Shown: positions 1 to 44,147 of the stretch, in pieces
How the letters are laid out: the number at the start of each line of letters is the position of its first letter
Position numbering within the stretch: position 1 is the first letter of the stretch
Source of the DNA: a virus
Reading direction: 5' to 3' (one strand)
DNA: 44,147 nucleotides
IMG/VR virus record: IMGVR_UViG_3300031507_000015
Coordinates: 1-44,147 of that record
The notes under the pieces: model-generated
What the model was told of the DNA's origin: nothing
The model's database searches: none
What the model saw: only the letters and a program-made list of their open reading frames with translations
Program-made: the position numbers and the translations under genes

Positions 1-127
1 TGTTCCACAAACCGAAGTGTGATGAACGTAGTCAAATTGTTAACTTAAATCTGGGCATGATGCATTTAACCATCTTCGGAGTCCTAAGCTCTGTGGTGGC
101 CAGACCTGACCTAACCGTCTTTAGCGG
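1..127. repeat. Terminal direct repeat, left copy
   Basis: Identical base for base to 44021..44147. Confidence 0.97.
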
Positions 128-280
128 TTGGGTTGGGTCGCCTCTGTTCATCAAAACGAATTTGTGTCCTTCTATCACTCCATACTGTACAGATCCATGA
201 TCCTGTGGAAGTGGCAAGGGCACCAATGCTGCAGATGGCAATCACTGACGAAGCGTGCAAATCAAGCCATCCGATAAGAT

Positions 281-673
281 TCACCTCTTTATGATCCGAG
301 CCACGTTTTCGAACGTGCGTTTTCCGAAGTAAAATGAGATGACAAGGTTTGCGGTCACGGAAACCCATCCTACCAGCGGGTCCGTGGTCCCGAGGCCGAG
401 AACCTTATCCCATATCAGGAGCTTGAAGTAATAGACCAGCGTCACGTAGGCGAACAGCTTTTCGACCTCCCACGGATGGCCAATCTCCGCGATCTTCAAT
501 TGCGACTCGGCGAGGATTTCGGCCTGCTGCAAGCCTATTTCCTTTCCTGCCAATATTGCGGCAGTTTGGTTGTCTGTTGTGGTGGCCGTGAGATGCGCCT
601 GATAGGCCCCCACAAGAGCTTTGGCGATCGGACCACCTAGGAACTGGAATATCAGGCTTGCGAAGGCAAACAT
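281..673 (-). CDS. Holin-like membrane protein (resembles 3-TM holins of alphaproteobacterial GTA/phage lysis cassettes)
   Basis: 130 aa. Hydrophobic N-terminus plus TM stretches FAYVTLVYYFKLLIW and VGWVSVTANLVISFYF. ATG 673 shares one base with the upstream stop. Lies in the lysis cluster. Confidence 0.5.
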   Translation of the reverse strand: MFAFASLIFQFLGGPIAKALVGAYQAHLTATTTDNQTAAILAGKEIGLQQAEILAESQLKIAEIGHPWEVEKLFAYVTLVYYFKLLIWDKVLGLGTTDPLVGWVSVTANLVISFYFGKRTFENVARIIKR

Positions 674-954
674 CAGTCACCCGCCTTTGTCTGAGGCGTA
701 GCGGCTTCCTCGCCCTTAGATCCTACCGGCCCTGTGGTGACGTGACGCAACCATTCCGTGACCATTCCGATTGCTGCAACGATGATCGGGATGAACGGGG
801 TATATTTTGGAGGGATGAAAATGCCGATCTGATCCCCATTGACCAGTTGGAGAAGGGGAACTACCGCGCCGGCCAAAATGCCCATCAGAACGAGAAACCG
901 TGCAAAGATAATCGTCTTCCAGCCCTTGAGCTTTTGCGTGATGCTCGCAAACAT
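673..954 (-). CDS. Two-TM small membrane protein, holin/antiholin candidate
   Basis: 93 aa. TM stretches IIFARFLVLMGILAGAVVPLL and FIPIIVAAIGMV, with a charged C-tail. ATG 954 follows the upstream stop by 1 nt. Confidence 0.5.
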   Translation of the reverse strand: MFASITQKLKGWKTIIFARFLVLMGILAGAVVPLLQLVNGDQIGIFIPPKYTPFIPIIVAAIGMVTEWLRHVTTGPVGSKGEEAATPQTKAGD

Positions 955-955
955 C

Positions 956-1108
956 TCAGGACTTCCTTAGCGCGTCGGCCTGCGCATGAAGCTTTGCAGA
1001 AAGCGCATTGGCGCCGATCACCATTTTCTGTATGGTGCCTTTGAAAAACCAGATCAGGGCTCCGCCGCATCCGAAACCGAGAGTGAAGCTTAGCCAAAAT
1101 TCCGTCAT
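956..1108 (-). CDS. Small membrane protein (N-terminal TM plus helical tail), spanin or holin-accessory candidate
   Basis: 50 aa from ATG 1108, which lies 1 nt after the endolysin stop and has GGAAGGA upstream. The track ORF 956..1147 starts at an upstream TTG inside the endolysin gene. Confidence 0.45.
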   Translation of the reverse strand: MTEFWLSFTLGFGCGGALIWFFKGTIQKMVIGANALSAKLHAQADALRKS

Positions 1109-1109
1109 G

Positions 1110-1790
1110 TCATTTCCTTCCGAATAGTCGTTTGAAGATTGACGCAATGAAAGCGCCGATACTGCCCGGCGCGGGGTTGGTGATTGATGGAGATCCTGCA
1201 GGATGAATAGGCGGCATGATGACCGGATTTGAACCTCCTAGACGCACTGAGACATCCATGGTCGACATGGCCATGATGAGGCCAGCGCAGCCTAGCTGCT
1301 GATCAACAACCTTTGGATCAAAAACGCCATCCTTCACATATTTTCCGCTGCCGTATTGATCTGTTCCAGACCAGACGTAAGGCGATGGAAACCCGCGATT
1401 GGCGTAGCCTAGCCCGTTATATTCTTCCAATAGCGTCAACGTCCCGCCAGCGCTCCAATCCTTGTTCAAGGCAGCATGTGGAGAACAGTTGACCAGAGCG
1501 TCGAACGCGCCATCTTCCCAGGTTGAGAAAGGACCGCGACCGATCGGGACATGAACCGAGACATGCTCGAGCGGATCGCCCTGTCCAAGCTGGGTATTCC
1601 AGTTCTGTGAGGCTTCTCGTTCATGGATAACTGCGATCACAAACCACGGAACGCCTGTCTTGGACGAAACGGCGACATATCGAGCCTTTGCCGCTACCAA
1701 TCGCTTCGCTACCGCATTGAAGTCCCGCGTTGTTTTGGCATTAGCCCAGCGCTTGGCGTTCGCTGCCTTGAGCGCGATCAGATCGGTCAT
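1110..1790 (-). CDS. Endolysin, lysozyme-family protein of the type common in alphaproteobacterial phages
   Basis: 226 aa. Motifs VIHEREAS and LEEYNGLGY, as I recall from COG5526-type lysozyme-family proteins. Amphipathic C-tail IGAFIASIFKRLFGRK. Followed by three small TM ORFs. Confidence 0.6.
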   Translation of the reverse strand: MTDLIALKAANAKRWANAKTTRDFNAVAKRLVAAKARYVAVSSKTGVPWFVIAVIHEREASQNWNTQLGQGDPLEHVSVHVPIGRGPFSTWEDGAFDALVNCSPHAALNKDWSAGGTLTLLEEYNGLGYANRGFPSPYVWSGTDQYGSGKYVKDGVFDPKVVDQQLGCAGLIMAMSTMDVSVRLGGSNPVIMPPIHPAGSPSITNPAPGSIGAFIASIFKRLFGRK

Positions 1791-1964
1791 TGTAGCCTTG
1801 AGGTTGTGGTGTTATGATCGAGAGATCATGAACCGTTTATTTATTGTCCTGATAACTGCTGGTCTGCTTCTCATCGCCTTCGCCATTGCCCCGTTTGGCA
1901 TGCCAGCGAATACGATGAATGATACCATGACATTGGTCAGATAACCTAGTTACGCGGTGCGACT

Positions 1965-2954
1965 CTACACGATTCTTATGATGTAGTTCACGCCAATTGT
2001 TGGTTGAACGATGCTATGAGCTGCGCCGCCGCCAGTGCCACCGTCACTCGTGAAGGTATGTTGGTGAACTGCGCTTTCTGTGGTACTGGCAGGCGCTCCT
2101 GAACCGGTACCGATAGGAACCATAACGGCAATAGGTGATCCAGTATTTCCAGCCGTTCCTTGCTGAAATGCATGAGTGTGAGTAGCTGTTTCTTGGCTCG
2201 TCGTCCCATTATGCGTATGCGATGGGATTTCTGAAGCAGTCAGAGTGTGAGTAACCGCACCCTGAAATGTCCCTGGATTTAAACCGGCAAATCGACCTCC
2301 GCTAACACCGCCCATATTGTCTACGCCGGCCGGGACAGTGCCGCGAAGATCAATCACATTGAATGTTGTCGAGCCGTCGCCAGCTCCAAACGTCGTTCCT
2401 GCCAATGCAAACAATGTCGCATAAGTCGTGCGCGAGATTGCCTGACCATAAGGCAGAACGAATGCGCTATTTGGCGCAGTCGAGCCCATGTAAATCATTC
2501 CGCCACCAAGAGGAATATTATATGCATTAGTATTTCCACCTTGAAGGTAGAACACTGCATCGCTGTTGTTGTAGGTAACAACATATGGCGTTCCGAGAAT
2601 GAGCGATCCGGACGGAAGCTCAAGACTAGGAGAAGGACGGAGAGGTTTGGCACCAAGTCCATCCACATTCAGAGTTGTAGTGCCCGTATTCGTAGCGTGC
2701 GGCGTAAACGCGATCATCTGCCCATTCAAATGAGCGAGCGTATCGAACACCTGAAAACTGGTTACCGTGTAGGCTGTGGATGTTCCTCCAGTTACGATCG
2801 CGCCAGCAATATCGTCGCGATATTTCGCCGTGGCTGCCATCATGGCGCGAGCAGAGTCGTTCACAGAGGATGGTGCCTGTCCTTCAGCCCAATTGATCGT
2901 TGAATCCGCAGTCGCGTCAGAGGCAGCCGTTTGGGACCATTTATAGAGCGTCAT
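1965..2954 (-). CDS. Tail fibre with phage tail-collar domain
   Basis: 329 aa. Collar-type signature PYGQAISRTTYATLFALAGTTFGAGDGSTTFNVIDLRG. C-terminal HxH repeats (HTHNG, HTHAF, HQHTF). Confidence 0.8.
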   Translation of the reverse strand: MTLYKWSQTAASDATADSTINWAEGQAPSSVNDSARAMMAATAKYRDDIAGAIVTGGTSTAYTVTSFQVFDTLAHLNGQMIAFTPHATNTGTTTLNVDGLGAKPLRPSPSLELPSGSLILGTPYVVTYNNSDAVFYLQGGNTNAYNIPLGGGMIYMGSTAPNSAFVLPYGQAISRTTYATLFALAGTTFGAGDGSTTFNVIDLRGTVPAGVDNMGGVSGGRFAGLNPGTFQGAVTHTLTASEIPSHTHNGTTSQETATHTHAFQQGTAGNTGSPIAVMVPIGTGSGAPASTTESAVHQHTFTSDGGTGGGAAHSIVQPTIGVNYIIRIV

Positions 2955-2957
2955 CGG

Positions 2958-3629
2958 CTATCCTCTGTAGAATTGCGGCGGCTGGAATGCCGCGCGGAGC
3001 TTCGATAGATCGACCGGCCGGCGCGGGCTGGCGAAGATCGGGTTCAAAGGCTGTTGCGGCGTATCGGGGACATAAGCCGGCGCGCTGGCATATTGCTGCT
3101 GAGGCTGTGGGGCGGCCTGTGGTGCCTGCGCGAAGATAGGAGCTGACTGTGCTTGCGGGGCGATCATGGCGGGCTGTGAGGCTGCTGGAGCCGCCTGCGG
3201 ATATTGCGAGAACCAAGCCGCCTCTTTCGCTCGCCGCGCAACCAAGCCGGGGTTAACTTCACCGCCAGCCTTATTGTATTGCTGCATGCGAGCTGCAGCG
3301 CCTTCTAGATCTCCCTTGCGAACGAGATCACCCAGCCCTGATTGTGACCAGCCGGGGCCGGCGTTATAGGTCAGGGAGGTGAGAGCAGCCCGAGGCCCCG
3401 GAGGAAGATTAGGATTGACCGAATCGACATGCGCGGCGGCTTGGGCTAGTTCGTCTTGAAATCGCTGCTCATAAACATTTTTTAGCTGATCAGGCGGGAT
3501 ATTCTCGTCGCCGGGCTGGGCTTTCGTTCCATAGCCTGAGCTATATTGCTTATAATCCCATGATGCGGTTGGAGCGTATCCTTCGATCGATTTGATTGCG
3601 TCGATATATTGAGGATCAAGAACGGCCAT
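2958..3629 (-). CDS. Virion-associated lysozyme (T4-lysozyme/GH24-like N-domain plus Pro/Gln/Ala-rich tail)
   Basis: IDAIKSIEGY...GYGT...LTSLTYNAG pattern of GH24 phage lysozymes. ATG 3629 is preferred over the TTG at 3650. Last gene of the ejection-protein block. Confidence 0.65.
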   Translation of the reverse strand: MAVLDPQYIDAIKSIEGYAPTASWDYKQYSSGYGTKAQPGDENIPPDQLKNVYEQRFQDELAQAAAHVDSVNPNLPPGPRAALTSLTYNAGPGWSQSGLGDLVRKGDLEGAAARMQQYNKAGGEVNPGLVARRAKEAAWFSQYPQAAPAASQPAMIAPQAQSAPIFAQAPQAAPQPQQQYASAPAYVPDTPQQPLNPIFASPRRPVDLSKLRAAFQPPQFYRG

Positions 3630-3767
3630 GGATTTTGACCTTCTCCCCAAGGAATGGAAGTCCGACCGACCGAAGCCCCGCGAGCCAATATTCGGCAGCG
3701 GAGCTCCTGGAGCTCTGGCTTATGCAATTGGATGGCTGGCGACCTTCGCCGCGATCTATTGGGCTCT

Positions 3768-5816
3768 TCATTGACGGCGCTGTCCGCCCTCGATCGCTAG
3801 GCCGCCTGCTGCTCCTCGACCGAGATTGCGAGCAATGTTCTGCACGAACTGAATCCGCGCAACGGTATTCTGCACCATATCTCGGAGCTGGCCAGGGGCC
3901 ATATTCGAGCCATTGCGCAGGAGGACGTTAGCGATCTGCTGGCGCACCTGCGGCGTGTTTCCAGTCAGGGCATTATGACCAGCCGCGAGAACGCTGCGGA
4001 TAGCTCCATGAACGTTGCCAGTCAGGACTTGACCGATTAGGTGCGGACTGACGCCCATGGCGGTATCATGCGCGAGGTTCTTGGCTGTGGGCGATCCACC
4101 TAACGCCGTATTTCGCGTTTCGAACATTGTCTGTTCGCGGCCGATTCGGCGCTGCATGAGCGGAAATGCTGGTTGCACATTCATTCCGGGTACAACACGG
4201 CCGTTTACAAGCTGTCCTCTTGGGGACATGGCCTGCGCTTCAGTCTGGAATGCATCGTTCAACAGAGGTCGCGCCTTGTTCACGCCAAAAGCCGCCCCTT
4301 GAGTCTGGGCGATCAGAGGGTCCACATAGCCGGCCCGGAACGCCTGCTGGCCCTGCGGTTGGAGCGCCTGAAAAGCCGTAATGGTATCTTCGGTGCGGCC
4401 GCGTGTTGCCGCTTGTCGTCCAGCTTGGATGGCATCGATATTGCGTGAAGCCTGCGCAAAATTGGCGTTTGCCTGCCGATAGCCGGGACTAGCCGCCTCC
4501 ATGGCCGTATCGAGCTGACGCACCGCACCGCCGATCAGCCGGGCCCGGTTACCCTGGCCGCCACGGCGCGCCGCTTCTGCTGCATCCGCCATATCTCCGC
4601 GAATCCGCTGCACAGCCTCGAAATCATCTGGGTTGACCCGCGCCAGACGCTGGCGGAAGGGCGTCAAAGCAGCTTCGATACTATCGTTTGCCGGGGTCAC
4701 AACCTGTCCCGGCTGGGTTCCGATAATTCGATCCAGATGATTGATCGGGCCAACCAGATCGACAGGTGCTGATCCAGTTCGCACCGCGCCATATTCGGTA
4801 TCCGCCGCAGCCCCGCGCGCCGCTGTCATCTGGGCTTCGGTCTGGGCGGCCGTTTCCGGGGCATTAAAGCCTTCAGCAAGCGCGTTGGAGATCCGACGTC
4901 CTTGCGTGCCCTGTCGGCCTTCCAGCGCATTGACGACCGCTGTACGTCCAGGACCGGCCCCTCTAGCCGCAGCACCAAGCATCTCCTGTCCAGCATTTCC
5001 CATGGCATCGGCGATATTGAAGACGCCTTGACCCTCGCGGGCTGCCTGTTGGACCGAGGCGTCAAGCGCAGCCGGGTTCTGTCCGCTTTCGCTGATTGCT
5101 CGGGCAATCTGGGAATTGGCATAGCCCTCCGGATTGATCCGGGCCCGGATATTGGAAATCACCGGTGAGGCCACCGCACCGGCCGCCGCGCCTGCCAAGG
5201 GTAATGCCCCGCCCAAGGCCGCACCGGTGAGCGCGCCCTTGACGGCGTTGGTGCCCCGCTCTGCTAGGCCATTACCTTCCATTGCCCCGGAGAACCCGCC
5301 CAGCGCGCCAGCATCGGCCGCGCCGGCCAAAGCCCGCCTGATCACATTGGCGTTCGGGGCCAGAAACCGACTAGCAGTTACGCCGCCAGCCGCCAGCCCC
5401 GCGCCGCTTACGCCTCCCCCGAGCACCTCTGCTGCGGTCCCGAGCGCACCGGTGTTCTCCCGGGCCTTGTTCATAATCAGGTCTTCGCGGGCTTTGGCGT
5501 AGTTATAGCCTTCGGACGGGCTGAACGTGCCCTGTCGGATCATTTCCAAGGGAGTTTCAAGCCCGGCCAGAATGGTACTATCGGCCCCAAGGGTCGCGCC
5601 ATGGGCGAGCCGCCGCGTGTAGCCGGCGCCGGTGTCGCCTCCCGCCGCTTTGAGCTGGGCCTGTTCGTCTAGCGCGGCTTGCTGGTATTTGTCGGGAGGC
5701 GGTGCGGCGGGTGCTCCCTGAAAATGCTGCATCATCACGCCGTTGATGGTGGCATGGTCTGTCCCATCAGGAAAATCGACGGTCGCACCGTTCGGAGCAG
5801 TAACGGTGATGGTCAT
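3768..5816 (-). CDS. Large internal virion / ejection protein (Gly/Ala-rich)
   Basis: 682 aa. Long glycine-zipper-like hydrophobic runs. ATGA overlap with the upstream gene. Position matches podoviral ejection proteins. Confidence 0.45.
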   Translation of the reverse strand: MTITVTAPNGATVDFPDGTDHATINGVMMQHFQGAPAAPPPDKYQQAALDEQAQLKAAGGDTGAGYTRRLAHGATLGADSTILAGLETPLEMIRQGTFSPSEGYNYAKAREDLIMNKARENTGALGTAAEVLGGGVSGAGLAAGGVTASRFLAPNANVIRRALAGAADAGALGGFSGAMEGNGLAERGTNAVKGALTGAALGGALPLAGAAAGAVASPVISNIRARINPEGYANSQIARAISESGQNPAALDASVQQAAREGQGVFNIADAMGNAGQEMLGAAARGAGPGRTAVVNALEGRQGTQGRRISNALAEGFNAPETAAQTEAQMTAARGAAADTEYGAVRTGSAPVDLVGPINHLDRIIGTQPGQVVTPANDSIEAALTPFRQRLARVNPDDFEAVQRIRGDMADAAEAARRGGQGNRARLIGGAVRQLDTAMEAASPGYRQANANFAQASRNIDAIQAGRQAATRGRTEDTITAFQALQPQGQQAFRAGYVDPLIAQTQGAAFGVNKARPLLNDAFQTEAQAMSPRGQLVNGRVVPGMNVQPAFPLMQRRIGREQTMFETRNTALGGSPTAKNLAHDTAMGVSPHLIGQVLTGNVHGAIRSVLAAGHNALTGNTPQVRQQIANVLLRNGSNMAPGQLRDMVQNTVARIQFVQNIARNLGRGAAGGLAIEGGQRRQ

Positions 5817-7444
5817 TTAGGTTTTACCCCGCCATCAGGCGACCAAACATAGGCGCCTGGCGCAGGAGCGCCGGCCTGGACTGAAGTGTTAGAAGATTGT
5901 CCGCCACGCAGCCGCGAGACATTGGCCTCGACCTTGGCCAGCGCGGCCTGTCCGTCCGGTCTCAGAACCGGGTATTGCTTCGCTCCTTCCTCGCCAAGAA
6001 CGCCACTGATCTGGCCGCCGAGGGCATCCAGTCGGGAGCGCATCAGTTCGCCTTCCGTCGCCAGAATAGCCGCCAGTTCCTTCGGGCTGCGAGCTCCATT
6101 GACGCTCTCGATGAAGCGATCGCGCTCGGCCGTGCCGCCTGGTGAACCCGCATAGAATTTCGTGATTTCCTGCCCGTAGTGCTGTGCGGCGCCTTTCAGG
6201 GCTTCCATTTTGGCGGCCTGCTCAGTGCCAAGGCCGCGCGCAGCGTTGACGAGCGAGGTCAAGGGAGCAATGCCAGTATCCCAATTGCCGAGATCGAGCG
6301 CTTTTTGGCTCAAATCAGCCAAATGGCCGGCCGCCGTATTGCCGATATTGATCTGTCCGCCAAGGGATGCCGGCGCGCTCGAACTGAGCTGATTGCGCAT
6401 GGTCTTGCGCGCGGCGAATGTAGCATCGTCGACCTGCTGCCCAGTATCGGCGCCGTATTTCTGCGCGATCATCTTCACGGTTTGCGTGAAGCCCTTACGC
6501 GGATTTCCAGTTGGTGTTGATTTGCCTTGGACATAATTATCCACAGCCGCCTGAATTTCCGGGGAAAATTGCTTGAGATAGTCCTGACCTGTCAGGCTGC
6601 TGTCGATCGATTTGACGCCAGGTGCGAGGAAGCCACCGCTTGCAGGCGATCCGCCGGTCTCGCCCGGTCCGATCGGACGGCCATTGATGGTCTGATCGCG
6701 CTCGTTTACGAAACCGTAATTCTCATTCCCGAAGGCGTCGACGCCTGTTTTCTGGTATTTTTCCTTGTTCGTCAGCGCTTCACTTACCAGTGTTTTTGCA
6801 GCTTCAGGATTGAGCACGGCAAGCATGGCGTTCTGCGGCGTCATGCCAGACCCGATGAAAGCCTGATATTGGGCCTGCTGGTTCTGCCGCATAATATCCT
6901 GCGGCGAACCCTGCCCCATGCCGAAGCCACCGGCGAGCGCGCCTGCGATCAAGCCAAGCGGACCACCTTGCAGATTGGCCATGGCACCACGGAGCGCACC
7001 ACCGAAGCCGCTCGCACTCGGCGGCTGCATGAATGCGGCTTGGACGGCAGGAGGCGTAGACGTTCCCTGTGTTGGCTGAGCGGCTGGAGGGGTATCGACC
7101 TGTTGCGACTGGTAGAGGTCGGGATTTCCCACGCGCGGCATCTGATAACCGCCGACTGCGATCGGCGAGGCGCGCTCAGGCTGGGGAGCGGCCTGCGGCG
7201 GCACAATGCTTGCTGGAGGCGTTGGTGCGCCAGGCACAGGATCAGGCAAGCCGGGCTGATAGCCGGGGCGAGACAACAGGCTCATCATCTGCTGTTCAAC
7301 AGGATTCAGCGGCTTTTGATCCGGCTGGTTGGCAAAAACTGGTCCAAATCCCTGCGATTGCGGATTCTGATATTGCCAGTCACGGGGCAAGCCACCGAGG
7401 AGCCCTCCGCTGCTATCGGAGAACAATGCGTCCAACAGGCCCAT
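5813..7444 (-). CDS. Internal virion / ejection protein
   Basis: 543 aa. Pro/Gln-rich N-half. GAGGA 5 nt upstream of ATG 7444. Assigned by position only. Confidence 0.4.
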   Translation of the reverse strand: MGLLDALFSDSSGGLLGGLPRDWQYQNPQSQGFGPVFANQPDQKPLNPVEQQMMSLLSRPGYQPGLPDPVPGAPTPPASIVPPQAAPQPERASPIAVGGYQMPRVGNPDLYQSQQVDTPPAAQPTQGTSTPPAVQAAFMQPPSASGFGGALRGAMANLQGGPLGLIAGALAGGFGMGQGSPQDIMRQNQQAQYQAFIGSGMTPQNAMLAVLNPEAAKTLVSEALTNKEKYQKTGVDAFGNENYGFVNERDQTINGRPIGPGETGGSPASGGFLAPGVKSIDSSLTGQDYLKQFSPEIQAAVDNYVQGKSTPTGNPRKGFTQTVKMIAQKYGADTGQQVDDATFAARKTMRNQLSSSAPASLGGQINIGNTAAGHLADLSQKALDLGNWDTGIAPLTSLVNAARGLGTEQAAKMEALKGAAQHYGQEITKFYAGSPGGTAERDRFIESVNGARSPKELAAILATEGELMRSRLDALGGQISGVLGEEGAKQYPVLRPDGQAALAKVEANVSRLRGGQSSNTSVQAGAPAPGAYVWSPDGGVKPK

Positions 7445-7452
7445 TTCGATCC

Positions 7453-8322
7453 TCAGAAGTTAAACGTCATGGGAGCCTTGGGAATGAGCGAGCCGATACC
7501 GCCCGTGATCTTGGCGAACTGATCGGCTCCGCTCATCTGCTGGGTGCCCTGAGACTGACCGGTGGACTGTGAACCTAGCCCAGCAATCGGGATTCCGATC
7601 TGGGCAAGCAATCCAAGAGCCTGCACAGGGATCCCTCGTCGCGCCGCTTCAGCCTGTAATATGGCGTTTGCCGGCGCATTGGCGGCATCCGTAGCCGCAC
7701 CTGCTGCAGTCACGCCCTGCCCTCGATTTGCCAGAGCTTGTTGGCTCATCCCGGTTTGAAGGCCGGCAGTCGTATTACCAGCCTGATAGAGATTGCCGGC
7801 TGCGCCCTGTTGGTTCTGGACGTTCTGATTATATTGCGCTGCGATAGTTGGAGCCACACCTTGCAGGATGCCACGACCAAGCGTTTGGGAGTTCATTCCT
7901 GAGAAATCCCGACCGGCGGCTGCGAACTGGCCGTTCGTGCTGTTGGTGATATCACCGATCGTCGTGTTCAGCGCATCACTGAAGCCCGGCGTGCTCATCG
8001 GATTGTAGTTTGTATTCGAGGCCAGCGGATTTGTCTGGTCGACATAGCGCTGATAGTTGGCATTGACGTTGCCGGATTGATCCGTAGCACCGCCGCCTCC
8101 AAATAGATCGGTCGCATATTGCTTGATCTGAGGAGCGAATTGGCCAGATTGTCCGGCGTTCTGCTCGAGCGTATTGATCGCGCCGTTTTCCTGCCCGGTC
8201 AGGCCCGTGTTGTTCAAGCCCGTGCTGATCTGGCCCAGGATACCCTGCAAGGCAGGCTGCGCGGCGGTCCACGGCTGCGTAGTGCTGTTCTGGGTCTGCT
8301 GACTGCTGCTCTGTCCGCCCAT
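7453..8322 (-). CDS. Gln/Asn/Gly-rich virion protein (ejection or tail-associated)
   Basis: 289 aa of low-complexity Q/N/G/T-rich sequence. One-base stop/start overlap at 8322. Confidence 0.4.
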   Translation of the reverse strand: MGGQSSSQQTQNSTTQPWTAAQPALQGILGQISTGLNNTGLTGQENGAINTLEQNAGQSGQFAPQIKQYATDLFGGGGATDQSGNVNANYQRYVDQTNPLASNTNYNPMSTPGFSDALNTTIGDITNSTNGQFAAAGRDFSGMNSQTLGRGILQGVAPTIAAQYNQNVQNQQGAAGNLYQAGNTTAGLQTGMSQQALANRGQGVTAAGAATDAANAPANAILQAEAARRGIPVQALGLLAQIGIPIAGLGSQSTGQSQGTQQMSGADQFAKITGGIGSLIPKAPMTFNF

Positions 8323-8735
8323 CAGGCTAACTCCTTCTCTAAAACCACATGCTCGACGTGATAACCGTCAAGCACGCGATGCCAGCCTTTCCGGCCAAAT
8401 ATTCTCATGACTGCGCAACCTTCATCTTTTGCAAAAGCTTCAAGCCTCTGCAGAAGTGGCAACCAATTGGCTCTGTGATGACCGGCGCAGGCTGTCAGGA
8501 CGCAAACCTTGTCGCCATTAGTCAGCGTCAGATGCGTGGTTGCGGCGGCTTCAATCGACTTATTGACGATCGCCAACCAGAGCAGTTGCCTGCCAGCGAG
8601 GACTTCACCCTCGAACTCGGCAAAATCACTCAGTCCAGTTTGATCAATCGCAGATTTGATCAGATGTCGTGCATGCGGCCAGACGTCAGCTATTCGCGCT
8701 GGATCGACGCAAGCGAGACTAGCCGAGTATGGCAT
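8322..8735 (-). CDS. GNAT-like acetyltransferase candidate
   Basis: 137 aa from ATG 8735 (the track start 8792 overlaps the upstream gene by 74 nt). The C-half VCVLTACAGHHRANWLPLLQRLEAFAKDEGCAVMRIFGRKGW resembles a GNAT core. Weak. Confidence 0.35.
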   Translation of the reverse strand: MPYSASLACVDPARIADVWPHARHLIKSAIDQTGLSDFAEFEGEVLAGRQLLWLAIVNKSIEAAATTHLTLTNGDKVCVLTACAGHHRANWLPLLQRLEAFAKDEGCAVMRIFGRKGWHRVLDGYHVEHVVLEKELA

Positions 8736-9042
8736 ACAAAAACGTGCGCCCAGTCGTTGCACTAACGGTATGGGTGATCGTGAAGCTTCCATTGGCTACC
8801 GTCGACACGTACCAACTTCCAGAGCCAAACTCAGTCCCGGCATTCGCCGTGATTGGCGTCAGAATTGGCTGTGAGCCCGTCGCGATCGTTCCTGTTTGCG
8901 TCGGAGTGACGACCGTGGTTGCCGATCCAGTAGCCAGCGTCACCGTTCCAGTTGCGTTCGATCGACCGGCAGCGAGTTGTTGAAGCGATAGAATGATCTT
9001 CTTGAGATCGGTTTCCGTGATGCCTGGAACGTAGGCTGTCAT
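8719..9042 (-). CDS. Hypothetical virion-module protein
   Basis: 107 aa, Thr/Gly-rich. TAATG overlap with the upstream gene at 9042. Confidence 0.5.
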   Translation of the reverse strand: MTAYVPGITETDLKKIILSLQQLAAGRSNATGTVTLATGSATTVVTPTQTGTIATGSQPILTPITANAGTEFGSGSWYVSTVANGSFTITHTVSATTGRTFLYAILG

Positions 9043-10751
9043 TAATTTGTTCCGTTCGTAGTTACGTCAGGTACGACACCGACGATATAGGTCCACACCG
9101 TTGCGGCCGGAATGCGCACCTTATAGCGGATATAGCGAGCGTCCCTCATCATATCACATCGGCCTGTCCGAGTGCTCATGGCCACTTCATTTCCAAGGAT
9201 CGAGGTCAAAGCCTGCGTATCCCGATAGGTGACGGAACCCCGCACATCCGGCGAATCCGTGATCGGACGGAAACCTCGCAGCGTGACCCTGATATCGTCG
9301 TCGCCCTGCTCAGAGCTTTCAATCATGGCCTCAAGAGGTGCTCCAGAGAAGAACCCGAGCACATGCGACGAATTGAACTGAGCTATTTGCGGTTGAACCG
9401 CCGTTGCGTAGGAATCGAGCGAAAGCGTGAGAGCATCGATCGATGACGATATCGTATCGAGATTTTCCAAGGTTAGACCGGTCTGCGAGATACCGAGCAG
9501 ATATTCTCCAGTCTGTGAAACCGTGAAAAATCGATCAAGCAAGTAGTCATATCCGAGGATCTTGTCATAATTGCCAACGATACCTGATACTGACTTGTAG
9601 GCCCAATAAACCCATGTCGTTCGAGGATCTGACGCCCCCATGAAAAGTTGAAGATTGCCCTTGTCGAGATCAAGCAGGAAGGTACGGTCGACCTTCTCCC
9701 GGCCGATCTGCTCCGGTACTCCACCGGGAGCGATCTTGTAGAAGCCCTGACCTGCATAGAAAAAGATCAGTTCGCCGGCACGGATAATGGAATAGGGAGC
9801 AAAAAGGCCCTTGTCCTGCGTGATGCGGTCAATCTGGAAGATAATCGGAGAACCGGGAACGTAGGACATTCGCCGTATGGCCTGGTCCTGAAAGATAATC
9901 CCGGCCTCACCACCAGCCACTCCGCGAACAATACCACCGTCCGGAAAGTCCTGAAAATCGCTCGACTTGATGCCGCTGGTCCAGCTATCCGATGCGTTGA
10001 AGTTATTCAGGCCAGACCATTGTATGCGATACGGAAGCGAGAGAAGACCTGAGAGCACAAGGAAACGCCCGACGACACTGATATAGGCCGCCTGAGGAGG
10101 TGAACCGAGTGCATTGACGAAGGTTGCCGAAGACGACAGATCGAAGACTTGCAATACCACATTGGCTTGTGTCGCAAAGACCAGATTTCCGGTCTGGGCA
10201 AACTGCCATTGCGCAGAAGATCCAACATCAAGATAATGCGAGGTTACAGAATGCGTACCGCTGCCGCCCGTCGTCGTATTGATGCGCGCGCCACCCACCG
10301 TAGCCGACACGCTGAACACACTTCCAGAAAGACCCGTAGCGCTGACATAGTAGGTCGTTGCTGCCGTTAGCGGGGCCGGAAGCGTTCCCGTGGTGGAGAA
10401 TTGAACAGGCTCATTGGCAACGAAATCATTCGTATAAGTGACAATGCCTGGACTTGCATTCGAGATCGAGGCGACAGCAGCCGGAACGCCAACGCCTTTC
10501 CATGTGAACGTCGTATTGTCCAGCATGTAAAGACCATGCTTGGTCGCCGCGAACACGACCACCGAGCCATCGGATTTAAGGGCATAGAAACCGCCGCGAC
10601 AGATATCGACGAGAGCTGACGTATAGGCCGCAAAGCTTGGGAAAGGTCCATATCCATCGCCGCGCGGAACGACGTTGAGGATATTGTGCAGGCTCGTTCC
10701 TTCATAATCAGAAGTATCTGGCCGCCAATCTGAAAACTGAAGAAGCGGCAT
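9042..10751 (-). CDS. Tail hub / nozzle-like protein
   Basis: 569 aa with repetitive beta-rich sequence. Size and position are comparable to podoviral tail tubular B proteins. The function is inferred. Confidence 0.4.
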   Translation of the reverse strand: MPLLQFSDWRPDTSDYEGTSLHNILNVVPRGDGYGPFPSFAAYTSALVDICRGGFYALKSDGSVVVFAATKHGLYMLDNTTFTWKGVGVPAAVASISNASPGIVTYTNDFVANEPVQFSTTGTLPAPLTAATTYYVSATGLSGSVFSVSATVGGARINTTTGGSGTHSVTSHYLDVGSSAQWQFAQTGNLVFATQANVVLQVFDLSSSATFVNALGSPPQAAYISVVGRFLVLSGLLSLPYRIQWSGLNNFNASDSWTSGIKSSDFQDFPDGGIVRGVAGGEAGIIFQDQAIRRMSYVPGSPIIFQIDRITQDKGLFAPYSIIRAGELIFFYAGQGFYKIAPGGVPEQIGREKVDRTFLLDLDKGNLQLFMGASDPRTTWVYWAYKSVSGIVGNYDKILGYDYLLDRFFTVSQTGEYLLGISQTGLTLENLDTISSSIDALTLSLDSYATAVQPQIAQFNSSHVLGFFSGAPLEAMIESSEQGDDDIRVTLRGFRPITDSPDVRGSVTYRDTQALTSILGNEVAMSTRTGRCDMMRDARYIRYKVRIPAATVWTYIVGVVPDVTTNGTN

Positions 10752-10843
10752 CAGAATAGCCTATCGGTCATTGATCGCCTTGGGGTTGTGGTGTTAGGGA
10801 TGATCCCAGATCGCGGCAGTCCATTTCAGATTTAGCGACATAT

Positions 10844-11782
10844 CTACAGAATACGAAATCCAGGAAATCCTCCTGGCCCTCCCGTAATTCCTGAGAATGT
10901 CGCAGCAAGATTCGAATTAACCACACAGAGATCAGAGACAGATGACGCTGCCTGATCGACCTCAAACATGAATTGTGGACCAACACCCGTGTCTGAATAG
11001 AAACTCTGGCCTATACTAGTGATGCGTTTGCAGTGACCCTGAAATAGCATATGAGCGCGGCCGCCGGAAACTGCATGATTGCCGCCGATAAAACGAACGT
11101 TGTCACAGTCTCGCATATACGTCGTCCAGTAGTAAGGCGCATTCAGATAGTTGCCGTGAAACTCACATGCCAGAAATGTAGTGTCGCCCATGTTGGACCC
11201 GACACCATCCGTGATCGGCTTGAAATGCGATACGATTCCCCAATCCGGGTGAATGCTCATGTTCAGACAAGGTGCCGAAGCATCCCACTGCTGAAACCCG
11301 CAACCCACAAACATATTATCCGGAGCGGCGATAAGACATAGAGCGCCAGAGCCAAAAGCCCCAACGCTGCCGAGATCATAAAACTTATTGGCTGTGCTGT
11401 CGTTCTTGATCATGCTCTCGGCGACGAGAAGGCCGGCCAACGGCTTGACGCCCGTCGATGGCGTACCGCCCGCATTCAATCCGCCGAACGTGATGCCGCG
11501 AACACGACAATCGCTGCTTCCGGTCATATCTAGGATAGCGGAGGGGGTTGTCTGGATAATTCCATGAAGCCATGAATTGTTGGCTTCAATCGTCGTGAAC
11601 TGGCAGCCAGTGAAATCGAGAGAGCTAACCGTATAGTGTCGAGAAGGCGCATAAACAACTCCGCCCCCTCTTCCACCTCCCCATGCCTTCGCGGCATTCA
11701 GCGCTCCTTGCCATGCAGGGGTATCGTCACCCGCACCAATAGTGCCAAAGTCATCAATGCAAAAAGTGCCAGGAAATGTCAT
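10844..11782 (-). CDS. Tailspike, right-handed beta-helix (pectate-lyase-like) depolymerase candidate
   Basis: 312 aa from ATG 11782, 11 nt after the fibre stop. The N-terminus DDFGTIGAGDDTPAWQGALNAA is typical of pectate-lyase-3-type spikes. The track start 11932 lies inside the fibre gene. Confidence 0.6.
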   Translation of the reverse strand: MTFPGTFCIDDFGTIGAGDDTPAWQGALNAAKAWGGGRGGGVVYAPSRHYTVSSLDFTGCQFTTIEANNSWLHGIIQTTPSAILDMTGSSDCRVRGITFGGLNAGGTPSTGVKPLAGLLVAESMIKNDSTANKFYDLGSVGAFGSGALCLIAAPDNMFVGCGFQQWDASAPCLNMSIHPDWGIVSHFKPITDGVGSNMGDTTFLACEFHGNYLNAPYYWTTYMRDCDNVRFIGGNHAVSGGRAHMLFQGHCKRITSIGQSFYSDTGVGPQFMFEVDQAASSVSDLCVVNSNLAATFSGITGGPGGFPGFRIL

Positions 11783-11792
11783 CAAAGGACCT

Positions 11793-13382
11793 TTAAGTTG
11801 GAGTGAAGACGATACTAGAATAATTACCTGTGCTGGTCGCTGCAGTTGCAGACGCGACCGCTTTGATGGATAGAAAATCTCCTTGAACCACACTAACGGT
11901 ATGCGTGTTATCCGATGCAGTTTGACTGGCACCAGTAACAGTACAGGTCAAAGCAGTGGCACCAGTTCCTTTGTCCAGCGTGATAGTAAATGTTTGAGCA
12001 CCGCCGGGGGCGTTGTTGCATTGGAATGTCAAATTAGACAGCGTACCAGCTCTAGGTATTATTACATAATTAGCATCAGAGGCGCTGGAAAATCCTGGTC
12101 CGTAGAATACGGTTGCACCGCCTGCGAGCGCGGTATTAGCACCGAAGCTGATGATGGACATTGCCCCGCTTGTTCCACCCGTGCCACCATTGGCGATAGG
12201 CAGAGCGCCGGAGACTTCTGAGGCAAGCGCGATCGTCGCGGCATGATCCTTGATGAGTTTGCCTGTCGTTCCATTATAGACGGCAAATCCATTGGCCGTG
12301 GCGGCTGCTGGTCCTACAACATCACCACTACCCGATGGCGTAACCCATGTTCCGTCACCTCGCCAGAATGTCGTAGATGAAGCGCTGGTTCCACTATTGA
12401 GATTGTTGACCGATAGATTTCCGGTGACGCCCGTCGACAGCGGAAGACCAGTGCAGCTCGTCAACGTGCCAGATGATGGTGTGCCGAGCACACCGCCATT
12501 GAGAACCGGTGATCCGGCCGTACCGACATTGACCGCCAGCCCAGCCAGCACGCCCGTGCCGGCTCCAGTGAGACCGGTCGAGATCGGAAGCCCAGTGCAG
12601 CTTGTCAGCGTTCCTGACGAAGGCGTTCCCAGCGCCGGCGTGACAAGAGTCGCCGAGGTGACCCGAACGAAGTTGCCGCTGCCGCTGGTACTGGTGAATG
12701 TCGCAACACCAGCGGAGAACAGAGGCACGCCGGATTGCGCGCTGACATCGGCACCAAATCCTCCACGCGCCGCGGCGAGCGTCCCGGTCCAACCCAGAGT
12801 GAGCGATGTTGCCTTCAGCAACGCGGTTGTCGGTGTACCACCAAGCGTCAGCGTGACGTTAGTGTCGTCTGTCTTGGTGAGCGCCGTCCCGCTGGCAATG
12901 TCGGAGGCAGGGATCGTCCCGACCGTAACAGCCGCGCCTGTCGTGACCTGCTTGAGATATTGACCCGCGCCACCGGTTGCGCTCAGATCGGCGTTTGTGC
13001 CACCATAGGTCAGATTGACCTTGGTACCCTGCCAGGTGCCAGCGGCAATCGTTCCGACTGTGGTGATGCTCGCCTGCCCGACATAGGCAGCATCGATATC
13101 AAGTGTCGGATCGCCTGCCGTACCTGCGCCATTCGTGACGGAAATGCGACTGGCTGTGCCCGTAATGGTCCGTTTAGTGAAGGTGTCCGCAGCAGTTTCG
13201 ACGACGAGACCTGCCGTTGAATCGAGCGCAGCAAGAGCATCGAGCGTAAGATCATGCGCCTGAACATCAGAACCGATCGTCAGTCCAGTGACGACATGCG
13301 TGTCATTCCAATCCGAAAGATCGACCTCAACCGCAGAATTGACCGTTCCGCTCGTTACCTTGCGGTGCGTAATGCTAGACAT
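11793..13382 (-). CDS. Tail fibre
   Basis: 529 aa. Fibre-type motifs [20 protein letters not shown] and [11 protein letters not shown]. Gly/Thr-rich, with an internal 23-aa repeat. Confidence 0.7.
12420..12632 (-). repeat. Two copies of a 23-aa motif [16 protein letters not shown][IL]STG[LV]TG inside the fibre gene
   Basis: aa 251-273 (12564..12632) and aa 299-321 (12420..12488). The nucleotide copies differ at many synonymous sites. Confidence 0.85.
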
Positions 13383-13558
13383 CAGATTTCAGGCGTCCAT
13401 GTTTCAGCTTGAATGACATTTTGAGTCCATCTGCCGCCAGCTTCTCCGGTATCGAAGCGCGGTGAATTATCGAAGCCGGCCGGATCGAATCCCCTCGTTA
13501 AGCCGCTTTCGGATATCCATGTTTCAGCCTGGATCGTTGCCGGGGTCCACGTCGTCAT
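13382..13558 (-). CDS. Small Trp-rich protein, 58 aa (not in the ORF track)
   Basis: My hand translation gives [62 protein letters not shown] overlap with the upstream stop and TGATG overlap with the fibre start. Confidence 0.5.
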
Positions 13559-14205
13559 GGCGTTAGCCCGGAACTGCGGACCTGTAGTGGTCCAGCATTG
13601 AACGTGGATGTCATCCCCAGCACATTCAGACTATCCCGAGCTGATTGGAAGCCGAGCCCCCATGTCTGAATCCGCGCGTCCTCCTTGATGTACGGAGCGG
13701 ATTCGAGCAGCGCTCCATAGAGGTAGAGGTCAGGCGCCATGGTAAGCAGCCAATTCGTTGAATTCGTCGTCGATAGTGCAGGGATATTCTGCCGATAGAC
13801 CATCTCGATTGTATAGTTTTGGTCAGGTGTCGGCAGCAGCTCCATCTCAACGCCGAACACCGAGAAATACCGGGGTTGTCCAGCGATATTCCCGCTCGAC
13901 AGGCGAAGCTCATCCATCTGGAGAGCTGAACGGAATTCGAGCGCAGGTTTGCCCGTGACGCTCGATAGCCTGACGCGCCTCATCGACTGAAAGTCTAAGG
14001 GAAGAGATATGAACTCAGGCTCGGCCGAGAGAATATTGACTGGGGTAGTCGAGCGCAGTTCCATCTGCCTGACGAACAACTCCCGATTCATCTTGGATTC
14101 GAACAACTGAATGAAGGTCGGGATTCTCGCAATCAAGGTCGTATCCTGATCGCGTGCCAGCCACTCAATCACGGCCGCTTGCAGGCTGGTGTAATCAGTG
14201 ATCAT
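13555..14205 (-). CDS. Head-tail adaptor / tail tubular A-like protein
   Basis: 216 aa. The N-terminus MITDYTSLQAAVIEWLARDQ...IPTFIQLFE resembles phage adaptor proteins as I recall them. ATGA overlap at 14202-14205. Confidence 0.35.
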   Translation of the reverse strand: MITDYTSLQAAVIEWLARDQDTTLIARIPTFIQLFESKMNRELFVRQMELRSTTPVNILSAEPEFISLPLDFQSMRRVRLSSVTGKPALEFRSALQMDELRLSSGNIAGQPRYFSVFGVEMELLPTPDQNYTIEMVYRQNIPALSTTNSTNWLLTMAPDLYLYGALLESAPYIKEDARIQTWGLGFQSARDSLNVLGMTSTFNAGPLQVRSSGLTP

Positions 14206-14513
14206 CGCCAGCCGGCCTGTAGTTTCGGCCTGTCAACCCGGAGATAGGCATATTCCGGGTCCTCGAGCTTGCGCTGAACGATTGCATCGAATTCCGGCGT
14301 GAACATCCGCAGCGTGGTATTGCCACGGTTGAGTTCCTCATCGAGCCATTTCACCATGATTACGTTGGGAATACGTGCGACATGGCGTCCCCAATCGCTA
14401 TGCTGTTCTTCGCGCCGCGCCTCGCGATTCCAATCGAGGATTGGCTCGACGTCCTGAAGATGCTCGATAGTGATGTCTTGGCCGTTGCTATCGAGGTGGA
14501 TCTTGGCGAGCAT
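14202..14513 (-). CDS. Hypothetical head/neck-module protein
   Basis: 103 aa. Starts directly after the upstream stop. Operon context. Confidence 0.55.
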   Translation of the reverse strand: MLAKIHLDSNGQDITIEHLQDVEPILDWNREARREEQHSDWGRHVARIPNVIMVKWLDEELNRGNTTLRMFTPEFDAIVQRKLEDPEYAYLRVDRPKLQAGWR

Positions 14514-14825
14514 TTAGGAGAGCTCCGTGACCCACAACGTCCCGGCTGTCGCCGTTACAAGACCATTTGTTGCAGCCTTGAGGGCGGAAATCCGTTGTCC
14601 CGGACTTACAGTGACATACTCGACAAAATTGGCGGGAAGAAACGGGTCTGCTGTCGTCGCGGTCTGCGCACCGTCCCCAATGCGATAGTTGCAGGCAGAA
14701 TCCGCACAAAGGCGGATTTGATATGTCTCAGATCCGAACGCATTAGTGATCGCTGTCGTGGTGTCATATGCAATACTCTGCGTGACACCGTTGCGCGATG
14801 CGTGTTGCTTCTCATATCCAGCCAT
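14514..14825 (-). CDS. Hypothetical head/neck-module protein
   Basis: 103 aa. ATG 14825 lies 5 nt after the upstream stop. Confidence 0.55.
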   Translation of the reverse strand: MAGYEKQHASRNGVTQSIAYDTTTAITNAFGSETYQIRLCADSACNYRIGDGAQTATTADPFLPANFVEYVTVSPGQRISALKAATNGLVTATAGTLWVTELS

Positions 14826-14830
14826 GAGCG

Positions 14831-15199
14831 TTACGCCGTCTGAATGACGAAGAAGCCATTCGTAACGCAGGCGGTCGAGCCGGCGCCGTCCGACAGGATC
14901 TCGAGCGTGTCATCTTCGTTGCAGAAATTCAACGCAGTGGGGACGAGGGATTTGACATCTCCAGCAGCGGAGCCAGAAGCCGCGACGGTCAAAGCCCCAC
15001 CGGTGATAGCAGTGCCGTTGATCTTTGCGGTGAACACGCGATCAGAGTCCACGACAGCGCCCAGGACAACGCCAAGCTTGACGATCTTTCCCCGAAACGG
15101 CGCGCGCGCGTACATGGAAACCGCCGCACTGGAATCGGCCACGGTACTGGTATTGACGGCATGTTCCCTGAGCGTCGGGTGGACGGTTGGAAGAGTCAT
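14831..15199 (-). CDS. Hypothetical head/neck-module protein
   Basis: 122 aa. GAGGAA upstream of ATG 15199. First gene after the terminator. Confidence 0.55.
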   Translation of the reverse strand: MTLPTVHPTLREHAVNTSTVADSSAAVSMYARAPFRGKIVKLGVVLGAVVDSDRVFTAKINGTAITGGALTVAASGSAAGDVKSLVPTALNFCNEDDTLEILSDGAGSTACVTNGFFVIQTA

Positions 15200-15210
15200 G
15201 TTCGTTCCTC

Positions 15211-15233
15211 ATAAAAAGGGGGCGAAATGCCCC
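15211..15233 (-). terminator. Intrinsic terminator candidate after the capsid/glycosyltransferase sub-operon
   Basis: Minus strand reads TAA-CT-GGGGC-ATTTC-GCCCC-C-TTTTTAT. A 5-bp all-GC stem is followed by a T-run, and then by the next gene's GAGGAA and ATG. Confidence 0.45.
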
Positions 15234-15235
15234 AG

Positions 15236-15913
15236 TTAAATCCGCACCAGTTGATCCGCGAACCTGCCGCGGTATTCCTTTGTCCCGATATGTCCGAGAT
15301 CAACCGATTGATCGAGATACGGCTGATATCCCAGCGCTTTCACATCCGAGAAGAACGCCATATCCTCGCCCCTCGCCTCACCGTCCGGTTCATCGAAGCG
15401 GAAGATCTTCGCGACCTTTTCACCGGGAAGACTGACGCTGAAGGTCAAGAGAGGAGCCTTCTTGGCCAGTTCCTCCATTAGCTTCCGGGTCACAATGGTA
15501 AAGCCGAGCCCGACACCTTCAATCGGCATGCATCCCCATTGGTTGGGGACGACCTTTGATGTGTTCTTCAGCCCAACATAGAATTTGGCCGGCTCGGTCT
15601 TGGCTGTATAGGTCGCGCTGACACAATCCATTTTGGTCGAGAGCGCCAGCAGCCTGAAGAAGCTATCCGTCGTCCAGACCATATCGGAATCGATCATGAA
15701 CATCCGGTTATGCTCGCTCTTGAGAAACCGGTGTGCAGCGAGCGACCGTGCGTGAAACACGGTGCTTCCTACATTCATCTCGATATCGATCGCGATCCCA
15801 TGCCTCGCACAGGCGGATTGAGTTTCCAGCAGGCATTTGACGGTGCCTGCTGGAATATTGTCGAAGACGGGCATTGCGAGAAGGATCGAAATGCCCGTCA
15901 GGTTGACCTGCAT
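15236..15913 (-). CDS. Glycosyltransferase (GT-A-like, soluble)
   Basis: 225 aa. ISILLAMPVF start, DxD-like MIDSDM, later GEDMAFFSD and LGHIG. TGATG overlap with the upstream gene. Confidence 0.7.
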   Translation of the reverse strand: MQVNLTGISILLAMPVFDNIPAGTVKCLLETQSACARHGIAIDIEMNVGSTVFHARSLAAHRFLKSEHNRMFMIDSDMVWTTDSFFRLLALSTKMDCVSATYTAKTEPAKFYVGLKNTSKVVPNQWGCMPIEGVGLGFTIVTRKLMEELAKKAPLLTFSVSLPGEKVAKIFRFDEPDGEARGEDMAFFSDVKALGYQPYLDQSVDLGHIGTKEYRGRFADQLVRI

Positions 15914-16470
15914 CAGACGGTGGCCGACAGGGGCGTCGTGGTCATTGCGGCCGTATCCATACCGAGGATCTGGAAGAAGCCAGCCGCGATATCCGTGATG
16001 GTATAGACCGCAGCCGCACCGCCTCCCGTGGTCGTTCCGTTCAGCGTGATGGTGTCACTGGTCGCCGTATTCTTGAACCCGATCAGAACGCCCGCCGTGG
16101 TGTTCAGGGAAACAATCAGGCCCTGCATGACATCGACCGTGTTCGCAACCTTGATAGTCGATTGCGTTGCGGTCGCTGCCACGTTGATGACAAACTCATA
16201 GGCCGCACCGGTTCCGGTGGCGGCGGGAAGCGTGACGGCGATCGGGGCGGTGTTGTTGAGGATGATCCTGCGGTTACCGTGAGCCGCCTGCGTCACGGTC
16301 AGAACGGTTGAAGCCGCACTGACTGCAACAACAGCCTTTGAGCCGCCCATCAGATCTCCGACCGTTGCCGTTGCCGCCCGACCGGTAGCGCTATCCTTGA
16401 TCGGGAATTGATCGGCAGTCGCGAGTGGTGCAGCCTTCAGGGGACTGTCAAATGTGTCTGTGGTACCCAT
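15913..16470 (-). CDS. Head decoration / cement protein candidate
   Basis: 185 aa, Thr/Ala/Val-rich and beta-rich. AAGGAG upstream. Starts 12 nt after the major capsid gene. Confidence 0.4.
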   Translation of the reverse strand: MGTTDTFDSPLKAAPLATADQFPIKDSATGRAATATVGDLMGGSKAVVAVSAASTVLTVTQAAHGNRRIILNNTAPIAVTLPAATGTGAAYEFVINVAATATQSTIKVANTVDVMQGLIVSLNTTAGVLIGFKNTATSDTITLNGTTTGGGAAAVYTITDIAAGFFQILGMDTAAMTTTPLSATV

Positions 16471-16482
16471 GATCCAGTCTCC

Positions 16483-17445
16483 TTACGAGGTAGTGTTGTC
16501 GAAAACGCCGCCCGACGATTTCTCGTTGCGGGCGACGAGGGCGTATTCGGCCAGAATCTGACGTCGATCCGAATCGCCGGTCTTGGCGAGCGGAATGGAG
16601 ATCATGTTGCGGCCGTTGAGATAGGCGAGCGCCCATTTCTCGATTTCGAGGATCAGGACATCGCGAGCCCGCTGAAAGCGATCGGCGACGACCTTGAGCT
16701 TGCCGAAATCGCTTTCGTAAGCGTCGACAGATGCGACGATCTTCTTGCTTGACGCCTGTTCGATCGCGGAAGACCGGCCGGTGAAGGTCGAAAACACTTG
16801 CTTGTTGAAGGCGCCGGTCATGATCGTTCCCGGCTTGCCGCCATTGGTCCAGATCGAGGATAGGACGGTTTTCATGCGGTTTTCGGTGAAGGCAAGCTGG
16901 GTGCCATCAGTCCTGGAACCCGTACCATCAGCCGCAGCCGGATCGGCAGCGCCGCCCGCAGTTCCCTTTGAGGTGTTCGACTTGATCCACGACAGGACGG
17001 AAGCTGTCTTGCGGGGAGTTGCGTCGGCGCCAGCCACCTTGGCCTGGTTGGTTCCCGCCAGGATGGTTTCGAGATCGCGCTTCAGCTCAAGACCCTTGAG
17101 CATCTCCTGATAGGCCAGCTCATTGTCGCGGCCGGCATGCTGAACGGCCTGCTGGGTACCCGAGACACGGGCAACCTTGTAGCTGATCTGGCATTGGTTG
17201 CCGAGACGCACGGTAGGCGTCGTGGAGTTGGTCGTGGGGTCATCACCCTCGAGCTGGGCGTTGGTGCCATCGGCCGCCGCAAGAGCCTGGGTCTGCCATT
17301 CGTGATTGACGGCGGTCGCCTTTTCACGGGCGATCGACGACATGAACGGGGTATCGGTCGGATCGATGCGATAAATCATATCCGACAGGTCCTCACGATT
17401 GCCGATCGCTTCCGGCGTCGCGAAGGTGTTGGTTGGGAGTGCCAT
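16483..17445 (-). CDS. Major capsid protein (HK97-fold family used by BPP-1/SU10-type podoviruses)
   Basis: 320 aa. N-terminal IGNREDLSDMIYRIDPTDTPFMSSI...HEWQTQAL signature. Follows the scaffold gene. Confidence 0.8.
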   Translation of the reverse strand: MALPTNTFATPEAIGNREDLSDMIYRIDPTDTPFMSSIAREKATAVNHEWQTQALAAADGTNAQLEGDDPTTNSTTPTVRLGNQCQISYKVARVSGTQQAVQHAGRDNELAYQEMLKGLELKRDLETILAGTNQAKVAGADATPRKTASVLSWIKSNTSKGTAGGAADPAAADGTGSRTDGTQLAFTENRMKTVLSSIWTNGGKPGTIMTGAFNKQVFSTFTGRSSAIEQASSKKIVASVDAYESDFGKLKVVADRFQRARDVLILEIEKWALAYLNGRNMISIPLAKTGDSDRRQILAEYALVARNEKSSGGVFDNTTS

Positions 17446-17464
17446 AGTTCCTTATGTCCTTTTG

Positions 17465-18661
17465 TCAGGCCCGGCGCTGTGACCGCTTCGCACTTAGTAG
17501 GGCGAATGCATCGTCAAGTGAGCCGGAATTTGTGAGTTTTGAATCGAGGGCTTGGATACGCTCGGAAACGCCGGCACCAGGGCCGCGCGCCACACCGGGT
17601 CGCTGTACGGGAGGGAGGGGTTTGGCAAGCTTACCTGGAATCGCTGCCTTGGCCTGCTGGATGTCCTGTGCCTGGATCGCCTTGAAAATGAGATCCTGCA
17701 TGCGATGGTCATAGGGCGAGATTTTCTCGCCTCTCTGGAAACCATTCAGATCATCCTCGGTGAACCCGATTGTTCGCAGGAGATCGCCGGCCTTGGTGGT
17801 CAGCGCCTGTGATTTTTCGGGGTCAGCAAGTTCGGGAATGCGTTCTGCAGCTTTGGCGTTGTTCGTCGAGATGAACTCGGCCCAGTCAGCCTGTTCCTTT
17901 TGGGTCTTGCGTTGATTGGTCTGGTCAAGTTCCGCTTTCGTGGCCGCCATCTTGGCCTGATGCAGTTGCCAGCCCGTCAGATATGCATTGATCTGCTGGG
18001 CCTGAACTGGATCAGTCGCCGCAAGCTGATTCATGACCCTGATCAAGGTATCGATATCGGCCTGTGACTTGATGTCGGCATAATCGCGGTTGTTGACGTC
18101 GACCAATCCCTGCATGACTTCGGGGAGTTTGGCCTCGTACTTCTGCCTTGCCTCTTCCGCCTGCTGCTCCTTGACCGTGAGGCCCTTGAGCTTTTCAGCG
18201 GTTTCGTTTGAACGGCGGAGGAAATCAGCTTCGTGCCTAGCCACTTGCGCAGAAATCAATGCTTGCGCGTCGCGGGGATAGGATTTGAATGCTTCCTTCT
18301 CTTCCTTCGTCCAAGACCTCGGGGGCTCGATGGACGGAAGATTGTCTTCCGGATCAGCCTCCTGCGTCTCGCCGGGGACCGTTTCCGGGCCAGCGTCGTC
18401 CTCAACGGACAATTCTGTATCTGCGGTCGCGGCTTGCGCGCTCTCGGCAGGTTGTTTCTGGCGCTTCTCGGGAAGCGCATTCATGTAGCGGGCGGCCGCC
18501 TCGGGGCTGTCGAAGCTATCTGGAGTATCAGCGGGCAGCGGAAGCGGCTCAGGAGCCGCTGTGACCGTATTCTCGTCCATATGCAGGCGCGGCCCGTAAG
18601 GGCGCTGCATCAAGGCAATATGGCTCATATTCCCCGCGAACTGCGTGGTTTTGTCGGTCAT
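17465..18661 (-). CDS. Scaffolding protein
   Basis: 398 aa, acidic, Ala/Gln/Glu-rich with predicted coiled coil. Lies between portal and capsid. Confidence 0.6.
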   Translation of the reverse strand: MTDKTTQFAGNMSHIALMQRPYGPRLHMDENTVTAAPEPLPLPADTPDSFDSPEAAARYMNALPEKRQKQPAESAQAATADTELSVEDDAGPETVPGETQEADPEDNLPSIEPPRSWTKEEKEAFKSYPRDAQALISAQVARHEADFLRRSNETAEKLKGLTVKEQQAEEARQKYEAKLPEVMQGLVDVNNRDYADIKSQADIDTLIRVMNQLAATDPVQAQQINAYLTGWQLHQAKMAATKAELDQTNQRKTQKEQADWAEFISTNNAKAAERIPELADPEKSQALTTKAGDLLRTIGFTEDDLNGFQRGEKISPYDHRMQDLIFKAIQAQDIQQAKAAIPGKLAKPLPPVQRPGVARGPGAGVSERIQALDSKLTNSGSLDDAFALLSAKRSQRRA

Positions 18662-18676
18662 GAATTGATCCTGAGT

Positions 18677-18976
18677 TCAGATGATTCCGTAGCGCTTTTT
18701 GCGCTCGGCAGTGTCGGCAATCGCCCGCAGCTCTTGTGCAGCAAGCTTGCCGTTATTCAGTACCGCAGTCAGGTGACCCCTGACCTTGCCGACGATATTG
18801 ACCGCGAGGAATAGCTTTTCCCGTGCTGCGGTGTCGGCAACGCTCGAGGTGCGCCAGGCCGAAGTGTAGGCGTCCTCAAGCGTCTTGAAGGCTTCCTGAA
18901 GCAGTTCGTTCTCGATCAAGTCCTGTGCGCGAGAGGCTTTGGCCTGATCGCGAAGAAGCTTGTGCTCGTCGATCAT
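18677..18976 (-). CDS. Hypothetical head-module protein
   Basis: 99 aa, helical. TGATG overlap at 18976. Confidence 0.55.
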   Translation of the reverse strand: MIDEHKLLRDQAKASRAQDLIENELLQEAFKTLEDAYTSAWRTSSVADTAAREKLFLAVNIVGKVRGHLTAVLNNGKLAAQELRAIADTAERKKRYGII

Positions 18977-19314
18977 CAGATGATTTTGTCCTCATCCGGG
19001 ACATCTCCACCCTCGACTTGGGCGTTTACCGGCTCGTTGACCGCGTCGGATCGCTCGATCTCGCCAGAGAGCGCAACATGGTATTGCGGGCCATCCACTG
19101 CGGTCGCAGGGTCTGCCATGGGCATCGCAAAAACGGGCTTCGAAGCAAGCTTCATGCTGTCTTCGCCCATAGCGATGACCGGCGATGGAGCCTTGACGAT
19201 ATCCCAACCCTCCGAGCGGAGCCGCTCCAGGATTTCCCGGATCTCGCCCTGTCCAAACCGAGCCATGTGGGTCTTGTCGCGGAGAAATTTGATCAGGTCT
19301 TCATCATTTTGCAT
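18976..19314 (-). CDS. Hypothetical head-module protein
   Basis: 112 aa, acidic. Overlaps the portal 3' end by 11 nt. Confidence 0.55.
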   Translation of the reverse strand: MQNDEDLIKFLRDKTHMARFGQGEIREILERLRSEGWDIVKAPSPVIAMGEDSMKLASKPVFAMPMADPATAVDGPQYHVALSGEIERSDAVNEPVNAQVEGGDVPDEDKII

Positions 19315-21085
19315 TGTTTGGCTCCGGTTTCTGCCTCATCTGCTCTAATTTTGCCTCATGCGTAGCTTGAGCATGTTCCATTTTCGTATCGTGCGCATGG
19401 GCTGTAGCCGCCATATCGACGACCTTCGAAACAACATCGGCGTGATGCAACTGAGCACCCTGCCGCATTTTCTGCTCAGCCTGGATTGCCGCGATATGCG
19501 CGTTGATGATCGCAATCTTGGCGTCGAGATCGGCCTTGACCTTGGCAACCTCGATATCAGCCTGAGCTTTGATCTGCTGATGAAGCATGTCAGCTTGGGC
19601 GGTCGCCTGATCATGAGCCTGTTTCTGCTGGGCGATCTGCTGTTGACCCTGCTGCTTGAGCTGCTCGACCTGCAATTTAGGATCAGGTGCAGGCGGAGCA
19701 GGCGGATGCAGCAATTGCCCGGTCTTAGGATCTTTGGCGGTGGGATCATTGAAAAACTGATCCGGGTTCTTGTGGCCCATGATCTTGGTGAGCTCGGACG
19801 CAGTATTGTATAATTCCCGATCTCCAACCAAATTCGACTTTCCGCCAGCCAACATTTCCTTCTGAACATTGGCTATCGCCATGGTCTGAGCGAACTGCTG
19901 GGCCTTGCCACCGGTTCCAAGCCCGACATTAATTGTCATGTCGTCGCGGGTTTTCCAGTTGCGCGGATCGACCGGTACCCATTTATTGCGAAGCCGAACG
20001 GTCTGTTCTTCCTGCCCGTGCGATCTGATCGTATGGTGCAGCAGCGCGAAGATTTCCCGCACGCCCTCGGCCATGATACGAGCCACCAGTTTGACGCGCA
20101 TCTGAGAGGCCGAGAATACCTGAGCCACCGCGGTAGCCGATTGGTTTTGCAGCGCGTTGGCATCTAAGCCCTGCGTCTGCTTGGCCAAGCCGGTACGAGA
20201 CTCCAGCAGGCTATCCATATACTCCATTGCTTTAAACGCCGAGGCGGATGTATCCGGAATCTCTTGCCATTTCAAAAGACCAGCCGCTTTGGTACGAATC
20301 ACTCGACCTGGACGTTTAGGACCAAGCAAGTCATCAATCGTACTTGGACCACTCGCGGCCTCAGGTAATTCAACATCTGCGCCCGTTGATAAATATTGGC
20401 TATCAAGCCCATTTCTGAGCAACGCAGTCTTAATTCGTTGCGTCGGCATGACGAGATCAGCCATCGACCGGCCAAAGAATCGATGCGTGATCGGAACCGG
20501 AGTGGTCGCGGCGAACGGAATGATATCAACCGGCTCGACAACTTCTTTGCCGCCCTTTTTCAGGATATCGGCCTGATCTCCTCCGGTTATCACCATGTAA
20601 AGGCATGGAGTTCCACGCCCCTCGTAGTCCATCCTGATATAATGCTCGGTGATGCGAACCAATTGCATCAGAGCATCGACGTCAGAGGACGTGATGAAAT
20701 GCTCCTGGACCGAATCTCTGGCCAAGGTTTCAACGTTGTTCGGGCTCTGGCCGCTGAACGCTGTCAGGCCGAGAACCTGGTCCCGATCGAATCCCTCATT
20801 GATCAGCTGTCCCCGCGTCTTGGTCACAACTTCATGGAAGCAGTAATTGCAATCCTTGATGTTGCGCGCCGCGCGCTCGATCCCGAATTCTTCCGGCGGA
20901 ACTCCCATCACCCGAGCCCGCGCCAGTTTGCGGGTGGTGATGATCGTGACGTCGTGCGTGACCGGCTTAGGCGGCACTGGAGGCATTGCAGCCATCTGCT
21001 GCTGGGGCGTCATCGGAGCAAGCGCGTTCTGGGCTGGCCCTTGATCGATTGGGTTGCCCTGAGCCGCGCCGACGTATGCGTTCAT
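19304..21085 (-). CDS. Portal protein, C-terminal major part
   Basis: 593 aa. Portal-type VPPEEFGIERAARNIKDCNYCFHEV region and a ~130-aa C-terminal coiled coil. Follows the terminase. Confidence 0.8.
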   Translation of the reverse strand: MNAYVGAAQGNPIDQGPAQNALAPMTPQQQMAAMPPVPPKPVTHDVTIITTRKLARARVMGVPPEEFGIERAARNIKDCNYCFHEVVTKTRGQLINEGFDRDQVLGLTAFSGQSPNNVETLARDSVQEHFITSSDVDALMQLVRITEHYIRMDYEGRGTPCLYMVITGGDQADILKKGGKEVVEPVDIIPFAATTPVPITHRFFGRSMADLVMPTQRIKTALLRNGLDSQYLSTGADVELPEAASGPSTIDDLLGPKRPGRVIRTKAAGLLKWQEIPDTSASAFKAMEYMDSLLESRTGLAKQTQGLDANALQNQSATAVAQVFSASQMRVKLVARIMAEGVREIFALLHHTIRSHGQEEQTVRLRNKWVPVDPRNWKTRDDMTINVGLGTGGKAQQFAQTMAIANVQKEMLAGGKSNLVGDRELYNTASELTKIMGHKNPDQFFNDPTAKDPKTGQLLHPPAPPAPDPKLQVEQLKQQGQQQIAQQKQAHDQATAQADMLHQQIKAQADIEVAKVKADLDAKIAIINAHIAAIQAEQKMRQGAQLHHADVVSKVVDMAATAHAHDTKMEHAQATHEAKLEQMRQKPEPNNAK

Positions 21086-21291
21086 TAATCGCGCCGGACC
21101 ATGAATTGACGGCTTATATCATTATACGCCGATGGTGAAAAATGCCTGATATCATCCAATACGTTGCCGGCCTCATCAGTTCTAACGTGCATCGCTGTGC
21201 CAATAGCGCCTCCGGAAATTGACACATGAACCATATAGCCAATTGGGAACATCCCCCAATTACTACACGATCTCATATAATTTTCGTTCAT
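21085..21291 (-). CDS. 68-aa ORF inserted between the two portal parts
   Basis: One-base stop/start overlaps on both sides (TGATG, TAATG). Its DNA is visibly AT-richer than the flanks. No recognisable family. Confidence 0.45.
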   Translation of the reverse strand: MNENYMRSCSNWGMFPIGYMVHVSISGGAIGTAMHVRTDEAGNVLDDIRHFSPSAYNDISRQFMVRRD

Positions 21292-21872
21292 CAGTTCGTC
21301 TCTGCCTCTTCCTTGGGCTCCGTAGCCTCCTGCGCTTCACCCTCCTGCGAATGCGCCACGATCTTCATTGCCCCATCCGACATATCAACGGCCTGAACGA
21401 GCAGCGCATATTGATCTTCGGTCAGGTCGTAATAGGTCTCGCGCTCCTCGCGCTCGTCCTCGTCCCACCAGACTTTGACCAGCCCGGTTTTGCTCAGAAG
21501 CCCGTCCTTTATGAACGAATACAGCACCATAAAGCCCGAATTCTGCTGCATGAAGACGTGGTTGACGTAATCGGTTTCCTGCTGCGCCGCTTCCTCGTCC
21601 TCTGGGCCGACAGGCTCAAACCTAACCACTTCGTCAGATCCCGCAAAGATGTCCATCAGATGCGGTAGCATGCCCTCGATCACATCAGAGACGTCGGTGG
21701 ACACTGCCCGCGACCGGCCATCCTGCGCCGGCATGTCCTGCATGTCGCCGAGATAGTATTCCATCGCCCTGGCGCGCTCTTCCATGAGCTGAGCTGCTGA
21801 CATCGCGGCTAGAGAGTTGGCCTTTTCGGCCGAAAGCATCGCCTTGAGGTCAGTTAGTTCCATCTTTGGCAA
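21291..21872 (-). CDS. Portal protein, N-terminal part (separate ORF)
   Basis: 193 aa. It carries YYLGD...GRSRAVSTDVSDVIEGMLPHLMDIF...VVRFEP...ETDYVNHVF...KDGLLSKTGLVKVWW, which I recognise as a portal N-terminal signature. TTG 21872 or ATG 21863 is the start. Confidence 0.6.
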   Translation of the reverse strand: MPKMELTDLKAMLSAEKANSLAAMSAAQLMEERARAMEYYLGDMQDMPAQDGRSRAVSTDVSDVIEGMLPHLMDIFAGSDEVVRFEPVGPEDEEAAQQETDYVNHVFMQQNSGFMVLYSFIKDGLLSKTGLVKVWWDEDEREERETYYDLTEDQYALLVQAVDMSDGAMKIVAHSQEGEAQEATEPKEEAETN

Positions 21873-21874
21873 AG

Positions 21875-22123
21875 TCAGTCCTCGCCCTTGCCATACCGGT
21901 AGAGGACACCAGCGCCGTTGACGATCTCTAGCGGATTGCGAATGGCTGGAATCAGCGTGGTCATAGCCAGCAAGGCCGAATACCTGTTGGCAAAATCCGC
22001 CTCGTCAGTCCCGATGAATTCGACGTATAGCTTGGCGGCCGCGACCACCGATTCAGCATTGGCCGCCGTTTGGGTTCCGAGCGTCAGACACTTCGAGCGG
22101 ATTAATTCTGGTGACATCGCCAT
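21875..22123 (-). CDS. Hypothetical protein
   Basis: 82 aa, between terminase and portal. Confidence 0.5.
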   Translation of the reverse strand: MAMSPELIRSKCLTLGTQTAANAESVVAAAKLYVEFIGTDEADFANRYSALLAMTTLIPAIRNPLEIVNGAGVLYRYGKGED

Positions 22124-22137
22124 TCAGCGCCAGCCGT

Positions 22138-22374
22138 TCACGGCATCGCCGCCAACGGCATTTCAGCCGAGCCAGGGCAAGCTTTACCGGGTCGCCCAAA
22201 TGCATTGTACGCATCACTACGGAACCCAACACAGGCATCCCAAACAGAACCGTCCTCGAATAGGACGGCATTAACAGATCTCACGCGTGCCGACTTAGCG
22301 GCCTCATGTGAGATCCAAGGGCCGCCTTCCGATAAGGTAACTGCGATAGTTTTTCTCATGTTGATTATCTCCAT
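22138..22374 (-). CDS. Hypothetical protein
   Basis: 78 aa. The alternative ATG 22359 (MRKT...) lies after the terminase stop and has GGAG upstream. Confidence 0.5.
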   Translation of the reverse strand: MEIINMRKTIAVTLSEGGPWISHEAAKSARVRSVNAVLFEDGSVWDACVGFRSDAYNAFGRPGKACPGSAEMPLAAMP

Positions 22375-23663
22375 CCTGTATTGCCGTAGTTCATCGGCCT
22401 GTTGAAATTCGCCTCATTAGCCGGCGGCTGGTAGCAAATCGCCATCATTCCAATCGAATCTGCTGCATGGCTTGCCCAGTTATGCTCCGGGCCAAGGCCG
22501 ACATTGCGAACCTCGTCCCGTTTTTCATGATAGTGAACCAGCGCATTGCGGCCGGGTTCCGTCGTTGCCTCGTTCCACCAGATCTTATCTCCAATGCGCC
22601 GCAACGCTTCGACACGTCGGAGTGCAGCGCCCTTGCCCTGATTCTTGACCGGCGGTTCAACCTTAAACCCGGCCTCGCGCCAATGATCCTCGTATTTCTT
22701 ACCGGTGATCTTGTCGGATTCTACACCATCATGCGGCAGGTAGTTGATTGCCGCCTCATAGCCTCGAGCTCTCATCCAGTTGACATGATAGGCGAGGACT
22801 TGCCCGACCGACTCGTAATAGTCTAGCACTCGGATTTCCTGCCCCACCCATTGGGTAATCCAGATGGTGTAGGCATCTGCTAATCCACCCGACCCGCCGA
22901 TGTCGTGGAACGCCCGCAGCGGCAGCAGTGGATCCGCCGCTACCCGTCCAATTCGGCCCTCAGCTTGGGCCTTCGCCATCATCTGCGCGTAATAAGCACC
23001 GATGATTGCCGCATCGAACGAACATTCGAACTCGCGGTCATATTGATCCTGGGTCAGTCCCTCTTTGAGGCTTGCGAGTTCCTCAGCCGGAATGATACCC
23101 GTTTCGCTGGCCTTCAGGATGCGTCTGAACCAGCCATCGGCCGATCTGCCGTCCTCCAGCCGGTCTACCTTGTAGAACCAGTCACGACCCGCAGGAGTGC
23201 CGATAAAAGTAGCCCAGCCAGAATAATCCGAAAGAGTCGGTCGAATGACTTCTGGCCATGCCCTGGGATCCATGAGCGCCGGCTCGTCGATCGTAACGCC
23301 ATCATGATATAGACCGCGAAGCCGATCGTAATTATCCGCGCCATAAAGCCTGATGCGAGATCCATTCGGGTATTCAACGCTCAGGTCAGATTCGCGCGGG
23401 TCAATTCCTGGGATCGGCGATGAATAGTACTTCAGGTAACTCCAAGCCACGTCCTTCGCCTGCGCATAGGTTGGAGCAATATAGGCATAGCGCGGTGGTG
23501 GATGCTGCCTGGTGTTGGTCAGCGCGGCCTTGATCTTATCATTGATGCAGCCAACGGTTTTACCGAAGCGCCGGTGAGCGACGATCTTGGCAAATCTCTC
23601 GGTGCGGTCGTGGTAGGCTTCGAACTGCGGTCGAGGTCGATAGGGTATGACTATCGTTGCCAT
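22365..23663 (-). CDS. terL: Terminase large subunit
   Basis: 432 aa. Walker A-like HRRFGKT and Walker B-like GVTIDEP. The C-terminal nuclease-type region includes HDIGGSGGLADAYTIW. Confidence 0.9.
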   Translation of the reverse strand: MATIVIPYRPRPQFEAYHDRTERFAKIVAHRRFGKTVGCINDKIKAALTNTRQHPPPRYAYIAPTYAQAKDVAWSYLKYYSSPIPGIDPRESDLSVEYPNGSRIRLYGADNYDRLRGLYHDGVTIDEPALMDPRAWPEVIRPTLSDYSGWATFIGTPAGRDWFYKVDRLEDGRSADGWFRRILKASETGIIPAEELASLKEGLTQDQYDREFECSFDAAIIGAYYAQMMAKAQAEGRIGRVAADPLLPLRAFHDIGGSGGLADAYTIWITQWVGQEIRVLDYYESVGQVLAYHVNWMRARGYEAAINYLPHDGVESDKITGKKYEDHWREAGFKVEPPVKNQGKGAALRRVEALRRIGDKIWWNEATTEPGRNALVHYHEKRDEVRNVGLGPEHNWASHAADSIGMMAICYQPPANEANFNRPMNYGNTGWR

Positions 23664-23890
23664 GTGATAACGACGGGGCCGCCATTTTCATCGCCTTGGA
23701 TGGTCGTCGTCGCAAGATCCGGCATGATCTTTTTGAGCAACCCGAGGCCGGCCTGAACCTGCGTCGCACTCATTTCCCTTTTGCCTTCAACATGTTCCAC
23801 GAGAGCATTGAGAATATTGCTGTTCTGTATTTTAACCCGGTGCTCGTTGGACATCTGAAAACCGGCGGTCCGGCCGCGCTCAGCCATCAT
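23651..23890 (-). CDS. Terminase small subunit candidate
   Basis: 79 aa directly upstream of and overlapping terL. The MSATQVQAGLGLLKKIMPDL segment resembles small-terminase helices as I recall them. Confidence 0.4.
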   Translation of the reverse strand: MMAERGRTAGFQMSNEHRVKIQNSNILNALVEHVEGKREMSATQVQAGLGLLKKIMPDLATTTIQGDENGGPVVITWQR

Positions 23891-24069
23891 TTCTTCCCGA
23901 TGCCGCCCAATATACCAACAGGACGTGATTTGGCTGGCTTGCGCTTCTCACCAGCTTCCGAATAGGCAATCGCAACGGCCTGCTTCTGCGGGCGGCCTGC
24001 GGTCATTTCTGCCTTGATGTTGGATGAGAAACCCTTGGAGCCGGGCTTGGCGCCTTTCTTAAGCGGCAT
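23887..24069 (-). CDS. Small basic protein
   Basis: 60 aa, Lys/Gly-rich with a KQAVAIAYSEAG motif. AGAGG upstream of ATG 24069. First gene after the 184-bp gap. Confidence 0.5.
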   Translation of the reverse strand: MPLKKGAKPGSKGFSSNIKAEMTAGRPQKQAVAIAYSEAGEKRKPAKSRPVGILGGIGKK

Positions 24070-24194
24070 GATAACCTCTTTGAATTTGGCGATCCCCCTT
24101 GGCTTTCACCAAGGCCGTACAGGGAGGACCATACGGGGCGGCGGCACGGGGAGGAGCATGGCCATCCGGGACCAAACCACAAATCTCGCTTGCG

Positions 24195-24200
24195 ATTATA
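24195..24200 (-). promoter_or_regulatory. Perfect TATAAT -10 hexamer (minus strand) upstream of the packaging/structural genes; no recognisable -35
   Basis: Plus-strand ATTATA at 24195-24200, lying 15 nt downstream (in the minus direction) of the GC hairpin and 125 nt upstream of ATG 24069. Confidence 0.25.
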
Positions 24201-24215
24201 GTCAGTTGCACTGAT

Positions 24216-24238
24216 TTGCCCCGGGGGCAATCTTTTCT
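24216..24238. promoter_or_regulatory. GC-rich hairpin at the early/late boundary
   Basis: TTGCC(C)-loop-(G)GGCAA followed by TCTTTTCT on the plus strand only. On the minus strand an A-run precedes it and no U-tract follows. Confidence 0.35.
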
Positions 24239-24253
24239 GAAGTTGTGCACATT

Positions 24254-24355
24254 TTACAATAGTCCTCGAATTTGCCAGCCGATGGCAATTCCGATCACGA
24301 GCACCAAGAATCCCCAAATTCTGATGATCATAAGTTCAATCTCTTCATCGGTCAT
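24254..24355 (-). CDS. 33-aa single-TM micro-protein (not in the ORF track)
   Basis: My hand translation gives MTDEEIELMIIRIWGFLVLVIGIAIGWQIRGLL. ATGA overlap with the stop of the 84-aa gene. Confidence 0.35.
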   Translation of the reverse strand: MTDEEIELMIIRIWGFLVLVIGIAIGWQIRGLL

Positions 24356-24606
24356 TTTACTGCCTCAGCCAGCATTGAAACTTGCGACGAATACCGCACC
24401 GGCTTCCATGCCCGGCGCAGCTTCACCGAAAATAATTTCAAATTGGGAGGGAGATAGTAGCATGTCTCCAAATCAAGCTCCCAATCCTTCGGTATATCCT
24501 CGCCATCGACAGCCTTGTACAAAGGAACACCAATTGCCCGAGCCGTTTCGCACCTGCGAAAGAAATTTCCTATTACGCCTCTGATCATTTCCTGAGTGAT
24601 GATCAT
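24352..24606 (-). CDS. Hypothetical protein
   Basis: 84 aa. ATGA overlap with the upstream gene at 24603-24606. Confidence 0.55.
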   Translation of the reverse strand: MIITQEMIRGVIGNFFRRCETARAIGVPLYKAVDGEDIPKDWELDLETCYYLPPNLKLFSVKLRRAWKPVRYSSQVSMLAEAVK

Positions 24607-25154
24607 CGCATCGCCAGTCCATAAATCACCGCCATGGTGTCGAGCGCGCAGCGAAACCGTTTCCCAAAATAATCGTCCCAGCTTCGTCCGTAGAGCCCGC
24701 GAGCGCCGGCAATGGCTCGCATGGTCCAGCCAAAGACAAGAACCTGATGCACAATCGCCGATCCCTCGATTCCAAGTGCAGCTTCGATCTTGTTCAAACG
24801 GGCCACAGATCGCATACGAAGCTCACTGATAGGTTCTGGCAGTGCCCCGCCATCCACGTACTCCTTGCCCGGATCAATCGCTCTAGGGCCGTTCTCTGCC
24901 GTTTCAAAGTCCTGTTGAAACATCCTGCCAGCCTGGTACTGCGCCTCTGAGATGGTTTTGCGCGCATGCTGGTCTCCCAACGGGTCGCCACGGGTCGAGC
25001 GCATGACCATAAGTTTGGCCCCTTGTTCGAGAGGATCGTCGACCTCGATTGGGGCGACATGGCCGCCAATTCCGCGATTGAAATCGGTCGCGCGCCGATC
25101 ATGAATTTTGGCTGCGGCGGGATCATAGGGCTGTCGGCGCTTCTGACGAGTCAT
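24603..25154 (-). CDS. Putative regulator with C-terminal HTH-like region (late-gene activator candidate)
   Basis: 183 aa from ATG 25154 (ATGA overlap). The C-terminus VHQVLVFGWTMRAIAGARGL...RFRCALDTMAVIYGL is sigma-region-4/LuxR-like. Lies two small ORFs upstream of the late block. Confidence 0.4.
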   Translation of the reverse strand: MTRQKRRQPYDPAAAKIHDRRATDFNRGIGGHVAPIEVDDPLEQGAKLMVMRSTRGDPLGDQHARKTISEAQYQAGRMFQQDFETAENGPRAIDPGKEYVDGGALPEPISELRMRSVARLNKIEAALGIEGSAIVHQVLVFGWTMRAIAGARGLYGRSWDDYFGKRFRCALDTMAVIYGLAMR

Positions 25155-25387
25155 CGCGTAATTCCCTTGACGTGCGAGGTGCAACGCCGAAGCCCTAGCT
25201 TGCGCTGATAGCAGTAAACAAACCGCGTGCTTAGTCCGAGTTCGTCAGCCAAGATGGCAGGGTCGATGCCAATATTCTCGCGCAGGAATGCGTCTCGATC
25301 CGGTGTATACATCTGCGGTCGTTTGCGAGGCCAAAGGACAGTTTCGTTCATTTCGTGCCTTTCCGTCCATGATAGTTCTTCAGCCAT
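25151..25387 (-). CDS. Small HTH-like protein
   Basis: 78 aa. The segment DPAILADELGLSTRFVYCYQRKLGL resembles GcrA-N/HTH-type helices. Confidence 0.45.
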   Translation of the reverse strand: MAEELSWTERHEMNETVLWPRKRPQMYTPDRDAFLRENIGIDPAILADELGLSTRFVYCYQRKLGLRRCTSHVKGITR

Positions 25388-25578
25388 TCGCGCGATTTCT
25401 CAAGCTTCGCAATCATTTGCGGCTTGGTTGATGCTGTCGGAAGGCCAGAACTAGCTATTTCCCGGTCTGTCGTGTGGTTTAAACGATCAACAGCTCGACG
25501 GTACTGTTCCTTCGCGATGGCGATATCTTTCCCATCGACTGTTTCCTTCACTGATCCGTCAGATGGATCTCTGATCAT
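25348..25578 (-). CDS. Hypothetical protein
   Basis: 76 aa from ATG 25578 (ATGA overlap). The track start 25629 is upstream, inside the neighbouring gene. Confidence 0.5.
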   Translation of the reverse strand: MIRDPSDGSVKETVDGKDIAIAKEQYRRAVDRLNHTTDREIASSGLPTASTKPQMIAKLEKSREWLKNYHGRKGTK

Positions 25579-25778
25579 GCCGCAGTCTCCATCAGATCCC
25601 TGGCTACCTTTCCCATTACCGCCGAACAAAGCTCAAGTGCTTCCGCAAGCTGGCGGCCCAAAGCAACCGGAATAACCATCGTCATCCCAGCCGATGCCGA
25701 TGGGCGAAACGCTTCAGCAAGCAATCTGCATTCTTCTTCAAGATTTCGACATTCGGAAATTGCTGTTTGTTTATCCAT
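25575..25778 (-). CDS. Hypothetical protein
   Basis: 67 aa. Starts 2 nt after the DUF1376 stop. Confidence 0.5.
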   Translation of the reverse strand: MDKQTAISECRNLEEECRLLAEAFRPSASAGMTMVIPVALGRQLAEALELCSAVMGKVARDLMETAA

Positions 25779-25780
25779 TG

Positions 25781-26251
25781 CTAGACCCCTTTCAATTTCG
25801 ACAGGGCCTCGGTGCTGATCAAAGGCCGAGATCGTCTATCCTCAGAGACAGTAGTAGTTATATTTCTTTGTGTATGTGTCATGCTTGAGCAAAACGGAGC
25901 ATTTGCTTTCGCTATGAAGCTGTTCATCTGTGTCCTGGAACCGCCCTTTTGCCCAGCAATTGCCCTAGCATTTGCTACCTTTGCACGTTTCTCAAGCTCA
26001 GCTTCAAGGCGTTTATGCCGCCAACCCATGTAAAAGAACGCCTGGATCGTCTCCTTGCTATCCAACCAAATACGCAGCGGTAGCTTAGCAATTGCTGCTA
26101 GTTGCTTGTCATCGGTGGGGAGTTCGCGCTTGCGCCAATAGTGCATGAGCAAGAGCAGATATGCCCCATGCTGCGTTGTCGACAGATGACCCGTGTCAGC
26201 GAGATAATCGCCAACATAAAGAGGCATCCACAGGTCAGTCTTTTTGCTCAT
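25781..26251 (-). CDS. DUF1376-family protein (phage replication-module associated)
   Basis: 156 aa. N-terminal signature LWMPLYVGDYLADTGHLSTTQHGAYLLLLMHYW. Confidence 0.8.
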   Translation of the reverse strand: MSKKTDLWMPLYVGDYLADTGHLSTTQHGAYLLLLMHYWRKRELPTDDKQLAAIAKLPLRIWLDSKETIQAFFYMGWRHKRLEAELEKRAKVANARAIAGQKGGSRTQMNSFIAKANAPFCSSMTHTQRNITTTVSEDRRSRPLISTEALSKLKGV

Positions 26252-26520
26252 CAGATCATATTTAAGGCATGCATATAGGTCTCCAGGATCGTCTCAGCCT
26301 CCTGGCGTTCGTTTGGATCTTGCCGGCGCATGCGGACGATTGCCCGAAGTGCCTTGCAGTCGTAGCCGTTAGATTTGCTCTCAGCGTAGATATCGCGGAT
26401 GTCGTCTCCGATCGCCTTGCGATCTTCCTCGAGCCGCTCCACCCGCTCAATGATCGATCGAAGCTGGTCCTTGGAAAAGCTATTGTGGCCAGCGGCCGGC
26501 ACCGTTAGAAGTTCGCTCAT
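26251..26520 (-). CDS. gapR: GapR-like nucleoid-associated protein (DUF2312/UPF0335)
   Basis: 89 aa from ATG 26520, with GAGGAA upstream. QLRSIIERVERLEEDRKAIGDDIRDIYAESKSNGYDCKALRAIVRMRRQD closely parallels Caulobacter GapR. Confidence 0.85.
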   Translation of the reverse strand: MSELLTVPAAGHNSFSKDQLRSIIERVERLEEDRKAIGDDIRDIYAESKSNGYDCKALRAIVRMRRQDPNERQEAETILETYMHALNMI

Positions 26521-26695
26521 GGGGTTCCTCGTTCTGTGAATATTCACGCAAGGCAACTGAAGCTCCGTCGATCAGTATATTGCTGAGGTGCGCCTTTGAT
26601 ATTTCGAAGCGCTGGACAGGCCCGTCACCAACCTGAATATTGAGGACAAAGACACCAGGTGCAGGCGTAGTGAGATAGGCGAGTTTCGCTTTCAA
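26480..26695 (-). CDS. Hypothetical protein
   Basis: 71 aa. TTG start overlapping the upstream TGA. The 3' end overlaps the gapR start by 41 nt. Confidence 0.4.
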   Translation of the reverse strand: MKAKLAYLTTPAPGVFVLNIQVGDGPVQRFEISKAHLSNILIDGASVALREYSQNEEPHERTSNGAGRWPQ

Positions 26696-26871
26696 GCCGA
26701 TCTCCTGTTTTCCTTGCGGATCTGCGCCGTCATTTCGTATTTCAGCGCGGCCTCAAGCTCAGCGCGGCGAATGGAGCGCAGCGGCGCCAGGGCCGTGAGC
26801 GACTGGAGAAACGCGATCCGGTGCGGTCTTGGCAGCCGTCGGATTTTGCGCAGCGTTGTGAAGATGTCCAT
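26692..26871 (-). CDS. Hypothetical basic protein
   Basis: 59 aa from ATG 26871. Overlaps the tail of the DnaA-domain gene by about 110 nt, so one of the two reading frames there may be spurious. Confidence 0.3.
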   Translation of the reverse strand: MDIFTTLRKIRRLPRPHRIAFLQSLTALAPLRSIRRAELEAALKYEMTAQIRKENRRSA

Positions 26872-27601
26872 TTCTTTTCGCCTTTGCCTTGGAACGTGCG
26901 TTAGCAAGCATCTTGGCCTTGACCGACTCGCGCTTGGCTTCGTTCAGCCAGTAGATGACGGTGGATGGATTGAGGCCCATTGCCCGTGCGATTGCCATGC
27001 GGCTAAGCCCGGTACATTTGAGGGCGACGATAGCCTCACGCCGAGCGACCGTGACGATTCCATTACGAGTTGAACCGTGAAAATGGTCGCGCGTAATTTG
27101 GAACTTGGTGCAAACATTGTTGATGATTTGGCTTTTATCATCGGTGCGGTCGTCAGGGGCGGCGAGGCATTTGGCCGGCCTCTGCGCGCTTTCCCCCAAC
27201 AGGATCTTGTCGACGTAGGCGGCATCATAAGCGATCGTCCAATCGTCTCGTGCCAAATCCCTGAACTTCTGGAACCCATGCATGACTGAAGCGTGGTGGA
27301 GGCCGAGAGACTTTCCAATCCGGGTGAATTTCTTTCCGGCGTACCGGGCCAGGAACATAAATACCCAGCGCGGCGCGATCTCTTCGGTCGATCGACCATC
27401 AGGATTGTCCATCTCGTCAAGCGATCTACCGAAGTATTTGGCGACCGCGCATTTGATGTCGAAAATCTCTGCGTCCTCGTCGTTGGAAAGCTTGAACTCA
27501 CCTGATGGAGGGCCGTATTCTGGATGCTGCTTCATCAATCTGCGTAGGAGCATTGCGCTCGCGATCTGGTTCCTCGGATGATGGCGCTTTTGATAGTCCA
27601 T
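26759..27601 (-). CDS. Protein with two DnaA domain-IV-like HTH domains and no AAA+ module
   Basis: 280 aa from ATG 27601, with GAAGG upstream. Copy 1 is APRWVFMFLARYAGKKFTRIGKSLGLHHASVMHGFQKF. Copy 2 is VARREAIVALKCTGLSRMAIARAMGLNPSTVIYW. Confidence 0.7.
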   Translation of the reverse strand: MDYQKRHHPRNQIASAMLLRRLMKQHPEYGPPSGEFKLSNDEDAEIFDIKCAVAKYFGRSLDEMDNPDGRSTEEIAPRWVFMFLARYAGKKFTRIGKSLGLHHASVMHGFQKFRDLARDDWTIAYDAAYVDKILLGESAQRPAKCLAAPDDRTDDKSQIINNVCTKFQITRDHFHGSTRNGIVTVARREAIVALKCTGLSRMAIARAMGLNPSTVIYWLNEAKRESVKAKMLANARSKAKAKRNGHLHNAAQNPTAAKTAPDRVSPVAHGPGAAALHSPR

Positions 27602-27716
27602 CCCGTCGCCTTCTGGTCTCAGCATTGAGCAACTTCCTCCCGTTGATGAAACGTTCAAGTCTTTGGCGGGCTCGTCGAGCCAGCCACCATTTCCACAAAG
27701 CCTTGGTCAACCTCAT
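27498..27716 (-). CDS. Hypothetical Arg-rich ORF
   Basis: 72 aa from ATG 27716. Its 3' half overlaps the DnaA-domain gene. Weak. Confidence 0.25.
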   Translation of the reverse strand: MRLTKALWKWWLARRARQRLERFINGRKLLNAETRRRRDGLSKAPSSEEPDRERNAPTQIDEAASRIRPSIR

Positions 27717-27760
27717 TCAATTGCCCCCGCAGAGCCGCCAGCTTGGCCAGCTCGTTCGTA

Positions 27761-28192
27761 CTAGAAAAACAACGCCCAGATCGCGGCGCCAAGGAAGAAA
27801 GGCAGCGCCACGAGGCCGAGCATGAAAAAGGAAAATGCCGTAGTCGCGAGGTTCTTCAGCGTTTGTGAAGTAGCGATATCGGCAAGAAACTCAGCATGGC
27901 TGAGTACGAAAGGAGGGCCGGCGTCCCGAGCCGGGGCATGAACAGGGGACGCCGGACGCGCGTTCGATTTGAGGATGTTGCGCGCGTTCTGTGCGCAGGC
28001 CGGGCCGGGCCCGCGCATATAGTGATCGTTGGGGTGATAGGAGGTTCCAAAATGGCGTGACATGCGATTCCCCCTGTTCAATTCAAGTTGTGAATAATTT
28101 TCTTGCAACTCGCTGCAATCGATTCCAATGTCATCTTTCCGACACATCCCGGAATGGCCGACATGGGCAAAGTTTTGCAGTTCGCGCGTCAT
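27761..28192 (-). CDS. C-terminally membrane-anchored hypothetical protein
   Basis: 143 aa if ATG 28192 is used (ATGA overlap with the Cro-like stop). The alternative ATG 28063 has AGGGGGA upstream and gives 100 aa. C-terminal TM is FSFFMLGLVALPFFLGAAIWALFF. Confidence 0.5.
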   Translation of the reverse strand: MTRELQNFAHVGHSGMCRKDDIGIDCSELQENYSQLELNRGNRMSRHFGTSYHPNDHYMRGPGPACAQNARNILKSNARPASPVHAPARDAGPPFVLSHAEFLADIATSQTLKNLATTAFSFFMLGLVALPFFLGAAIWALFF

Positions 28193-28416
28193 GCGCGGAC
28201 CTCTGCTAGTTCGGCCAAGGTTTCCAGCGTGAGACCGCGGATACCCCGCTCCGAAGCAAGTCGGGAAAGCTGCAGCAGCCGGCTCGATGAAGCCGGTAAG
28301 CCGCGTTCTCTCCAGCAGCTCACTGTCGATGGATGCAGGTCAAGTGCCGAAGCCACCTTTGCGGTGCCTCCGAGGGCATCGATAACAGCGCCTGCCGTGA
28401 TTTCTGATTTGGCCAT
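28189..28416 (-). CDS. Cro/YdaS-like HTH regulator
   Basis: 75 aa from ATG 28416. VIDALGGTAKVASALDLHPSTVSCWRERG is a Cro/YdaS-type HTH. First gene of the leftward unit. Confidence 0.75.
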   Translation of the reverse strand: MAKSEITAGAVIDALGGTAKVASALDLHPSTVSCWRERGLPASSSRLLQLSRLASERGIRGLTLETLAELAEVRA

Positions 28417-28423
28417 GGAACGA

Positions 28424-28453
28424 AGCATAGTTTGCGCCCCGCAAACTTGTCAA
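28424..28453 (-). promoter_or_regulatory. Leftward early promoter candidate
   Basis: Minus strand reads TTGACA-N18-TATGCT, with operator 1 filling the spacer. The -10 ends 7 nt before ATG 28416. Confidence 0.5.
28430..28446. promoter_or_regulatory. Operator 1: GTTTGC-N5-GCAAAC
   Basis: Perfect 6+6 inverted repeat read directly. Confidence 0.7.
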
Positions 28454-28455
28454 GG

Positions 28456-28472
28456 GTTTGCAACTGGCAAAA
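28456..28472. promoter_or_regulatory. Operator 2: GTTTGC-N5-GCAAAA
   Basis: 11 of 12 palindromic positions. Centre lies 26 bp from operator 1. Confidence 0.65.
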
Positions 28473-28655
28473 CGACATTTTCAGCGAGAAATGCTGAAAT
28501 CGCCTCTATGATTGATCCACCTGACGTTATCGGCCGGCGCCTTGACTGGCTGTTTTTCGGCGATCTGCAGCAATCCGCCATCCAGACCATGGCGAAGATC
28601 GGACGCGGTACTGAGATGCCGCACCCGAAGCCGCGCAAGGTGGCTGGAAAATAAA

Positions 28656-28672
28656 GTTTGCAATGGGCAAAC
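28656..28672. promoter_or_regulatory. Operator 3: GTTTGC-N5-GCAAAC
   Basis: Perfect 6+6 inverted repeat. Confidence 0.7.
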
Positions 28673-28679
28673 AATTCTC

Positions 28680-28709
28680 TTGACTAGTTTGCATGACGCA
28701 AATTAGAGT
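28680..28709 (+). promoter_or_regulatory. Rightward early promoter candidate
   Basis: TTGACT-N18-TAGAGT with operator 4 filling the spacer. Mirror image of the leftward promoter. Confidence 0.5.
28687..28703. promoter_or_regulatory. Operator 4: GTTTGC-N5-GCAAAT
   Basis: 11 of 12 palindromic positions. Centre lies 31 bp from operator 3. Confidence 0.65.
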
Positions 28710-28713
28710 GCTC

Positions 28714-28731
28714 CCATCAGATCGCTGATGG
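28714..28731 (+). promoter_or_regulatory. 5' leader hairpin overlapping the Shine-Dalgarno of the first rightward gene
   Basis: CCATCAG-atcg-CTGATGG (7-bp stem). The 3' arm runs into GGAGAG, which lies 6 nt before ATG 28741. Confidence 0.3.
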
Positions 28732-28740
28732 AGAGCCGCC

Positions 28741-28929
28741 ATGGCCAGAGCCGCAAAAAAACCCGAAGCCCGATCTCCCTACCAGAAGTACGGAAAGACA
28801 CCTTACGTCTACAGTGACCTCTATCGTCGCTGGAAAACCGCTATCAAAGCCGGTCGTAAGGATGAGGCAGAAGCGCTCTCTATTGAACACATGCGGCGCA
28901 TTGCCATCGACTCGTTGGATGCTGCGTGA
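28741..28929 (+). CDS. Hypothetical early protein
   Basis: 62 aa. First ORF after the rightward promoter, with a GGAGAG RBS. Confidence 0.6.
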   Translation: MARAAKKPEARSPYQKYGKTPYVYSDLYRRWKTAIKAGRKDEAEALSIEHMRRIAIDSLDAA

Positions 28930-29177
28930 TGGAAAACCTCCGCACCCACCACTTCGACAACGGCGACGTGATCACCGGCCTCTGCCCGAACGGCGAGTTC
29001 GGAGCCCACCTCGAGCGCGAGGACGGCCGGGTGCGCGGCTATGGCCATACAAGATTCGCAGCAATCGCCGATCTCGTCGAATCCATCGGGCATGAAGAGC
29101 CGGAGGATTTCGACAGGCAGGCTGCGGCGTTCGATCATGCGCATGATCTGCGGAAAAATTGGGAGTGCGAACAATGA
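28929..29177 (+). CDS. Hypothetical early protein
   Basis: 82 aa. ATG shares a base with the upstream TGA. GTG 28926 is an alternative start. Confidence 0.55.
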   Translation: MENLRTHHFDNGDVITGLCPNGEFGAHLEREDGRVRGYGHTRFAAIADLVESIGHEEPEDFDRQAAAFDHAHDLRKNWECEQ

Positions 29178-29512
29178 GCGAGCGAACGCCGTCGCCGTGG
29201 GAAGCTCAGAACCCTTTGGCAGATGAAAGCGGAGTAGGCATTGTTGGTTTGCCTCTCAATGGACTTGTCGCCCTCGCAACTATGCATCCAACAGAGATGG
29301 ATAGAGACGACCGGTCACGCGCCATCGCCAACGCCACGTTCATCGTCGATGCCTGCAATAACCACGATCGCCTCACCCGCGAGAACGAGGCGATGCGCAC
29401 GGTGTTGGAGAATATCAGCAACACATTCGACGAAAGCTACAGGTCGGGATGTCTGGAGCGTCAAATAGGTGACAAAACCCGAGCTGTAATCTCATCTCTC
29501 AAGGAGGCTTGA
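29174..29512 (+). CDS. Hypothetical early protein (widespread prophage family)
   Basis: 112 aa. ATGA overlap. The TPSPWE...ANATFIVDACNNHDRL pattern is common in prophage early regions. Confidence 0.55.
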   Translation: MSERTPSPWEAQNPLADESGVGIVGLPLNGLVALATMHPTEMDRDDRSRAIANATFIVDACNNHDRLTRENEAMRTVLENISNTFDESYRSGCLERQIGDKTRAVISSLKEA

Positions 29513-29779
29513 ATGTTCAGGGTTGGGCAGAAGGTCGTGTGTGTGGATGCGACCTGCTACGAACACTTTCTTCGGAAGGATGCGATCTACACGGTTAGGA
29601 GCATCGCTTGTCAATTCGACGATATATGGATCAGGCTTTGTGAAGTACTTCCGACGGAAGAGATGGGAGGATTCAGTAAACGCCGCTTCCGCCCCATCGT
29701 CGAGCGCAAGACCGATATCTCGATTTTCAAGTCGATGCTGACGTCGGCAGGGAAAAAGGAGCGGGTCAATGCGCGCTGA
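29513..29779 (+). CDS. Hypothetical early protein
   Basis: 88 aa. AAGGAGG upstream of the ATG. Confidence 0.6.
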   Translation: MFRVGQKVVCVDATCYEHFLRKDAIYTVRSIACQFDDIWIRLCEVLPTEEMGGFSKRRFRPIVERKTDISIFKSMLTSAGKKERVNAR

Positions 29780-29924
29780 TAGCCAAACCCGCGCCAACGA
29801 TCTCTTGGCAATCTGGCAGCAGCAGCGCGCGGCCGGCATTCCACCGGAGCAGCGCTGGCTACCGGACGACGAGTTCGAGCGGGATCTTGAGGTTATCCGG
29901 CAATGCCTGGAGCGGAAGATATGA
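29769..29924 (+). CDS. 51-aa protein (not in the ORF track)
   Basis: MRADSQTRANDLLAIWQQQRAAGIPPEQRWLPDDEFERDLEVIRQCLERKI. Its stop forms an ATGA overlap with the Gp157-like start. Confidence 0.45.
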   Translation: MRADSQTRANDLLAIWQQQRAAGIPPEQRWLPDDEFERDLEVIRQCLERKI

Positions 29925-30502
29925 CAGACGACCTGCATAGGGCCATCGAGGCTGCAAAGAGCTTGCGCCTCGATATTGCGCGCCTCGTGCAAGGTGACGA
30001 GCAGGCGCTTGCGGATACATTCGACGGCGAGACGACGCTTGACGCGGAAATCCGCGCTGCGGTGCTCCTAATCGAGGAGGACGAGATTTTCGTCACCGGT
30101 ATCAAGGCGCGGGAAACCGAGCTGAAGAACCGGCGCCTGCGGTTCGAGAAGCGGATCGAGGCAACGCGCGGCCTGATTGAGCAGGCAATGATACTGGCAC
30201 AATGGCCAAACCTGGAGATGGACATCGGAACCGTGTCACTGGGCAAAGCCGCGCCGCGTCTGGAGATCGACGATGAGAGCACAATCCCGACCCAGTTTTG
30301 GAAGCGCAACGACCCGACGCTCGACAAGGCTGGACTAACCAAGGCTATGCGCGAGCGGCAGAAGGCTCTGGAGGGAGTTGCGAGGATCAAAAAGATCGAG
30401 GATCGCGTACTCGCCGAGGCTGTGATTGATGACGAAATGCCGGTAATCCCCGGCGTCCACATGGAAACCAGCGGCGTTTCGCTGACCATTCGGAGGGCCT
30501 AA
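29921..30502 (+). CDS. Siphovirus-Gp157-like protein (recombination-module partner)
   Basis: 193 aa from ATG 29921. Coiled-coil N-half and a C-half with IDDESTIPTQFW. Immediately upstream of recT, as is usual for this family. Confidence 0.5.
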   Translation: MTDDLHRAIEAAKSLRLDIARLVQGDEQALADTFDGETTLDAEIRAAVLLIEEDEIFVTGIKARETELKNRRLRFEKRIEATRGLIEQAMILAQWPNLEMDIGTVSLGKAAPRLEIDDESTIPTQFWKRNDPTLDKAGLTKAMRERQKALEGVARIKKIEDRVLAEAVIDDEMPVIPGVHMETSGVSLTIRRA

Positions 30503-30503
30503 T

Positions 30504-31445
30504 ATGAACCAAATTGCACGCATTCAGCCGGCAGGCATCGCCTCGTGGACCTCGCGCCAGTTGGACACCATCAAGCGTACCGTCGCACGGGATACGAATG
30601 ACGACGAGTTCAATCTGTTCATCGAATATGCGCGGTCGAAGCAGCTCGATCCGTTCTCGAAACAGATCATCGCTGTCGTCTATTCGAAGGACAACGCTGA
30701 AAAGCGAAAAATGACGATCATTGTGACGCAGGACGGCCAGCGCGTCTTGGCCTCCCGCTGCCGCGATTATCGCCCAGCCGAAACCGAGCCAGAGTTCATT
30801 ATTCAGGCCGGCCTGAAATGCCCAACGAATCCGCTCGGCCTTGAAAAGGTAACGATCACGCTGTGGAAGCAGGACAGCGGCGCGGTGTGGCACCCGGTCA
30901 AGGGCTGGGCCTATTGGGACGAATACGCGCCGGTCAAGGAAGAATGGGCATACAGCCAGGAAGAGAACAAGCGCAAGCCGACCGGGAAACTGACGCTCGA
31001 TGCCTCTGGAAATTGGGCCAAGATGCCCCGCGTGATGCTGGCGAAGTGCGCCAATATGGTCGCGCTGCGCGCCGGATGGCCCGAAACATTCTCCGGACTT
31101 TACGTCGAGGAAGAGATGGAACGCACTGTCGTTCAGGACAGGACCGCCTCTGAACTGGTCGAGATGGAGCGCGAAGATCGCCGTATGAAGTCCATCTCCA
31201 TGTCGGACGACGAATACCCCTTCGTCGACCATGAAGGGACAATGACGTTCATCCCAGCCGGCCGCTACGGCGATCGCGTCATCATGACTGCCAGGAACTG
31301 CACCGAGTTGGCCGAACTCGACAGCATGAAGGTCCGCAACCGGGAGGGCCTGCAGCGCTTCTGGGCTCGTCACAAGGATGATGCGCTGTCTGTGAATGCG
31401 GAGATGGAGAAGCTTCGCGCAGCGCTCACAAAGGCCGCGTCATGA
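30504..31445 (+). CDS. recT: RecT/Bet-family single-strand annealing protein
   Basis: 313 aa. N-terminal region LDTIKRTVARDTNDDEFNLFIEYARSKQLDPFSKQIIAV is typical of RecT. Confidence 0.8.
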   Translation: MNQIARIQPAGIASWTSRQLDTIKRTVARDTNDDEFNLFIEYARSKQLDPFSKQIIAVVYSKDNAEKRKMTIIVTQDGQRVLASRCRDYRPAETEPEFIIQAGLKCPTNPLGLEKVTITLWKQDSGAVWHPVKGWAYWDEYAPVKEEWAYSQEENKRKPTGKLTLDASGNWAKMPRVMLAKCANMVALRAGWPETFSGLYVEEEMERTVVQDRTASELVEMEREDRRMKSISMSDDEYPFVDHEGTMTFIPAGRYGDRVIMTARNCTELAELDSMKVRNREGLQRFWARHKDDALSVNAEMEKLRAALTKAAS

Positions 31446-31951
31446 ATAAACCATTGGCCATCCGCGCAACCTATTCCGACTGGCGCCTGATCAAAACACG
31501 CGGCGTCGTTCAGGTCGTGATGGAAGTGCCATTGGCTGATGCTGACGCAGCCTATGATGTTCTCGGTGGAATGCCAAATCCAGCGAATGAGCGCTGGTTC
31601 GGGATTGCTCCGATAAAGGAGGTGATGCCAAATACCTCATCCAAACCCGCAGTTGATGCACGGCCCGAGCCGAAACAGGACAAACCGGCTCGGGCCAAGC
31701 GCGAGTGGCGGGATCTTCCGCCGGATATGCAAGCAGGAATCAGATGCAATGATCCGGCGTTCTCCGCCTTTCTGTGCGAAGAACATCCCGATGATTGGCA
31801 TGAGAGCATGGGAAGCGTTGACGAATGCGTCCGGCTGATCTGTGGCGTAACTTCCCGCGCCGAGCTTGTAACACACCACAGAGCCCGTGTGCTCTGGCAC
31901 CAACTTGACGAACAGTTCTTGACACAAAAGGCTTTGGAGCGCGCATCATGA
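31442..31951 (+). CDS. Hypothetical protein downstream of recT
   Basis: 169 aa. ATGA overlaps at both ends. Confidence 0.6.
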   Translation: MNKPLAIRATYSDWRLIKTRGVVQVVMEVPLADADAAYDVLGGMPNPANERWFGIAPIKEVMPNTSSKPAVDARPEPKQDKPARAKREWRDLPPDMQAGIRCNDPAFSAFLCEEHPDDWHESMGSVDECVRLICGVTSRAELVTHHRARVLWHQLDEQFLTQKALERAS

Positions 31952-32508
31952 ACATACGCGGCGAAAAGCGAACCGAGTTTCCACAATCAATTCGCAAGGC
32001 GGCGTTGCCACCCGCCAGCATTGTCAGAGGTCGTTTGAGCTATTGCCCATCGACTGGTGTCTTCACCTGGAGAACAAGCGAAGGTCCGAATTCTGCAATC
32101 GGAATGACTGCTGGATTTTCAAGTCGGAAAGGCTATCGAAAAATAAAACTGCACGGTGGATGCTTCGCGGCCCATCGGTTGGCGTGGATTTATATGACAG
32201 GGGATGATCCAGGATCGCGCTATGTCGACCACTGGAACGGTAAGACTGACGACAATAGATGGTCGAACCTGCGCCTTGCGTCACATGGTCAAAACAAGGC
32301 CAATTCCAGACTACATAGAAATAACACTACTGGCCTAAAGGGTGTTTCTCCGGTCACCGGCTCTCCACGATGGCAGGCAAGGATACGCAAAGATCGAAAA
32401 CTGATCTATCTGGGCGTCTATGCCACAAAGGAAGAGGCTCACGCGGCATATAAGAAAGCGGCAAAGGAACACTTCGGAGAATTTGCAAACGGAGGATATG
32501 GCCAATGA
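31948..32508 (+). CDS. HNH homing endonuclease with AP2 DNA-binding domain
   Basis: 186 aa. HNH_3-type AHRLAWIYMTGDDPGSRYVDHWNGKTDDNRWSNLRLAS. AP2-type GLKGVS...WQARIRKDRKLIYLGVYATKEEAHAAYKKAAKEHFGEFA. Confidence 0.8.
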   Translation: MNIRGEKRTEFPQSIRKAALPPASIVRGRLSYCPSTGVFTWRTSEGPNSAIGMTAGFSSRKGYRKIKLHGGCFAAHRLAWIYMTGDDPGSRYVDHWNGKTDDNRWSNLRLASHGQNKANSRLHRNNTTGLKGVSPVTGSPRWQARIRKDRKLIYLGVYATKEEAHAAYKKAAKEHFGEFANGGYGQ

Positions 32509-32888
32509 GCCTCGGTTTAAAAAGACGGGAGTTCCCACAAAGCATAAAGAAAGCTGCTTTCGCGCGTGCATGCCAGCCAACTGGTATACCTCGTTGCGAG
32601 GCCCCAGGCTGCGGCAAGGTGATCCGCGCCGGCCATCTGATATTCGAGCATGTGCAGCCAGACGGGCTCGGCGGTGAACCTACGATCGACAACTGCAAAT
32701 GCTATTGCGATGTCTGCGCGACGAAGAAGACATTCGAGGAAGACAACCCGAGAATGGCAAAGGCCGACCGGGTGCTTAAGGCAACGTTCGGGATGAAGCG
32801 CAAGGGTCGGCCAATGCCGGGATCGAAGGCAAGCGGATTCAAGCGGAAAATGTCTGGCGTAGTCGTCAGGCGTGGGTTTTCACGGTGA
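32505..32888 (+). CDS. HNH endonuclease (small, Zn-finger type)
   Basis: 127 aa. CEAPGCGK...FEHVQPDGLGGEPTIDNCKCYCDVCATKKT. Confidence 0.7.
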   Translation: MSLGLKRREFPQSIKKAAFARACQPTGIPRCEAPGCGKVIRAGHLIFEHVQPDGLGGEPTIDNCKCYCDVCATKKTFEEDNPRMAKADRVLKATFGMKRKGRPMPGSKASGFKRKMSGVVVRRGFSR

Positions 32889-32957
32889 TTGGGAACAACT
32901 AAAAATGTGTGAGCACTTACACACTTACATGTGTGCCCCGATAGAGAGAGACAAGCC

Positions 32958-33485
32958 ATGAGCCGGGAAGAGATCGCGCTGAAGCCGTGCCCGTTCTGTG
33001 GAAATCCGGGTGCAATATGTGTGCTCGAGGACGAGCCTGGATCTCCGGCAAGTTTCTGGGTCAACTGCTCTTGCGGCGTCGAGACGCCTGAGCGTCGCAC
33101 CGAGGATGAGGCAATCGCGCTTTGGAATACCCGCGTCATCCCCGCTCAGGGTGAGCCGGTCACACCTCCAACTATAGCGTTGGTTCTCAGTGATGATGGT
33201 CGTCGCTGGCGGCCCCTTCAGAGTTCACCCGCGCCCTATCCAGGCTCTCTCAACTCCGGAGAGAGTGATCTGCATGTCACTGCAGATTCTGGCGCGGGTG
33301 AAGCCATCTTCGCCGAATGCGCCGAGATCGCGCTGGAGCATGTGGGCGCCGTGAAAGATGAAGACGACTATTCCTATGGCGCAGGATACGACGCCGCCTG
33401 CAGTGACATCGCCAACACCATCAAGACGCGGGCCTCGAACCGCAAGACGATGGACGCGATCGCCACACAGGGAGAGCAAAAATGA
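32958..33485 (+). CDS. Lar-family (restriction-alleviation-like) N-domain protein with a 110-aa C-extension
   Basis: 175 aa from ATG 32958. LKPCPFCGNPGA...VNCSCGVETPERRTEDEAIALWNTRV matches the Lar-like zinc-ribbon pattern. Confidence 0.6.
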   Translation: MSREEIALKPCPFCGNPGAICVLEDEPGSPASFWVNCSCGVETPERRTEDEAIALWNTRVIPAQGEPVTPPTIALVLSDDGRRWRPLQSSPAPYPGSLNSGESDLHVTADSGAGEAIFAECAEIALEHVGAVKDEDDYSYGAGYDAACSDIANTIKTRASNRKTMDAIATQGEQK

Positions 33486-33667
33486 CGCCGGCCGGTGAAG
33501 CTTTTGTAAAGCGGATGAAGATCGTGGCCAAGATGGCCAACGCTGGAACGCCGATCTTTGCTTCAATGGCTGCTGGTCTCGAAGATGAAGATTGGACGTT
33601 GATCTATGTAGCTGCCTGCTCGATGGCGCACGACATCGAGAATCAACATGCTTTATTGAAGCCTTAA
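33482..33667 (+). CDS. Hypothetical protein
   Basis: 61 aa. ATGA overlap. Confidence 0.5.
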   Translation: MTPAGEAFVKRMKIVAKMANAGTPIFASMAAGLEDEDWTLIYVAACSMAHDIENQHALLKP

Positions 33668-33677
33668 GGCACATCAC

Positions 33678-33866
33678 ATGGTCGCAGATTACTTCAGACT
33701 TCGTGGCCGATCACCGAACATAGATGAGATTGATCGTGGCGCGGAAGCGCTGCGCGATCTGATGCAAGGTGGCAAGAAGCTGACGGATTGGGAAAAACTC
33801 CCACCGTCGCGCAAGAAAAAATGGATTGCGTGCGCCACCGTCGTGCTCAATGCAGCATTGCGCTAA
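33678..33866 (+). CDS. Hypothetical protein
   Basis: 62 aa. Confidence 0.5.
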   Translation: MVADYFRLRGRSPNIDEIDRGAEALRDLMQGGKKLTDWEKLPPSRKKKWIACATVVLNAALR

Positions 33867-33896
33867 CCATATTGCCAAGCGTGCGAAGAGGAAAAC

Positions 33897-34094
33897 ATGA
33901 AAACTATCGAACTCGACATCCCTGCTGACGCAAAGACCCGCGCCCGACGCAGCGTCATCCTCGCCATCTTAGGCGAGCTTGTCGCCCATGGACTAAATAT
34001 CGGTCAGGCCGCGGACTCCATTGAGCACCTGATAAAGGCAGAGACCGATGAGATTCTTTCGCGCTGCCATTTGTCAAACAAGGCAGAAGCATAA
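33897..34094 (+). CDS. Hypothetical protein
   Basis: 65 aa. GAGGAA upstream. Confidence 0.55.
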   Translation: MKTIELDIPADAKTRARRSVILAILGELVAHGLNIGQAADSIEHLIKAETDEILSRCHLSNKAEA

Positions 34095-34129
34095 ACCGCA
34101 TTAACTTCTGGTTACCGAAAGGACGAGTG

Positions 34130-34435
34130 ATGCAAACCCACTTCGGAGATCCATGCCTCCACTGCGGAACAGCGCATGACCAGATCGAGCGCGGAGCATG
34201 TAAGGGCGATCCATCGAAGGCTGTCGCCATCGCCTATCGGTCGCTCGGAACGCGCTGGGACGGATATGAGCACTTCTACGTGCGAATGAGCACGAACGAA
34301 GTGGTTGAGCGGTGGTGCCACCATTCGATGCAGGCACCTTATCGCGGCTTCAAGATGCTCGGCGACATCCAACAGCCGCCCAGGTACGACGACAAGCTTT
34401 CTTTAAAGACCGCCAACCGAACATCAGATCAGTAG
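34130..34435 (+). CDS. Hypothetical protein
   Basis: 101 aa from ATG 34130, with AAGGA 6 nt upstream. The track uses GTG 34127. Confidence 0.5.
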   Translation: MQTHFGDPCLHCGTAHDQIERGACKGDPSKAVAIAYRSLGTRWDGYEHFYVRMSTNEVVERWCHHSMQAPYRGFKMLGDIQQPPRYDDKLSLKTANRTSDQ

Positions 34436-34445
34436 TTCACACCAC

Positions 34446-34628
34446 TTAACGCCGTTTTTCCCGTCGATTAAGTTCCCTCTCTACGGCAACTCGGACAAAC
34501 TCGGTGCGATCCTCGGATTCCTCTAATACCTCTTCAATCCGCTCAAAGGTGCCTTCCGGGAAACGAGCCTGCATGTCCTCTGCCCAAAGTTTTTTTCGTC
34601 CCATGTCGATTTTTCTCATATGAGGCAT
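34446..34628 (-). CDS. Ribbon-helix-helix (Arc/Mnt/CopG-like) regulator
   Basis: 60 aa or shorter (in-frame ATGs at 34628, 34619 and 34604). RTEFVRVAVERELNRRE is an RHH helix-2 pattern. It is the only minus-strand gene inside the plus-strand block. Confidence 0.6.
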   Translation of the reverse strand: MPHMRKIDMGRKKLWAEDMQARFPEGTFERIEEVLEESEDRTEFVRVAVERELNRREKRR

Positions 34629-34651
34629 TGACGATTAATAACTCATATGAC
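34615..34651. promoter_or_regulatory. Two copies of CTCATATGA(G/C), candidate RHH operators
   Basis: CTCATATGAG (34615-34624, a perfect 10-bp palindrome) and CTCATATGAC (34642-34651), 27 bp apart. They overlap the RHH start region and its -10. Confidence 0.45.
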
Positions 34652-34656
34652 ATATT
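34628..34656 (+). promoter_or_regulatory. Promoter candidate for the second rightward gene block
   Basis: TTGACG-N17-CATATT, interleaved with the RHH promoter on the opposite strand. Confidence 0.4.
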
Positions 34657-34670
34657 GCTCTCACAGTCAA
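34642..34670 (-). promoter_or_regulatory. Promoter candidate for the RHH gene
   Basis: Minus strand reads TTGACT-N17-TATGAG, 13 nt before ATG 34628. Confidence 0.45.
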
Positions 34671-34686
34671 GCAACGGAGCAAGCAA

Positions 34687-34842
34687 ATGACCAACGAACA
34701 GATCGAGCGCCTCGTGGAAGCCAGGACCAACGCAGCCGACAGCATGCTGATGTCTCGCAAATGGTCGCAAGAGAAATACGATCTTCACATGCGGGCACTG
34801 AACCGTTGGTCAGATCGCAAAATGGAAAGGGCGGTGGCTTAA
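34687..34842 (+). CDS. 51-aa protein (not in the ORF track)
   Basis: MTNEQIERLVEARTNAADSMLMSRKWSQEKYDLHMRALNRWSDRKMERAVA. GGAG 7 nt upstream. Confidence 0.45.
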   Translation: MTNEQIERLVEARTNAADSMLMSRKWSQEKYDLHMRALNRWSDRKMERAVA

Positions 34843-34892
34843 CAGCCACCTACCCTATTGTTTTCAACAGCTTGATTATATTGGAGCCTAAA

Positions 34893-35114
34893 ATGGACCG
34901 CGAAACAATCCAGATGCTGCTCGACTTACTGAACCCGCTGCATGGCTCGTTAGATCGCCAGACCTATGATGACAAGGTCAAGGCTGATTTCGATGCTCCG
35001 AGCGATTACGAATACAATGTTGACATTACCGCTCAGCAAGAGCGCGACCTCTGCCAAGCCGTGATGGTCCTAGAAAGTCGTCTACGAGACTTCAGCCCAC
35101 CGCTTGGCGCTTAG
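34893..35114 (+). CDS. Hypothetical protein
   Basis: 73 aa from ATG 34893, with GGAG 6 nt upstream. It is the credible part of track ORF 34647..35114. Confidence 0.5.
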   Translation: MDRETIQMLLDLLNPLHGSLDRQTYDDKVKADFDAPSDYEYNVDITAQQERDLCQAVMVLESRLRDFSPPLGA

Positions 35115-35121
35115 TTCCGGC

Positions 35122-35141
35122 AACGAGTTGATAAAGCCATG
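35122..35141 (+). repeat. 20-bp direct repeat, copy A (AACGAGTTGATAAAGCCATG)
   Basis: Identical to 35593..35612. Confidence 0.95.
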
Positions 35142-35149
35142 GAGCATTC

Positions 35150-35602
35150 ATGAGATCAGATAAGAAGACGTCGACAATCACGATCCACCACGATCGATGC
35201 GACGTAAGTAAATGGACTATCGCGGAATGGCGGACGCTCGCGGCGTTCGTCAAGGACGGCGGCCTTCAACAAGCGGCTGCGCTATCTCGTCTTGGCATGC
35301 AACTTATATTGTCTGAGCATCATGAGCCGATTGGCGGGACGCTTGAGCCAATGGGGTATGGCGACGAGAGCGAGATGCCAAATCCGACGGTCACCGACGA
35401 TCTGAGCGAGATCGCTGATGACCTCGACATCACGCCGGTTATTCCCATCTATCGCGGCCACACCAAATACGCCGTCAAGTTCGGGACTGCAAGCCATGAC
35501 GGAGAGTTCGACGGATATGAGCATGAGATTTTCGACAGCGAGGCTGACGCTCAGGCGTTCTTGAAGTCTTTGCTGGAGCCAGAAGTTGCCGTAACGAGTT
35601 GA
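35150..35602 (+). CDS. Hypothetical protein, bounded by the 20-bp direct repeats
   Basis: 150 aa. GGAG 5 nt upstream. Confidence 0.6.
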   Translation: MRSDKKTSTITIHHDRCDVSKWTIAEWRTLAAFVKDGGLQQAAALSRLGMQLILSEHHEPIGGTLEPMGYGDESEMPNPTVTDDLSEIADDLDITPVIPIYRGHTKYAVKFGTASHDGEFDGYEHEIFDSEADAQAFLKSLLEPEVAVTS

Positions 35603-35612
35603 TAAAGCCATG
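35593..35612 (+). repeat. 20-bp direct repeat, copy B
   Basis: Identical to 35122..35141. Its ATG is the start codon of the next gene. Confidence 0.95.
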
Positions 35613-36101
35613 AAAACGCCCTTGCAGCAGAAGCGGATACTAGCTGGCCAATGCCCACTCTGTGGCAAGGAAGCCGCTCCTTTTCGGCTTTGCTACGATC
35701 ACCGATTTTCCGGCCGTCTCAATAGATCACTTAAGCGAGGTGTCAGGCTTGGTGCTCTGAAGATAGATAATCTGCGCCGATATTCGATTGGTGACGGTGA
35801 CAAGGAGCATCGCTGGGGTAAGTGGGGAACTGCAATAGTCATTCCTGAAACTGACAAACGGGGACGCCCTCGTCTTCGCGGTATCCAAGTAGACATCGAA
35901 GAAACCTTGGTTCAGATCGTCAAGCGCATTGGCCGACGTTGTACCATCGAAGAAATCTCTGCCGCATGGGGACGACTGCGCGATAAGCGTTCATCACCCT
36001 TGGCAAGCGATCTCGCAACGATCATCGCGGCGAAAGATAAACGAGACCGCAAGATGATAAGGCGAGCCAAATCAGCTCTAACCACTGGAAAAGGAAACTG
36101 A
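35610..36101 (+). CDS. Hypothetical basic protein with N-terminal CxxC
   Basis: 163 aa. CPLCGK...LCYDH and a GRPRLRG basic patch. Confidence 0.6.
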   Translation: MKTPLQQKRILAGQCPLCGKEAAPFRLCYDHRFSGRLNRSLKRGVRLGALKIDNLRRYSIGDGDKEHRWGKWGTAIVIPETDKRGRPRLRGIQVDIEETLVQIVKRIGRRCTIEEISAAWGRLRDKRSSPLASDLATIIAAKDKRDRKMIRRAKSALTTGKGN

Positions 36102-36102
36102 C

Positions 36103-36303
36103 GTGAGCAAGAAATTCCCGAGCAAGATTTTCGTCAAGTATGAAGAACCAAGCAAGGACGAGCCATATTTGTTGGCGAACCAAGATATGTACGCGCTCAC
36201 CGAACCCGGAGCCGTGATCAAGATCGCCACCTACCAACTCGTTGAAACGGTTGATGCCAAGATGGTCGTCAGCACGTCAGCCCCCGTCAAGGCCAAGCGT
36301 TGA
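36103..36303 (+). CDS. Hypothetical protein
   Basis: 66 aa. GTG start with AAGGAAA upstream. Confidence 0.5.
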   Translation: MSKKFPSKIFVKYEEPSKDEPYLLANQDMYALTEPGAVIKIATYQLVETVDAKMVVSTSAPVKAKR

Positions 36304-36318
36304 CCATCGGATAATGAA

Positions 36319-36516
36319 ATGACGCGCTACTCCGAACTGTACCGCAAGGAACGAGAAGAGATGGAGCGGCTTAAAGCCGACTTCGAAAGGCAGTTGCGCG
36401 CCATACTCGGCGACCTGAATTTGCTTCGTGACTTCGTGCGTGAGAACGACCTGCAAGGCAGGCTGGCCGAATGGGCCACGAAGCGCACAACTCTAACCTC
36501 GGGACAAGGCAAATGA
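36319..36516 (+). CDS. Hypothetical protein
   Basis: 65 aa, coiled-coil-like. Confidence 0.55.
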   Translation: MTRYSELYRKEREEMERLKADFERQLRAILGDLNLLRDFVRENDLQGRLAEWATKRTTLTSGQGK

Positions 36517-36662
36517 TCTTTAACGGTAACCATCTGAGACGGATCTGGTGCTACCTGCGCAATCATCCCTATCCGTGGGTTCTCATCTGCGAGCCGGAAG
36601 ATTGGCCGTTCAACAGCATGCCACCGAGTAAATGCTCGAACTGCGGCTGCACCTCACGCTGA
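36513..36662 (+). CDS. 49-aa Cys-containing protein
   Basis: ATGA overlap with the upstream stop. The track ORF starts earlier, at 36471. Confidence 0.4.
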   Translation: MIFNGNHLRRIWCYLRNHPYPWVLICEPEDWPFNSMPPSKCSNCGCTSR

Positions 36663-36739
36663 CGAACTGTTTCGGCTTAGCCGAGACATTTCAATGCTCG
36701 CGTCAGTCATCGGGACGGCGAGGAAACGCAGGAGACGGT

Positions 36740-36934
36740 ATGGCGAAGAGTGAAAAGCGAAATCTCAACCCCACGGCGCCTGCTGTTCTGGCCATGTGGC
36801 GATGGGGTGAAGAATATGCGGCACAGCGGGGCGGCGTCATGGATTTCTGGGATACCCTCTCAGAAAGCCGCAAACGGCTTTGCGTTGATGCCGCAGAACG
36901 TGTCGCTGAAATTCTAAGACCGAGTGGTCGCTAA
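36740..36934 (+). CDS. Hypothetical protein
   Basis: 64 aa from ATG 36740, with GGAGACGGT upstream. Confidence 0.5.
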   Translation: MAKSEKRNLNPTAPAVLAMWRWGEEYAAQRGGVMDFWDTLSESRKRLCVDAAERVAEILRPSGR

Positions 36935-36968
36935 CGGCAAGAATGCGAAACTCAATAAGGAAAGTCTG

Positions 36969-37442
36969 ATGCCGAGCGGCGGAGCTTTAAAAGGAAAGGG
37001 TCGAGGGCTGCTTTGGCTCAAGGCTCACATCTGGCACGCAGGCCAAGAATGTCTGATCTGGCCGTTCTGCACGAACCATCAGGGCTATGGTCAGCTTGGA
37101 TATTTCGGCAAGGTCGTAAAGGCTCACCGCCTCATGTGCATCCTTGCTCATGGGGAACCGCTGACGCCACAGCATCAGGCGGCTCATTCCTGCGGCCAAG
37201 GCCATACCGGCTGCGTTCACCCGGAGCATGTTTCTTGGAAGACGCCGCGGGAAAACCGCATAGAGTCGAACGAGCACGGCACTGGCCACGGGCGCCTAGG
37301 TCGCAAGGAGCTTTCGCCGGACATTGTTTTGAAGATCCGGTACAGCCCAAAATCATACTTGGATATCGCCGACGAGTTCGGCGTCTACTTTGGCACGGTG
37401 GGGAAGATCAAGCGGCGCGAACTTTACCCTAACCTTTCATAG
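36969..37442 (+). CDS. HNH / His-Me-finger endonuclease with C-terminal HTH-like tail
   Basis: 157 aa from ATG 36969. GYGQLGYFGKVVKAHRLMC...AAHSCGQGHTGCVHPEHVSWKTPRENRIES. Confidence 0.7.
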   Translation: MPSGGALKGKGRGLLWLKAHIWHAGQECLIWPFCTNHQGYGQLGYFGKVVKAHRLMCILAHGEPLTPQHQAAHSCGQGHTGCVHPEHVSWKTPRENRIESNEHGTGHGRLGRKELSPDIVLKIRYSPKSYLDIADEFGVYFGTVGKIKRRELYPNLS

Positions 37443-37472
37443 TCGCGTCGCTACAGCACATAGGAGAAGAAT

Positions 37473-37658
37473 ATGACCGACAAGGAACTATTGGCAATGT
37501 GCCAAGCCGCGTTCGAAGCAATCCCGGTCGCAGCTAGGGCTCGCAAGGTCCTCAAGGGCTTGAAGCGGAAGCCGACCGCTTATGCCGGTAACGGCAGCCA
37601 TATCTTGGCGGCCGAAATGGCTCTGATGATCGACAAACATCTTAAAGGTGGCATCTAG
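37473..37658 (+). CDS. Hypothetical protein
   Basis: 61 aa. AGGAG upstream. Confidence 0.55.
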   Translation: MTDKELLAMCQAAFEAIPVAARARKVLKGLKRKPTAYAGNGSHILAAEMALMIDKHLKGGI

Positions 37659-37689
37659 CCTTTCTAGACAGATAACGAGGTAATTTGAG

Positions 37690-37932
37690 ATGGCAATGAT
37701 CTACCGAGGCAATCGTTACACGATAGGCAATCAGCCCTGCCAAAATATGAAGCGTGGCGAGGGATCATTTCCAGGCGTTCCCAACGTCCACCAATGCCCT
37801 GTATGCTGGGGCAACCGAACATGGTGCGAGAATTGCCATCGGGATCACCACGACGCCGGCTGGGATAACTGCGAGACTGATGCGTTCAAGGACGCGGAGG
37901 ACTATCCGACTTTAGCAGCAGATGTGCTTTGA
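37690..37932 (+). CDS. Cys/His-rich hypothetical protein
   Basis: 80 aa. CPVCWGN...CENCHRDHH. Confidence 0.5.
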   Translation: MAMIYRGNRYTIGNQPCQNMKRGEGSFPGVPNVHQCPVCWGNRTWCENCHRDHHDAGWDNCETDAFKDAEDYPTLAADVL

Positions 37933-37943
37933 GGTAGTTCAAT

Positions 37944-38135
37944 ATGAATAATCGACTTAGGCCCATCACTCCAGATCAAATTGCTGAGATGGAGTTTAAC
38001 TGTCTGGTCCAAGACCTGATCGTTGTAGAACTTGAGAGATGGAAGCTAGATCCGCTAATTCCAACCTTAGGCATCGCGGGAGATATTTGCGAAGCCCTTC
38101 GCTCGGCGGGCTTGCTCAGGGGCCACTCGCATTAA
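37944..38135 (+). CDS. Hypothetical protein
   Basis: 63 aa. Confidence 0.5.
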   Translation: MNNRLRPITPDQIAEMEFNCLVQDLIVVELERWKLDPLIPTLGIAGDICEALRSAGLLRGHSH

Positions 38136-38153
38136 CTGAATGGAGAATCTCTC

Positions 38154-38342
38154 ATGAAGCTTGAAATTTCTAAAGAGCAGTGCATGCGCCTCGCGTCACT
38201 TGAGGGTGACGGCGAGATTGGAGCCGGTCTTCCAGAGATAAGATACGGCTGGAACGGACCTCGCGGACGCCGTTGGAATGGGAACACAGAAGAGTGGGAA
38301 TCTGTCGAGATTGATCCTCCGACGCAGCCAAAGTCGCCTTAA
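38154..38342 (+). CDS. Hypothetical protein
   Basis: 62 aa. GGAG upstream. Confidence 0.5.
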   Translation: MKLEISKEQCMRLASLEGDGEIGAGLPEIRYGWNGPRGRRWNGNTEEWESVEIDPPTQPKSP

Positions 38343-38364
38343 CATCACATTCAGGCTGGAATTT

Positions 38365-38730
38365 ATGAAGAAACCCCACGGCAATAAAGGCAGACCTTCG
38401 AAGCTTCGCGGCCGTGGTCGCTGCATGGCGTGGCTTCTGGCCCACGTCGATTATCGGCATGATGACTGCCTGAAGTGGCCATTCAGCCGTGACAATCACG
38501 GCTATGGCCAGCTCGGCCATGAAGGGAAGGTCTTCAAAGCGCACCGCAAGATGTGTGAGTTGAAGAACGGGGCAGCACCGAGCCCTGATCACGAAGCGGC
38601 GCATTCATGCAACCGAGGCCACCAAGGCTGCATCAATCCGAACCATTTATCGTGGAAAACGAGATCCGCGAACCAGCAGGATCGAACCGGCCACGGCTGG
38701 GACGTCCAAATCGTCGGCTGCGATAGCTGA
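38365..38730 (+). CDS. HNH / His-Me-finger endonuclease, shorter paralogue of 36969..37442
   Basis: 121 aa from ATG 38365. GYGQLGHEGKVFKAHRKMC...AAHSCNRGHQGCINPNHLSWKTRSANQQD. Lacks the C-terminal tail of its paralogue. Confidence 0.65.
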   Translation: MKKPHGNKGRPSKLRGRGRCMAWLLAHVDYRHDDCLKWPFSRDNHGYGQLGHEGKVFKAHRKMCELKNGAAPSPDHEAAHSCNRGHQGCINPNHLSWKTRSANQQDRTGHGWDVQIVGCDS

Positions 38731-38752
38731 AACGGCATACAAAGGAAAACAG

Positions 38753-39004
38753 ATGGCTGAGTTTCATCCGATCCAAACCCACGAACTGACGAGGCCACAC
38801 ACGAGGGCCATGATGCCATCGGTGGTCACGCTGCGGGCTTATGAGGTCTACAAGCATCTATGGCATGAACAGGAAGCATTGATCACAGGCGAGTGCAGAG
38901 GCGGATTCGGCGTCGGTGAGTTGGTGGCGTTACTTTACGCCCGCTCGTTCCCGAAGGGAGAATGGCGCGATCGCTTTGATGAAGCGATCCGCAGACCGCT
39001 TTAA
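38753..39004 (+). CDS. Hypothetical protein
   Basis: 83 aa. AAAGGAAAA upstream. Confidence 0.55.
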   Translation: MAEFHPIQTHELTRPHTRAMMPSVVTLRAYEVYKHLWHEQEALITGECRGGFGVGELVALLYARSFPKGEWRDRFDEAIRRPL

Positions 39005-39025
39005 CGCGTCGTCAGGGGAAACAGC

Positions 39026-39238
39026 ATGAGTGAGCTTGATGCCGACGACCGCGCCGACGAAGCGTATGAAGCTATACTTGTTGCCCTCGATAAAGGCGGC
39101 TTTGGCGCGGCTGACGTCGTCTATGCTATCGGTATGCTGATCGCTCAGGCTATCAAACACAACGCCGTAGACAAAAGCGTCAGTGCAACTATGAACGCGA
39201 TCAGAAACGTAGTTGAGCTAGAAATCCAGCGTAATTAG
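39026..39238 (+). CDS. Hypothetical protein
   Basis: 70 aa, acidic. Confidence 0.55.
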   Translation: MSELDADDRADEAYEAILVALDKGGFGAADVVYAIGMLIAQAIKHNAVDKSVSATMNAIRNVVELEIQRN

Positions 39239-39250
39239 ACAGGTAGAGCA

Positions 39251-39445
39251 ATGAGCAGACGACATGAGCCCATCCGCCATTCGGCCAGCCCGCGCAATCG
39301 ACGGAAGGCTCTCCATCATGCTGAGAACGCATTGGAGGAGGCAAAGTATCTCAGTGCGGAATTATCCGAGGCGGCTGATCGGCTGACTAATCTGTGTCTA
39401 AAGATCAGAAACCGGCTGATGGCTGAAACTAGCAGTGATAGGTAG
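39251..39445 (+). CDS. Hypothetical protein
   Basis: 64 aa. Confidence 0.5.
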   Translation: MSRRHEPIRHSASPRNRRKALHHAENALEEAKYLSAELSEAADRLTNLCLKIRNRLMAETSSDR

Positions 39446-39455
39446 ATAAGACACA

Positions 39456-39734
39456 ATGCCACAAATCGCGGAAATCAAAGATATCGATGGCTATGTTTGG
39501 GTGCGCATTCCCATGGAACTTGGAAGCCCCGTACAGATTCTTTCCCCATCCGAGATCGAGGAAAACCAAGAGCGCGTGATGAGGTATCTTGATGAGATTG
39601 ACCGGCTGAGGACAGCCAATTCAGCCATGCTGAAGGCACTGAAGAAGATCGAACAACGCACGAATGATCCAGTGGCCCGTAGCATAGCTGGCGAAACAGC
39701 CGTTATCGTTGATCAGCAGAAAGAGCAAACGTGA
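39456..39734 (+). CDS. Hypothetical protein
   Basis: 92 aa. Confidence 0.55.
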   Translation: MPQIAEIKDIDGYVWVRIPMELGSPVQILSPSEIEENQERVMRYLDEIDRLRTANSAMLKALKKIEQRTNDPVARSIAGETAVIVDQQKEQT

Positions 39735-40747
39735 CTGTGAGACTCACGCAGATTGACGGGAAATTGCCGAACCTCGCTCTGATGAAGCTGGCTCGGCACC
39801 ACCGCAATTTGGGAGACGATATCTATTTCACAAAGCGGGTTGAGCGCGACATGCTGGAACCGGACTATACCCATGTTTACGGTTCTGCGATCTTCTCGTT
39901 TAGTGCGGATCGCGTTGCAAAGTTCCGTCAGCAGTTCCCGAACGCTATCGTCGGTGGTACATGGAACAAGGAAGAACATCGCACGGTCGAAAGCGTACTT
40001 GGCACAATAGAGAGCGAAGCGATCGACTATTCGATCTACCCGAACTTTGATGCTTCCATAGGTTTTACGCAGCGTGGATGCCGACTGCGGTGCAGCTTTT
40101 GCGTCGTGCCGTGGAAAGAAGGAAAGCCGCGCACGGTCAACACCATCGCGAGTATTTGGCGGGGAGATCCCTATCCCAAGCATCTGCATCTGCTCGACAA
40201 CGACTTTTTCGGGCAGCCCCAAGCTGAATGGGAGGCTCACCTCGACGCCATCAAGACGGGCGGCTTCAAGATTTGCCTCAACCAGGGCATCAATGTCCGA
40301 ATGATTGACGAAGTGTCGGCGTTTCGGCTCGCCGCTCTGCCCTACTTCGATGACAGTTTCAAATACCGGCGGCTCTATACAGCGTGGGACAGCATCGGTG
40401 ATGAAGGCCGGTTCTTTAAGGGGATCGAGATGTTGCAAAAGCACGGCATCCCACCGAGTCACGTCATGGCCTACATGCTGATCGGGCACGACAAGCGCGA
40501 GACATGGGAGCGTCTTTTCTATCGCTTCAACCGAATGACGGAACTTGGCATTAGGCCCTATCCCATGGTGTTCGGGGACCGCGAAAGAACGCTTCCGGTC
40601 GGCGGCTACAATGGGCGCATTGAACATCGGACACTTGGCGAGTTCCAGCGCTGGGTGATCCGCAAGGCTTATACCTTTATGCCGTTTGAATTTTACGATG
40701 TGAATGCCAAGGGCCGGGCCGTCCCGGAGCAGGCACTTTTGCTTTAA
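39731..40747 (+). CDS. Radical SAM enzyme
   Basis: 338 aa. CRLRCSFC (CX3CX2C, nt 40079-40102) is preceded by a ~110-aa Rossmann/B12-binding-like N-domain. GTG start overlaps the upstream TGA. Confidence 0.8.
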   Translation: MTVRLTQIDGKLPNLALMKLARHHRNLGDDIYFTKRVERDMLEPDYTHVYGSAIFSFSADRVAKFRQQFPNAIVGGTWNKEEHRTVESVLGTIESEAIDYSIYPNFDASIGFTQRGCRLRCSFCVVPWKEGKPRTVNTIASIWRGDPYPKHLHLLDNDFFGQPQAEWEAHLDAIKTGGFKICLNQGINVRMIDEVSAFRLAALPYFDDSFKYRRLYTAWDSIGDEGRFFKGIEMLQKHGIPPSHVMAYMLIGHDKRETWERLFYRFNRMTELGIRPYPMVFGDRERTLPVGGYNGRIEHRTLGEFQRWVIRKAYTFMPFEFYDVNAKGRAVPEQALLL

Positions 40748-40766
40748 CATCACACACAGGTAAGCT

Positions 40767-40961
40767 ATGAGCGATTACGAGCGGCTATCACCTATGGAGC
40801 GGGAACGGGTCGACCACGACGCCGAGAAGGCGCTGTATGAGGCTTTCAACGCGGCGCACAACGCGGTCGGCTGGTGTGGGGATATCATGGAGGAGTGTTG
40901 GAAGGCTGGCCTTCCGGTCTTGAAAGAGGCCTTCGCAAGGATCATCCTCAGAACCCGATAG
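40767..40961 (+). CDS. Hypothetical protein
   Basis: 64 aa. Confidence 0.55.
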   Translation: MSDYERLSPMERERVDHDAEKALYEAFNAAHNAVGWCGDIMEECWKAGLPVLKEAFARIILRTR

Positions 40962-40975
40962 GAGTTACCTTGACG

Positions 40976-41167
40976 ATGACTTATCGCCCACCTGGATTGA
41001 TTAACCGGGACGTCATAGGCTATGACGATGAGACTGTGACGATCCGAGAGGTTTGGGACCCTCGCGTCGACGGATGTCCGATGGTTGTATTTGACCAGAC
41101 CGTCTGGCCGTGGGTGAAACGAGCCGATGTCGAGTCCGTCACCCATACTTATAAACGGACAAAATGA
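40976..41167 (+). CDS. Hypothetical protein
   Basis: 63 aa from ATG 40976. TTG 40970 is possible. Confidence 0.5.
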   Translation: MTYRPPGLINRDVIGYDDETVTIREVWDPRVDGCPMVVFDQTVWPWVKRADVESVTHTYKRTK

Positions 41168-41367
41168 TGGCAACCAGCCTGTTCCCAAAATGCGTGAACT
41201 GCCTGGATACAGGGATAGTTTGCGAAGAGCATCCAACGGCCTGCTGGCCGGATGAATGTGATTGCGGGGCGGGTATGCCGTGCCCAGAATGCTGCGATCC
41301 TGTGCCTCAAGACGGCACACATTCGATCGTAGAGTGTTTTACACCGAGACATTTGCGCTCACGGTGA
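41164..41367 (+). CDS. Cys-rich hypothetical protein
   Basis: 67 aa with 10 Cys. ATGA overlap. Confidence 0.5.
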   Translation: MMATSLFPKCVNCLDTGIVCEEHPTACWPDECDCGAGMPCPECCDPVPQDGTHSIVECFTPRHLRSR

Positions 41368-41479
41368 GATAACGAGGGAATGATGTTCAGATGAAGTGCG
41401 ACCATGTGACCGTAAAATTTACCGATAAGAGCATTATTTGCCAGCGCTGTGGCTTGAAGTGGGCACGGAAGTAACCACC

Positions 41480-41644
41480 ATGGCCACAGGAAAGAAGCGT
41501 CGAGCCCACCCATCGTACAGCGTCATGATGACTTCGAAACCGAAGCACAAGGGCCCAGCGCGGTCCGGTAAAAATGGCGGCCGTAGCTTTGCTAAGGCTG
41601 GCCCGGCGCCAGTAGGAAAAGGCAAGCGAGCGAGGTTTTATTGA
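41480..41644 (+). CDS. Highly basic 54-aa protein
   Basis: From ATG 41480. Lys/Arg/Gly-rich. Confidence 0.4.
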   Translation: MATGKKRRAHPSYSVMMTSKPKHKGPARSGKNGGRSFAKAGPAPVGKGKRARFY

Positions 41645-41645
41645 C

Positions 41646-41963
41646 GTGACCAACACAGGCATAGTGAAAAGTTCGACTCGGGTCGAAGATGACAGAGGCA
41701 AGACCGTTCTGAGAGTTGTGGTCGATTTCTACGATGGTGATGTGCCAGACATCAATATCGGAACGATCTGGAACGCCAGACCCGTCACCGTTATTGATCC
41801 CAGCATAACGGTGAGCAAAGGAAAGAGACATGAACGCACACGATGCAATCAAGATTGGAGAAGAGATCGCGCTGAAGCACAAGAAGAATGTGCTGGAAAT
41901 CATCGAAATGGGAGCCACGCCGGAGAAGGCGCTGGATGGCTGCATCGTCTCTCTAGCTGCTAA
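41646..41963 (+). CDS. Hypothetical protein (3' third doubtful)
   Basis: GTG start. The first ~60 aa look protein-like. The last ~45 codons are Arg-rich and overlap the next ORF. Confidence 0.35.
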   Translation: MTNTGIVKSSTRVEDDRGKTVLRVVVDFYDGDVPDINIGTIWNARPVTVIDPSITVSKGKRHERTRCNQDWRRDRAEAQEECAGNHRNGSHAGEGAGWLHRLSSC

Positions 41964-42018
41964 CATCATGGTCGTGCTCAACCGGGCCAAAGTGATCAAA
42001 CCTGACGATGTACTTTAA
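41830..42018 (+). CDS. Hypothetical protein
   Basis: 62 aa. AGGAAAG upstream. Confidence 0.5.
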   Translation: MNAHDAIKIGEEIALKHKKNVLEIIEMGATPEKALDGCIVSLAANIMVVLNRAKVIKPDDVL

Positions 42019-42043
42019 TAAGCTATTAAAAACGGAGAACAGC

Positions 42044-42232
42044 ATGAAGACCTTCGAAGCCATAGCACAGGCGATTCTCGACGACGACAAGGAGAATGGC
42101 CACGTCGGCGCGGATCAGCAATGGGGAAAGTATGAGAGCAACGCCAGGGCGGCATTAGAAGCTCTGAAGGATCGGCTCGCCGGAACCGTATGCGAGCCTG
42201 CTATCGATGCCATCCTCAAGGGAGAGACGTAG
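42044..42232 (+). CDS. Hypothetical protein, last gene of the rightward unit
   Basis: 62 aa from ATG 42044, with GGAG 6 nt upstream. Confidence 0.55.
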   Translation: MKTFEAIAQAILDDDKENGHVGADQQWGKYESNARAALEALKDRLAGTVCEPAIDAILKGET

Positions 42233-42268
42233 GCCCTCCGCGATCGAAAACCGCTATCAGGATGAGGA

Positions 42269-42406
42269 TCAGGAGGGTATATGCCGCGATGCCCATCGCT
42301 TGCGCTCCAACTTATCAGCGATCCAGCCGCATCCAACCCACAGAGCCCATGACGGCGCCAGCACAATCGCAGCCAGGATCATCAGCCATCGAACGAGGTT
42401 GATCAT
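42269..42406 (-). CDS. 45-aa single-TM micro-protein (not in the ORF track)
   Basis: My hand translation gives MINLVRWLMILAAIVLAPSWALWVGCGWIADKLERKRWASRHIPS. ATGA overlap with the upstream micro-ORF. Confidence 0.3.
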   Translation of the reverse strand: MINLVRWLMILAAIVLAPSWALWVGCGWIADKLERKRWASRHIPS

Positions 42407-42498
42407 ATGCCTACCGTCGCCCCGCGCGCTATTAGATACACGATCAGTAGCAGGCTGATTGCGCAGGGAATCGCGATATTGAAGATGAAGTACCCCAT
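42403..42498 (-). CDS. 31-aa single-TM micro-protein
   Basis: MGYFIFNIAIPCAISLLLIVYLIARGATVGI. GGAGGAG lies 4 nt upstream of ATG 42498. Confidence 0.35.
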   Translation of the reverse strand: MGYFIFNIAIPCAISLLLIVYLIARGATVGI

Positions 42499-42615
42499 CA
42501 AACTCCTCCGTTGAGAACGCTGAAGAACCCCCACAGGCCGGCTATAGCGCCGATGAACATGGCCCAGGCGCAGATCAGCGCTTCTTCGTCTGTACACCTG
42601 TCATAGGGCCTCATG

Positions 42616-42840
42616 TCAGTGGCACTGTTCTATCTCATACCCGTTTGTCGCTTGCTTCAGGCAGCGCTCATGGTCTTCGACATATGCCACTCTGGACTCA
42701 ATCACCATCCCAACAATGACGATGAGAGCGAGCGCTCCGACGAGAGCAACGATTCCCTCGATCGCATGCGCAATAACGTTCCTGACGGCCTGCCACGGAT
42801 CATCTGTCACGGACGTACCCCCATATTGATAATTTCCCAT
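42616..42840 (-). CDS. 74-aa single-TM protein
   Basis: From ATG 42840. TM is AIEGIVALVGALALIVIVGMVI. Confidence 0.4.
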   Translation of the reverse strand: MGNYQYGGTSVTDDPWQAVRNVIAHAIEGIVALVGALALIVIVGMVIESRVAYVEDHERCLKQATNGYEIEQCH

Positions 42841-42904
42841 AGCAGGTCGGTTGACGACACCCACCAAATTGCCAGACCAGCGCCGACAGCAATCCACATC
42901 AATT

Positions 42905-43282
42905 TCAAAACGGTCTCCTATGGATTCTCCACCATCCTGATCGTGCGGCCTGGTATCCGTGATCGTTTGGCGGATGCGGAGCACGATCGCGTAGGGATAT
43001 GATATTGACGACTAATATCCACGCGCCGCCGATGATGAATCCTGAAGCAACTAACGCAACTATTGGATGGATAATCCAATATTCGCGGAATCCAACCGTC
43101 AGAGCGATAAATATCGCATCTGCAAAGAACGCGCGTTTGCGGTCCTTGATGACACTGGGCTTGTCTGTTCTGTTGAGATGGAAATCGTCCAGAGCCATAT
43201 ATAAGACATATAGCAGAAGGCACGCTCCAGACATGGCTATGAACGAGTAAAAGCAGATGGATGCTTGGAGTAGATTATTCAT
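42905..43282 (-). CDS. Three-TM membrane protein
   Basis: 125 aa, AT-rich gene. Overlaps the upstream gene by 8 nt. Confidence 0.5.
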   Translation of the reverse strand: MNNLLQASICFYSFIAMSGACLLLYVLYMALDDFHLNRTDKPSVIKDRKRAFFADAIFIALTVGFREYWIIHPIVALVASGFIIGGAWILVVNIISLRDRAPHPPNDHGYQAARSGWWRIHRRPF

Positions 43283-43568
43283 TCTTTGTCTTTCCGAGCA
43301 AATCCAGTTTGCTAAACATCACCTCTATGAGCATGAACCAATGCTTTCCGGTGGCTCCAACTCCTAGAGAGATCAGTTCAAGAGGGAGCGGAATTACCTT
43401 AAACAACTGAGGAGCAAGAAGGTTCGCCATAATCATTCCGGTGACCAAGTTCCAGATGACATTTCGAGCCGATACCTTCTCCTCAACCCTATAGAGATGC
43501 AGAGCAGAACCAATAAATCCAAATGCAATGCACGAGATGTAGATGTGCTCAAAAACCTCATCAAGCAT
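43275..43568 (-). CDS. Holin-like three-TM protein
   Basis: 97 aa from ATG 43568 (8-nt overlap with the peptidase stop). AT-rich. Three hydrophobic segments. Confidence 0.5.
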   Translation of the reverse strand: MLDEVFEHIYISCIAFGFIGSALHLYRVEEKVSARNVIWNLVTGMIMANLLAPQLFKVIPLPLELISLGVGATGKHWFMLIEVMFSKLDLLGKTKNE

Positions 43569-44055
43569 TCGCCCCACCGTTGGCCATAGCTTCCAAAGTG
43601 CTTGTGAGCCAATAGAGCATCGTCGGGGTGATGCGGCCGGCCGGAACCTCCTTGTTCTCGGGGAGCAGCTTGCATGCCAAGAGAGCCGTTGCGATGAACT
43701 GAGTGCATTCCCATGCACCGGGCTCATGCCAGTTTCGGCTGGCGAACGGCCCCCAAAAGTAGACAACCGCAATGGGATCGTAGGGCTCATGGAGATGACT
43801 GCGCAGGAATGCGATGAATGCGTCTGCCTGCTCTTGAGTGGCCTTCAGCCTGACGAACAGTTCCCGCCTGAAGCCAGCATCATAGCCTGGCTTGAACTCC
43901 TGCACGCCGCCCAGAAGATGCGCACCGATATAGGTTCCGTCGTCTGTAACCCCGTCAACGTGCGATAGTTCGGAACCATATTGGGCAACGCCGATCAGCT
44001 TCGTAAATATACCGGCTTCCTGTTCCACAAACCGAAGTGTGATGAACGTAGTCAA
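43561..44055 (-). CDS. Permuted NlpC/P60 (YiiX-like) cysteine peptidase candidate
   Basis: 164 aa with a TTG start inside the terminal repeat. His-first order (SHVDG, GAHLL), then WECTQFIATAL with the candidate Cys. Confidence 0.45.
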   Translation of the reverse strand: MTTFITLRFVEQEAGIFTKLIGVAQYGSELSHVDGVTDDGTYIGAHLLGGVQEFKPGYDAGFRRELFVRLKATQEQADAFIAFLRSHLHEPYDPIAVVYFWGPFASRNWHEPGAWECTQFIATALLACKLLPENKEVPAGRITPTMLYWLTSTLEAMANGGANA

Positions 44056-44147
44056 ATTGTTAACTTAAATCTGGGCATGATGCATTTAACCATCTTCGGA
44101 GTCCTAAGCTCTGTGGTGGCCAGACCTGACCTAACCGTCTTTAGCGG
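44021..44147. repeat. Terminal direct repeat, right copy
   Basis: Identical base for base to 1..127. Confidence 0.97.

Follow-up and report, generated by a model that had tools for sequence, protein, structure and literature searches.

To our knowledge, phage-encoded glycosylation of the virion is experimentally known only from a few mycobacteriophages, in which it shields the particles against antibodies. According to papers that cite Freeman et al. (2023), phage glycosyltransferases (GTs) glycosylate the capsid and the tail tube in Che8, Corndog and Myrna (PMC12363180, PMC11600133, PMC12619734); these accounts give Che8 gp110 and Corndog gp38 as enzymes shown to be necessary, and they place the reported glycans on the C-termini of capsid and tail tube subunits. 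PMC11600133 also has the Corndog GT genes adjoining a gene described as an O-methyltransferase. In the cluster J (Omegavirus) mycobacteriophages a GT sits in an 8-10 gene insertion together with a kinase and a protease, and non-structural genes are known to insert in the region past the major capsid protein (MCP) gene (PMC3706429). The role of this cluster J GT in virion glycosylation is putative.

The window analyzed here is a 44,147-nt stretch of viral DNA (IMG/VR record IMGVR_UViG_3300031507_000015, positions 1 to 44,147). The original prediction for this locus described a soluble GT coupled to capsid and decoration genes in one sub-operon closed off by a terminator, and suggested that the enzyme may glycosylate virion proteins.

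Organization of the capsid-adjacent gene block

All features described below lie on the minus strand. The MCP gene (16483..17445) encodes a 320-aa protein of the SU10/HK97 type that matches Pfam SU10_MCP (E 4.4e-94) and the major head protein family phrog_1328 (1.7e-100), and that shares 70.7% (tblastn) or 74.3% (BLASTP) identity with its counterpart in Bradyrhizobium phage ppBeUSDA76-2. A 12-nt spacer with a GGAG ribosome-binding site (16471..16482; CCTCGTAAGGAGACTGGATCATG) separates the MCP stop from the start of a gene coding for a Thr/Ala/Gly-rich protein of 185 aa (15913..16470). This protein is all-beta in its predicted structure and is a putative capsid spike or head-surface protein, referred to below as spike-like (SPK). 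The gene that follows (15236..15913) codes for a predicted soluble GT-A glycosyltransferase of 225 aa, recognized by its fold and by invariant residues (D75-S-D77, G182-E183-D184 and H208). It starts on the stop of the 185-aa gene in a TGATG overlap (15911..15915), in which a single A closes the TGA of the 185-aa gene and opens the GT's ATG. The order of the block and both of its junctions are thus as originally described. Beyond the GT lie a terminator-like hairpin (15211..15233), a gene for a 122-aa protein (14831..15199) with the Shine-Dalgarno sequence GAGGAA at 15210-15205 and, at the downstream end of the head module, the gene for the head-to-tail adaptor (13555..14205; Pfam SU10_adaptor, 5.2e-30).

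No Shine-Dalgarno sequence precedes the ATG of the GT gene (..GGCCACCGTCTGATG), so re-initiation is the likely mode of its translation. Judged from this junction, the GT is translationally coupled to the 185-aa gene; the junctions at the corresponding place in relatives measure 0-4 nt. PADLOC returned no defence-system match for the GT or its neighbors, and Rfam returned no match at the portal interruption.

The hairpin downstream of the GT gene

The hairpin begins 2 nt past the GT stop codon (TAA, 15238-15236). Its GGGGC-AUUUC-GCCCC stem-loop (15233-15219), which has five GC pairs and a 5-nt loop, is followed by C-UUUUU-AU, with the T-run (15217-15213) starting 1 nt after the stem. It is the sole intergenic hairpin on this strand of the late region that combines an all-GC stem with an uninterrupted T5, and to this extent its description as the one convincing terminator of the late operon stands. 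As a terminator it is nonetheless marginal, since the 5-bp fold of -10.7 kcal/mol has a z of -1.58 and is equalled by 17 of 200 shuffles, and it is limited to the nearest relatives. Specifically, relative L001 carries a stronger, non-homologous 8-bp GC hairpin in this position (-18.2 kcal/mol), and four other relatives, with gaps of 0-2 nt, have none. Terminator-like sites overall are not enriched either (17 seen versus 11.6 +/- 3.6 expected). The closed-off sub-operon of capsid, decoration and GT genes is therefore just a local feature. It must also leak, as essential head-tail and tail genes lie beyond the hairpin with no promoter-like site, and the hairpin is probably a leaky attenuator.

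A predicted soluble GT-A glycosyltransferase

The AF2 model of the 225-aa protein (pLDDT 95.6, pTM 0.91) has a GT-A fold, as the original prediction expected of a structural check. Foldseek returned 272 PDB matches at E<=1e-3, of which those listed are GT-A glycosyltransferases and related nucleotidyltransferases. The top match is STIV A197 (2c0n; E 3.7e-10, TM 0.59/0.69), followed by LH3, COLGALT1, mimivirus R699 and ppGalNAcT at E 3e-7 to 5e-5, with RmlT, TarP, KfiA, GlfT2 and vaccinia H3 also found. When compared with the viral models in BFVD, TM values reach 0.88, and part of the best matches are annotated as GT-A. None of the residues D75, D77, G182, E183, D184 and H208 varies among 41 homologues that are 38-83% identical, and S76 is at least 90% conserved. 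D75-S76-D77 comes immediately after a strand (E70-74) in the model; by analogy, G182/E183/D184 may form an acidic catalytic site and H208 may act as a ligand. The previously noted motifs ISILLAMP (residues 8-15), MIDSDM (73-78) and GEDMAF (182-187) are all present in the translation, and the three coincide with invariant columns of the 41-sequence family alignment, which is more than chance. The protein has no hydrophobic segment (maximum KD19 1.33) and thus no transmembrane segment. The soluble GT-A enzyme of the original prediction is borne out by the fold, the invariant DxD, ED and His residues and this absence of a hydrophobic segment, and the 225-aa protein is, as predicted from the model, such a glycosyltransferase.

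Profile searches, which had also been proposed for assigning the GT family, did not provide a curated family. No Pfam GT family matched at E<=0.1, no NCBIfam model matched at E<=1, and precomputed Pfam domains were absent from all 120 homologues. PHROG gave phrog_1574 (6.6e-18) and, as the sole named match, phrog_12406 'glycosyltransferase' (2.4e-4). An Inv-AAD match among the curated models was at chance level, and a PDB sequence search found A197 alone (E 0.27) in a weak alignment that spans the DxD region. Since the curated models are silent, the fold is established through structure prediction. At E<=1e-30 the family comprises 309 cluster representatives and at E<=1e-10 it comprises 5255, so the arrangement is not rare, contrary to the expectation that it would be unusual.

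The same fold matches bear on what the protein does. Vaccinia H3 is one of them and the GT gene lies amid structural genes, as would suit a GT-fold protein that, like H3, lacks catalysis and serves as a structural or assembly factor. The invariance of the DxD, ED and His residues is, however, not expected of a scaffold, and re-initiation coupling with no Shine-Dalgarno sequence would suggest low abundance, so we find a non-catalytic role barely credible.

LH3, COLGALT1, R699 and the GalNAc-transferases belong to a class of GT-A enzymes that act on protein acceptors and have a DxD...His metal site. Polysaccharide acceptors are also common for GT-A enzymes, as RmlT, TarP, KfiA and GlfT2 illustrate, and since these polysaccharide-acting enzymes score alike, the fold does not identify the acceptor. 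The GT could act late in infection on a glycan of the host envelope (LPS, EPS or capsule) or on the precursor of such a glycan. It might in this way mask receptors, which would save progeny from loss on debris, or exclude other phages, with its place in the head module reflecting an insertion hot spot. Most characterized GTs of Gram-negative phages act on O-antigen or DNA, which is established knowledge, reviewed in work cited in PMC12619734; one GenBank relative of the window GT is annotated 'polysaccharide biosynthesis', and Pope 2013 treats the cluster J post-MCP genes as non-structural interruptions. A host-directed enzyme is nevertheless at odds with the lack of a membrane segment, of a GtrA/GtrC-like partner and of a nearby promoter-like site on this strand, which leaves the GT with no promoter of its own and dependent on the translation of late structural genes.

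Genomic context of the GT in relatives

The context survey covered 80 viral contigs, and counts were restricted to the 61 viral loci whose upstream sequence reaches at least 3 kb. A recognized MCP within three genes, or a spike-like gene within two genes, lies upstream of the GT in 54 of these 61 loci, and a spike-like gene is located one or two genes upstream in 30 of them. The seven loci with neither are partly due to wrong-frame ORF calls; Arg-rich neighbor ORFs (c98 and c109 among them) proved to be wrong-frame calls in GC-rich contigs and were ignored. The MCPs near the GT belong to SU10_MCP, Phage_capsid_2, Phage_capsid_3 and Phage_capsid_4, and the presence of four MCP families beside it indicates that the GT tracks the capsid gene and not the phage lineage. 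Synteny in related phages, at about 80 loci, thus ties the GT to the capsid gene as anticipated. One would not expect a host-directed moron to lie directly past a capsid or spike gene at almost every locus and with four capsid families, which is a further point against a host-directed enzyme.

The proteins past the adaptor vary widely among GT-bearing loci, and the MCP/spike neighborhood is constant. This bears on the possibility that the acceptor is a virion protein outside the head, such as the 529-aa fibre rich in Thr and Ser or the tail fibre of 329 aa, or that several virion proteins are modified. These fibres are the most Ser/Thr-rich proteins (S+T 0.28 and 0.23), and the mycobacteriophage tail tube is glycosylated besides the capsid (PMC11600133, PMC12619734). 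The GT does not track the fibre genes, however, and we think this possibility quite improbable.

A SAM methyltransferase or a tandem second GT copy often accompanies the GT in relatives, and natural fusions join it to Methyltransf_24, to a hexapeptide acyltransferase or to another GT. The head module of the window has a single GT and no methyltransferase. Partners that are sugar-tailoring enzymes and a capsid protein, in a head module and not in a nucleotide-metabolism cluster, argue against glycosylation of the phage DNA at a hypermodified base as a protection from restriction, even though this is a classical role of a phage GT and the hypermodification cassettes that contain GTs vary widely (bioRxiv 10.1101/2023.12.21.572611). 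Moreover, the early ORFs scanned (most of those with at least 125 aa, the small ones in part) held no hydroxymethylase, TET/JBP-like dioxygenase, cytosine methyltransferase or DNA polymerase; the early genes scanned encode Gam-, RecT-, HNH- and Lar-like proteins, a primosomal protein and a radical SAM protein, with no recognized pathway for base modification. We therefore consider DNA modification very unlikely.

In ppBeUSDA76-2, the closest isolate to this Bradyrhizobium-type phage, precisely the spike and GT genes are absent, and the MCP, the adaptor, a 122-aa-like protein and the two 103-aa proteins are present. There is also a Bradyrhizobium prophage relative, the B. yuanmingense CCBAU 10071 element (L170). 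The homologue of the 122-aa protein in this phage clusters with it, indicating that the 122-aa gene is outside the indel cassette; in SU10-type relatives, this gene likewise comes after the GT. The 122-aa protein itself had no family match in Pfam, PHROG, NCBIfam or further profile searches, and a match to ribosomal protein S6 (E 0.12) seen in the searches with the 185-aa and 122-aa proteins was rejected as chance.

The 185-aa spike-like partner

The 185-aa protein has 1498 homologues and no match in Pfam, PHROG or NCBIfam, and a PDB-sequence profile search with it was empty. Its all-beta AF2 model (pLDDT 84.5) has just two Foldseek PDB matches below 1e-3, to a baseplate-region chain of Klebsiella phage KP1 (1.5e-4) and to the Pa223 capsid spike 9ny6_C (3.7e-4), the latter match being weak (TM 0.41, 130 columns, 17% identity). 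On the basis of this model the protein is plausibly a head-surface protein, so the earlier label of a decoration-like gene holds in that broad sense, although the likeness to a known capsid spike is slight.

Of the spike-family loci for which 1.5 kb or more of downstream sequence is available, 68 in all, only 10 carry a GT, and GT loci with no detectable spike gene exist; the spike thus neither needs the GT nor is the sole possible acceptor. In a neighbor-joining tree of 94 spike sequences, the GT-adjacent spikes form one clade apart from the GT-less ones, with three changes of the GT trait. This GT-linked clade is found with four capsid types, indicating that the spike and GT genes move as a unit. 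Such co-diversification with a head protein is not expected of a host-directed moron and, together with the evidence given above, makes modification of a host glycan unlikely in our judgement.

Conserved positions of the spike family gave no independent evidence for an acceptor site. Spike residue 124 is Thr in GT-linked and Asp in GT-less sequences, a contrast that is striking within two capsid lineages but reflects shared ancestry, given the two clades of the tree, and is therefore no more than a lead. Conservation of the invariant N-G-T-T motif and of the ..TPFSATV C-terminus is just as strong in relatives that lack a GT, so neither points to an acceptor site.

A proposed role in glycosylation of the phage head

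The analysis shows a GT-A fold whose catalytic residues are conserved, the coupling to the upstream gene, a recurring place beside the capsid gene and co-inheritance with the spike-like gene, and glycosylation of the virion is the best-supported reading of the GT, one on which our own opinion is evenly balanced. Under this proposal, the GT would be a metal-dependent enzyme produced late and encoded on one transcript with the MCP and the spike-like protein, and its translation by re-initiation at the stop of the spike gene would yield catalytic and not structural amounts. With a host nucleotide-sugar as its donor, it would most likely act in the cytoplasm, attaching a sugar to a protein of the head surface prior to assembly or in its course. 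This sugar may be the first or the only one, which in relatives a second GT, an O-methyltransferase or an acyltransferase would extend or tailor. The prime candidate acceptor would be the co-inherited spike-like protein, with the MCP as the second candidate. We infer the acceptor, the sugar and the biological role, which may be masking of the surface or adhesion.

More broadly, the spike-like protein and the minimal GT-A enzyme may form a widespread, unannotated two-gene cassette, often extended, that moves between unrelated head modules and glycosylates the capsid exterior, a generalization that we offer tentatively and lean slightly against. The GT family has no curated model, has 309 representatives at E<=1e-30 and is tied to the capsid gene across four capsid families. 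If the cassette reading is true, enzymatic glycosylation of virions would be widespread among the phages of Gram-negative hosts, Proteobacteria included, instead of being an actinobacteriophage peculiarity. If the family does glycosylate the head, sugars would often be present on phage particles from soil, water and symbiont systems. This would have consequences for adsorption to mucus or exopolysaccharide, for particle stability and for defence or immune recognition, and it would affect the interpretation of cryo-EM density and virion mass. The pair is a two-gene system suited to co-expression, for which natural relatives that lack exactly the pair are controls.

Comparison with known systems

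Gtr systems are membrane associated, have a GtrA flippase and GtrC and are expressed from the prophage near att/integrase, whereas the neighbors of the window GT are capsid and head-tail genes. The T4-type DNA GTs differ in having a GT-B fold. LH3/PLOD3, COLGALT1, mimivirus R699 and the polypeptide GalNAc-transferases are much larger, multidomain proteins with 10-14% identity to the window GT. STIV A197 is, like the window GT, a minimal single-domain viral GT-A protein of ~200 aa, but it comes from an archaeal virus of unrelated lineage and its sequence similarity is not significant (E 0.27).

The Bruynoghevirus phages (Pa223 group) have the SU10-type MCP in common with the window, at ~41% identity. 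The spike of Pseudomonas phage Pa223, gp52, attaches to the capsid by an N-terminal arm, after which comes a trimeric beta structure at the 3-fold axes (bioRxiv 10.1101/2025.06.11.659172). It differs from the 185-aa protein in its length of ~294-295 aa, in its TNF-like knob and in not being adjacent to the MCP or a GT.

Corndog gp35-38 also lie in the head module, between gp34 and the capsid maturation protease, whereas the window GT lies between the MCP and the adaptor. The window GT family has no detectable relation to Corndog gp38 or gp37, the enzymes compared here (hhalign probability 0.2% and 0.1%). There is also no GT-specific Ser/Thr C-terminus of the MCP, the C-termini being alike in GT-bearing (..FDNTTS) and GT-less (..FDNTSS) phages. 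These two observations, along with the insertion hot spot past the MCP, weigh against head glycosylation.

The cluster J GT (Redno2 gp14/Thibault gp11) is, in contrast, a true but distant homologue of the window GT. Tblastn with the window GT matched 35 Mycobacterium phage records at E 5e-5 to 2e-4 (best 18.5% identity over 90% of the query), and hhalign between the two families gave a probability of 97% (E 8.7e-11) over 144 columns that include the DxD-equivalent, the acidic motif and GH. Cluster J phages differ in their actinobacterial host and siphovirus form, and the window has a single GT with a spike-like partner. They resemble many relatives of the window GT in having a methyltransferase and further GTs nearby. 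The position is also alike, with Redno2 gp13 (MCP) and gp14 (GT) leading to gp23 (connector) and, in the window, the MCP, 185-aa and GT genes leading to the adaptor. The mycobacteriophage parallel of the original prediction is thus real, in that the GTs directly past the MCP in cluster J phages are the only annotated relatives of the window GT.

Gene order and junctions

All genes relevant here are on the minus strand according to ORF calls in the window. The gene for the major capsid protein (MCP; 16483-17445; Pfam SU10_MCP, E 4.4e-94) is followed by an ORF for a 185-aa spike-like protein, SPK (15913-16470), that starts 12 nt past the MCP gene behind a GGAG, and then by the ORF for the 225-aa protein, GT (15236-15913), whose ATG shares a TGATG with the SPK TGA (15915-15911, read from the sequence). 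No Shine-Dalgarno sequence was found before this ATG (upstream sequence ..GGCCACCGTCTGATG), which makes termination and re-initiation at the SPK stop the likely mode of GT translation. Further along lie a 122-aa gene with its own Shine-Dalgarno sequence and ATG (14831-15199), two 103-aa genes called as ORFs, and an SU10-type adaptor assigned by Pfam (13555-14205). The motifs and gene layout described in the original prediction were all found in the window sequence.

Two nt past the GT TAA, and upstream of the 122-aa gene, is the hairpin GGGGC-AUUUC-GCCCC followed by C-UUUUU-AU (15233-15211, minus strand). It was originally proposed to be a convincing terminator that closes a sub-operon of capsid, decoration-like and GT genes. 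The hairpin is indeed well placed, but it is short (five GC pairs, -10.7 kcal/mol), its z is -1.58 with 17/200 shuffles folding equally well, and in relatives other than L001, the nearest divergent one, GT is only 0-2 nt from the next gene. L001 has a different, stronger hairpin in the same gap (8 bp, -18.2 kcal/mol), lending some support to a function for the site, and terminator-like sites were not enriched across the region. Since no promoter-like site was found 3' of the hairpin on this strand and the adaptor and tail genes beyond it are essential, any termination must be partial. It would then resemble, in its logic, an attenuator placed behind a capsid gene to raise capsid-mRNA abundance.

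GT is predicted to be a soluble GT-A glycosyltransferase

The 225-aa protein matched no glycosyltransferase family in Pfam at E<=0.1 and nothing in NCBIfam, and none of the 120 listed homologues has a precomputed Pfam domain. PHROGs assigns it to phrog_1574 ('unknown function', 6.6e-18) and also gives a weak match to a glycosyltransferase PHROG (2.4e-4). An alignment of 41 sequences (38-83% identity to the query) shows that R56, D75, D77, G182, E183, D184 and H208 are invariant; these columns correspond to the originally quoted motifs, MIDSDM and GEDMAF, and to a His near the C-terminus. The AlphaFold2 model built on this alignment (pLDDT 95.6, pTM 0.91) has the DxD immediately after strand 70-74. 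Its top Foldseek match in the PDB is STIV A197 (E 3.7e-10, TM 0.59/0.69), followed by LH3, COLGALT1, B4GALNT1, mimivirus R699, RmlT, TarP and ppGalNAc-transferases, all GT-A, while the best BFVD matches reach a TM of 0.88 and are uncultured Caudovirales proteins, some of which carry a GT-A annotation. No hydrophobic segment was found in GT (maximum 19-residue Kyte-Doolittle mean 1.33). The model, fold matches and invariant motifs strengthen the glycosyltransferase identity first proposed, indicating a soluble, probably metal-dependent GT-A enzyme. A role without catalysis is at odds with the invariance of the catalytic residues.

An exhaustive profile search with the GT family returned 309 cluster representatives at E<=1e-30, rising to 5255 at E<=1e-10 and to 13572 at E<=1e-3, numbers that weaken the notion that such an enzyme is unusual. 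Natural fusions among the matches P0269, P0305, P0271, P0344 and P0261 include GT+Methyltransf_24, GT+hexapeptide acyltransferase and GT-GT, and P0261 carries a 190-aa C-terminal domain without assignment. The fusion partners are typical glycan-tailoring enzymes.

GT and SPK are inherited together next to capsid genes

The isolated phage nearest by MCP, Bradyrhizobium phage ppBeUSDA76-2 (MCP identity 70.7% in tblastn and 74.3% in BLASTP), retains homologues, at 45-74% identity, of MCP, of the adaptor and of the two 103-aa proteins, as well as a 114-aa protein falling in one cluster with the window's 122-aa protein. Neither SPK nor GT was found in this phage, and their absence among retained neighbours marks SPK plus GT as an indel unit. 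The 5.6-kb IMG/VR contig IMGVR_UViG_3300046811_000007 (L010) is 100% identical to the window across both genes and therefore represents the same phage sampled in a public metagenome.

We surveyed 80 IMG/VR loci encoding the GT family, clustering their ORFs and counting positions in the 61 with at least 3 kb upstream. The originally noted link to the capsid is reinforced, as 54 of these 61 loci have a recognised MCP at most three genes, or SPK at most two genes, upstream of GT; the gene immediately before GT is SPK in 19 loci and MCP in 11. The MCPs span SU10_MCP, Phage_capsid_2, Phage_capsid_3 and Phage_capsid_4, accompanied by SU10-type or P22-type portals. Between SPK/MCP and GT there is often a SAM methyltransferase of the Methyltransf_11 or Methyltransf_24 type, and tandem GT paralogues occur in about ten loci. 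Among bacterial genomes, a Bradyrhizobium yuanmingense prophage carries the GT family in identical gene order, MAGs labelled Rickettsiales and Betaproteobacteria have it in the same capsid-adjacent position, and a Gemmatimonadaceae MAG contig has the same head-module neighbourhood with a GT ORF missed by the ORF call.

When the survey is centred on SPK, GT is present at only 10/68 loci with enough downstream sequence, so the SPK family as a whole does not depend on GT. In an NJ tree of 94 leaves, GT-adjacent SPKs form one clade apart from the GT-less ones, with 3 trait changes. This GT-linked clade occurs with four capsid types, so SPK and GT move jointly between head modules. The original idea that GT may glycosylate decoration-like, capsid or fibre proteins gains partial support. 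The acceptor is not readable from the GT fold, since enzymes acting on proteins and on polysaccharides give similar scores. Modification of a host glycan by GT is rather improbable; it leaves unexplained why GT keeps so strictly to the capsid gene in different capsid families, and also the co-inheritance with SPK. Defence-system models gave no match to the GT region.

SPK as a candidate acceptor

SPK is rich in Ser+Thr (23%) and Ala+Gly (28%) and has 1498 homologues but no family assignment. Residues 1 to ~40 are variable, and a conserved core (about residues 45-185) contains invariant TLPxAxGxG and LNGTTxGG and the C-terminus ..TPFSATV. Its all-beta model (pLDDT 84.5) has just two PDB matches under 1e-3. 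One is a chain from the baseplate region of Klebsiella phage KP1; the other, with E 3.7e-4 and TM 0.41, is the Pseudomonas phage Pa223 capsid spike. The Pa223 spike has an N-terminal arm on the capsid 3-fold axes and then a trimeric beta structure (bioRxiv 10.1101/2025.06.11.659172). MCPs of Bruynogheviruses, the group that includes Pa223, are ~41% identical to that of the window. The label 'decoration-like' given originally to SPK is therefore reasonable, if weakly supported.

Position 124 of SPK (window numbering) is Thr in GT-linked and Asp in GT-less proteins, and position 102 is T versus N. Thr/Ser occupies position 124 in 37/45 GT-adjacent SPKs and Asp/Asn in 49/49 GT-less ones, a contrast also seen inside the SU10 and Phage_capsid_4 lineages but not independent evidence, because the SPK tree consists of two clades. 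T124 is only a lead as a candidate acceptor site. T55 was noted alongside T124 and T102.

Other features of the window

The early region encodes proteins that are primosomal-protein-like (25781-26251), Mu Gam-like (29903-30502), RecT-like (30504-31445) and Lar-like (32931-33485), four HNH endonuclease-like proteins (31948-32508, 32505-32888, 36924-37442 and 38278-38730, plus strand) and a 338-aa radical SAM protein (39731-40747, plus strand) that falls in phrog_9298 at 2.2e-41 and matches Pfam Radical_SAM at a score under the threshold. The scanned ORFs included no recognisable integrase or DNA polymerase. Glycosylation of DNA by GT is unlikely given its GT-A fold, the location of its gene in the head module and the lack of base-modification genes among the scanned early genes.

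A 529-aa fibre-like protein (11793-13382, minus strand) without a family match has 28% Ser+Thr and a near-exact internal repeat in two copies with (I/L)STG(L/V)TG. There is only a slim chance that such Thr-rich fibres, or another virion protein outside the head, are the acceptor. About 30 N-terminal residues of this fibre are shared with fibres or tailspikes that differ in the rest of their sequence, both in L001, where the counterpart is a 782-aa pectate-lyase-type protein, and in ppBeUSDA76-2, in each case at the N-terminus; this looks like a common adaptor-binding arm carrying exchangeable receptor-binding bodies.

The portal gene (19304-21872, minus strand) is split into pieces in different frames, namely a 193-aa N-terminal piece (21291-21872), a 68-aa ORF (21085-21291) and a 593-aa C-terminal piece (19304-21085), and ~280 nt within it match no portal. 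The break recurs at the same residue (about 178-199) with spacers of 50-335 nt in ppBeUSDA76-2 and five related contigs, whereas more distant relatives have one continuous ORF. Rfam gave no intron family at the interruption; the portal may consist of two pieces, depend on recoding or contain an intron that was not recognised.

Comparison with mycobacteriophage systems

Freeman and colleagues reportedly saw little evidence for virion glycosylation outside actinobacteriophages. The only annotated GT homologues are glycosyltransferases encoded right behind the MCP gene by mycobacteriophages of cluster J, namely Redno2 gp14 and Thibault gp11 (tblastn E 5e-5, 18.5% identity; hhalign probability 97%). 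After this gene, and ahead of the head-tail connector, cluster J phages have a kinase, a methyltransferase and additional glycosyltransferases; Pope et al. 2013 (PMC3706429) described the arrangement as an insertion of 8-10 genes with an unknown role. A glycosyltransferase/methyltransferase block lies within the head module of both Redno2 (locus L009, 5989-12200) and Corndog (locus L169, 2776-5528), but the sites differ. In cluster J the block comes after the MCP, and in Corndog it is flanked by the maturation protease and, upstream, by gp34, whose only annotation is hypothetical.

According to Freeman et al. 2023, as relayed in PMC12363180, PMC11600133 and PMC12619734, virion glycosylation is demonstrated for Che8, Corndog and Myrna, with glycans attached C-terminally to capsid and tail-tube subunits; both Che8 gp110 and Corndog gp38 are essential. 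No similarity of the window GT family to gp37 or gp38 of Corndog could be detected; at best GT would function like the Corndog-type system, apparently without belonging to it by descent.

Follow-up and report, generated by a model that had tools for sequence, protein, structure and literature searches.

A portal protein gene in two pieces, with a variable slot at the seam, in Bradyrhizobium-type phages

The phage represented by the window (the whole stretch of 44,147 nt analysed here, IMG/VR record IMGVR_UViG_3300031507_000015) belongs, by sequence comparison, to a large Bradyrhizobium-type group in which two separate genes encode the portal, the ring by which DNA passes into and out of the head. 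We consider it quite probable that this is an old and functional portal gene in pieces expressed by translational coupling, and that the 68-codon ORF now found between the pieces (orf68) was inserted in an existing seam with the coupling kept. To our knowledge, every solved portal structure of tailed phages and herpesviruses has been treated as a single-chain dodecamer; a search of the literature for a split or bipartite portal found no prior report.

The portal N-part, orf68 and the portal C-part lie on the minus strand, each in its own frame, and are joined by one-base stop/start overlaps. All three ORFs and both overlaps described by the first-pass annotation are present in the sequence:

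21291..21872, minus strand: portal N-part gene, 193 aa from TTG at 21872, or 190 aa from ATG at 21863
21289..21293, minus strand: junction 1, TGATG, one-base overlap of the N-part stop and the orf68 start
21085..21291, minus strand: orf68, 68-aa ORF occupying the entire 206-nt insert
21083..21087, minus strand: junction 2, TAATG, one-base overlap of the orf68 stop and the C-part start
19304..21085, minus strand: portal C-part gene, 593 aa

The ATG at 21863 is the start position used by L002, the closest relative. The in-frame stop noted earlier upstream of the C-part is a TGA (21121-21119) in the C-part frame, 36 nt 5′ of the C-part ATG. The low GC content of the insert, first estimated by hand, was measured as 0.435 at 21100-21299 (0.449 for orf68 alone) versus 0.55-0.64 in the flanks. 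A Shine-Dalgarno-like sequence, AAGGAAGAGG, precedes the orf68 ATG by 13 nt, a long distance for a ribosome-binding site, and no obvious Shine-Dalgarno sequence precedes the C-part start at junction 2. The locus has a head-module context, with a TerL homologue upstream (22365-23663) and an SU10_MCP gene downstream (16483-17445), and the remainder of the window holds an intact set of structural and replication genes. A second small-ORF insertion in the window is located at the TerL junction.

Matches to portal families confirm that the outer ORFs, of 193 aa and 593 aa, are a portal in two pieces. The Pfam family PF23899 (SU10_portal) matches the N-part over profile positions 2-171 (E 3.7e-56, 191 bits) and the C-part over positions 161-592 (E 1.4e-120, 404 bits), the cut-off being 30 bits; PHROG 1216 ‘portal protein’ matches both likewise. 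The whole SU10_portal profile is not on one polypeptide here; it is spread over two ORFs in different frames. The N-part aligns to residues 24-169 of the PaP3 portal (7sxk) and residues 39-179 of the SU10 portal (7z44), and the C-part to residues 180-654 and 184-638, respectively. By these alignments, the N-part takes in the N-terminal capsid-lining helix and the first portion of the wing domain, and the C-part the remaining wing, stem, clip, crown and C-terminal helical barrel; the two are complementary pieces of a single portal profile. The portals of SU10 (gp6, 7z44), PaP3 (7sxk) and Pa223 (gp68, 9nwm) share the PF23899 family and the domain order, but they are single chains of 705-747 aa, whereas here there are two chains, and the break corresponds to about residues 170-183 in the solved portals.

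Relative to intact homologues, the break falls between the conserved blocks ‘(E/K)IVEH(T/S)’ and ‘HD(V/I)T’, where those homologues carry a Pro/Gly/Ala-rich linker of hypervariable length (5-90 aa). In an AF2 model of the portal of locus L086, a re-fused member of the group, confident beta elements flank a low-confidence coil at residues 179-197. Only such local features were taken from this model because it is poor globally (pLDDT 57, pTM 0.26), too much so for an analysis of domain contacts; Foldseek searches with it gave TM-scores of ∼0.12, informative for portal homology only.

Comparison with related phage genomes, suggested at the outset, showed how widespread the split is. Of 163 related loci, 154 have the N-part stop in one and the same position. 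Among these 154, the N-part stop directly overlaps the C-part start in 42, a gap shorter than 100 nt separates the parts in two, variable cargo of 109-5547 nt stands between the parts in 87, and the C-part lies beyond the fetched flank in 23. In 35 relatives, N runs straight into C through a TGATG, TAATG or TAGTG overlap. The best 120 of 1767 N-part homologues are all 182-207 aa long, and with an intact portal as query, ∼100 matches at 79% identity or more are C-parts 525-566 aa long. Intact portals (687-835 aa) occur only where N-part identity does not exceed 68%, and the tree places them basally. They were found in nine of the 163 loci: eight basal outgroups, in which the gene found here as two cistrons is contiguous, and one nested secondary re-fusion. 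The split loci form a monophyletic clade in the tree, and direct-overlap lineages branch at its base; the sole intact member of this clade, L086 (protein P0272), has an in-frame deletion joining the N-tail to the C-head. The two-part portal was seen in hundreds of independent assemblies from many projects.

The split is, by these comparisons, ancestral to a large clade and older than the 68-codon insert. L002, whose N-part is 98% identical to that of the window, has no insert and its N and C genes are directly joined; relatives with at least 95% identity show four junction states. The idea that the insert had split the portal gene is unsupported, since the split is ancestral and the insert-free split state is found in L002 and in all basal split lineages.

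A short GC-poor insert within an essential gene might be a self-splicing intron or an intein-like element, and one-base overlaps could mimic the assembly or sequencing indels that would make the ORF breaks artefacts; we give these readings virtually no credence. An Rfam scan of positions 20500-22000 at E ≤ 10 returned two chance matches only, with no group I or group II intron ribozyme structure in an insert of only 206 nt, and the RNA fold z-score of the insert is −0.06. Excision of the insert would not restore one frame: deleting it leaves two frames, and insert-free relatives are also split. Pfam detected no Hint domain, and there are stops in frame. No split-intein halves were found at the fragment ends, where the N-tail and C-head extend beyond the portal blocks by only ∼15-40 low-complexity residues. 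Nor is the structure an assembly accident, because it is repeated on an independent contig with different flanks (L004) and the stop is kept in 154 of 163 loci. The small intron and the pair of assembly indels offered as explanations by the first-pass annotation therefore find no place here; Rfam, the fold, the frames and L004 refute the intron, intein and indel readings so far as sequence can show.

Recoding would produce one full-length portal by a −1 frameshift in insert-free genomes or by a long hop, like that of T4 gene 60, over 206 nt. The C frame is indeed −1 relative to N in direct-overlap genomes, and in the window the last N sense codon, AAC (followed by TGA), matches the second C-part codon, AAC, giving a repeat-made pair that formally could serve for take-off and landing. 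Even so, recoding is most improbable. An in-frame X_XXY_YYZ site is present in none of the 35 direct-overlap loci; the open stretch of the C frame ahead of its ATG can be as short as 6-21 nt, and junction sequences are unconserved. The 206-nt gap is four times that of gene 60 and its RNA structure is ordinary (the z-score given above), while inserts in relatives reach 5.5 kb and carry opposite-strand genes. The same points count against the translational bypass considered earlier.

Both portal halves are under purifying selection: dN/dS is 0.03-0.17 for the N-part and 0.08-0.22 for the C-part at any gap size, with dS > 1. The direct TGATG split, with no insert, is found in ppUSDA76Be-2 (OP596614), listed as a spontaneously produced (pro)phage of B. 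elkanii USDA 76 with podophage morphology assigned (PMC10127595); its boundaries were established by isolating phage DNA from culture, sequencing it and mapping the reads (PMC10127595). The portal is not discussed in that mBio paper on Bradyrhizobium prophages (PMC10127595). Purifying selection, ppUSDA76Be-2 and the re-fusion in L086 lend indirect support to a presumed reassembly of N and C into a functional portal.

On another reading, the locus would be a pseudogene left to decay in a defective prophage or contig, its portal inactivated by frameshifts and the insertion. Kilobases of cargo do separate the halves in many related loci that are prophages, and some loci (L154 and L158-L163) have truncated N-parts with no C-part nearby. 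Against this, more than 130 loci keep the stop position and have both ORFs intact, dN/dS stays low at saturated dS, a phage reported to be produced spontaneously has the direct-overlap form and the rest of the window holds an intact gene set. We regard decay as very unlikely; it is disfavoured by the conserved stop, the intact ORFs, the low dN/dS and the spontaneously produced phage.

For the functional gene in pieces, we propose that the ancestor had a single portal gene of the SU10/PaP3 type and that one break, in a wing-domain loop that varies in length and is probably disordered, left two genes, N (∼190 aa) and C (∼550-590 aa). One late transcript would yield N and C as separate polypeptides that associate non-covalently, each of the twelve portal subunits consisting of one N and one C chain. 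In the basal form the C start overlaps the N stop (TGATG or TAATG), so ribosomes finishing N would re-initiate on C, and this coupling would give about equal amounts of both products. The seam then became a permissive slot in which unrelated DNA was inserted, swapped and deleted many times. In the window, a GC-poor foreign segment of ∼199 nt entered the seam, and 7 nt at the C start (ATGAACG) were duplicated with it. As orf68 reads from the duplicated ATG, which overlaps the N stop, to a TAA overlapping the C start, a coupling chain from N through orf68 to C would be preserved, with orf68 itself translated; passage through an extra 68-codon cistron could lower the C-part yield.

The boundaries of the insertion are marked by the following features:

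21285..21291, minus strand: ATGAACG, left copy of the 7-nt direct repeat, at the start of orf68
21079..21085, minus strand: ATGAACG, right copy of the 7-nt direct repeat, at the start of the C-part
21010..21311, minus strand: recombinant tract versus L002 (alignments A1 and A4)

The start of orf68 is, judging by the repeat, a duplicate of the C-part start. The recombinant tract spans the last ∼3 N codons, orf68 and the first ∼25 C codons; the C-part head inside it (MNAYVG...) is of the L075/L008 type. All this is consistent with a recent insertion of orf68 into a pre-existing seam. A single further copy of orf68 was detected among 5.8 billion proteins: P0121, identical and in the same N/orf68/C context on L004, whose flanks differ at the DNA level. 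Exact-pattern scans of metagenome and viral contigs yielded no further copy of the insert DNA, so there is no evidence for a repeated mobile element. Searches of Pfam, PHROG and NCBIfam with orf68 gave no match.

Lambdoid morons and P2/P4 hotspots consist of foreign-composition genes located between genes adjacent in relatives, with fast turnover. The seam resembles them in having a foreign-composition insertion between genes adjacent in relatives and rapid turnover among close relatives. It differs in that the slot lies within what is elsewhere one gene, and orf68, unlike a classical moron, is chained by stop/start overlaps; a crude scan (sigma-70 consensus only) found no promoter or terminator in or beside the insert. 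Of the earlier proposal of a two-piece portal with an inserted moron, the first half stands, the split being conserved; the second is borne out by composition and position, but not by a promoter and terminator of its own.

It is possible, if doubtful, that orf68 is a functional moron, a horizontally acquired accessory protein (acting e.g. in host takeover or anti-defence) expressed with the late genes. Its GC content (0.449 versus 0.55-0.575) is foreign, its ORF covers the whole insert (the frame remains open in only 4.5% of dinucleotide shuffles) and the sole DNA difference between the two orf68 copies, which lies within the ORF, is synonymous; the same slot holds real genes in other loci, and the insertion at the TerL junction is another small ORF in the same window. 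On the other side, orf68 is an orphan with one other copy and no family match, has no promoter or terminator of its own and is flat in GC over codon positions 1/2/3 (0.45/0.42/0.46 versus 0.65/0.35/0.72 in the N-part), with no host-like codon bias; its open frame could be selected merely to keep ribosomes reaching the C-part.

Across the related loci, the seam behaves as a slot that has taken up extra genes again and again. Cargo can be a lone small ORF or exceed 5 kb, and it includes opposite-strand genes; prophages account for many of the loci with inserts. Small ORFs that are unrelated, at least five of them and in different lineages (the window and L004, L026, L072, L113 and L142), keep the stop/start overlap at both junctions; in a comparison of these coupled ORFs between loci, only a short PGGIDD tail was common to L026 and L072. 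Proteins of family F1, the most frequent cargo, combine variable N-terminal domains, Peptidase_M23 among them, with a Pro-rich linker and a conserved C-terminal tail, GGLLGLIQDY(L)RNN. The partner gene before F1 differs per copy, one example being a membrane protein with two TM segments on the opposite strand; other partners include Ivy-type lysozyme inhibitors upstream of transglycosylase-like genes. The domains found in the cargo census were Peptidase_M23, Ivy and transglycosylase-like only. No homing endonuclease domain was seen in orf68 or in the ∼80 cargo proteins examined, no PADLOC defence model matched the cargo and no homologues of F1, F2 or F8 cargo were found in the rest of the window. 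Most seam cargo has no known function; it includes pairs resembling cell-wall hydrolases and inhibitors.

We think it rather unlikely that the seam is a dedicated diversification locus with polymorphic cassettes of cell-wall hydrolase and inhibitor, in which hydrolases are targeted by their tail and ejected and partners are protective. If it were, the shared tail would target the hydrolases to the virion or portal for ejection on infection, the partner genes would serve to shield the lysogen or to keep out related phages that superinfect it, and orf68 would be a minimal form of such slot cargo.

Genes in pieces are known from T4-like phages: nrdA of Aeh1 is split by mobE, T4 topoisomerase genes 60/39 are associated with mobA and gene 43 is split into 43A/43B in phages 25 and 44RR (PMC2988022). 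As in these cases, a contiguous essential gene has become two cistrons whose products must reassemble, the intervening DNA varies between related phages and a stop/start overlap suggests translational coupling (cf. UAAUGA of nrdA/mobE). The T4-like cases are enzymes, whereas here a structural ring protein of the virion is split; their intervening DNA is a homing endonuclease gene or an untranslated spacer, whereas orf68 has no nuclease domain and, with no family match, is no HNH, GIY-YIG or LAGLIDADG ORF. Unlike them, the portal split is clade-wide and old, and its seam is a multi-gene cargo slot. In a rhizobial phage lineage, the gp5 baseplate hub of Sinorhizobium phage PhiM9 is split into two proteins (PMC4621102); it is likewise a virion structural protein made as two separate proteins, but the protein and the phage type are different, and variable cargo between the pieces is not described.

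A large natural clade with a two-polypeptide portal, and with a natural re-fused revertant to compare, would reveal a point at which the portal fold can do without a continuous chain. Engineering or display at the portal vertex would gain a permissive site that already exists in nature. Genes in pieces would extend from enzymes to a core virion machine. In prophages of Bradyrhizobium, a genus of agricultural importance, the seam is also a hotspot of accessory genes that had gone unnoticed. Annotation is affected as well: in the GenBank record of ppBeUSDA76-2 no CDS covers the C-part, and many N-parts are annotated as hypothetical.

Three minus-strand ORFs in three different frames, joined by the overlaps TGATG (21293-21289) and TAATG (21087-21083), cover the portal region of the window, in full agreement with the first-pass annotation.

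Portal-region ORFs of the window
21872..21291, minus: N-terminal portal ORF (N-part), 193 aa; ORF with a PF23899 match
21291..21085, minus: orf68, 68 aa, in the 206-nt insert; ORF with no family match
21085..19304, minus: C-terminal portal ORF (C-part), 593 aa; ORF with a PF23899 match

The in-frame stop ahead of the C-part was found as claimed (TGA at 21121-21119, in the C frame), as was the low GC content of the intervening 206 nt (0.435 over 21100-21299 vs 0.55-0.64 in the flanks). Profile searches confirmed the proposed portal identity of both outer ORFs: the N-part matches positions 2-171 of the Pfam profile PF23899 (SU10_portal; E 3.7e-56), the C-part positions 161-592 (E 1.4e-120), and PHROG 1216 ‘portal protein’ divides between them in the same way; orf68 had no match in Pfam or PHROG profile searches. 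The window, a podophage-type genome, has genes for a large terminase, SU10-type capsid protein, tail-collar fibre and RecT.

Among solved portals, the N-part was aligned to residues 24-169 of PaP3 (7sxk) and 39-179 of SU10 (7z44); the C-part alignment begins at residues 180 and 184, respectively (the names PaP3 for 7sxk and Pa223 for 9nwm were obtained via Foldseek). The break could be placed relative to intact homologues, as had been suggested: an alignment of intact sister portals with both halves puts it between the conserved blocks ‘...(E/K)IVEH(T/S)’ and ‘HD(V/I)T...’, in a variable Pro/Gly/Ala-rich linker of ~5 to ~90 residues in intact portals. The cut sits in a loop tolerating large insertions even among single-chain portals. 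The AF2 model of P0272, the portal protein of locus L086, was poor overall (pLDDT 57, pTM 0.26) and was used for local features only; it has confident beta and helix elements at residues 134-178 (pLDDT 82-90), a low-confidence coil at 179-197 and a long confident beta element at 198-215, beginning at THDVT. In the SU10 portal the N-terminal residues are part of the wing domain, and residues 8-44 form a helix lining the capsid interior (PMC9509320). Given the alignment, the model and the SU10 domain layout, the N-part comprises the capsid-facing N-terminal helix and the first wing elements.

The 68-codon insert had been taken as the element that split the portal gene; insert-free relatives, though, are split as well. 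Bradyrhizobium phage ppBeUSDA76-2 (OP596614) has N and C ORFs of 184 and 553 aa that share a single base at TGATG, with nothing in between. The nearest relative of the window, L002 (a 40-kb JGI contig, its N-part 98% identical to that of the window), likewise has a direct overlap, TAATG. The best 120 of 1767 N-part homologues are all 182-207 aa long. Junctions were scored per locus (80 viral-contig and 79 genome loci fetched; 163 loci in total in the table); where a genome record names its host, this is nearly always Bradyrhizobium or a related alphaproteobacterium.

State of the junction between N-part and C-part
Stop/start overlap: 42/163 loci
Gap <100 nt: 2/163 loci
Insert of 109-5547 nt (median 1415): 87/163 loci
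C-part outside the fetched flank: 23/163 loci
Intact single ORF: 9/163 loci

These comparisons indicate that the portal split predates the orf68 insert. Of the initial reading, a two-piece portal with an inserted moron, the two pieces and the inserted small ORF stand; the insert as cause of the split does not. Over the 553-aa C-part in OP596614.1 (~19585-21246; 3480-5141 of locus L001) there is no GenBank CDS, and the N-part is labelled ‘hypothetical protein’, an annotation gap that follows from the split. At seven loci (L154, L158-L163) N-part homology ends at about residue 131-147, with no C-part in the ~6 kb that follow; prophage decay or another kind of rearrangement may explain them.

An intron or translational bypass, also proposed, would make one chain from the separate frames. 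Removal of the insert restores no frame, insert-free relatives remain two-frame, no Rfam family matched at E <= 10 except two chance matches, and predicted folding of the insert RNA shows no gain over shuffled sequences (z = -0.06); an intron is thus disfavoured. Inteins and split inteins are disfavoured too: a Hint domain is absent, and beyond the conserved blocks the tails lack the length of split-intein halves. In 35 loci with one-base overlaps (a subset of the 42 with stop/start overlaps), the junction is TGATG in 23, TAATG in 10 and TAGTG in 2; an in-frame X_XXY_YYZ slippery site is absent from all of them, and the C frame upstream of the C-part ATG is often open for just 6-21 nt. In most members, read-across is excluded by kilobases of cargo (DNA inserted at the junction) that include genes on the opposite strand. 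The last sense codon of the window's N-part, AAC (then TGA), is the same as C-part codon 2, a by-product of the ATGAACG repeat bounding the insert. A hop over 206 unstructured nt is implausible, and unnecessary since the ancestral state was already split.

As to the direction of change, an exhaustive representative search found relatives at ~63% N-part identity or above to be nearly all short, and intact portals (717-835 aa) at 62% or less. In an approximate neighbour-joining tree of N-parts, intact forms are basal outgroups (L157 from Azospirillum, L151/152, L145/147, L149/150/155) and split forms make a single clade whose deepest branches are all of direct-overlap type; insert-bearing forms are scattered, chiefly across the Bradyrhizobium crown. 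Nested in this crown, beside insert-bearing L090 and L092, is the intact 712-aa portal of L086 (6001-8139, NZ_JAUYAN010000180.1, a Bradyrhizobium MAG), the sole intact sequence among ~100 matches with identity 79% or more. In its linker the leading part of an ordinary N-tail continues into the trailing part of an ordinary C-head; this is a natural in-frame re-fusion, produced by a deletion that took out stop, cargo and start. Split and single-chain portals are thus interconvertible, and L086 would serve well as an experimental control.

Compared pairwise with the window, N-parts have dN/dS of 0.03-0.17 and C-parts of 0.08-0.22, low values that hold at gaps from -1 nt to 3.7 kb and at dS >1, indicating that both pieces have long been maintained by selection. 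For the USDA 76 phage, there called ppUSDA76Be-2, Table 1 of the source study gives podophage morphology and counts it with the (pro)phages that B. elkanii USDA 76 produces spontaneously; boundaries there were fixed by sequencing culture-isolated phage DNA and read mapping (PMC10127595). This listing associates the split portal with particle production.

The window and L002 differ over ~21311-21010, i.e. the last ~3 N codons, the 206-nt orf68 and the first ~25 C codons; the window's C-part head, MNAYVG..., is of the L075/L008 type. The 7-nt direct repeat ATGAACG bounds the insert (21291-21285 and 21085-21079), so orf68 starts on a duplicate of the C-part start codon: the upstream copy shares a base with the N stop (TGATG), and TA at the insert end with the downstream ATG makes TAATG. 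The ORF spans the entire insert, a frame that stays open in only 4.5% of dinucleotide-preserving shuffles; its codon-position GC is flat (0.45/0.42/0.46; N-part 0.65/0.35/0.72). A promoter and terminator scan gave none for orf68. Its sole homologue is an identical protein on contig L004, with the same arrangement, different flanks and one synonymous change; no further DNA copies of the insert were found in metagenome or viral collections. Genomes with N-part identity of 95% or more have four junction states: direct (L002, L003, L006), a 142-nt insert (L005), two chained small ORFs (L007) and orf68 (window, L004).

Unrelated small ORFs with stop/start overlaps at both ends occur in L026, L072, L113 and L142. 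That independent insertions keep both overlaps is the main argument that N-to-C termination-reinitiation coupling matters; on this reading orf68 would be, at the least, a translated bridge. Upstream of orf68, AAGGAAGAGG stands 13 nt away from the ATG, and the C-part ATG has no Shine-Dalgarno-like sequence ahead of it, a layout consistent with expression that depends on coupling. We conclude that the portal of the window is functional and made of two pieces, with a small ORF inserted at the seam; its chains would assemble non-covalently and be expressed, N to C, by translational coupling.

A second strain-specific insertion of ~240 nt (22139-22378), absent from L002, lies at the junction of the terminase gene and an 82-aa ORF. 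It has a GC dip, a terminator-like hairpin (22269-22249) and a 78-aa ORF (22138-22374, minus) whose start overlaps the TerL stop. Wedging of small ORFs between neighbouring genes seems to be a recurrent feature of this phage.

A crude ORF call across the inserts yielded 240 candidate cargo genes.

Examples of cargo genes in the portal seam
L022:1166-2032, L097:8068-9510, L115:6730-7947; portal strand: family F1 (59 other copies)
L022:635-1099(-), L038:4748-5380(-), L024:4601-4933(-); opposite to portal: family F2
L118:6871-7719; L135:7129-7944 then L135:8149-9183; L027:5138-5983; L121:7809-8960: Ivy / family F8 cargo

The commonest family, F1 (62 copies, 50 loci), is without exception encoded on the portal strand and is in most cases the final gene ahead of the C-part. 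Its members have variable N-terminal regions (a Peptidase_M23 domain in 6/49), a Pro-rich linker and a conserved C-terminal GGLLGLIQDY(L)RNN motif. A different partner gene precedes each copy, and partner-F1 pairs stand two or three in tandem at L022, L053, L103, L104, L120 and L127. The most frequent partner, F2 (27 copies, 25 loci; ~100-150 aa, two predicted transmembrane helices), is always on the opposite strand, typically just upstream of F1, and had no Pfam, PHROG or PADLOC match. F8 matches transglycosylase and endolysin PHROGs; in the L135 seam it immediately follows a gene with an Ivy (lysozyme inhibitor) domain, which looks like an inhibitor/hydrolase pair. Roughly 80 cargo proteins included no homing endonuclease, no PADLOC defence model or NCBIfam model matched, and the window has no homologues of F1, F2 or F8. 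One hypothesis is that the cargo might consist of polymorphic cell-wall-hydrolase and inhibitor cassettes.

The closest functional analogues are the genes-in-pieces of T4-like phages, such as Aeh1 nrdA/mobE, T4 genes 60/39 with mobA, and split gene 43 (PMC2988022); the split gp5 hub of PhiM9 (PMC4621102) is another. The present case departs from these on four points: it concerns the portal, the DNA between the pieces does not encode a homing endonuclease, an entire clade shares the split, and the seam acts as a hotspot for multiple genes. Full-text search, with limited coverage, returned nothing relevant on split or bipartite portals, which is absence of evidence only.

The RecT-family single-strand annealing recombinase of the window (30504-31445, plus strand) could favour exchange of seam cassettes via short conserved flanks. 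In L075 (~3130-3175) and L008 (~2520-2560) the N-part 3′ end, GCGGAGCCCAAGGAAGAGGCTGAGGCGAnnTGATG, recurs within the insert, giving the first inserted ORF the same final residues as the N-part; this duplicate resembles a recombination scar or the arm of a cassette.
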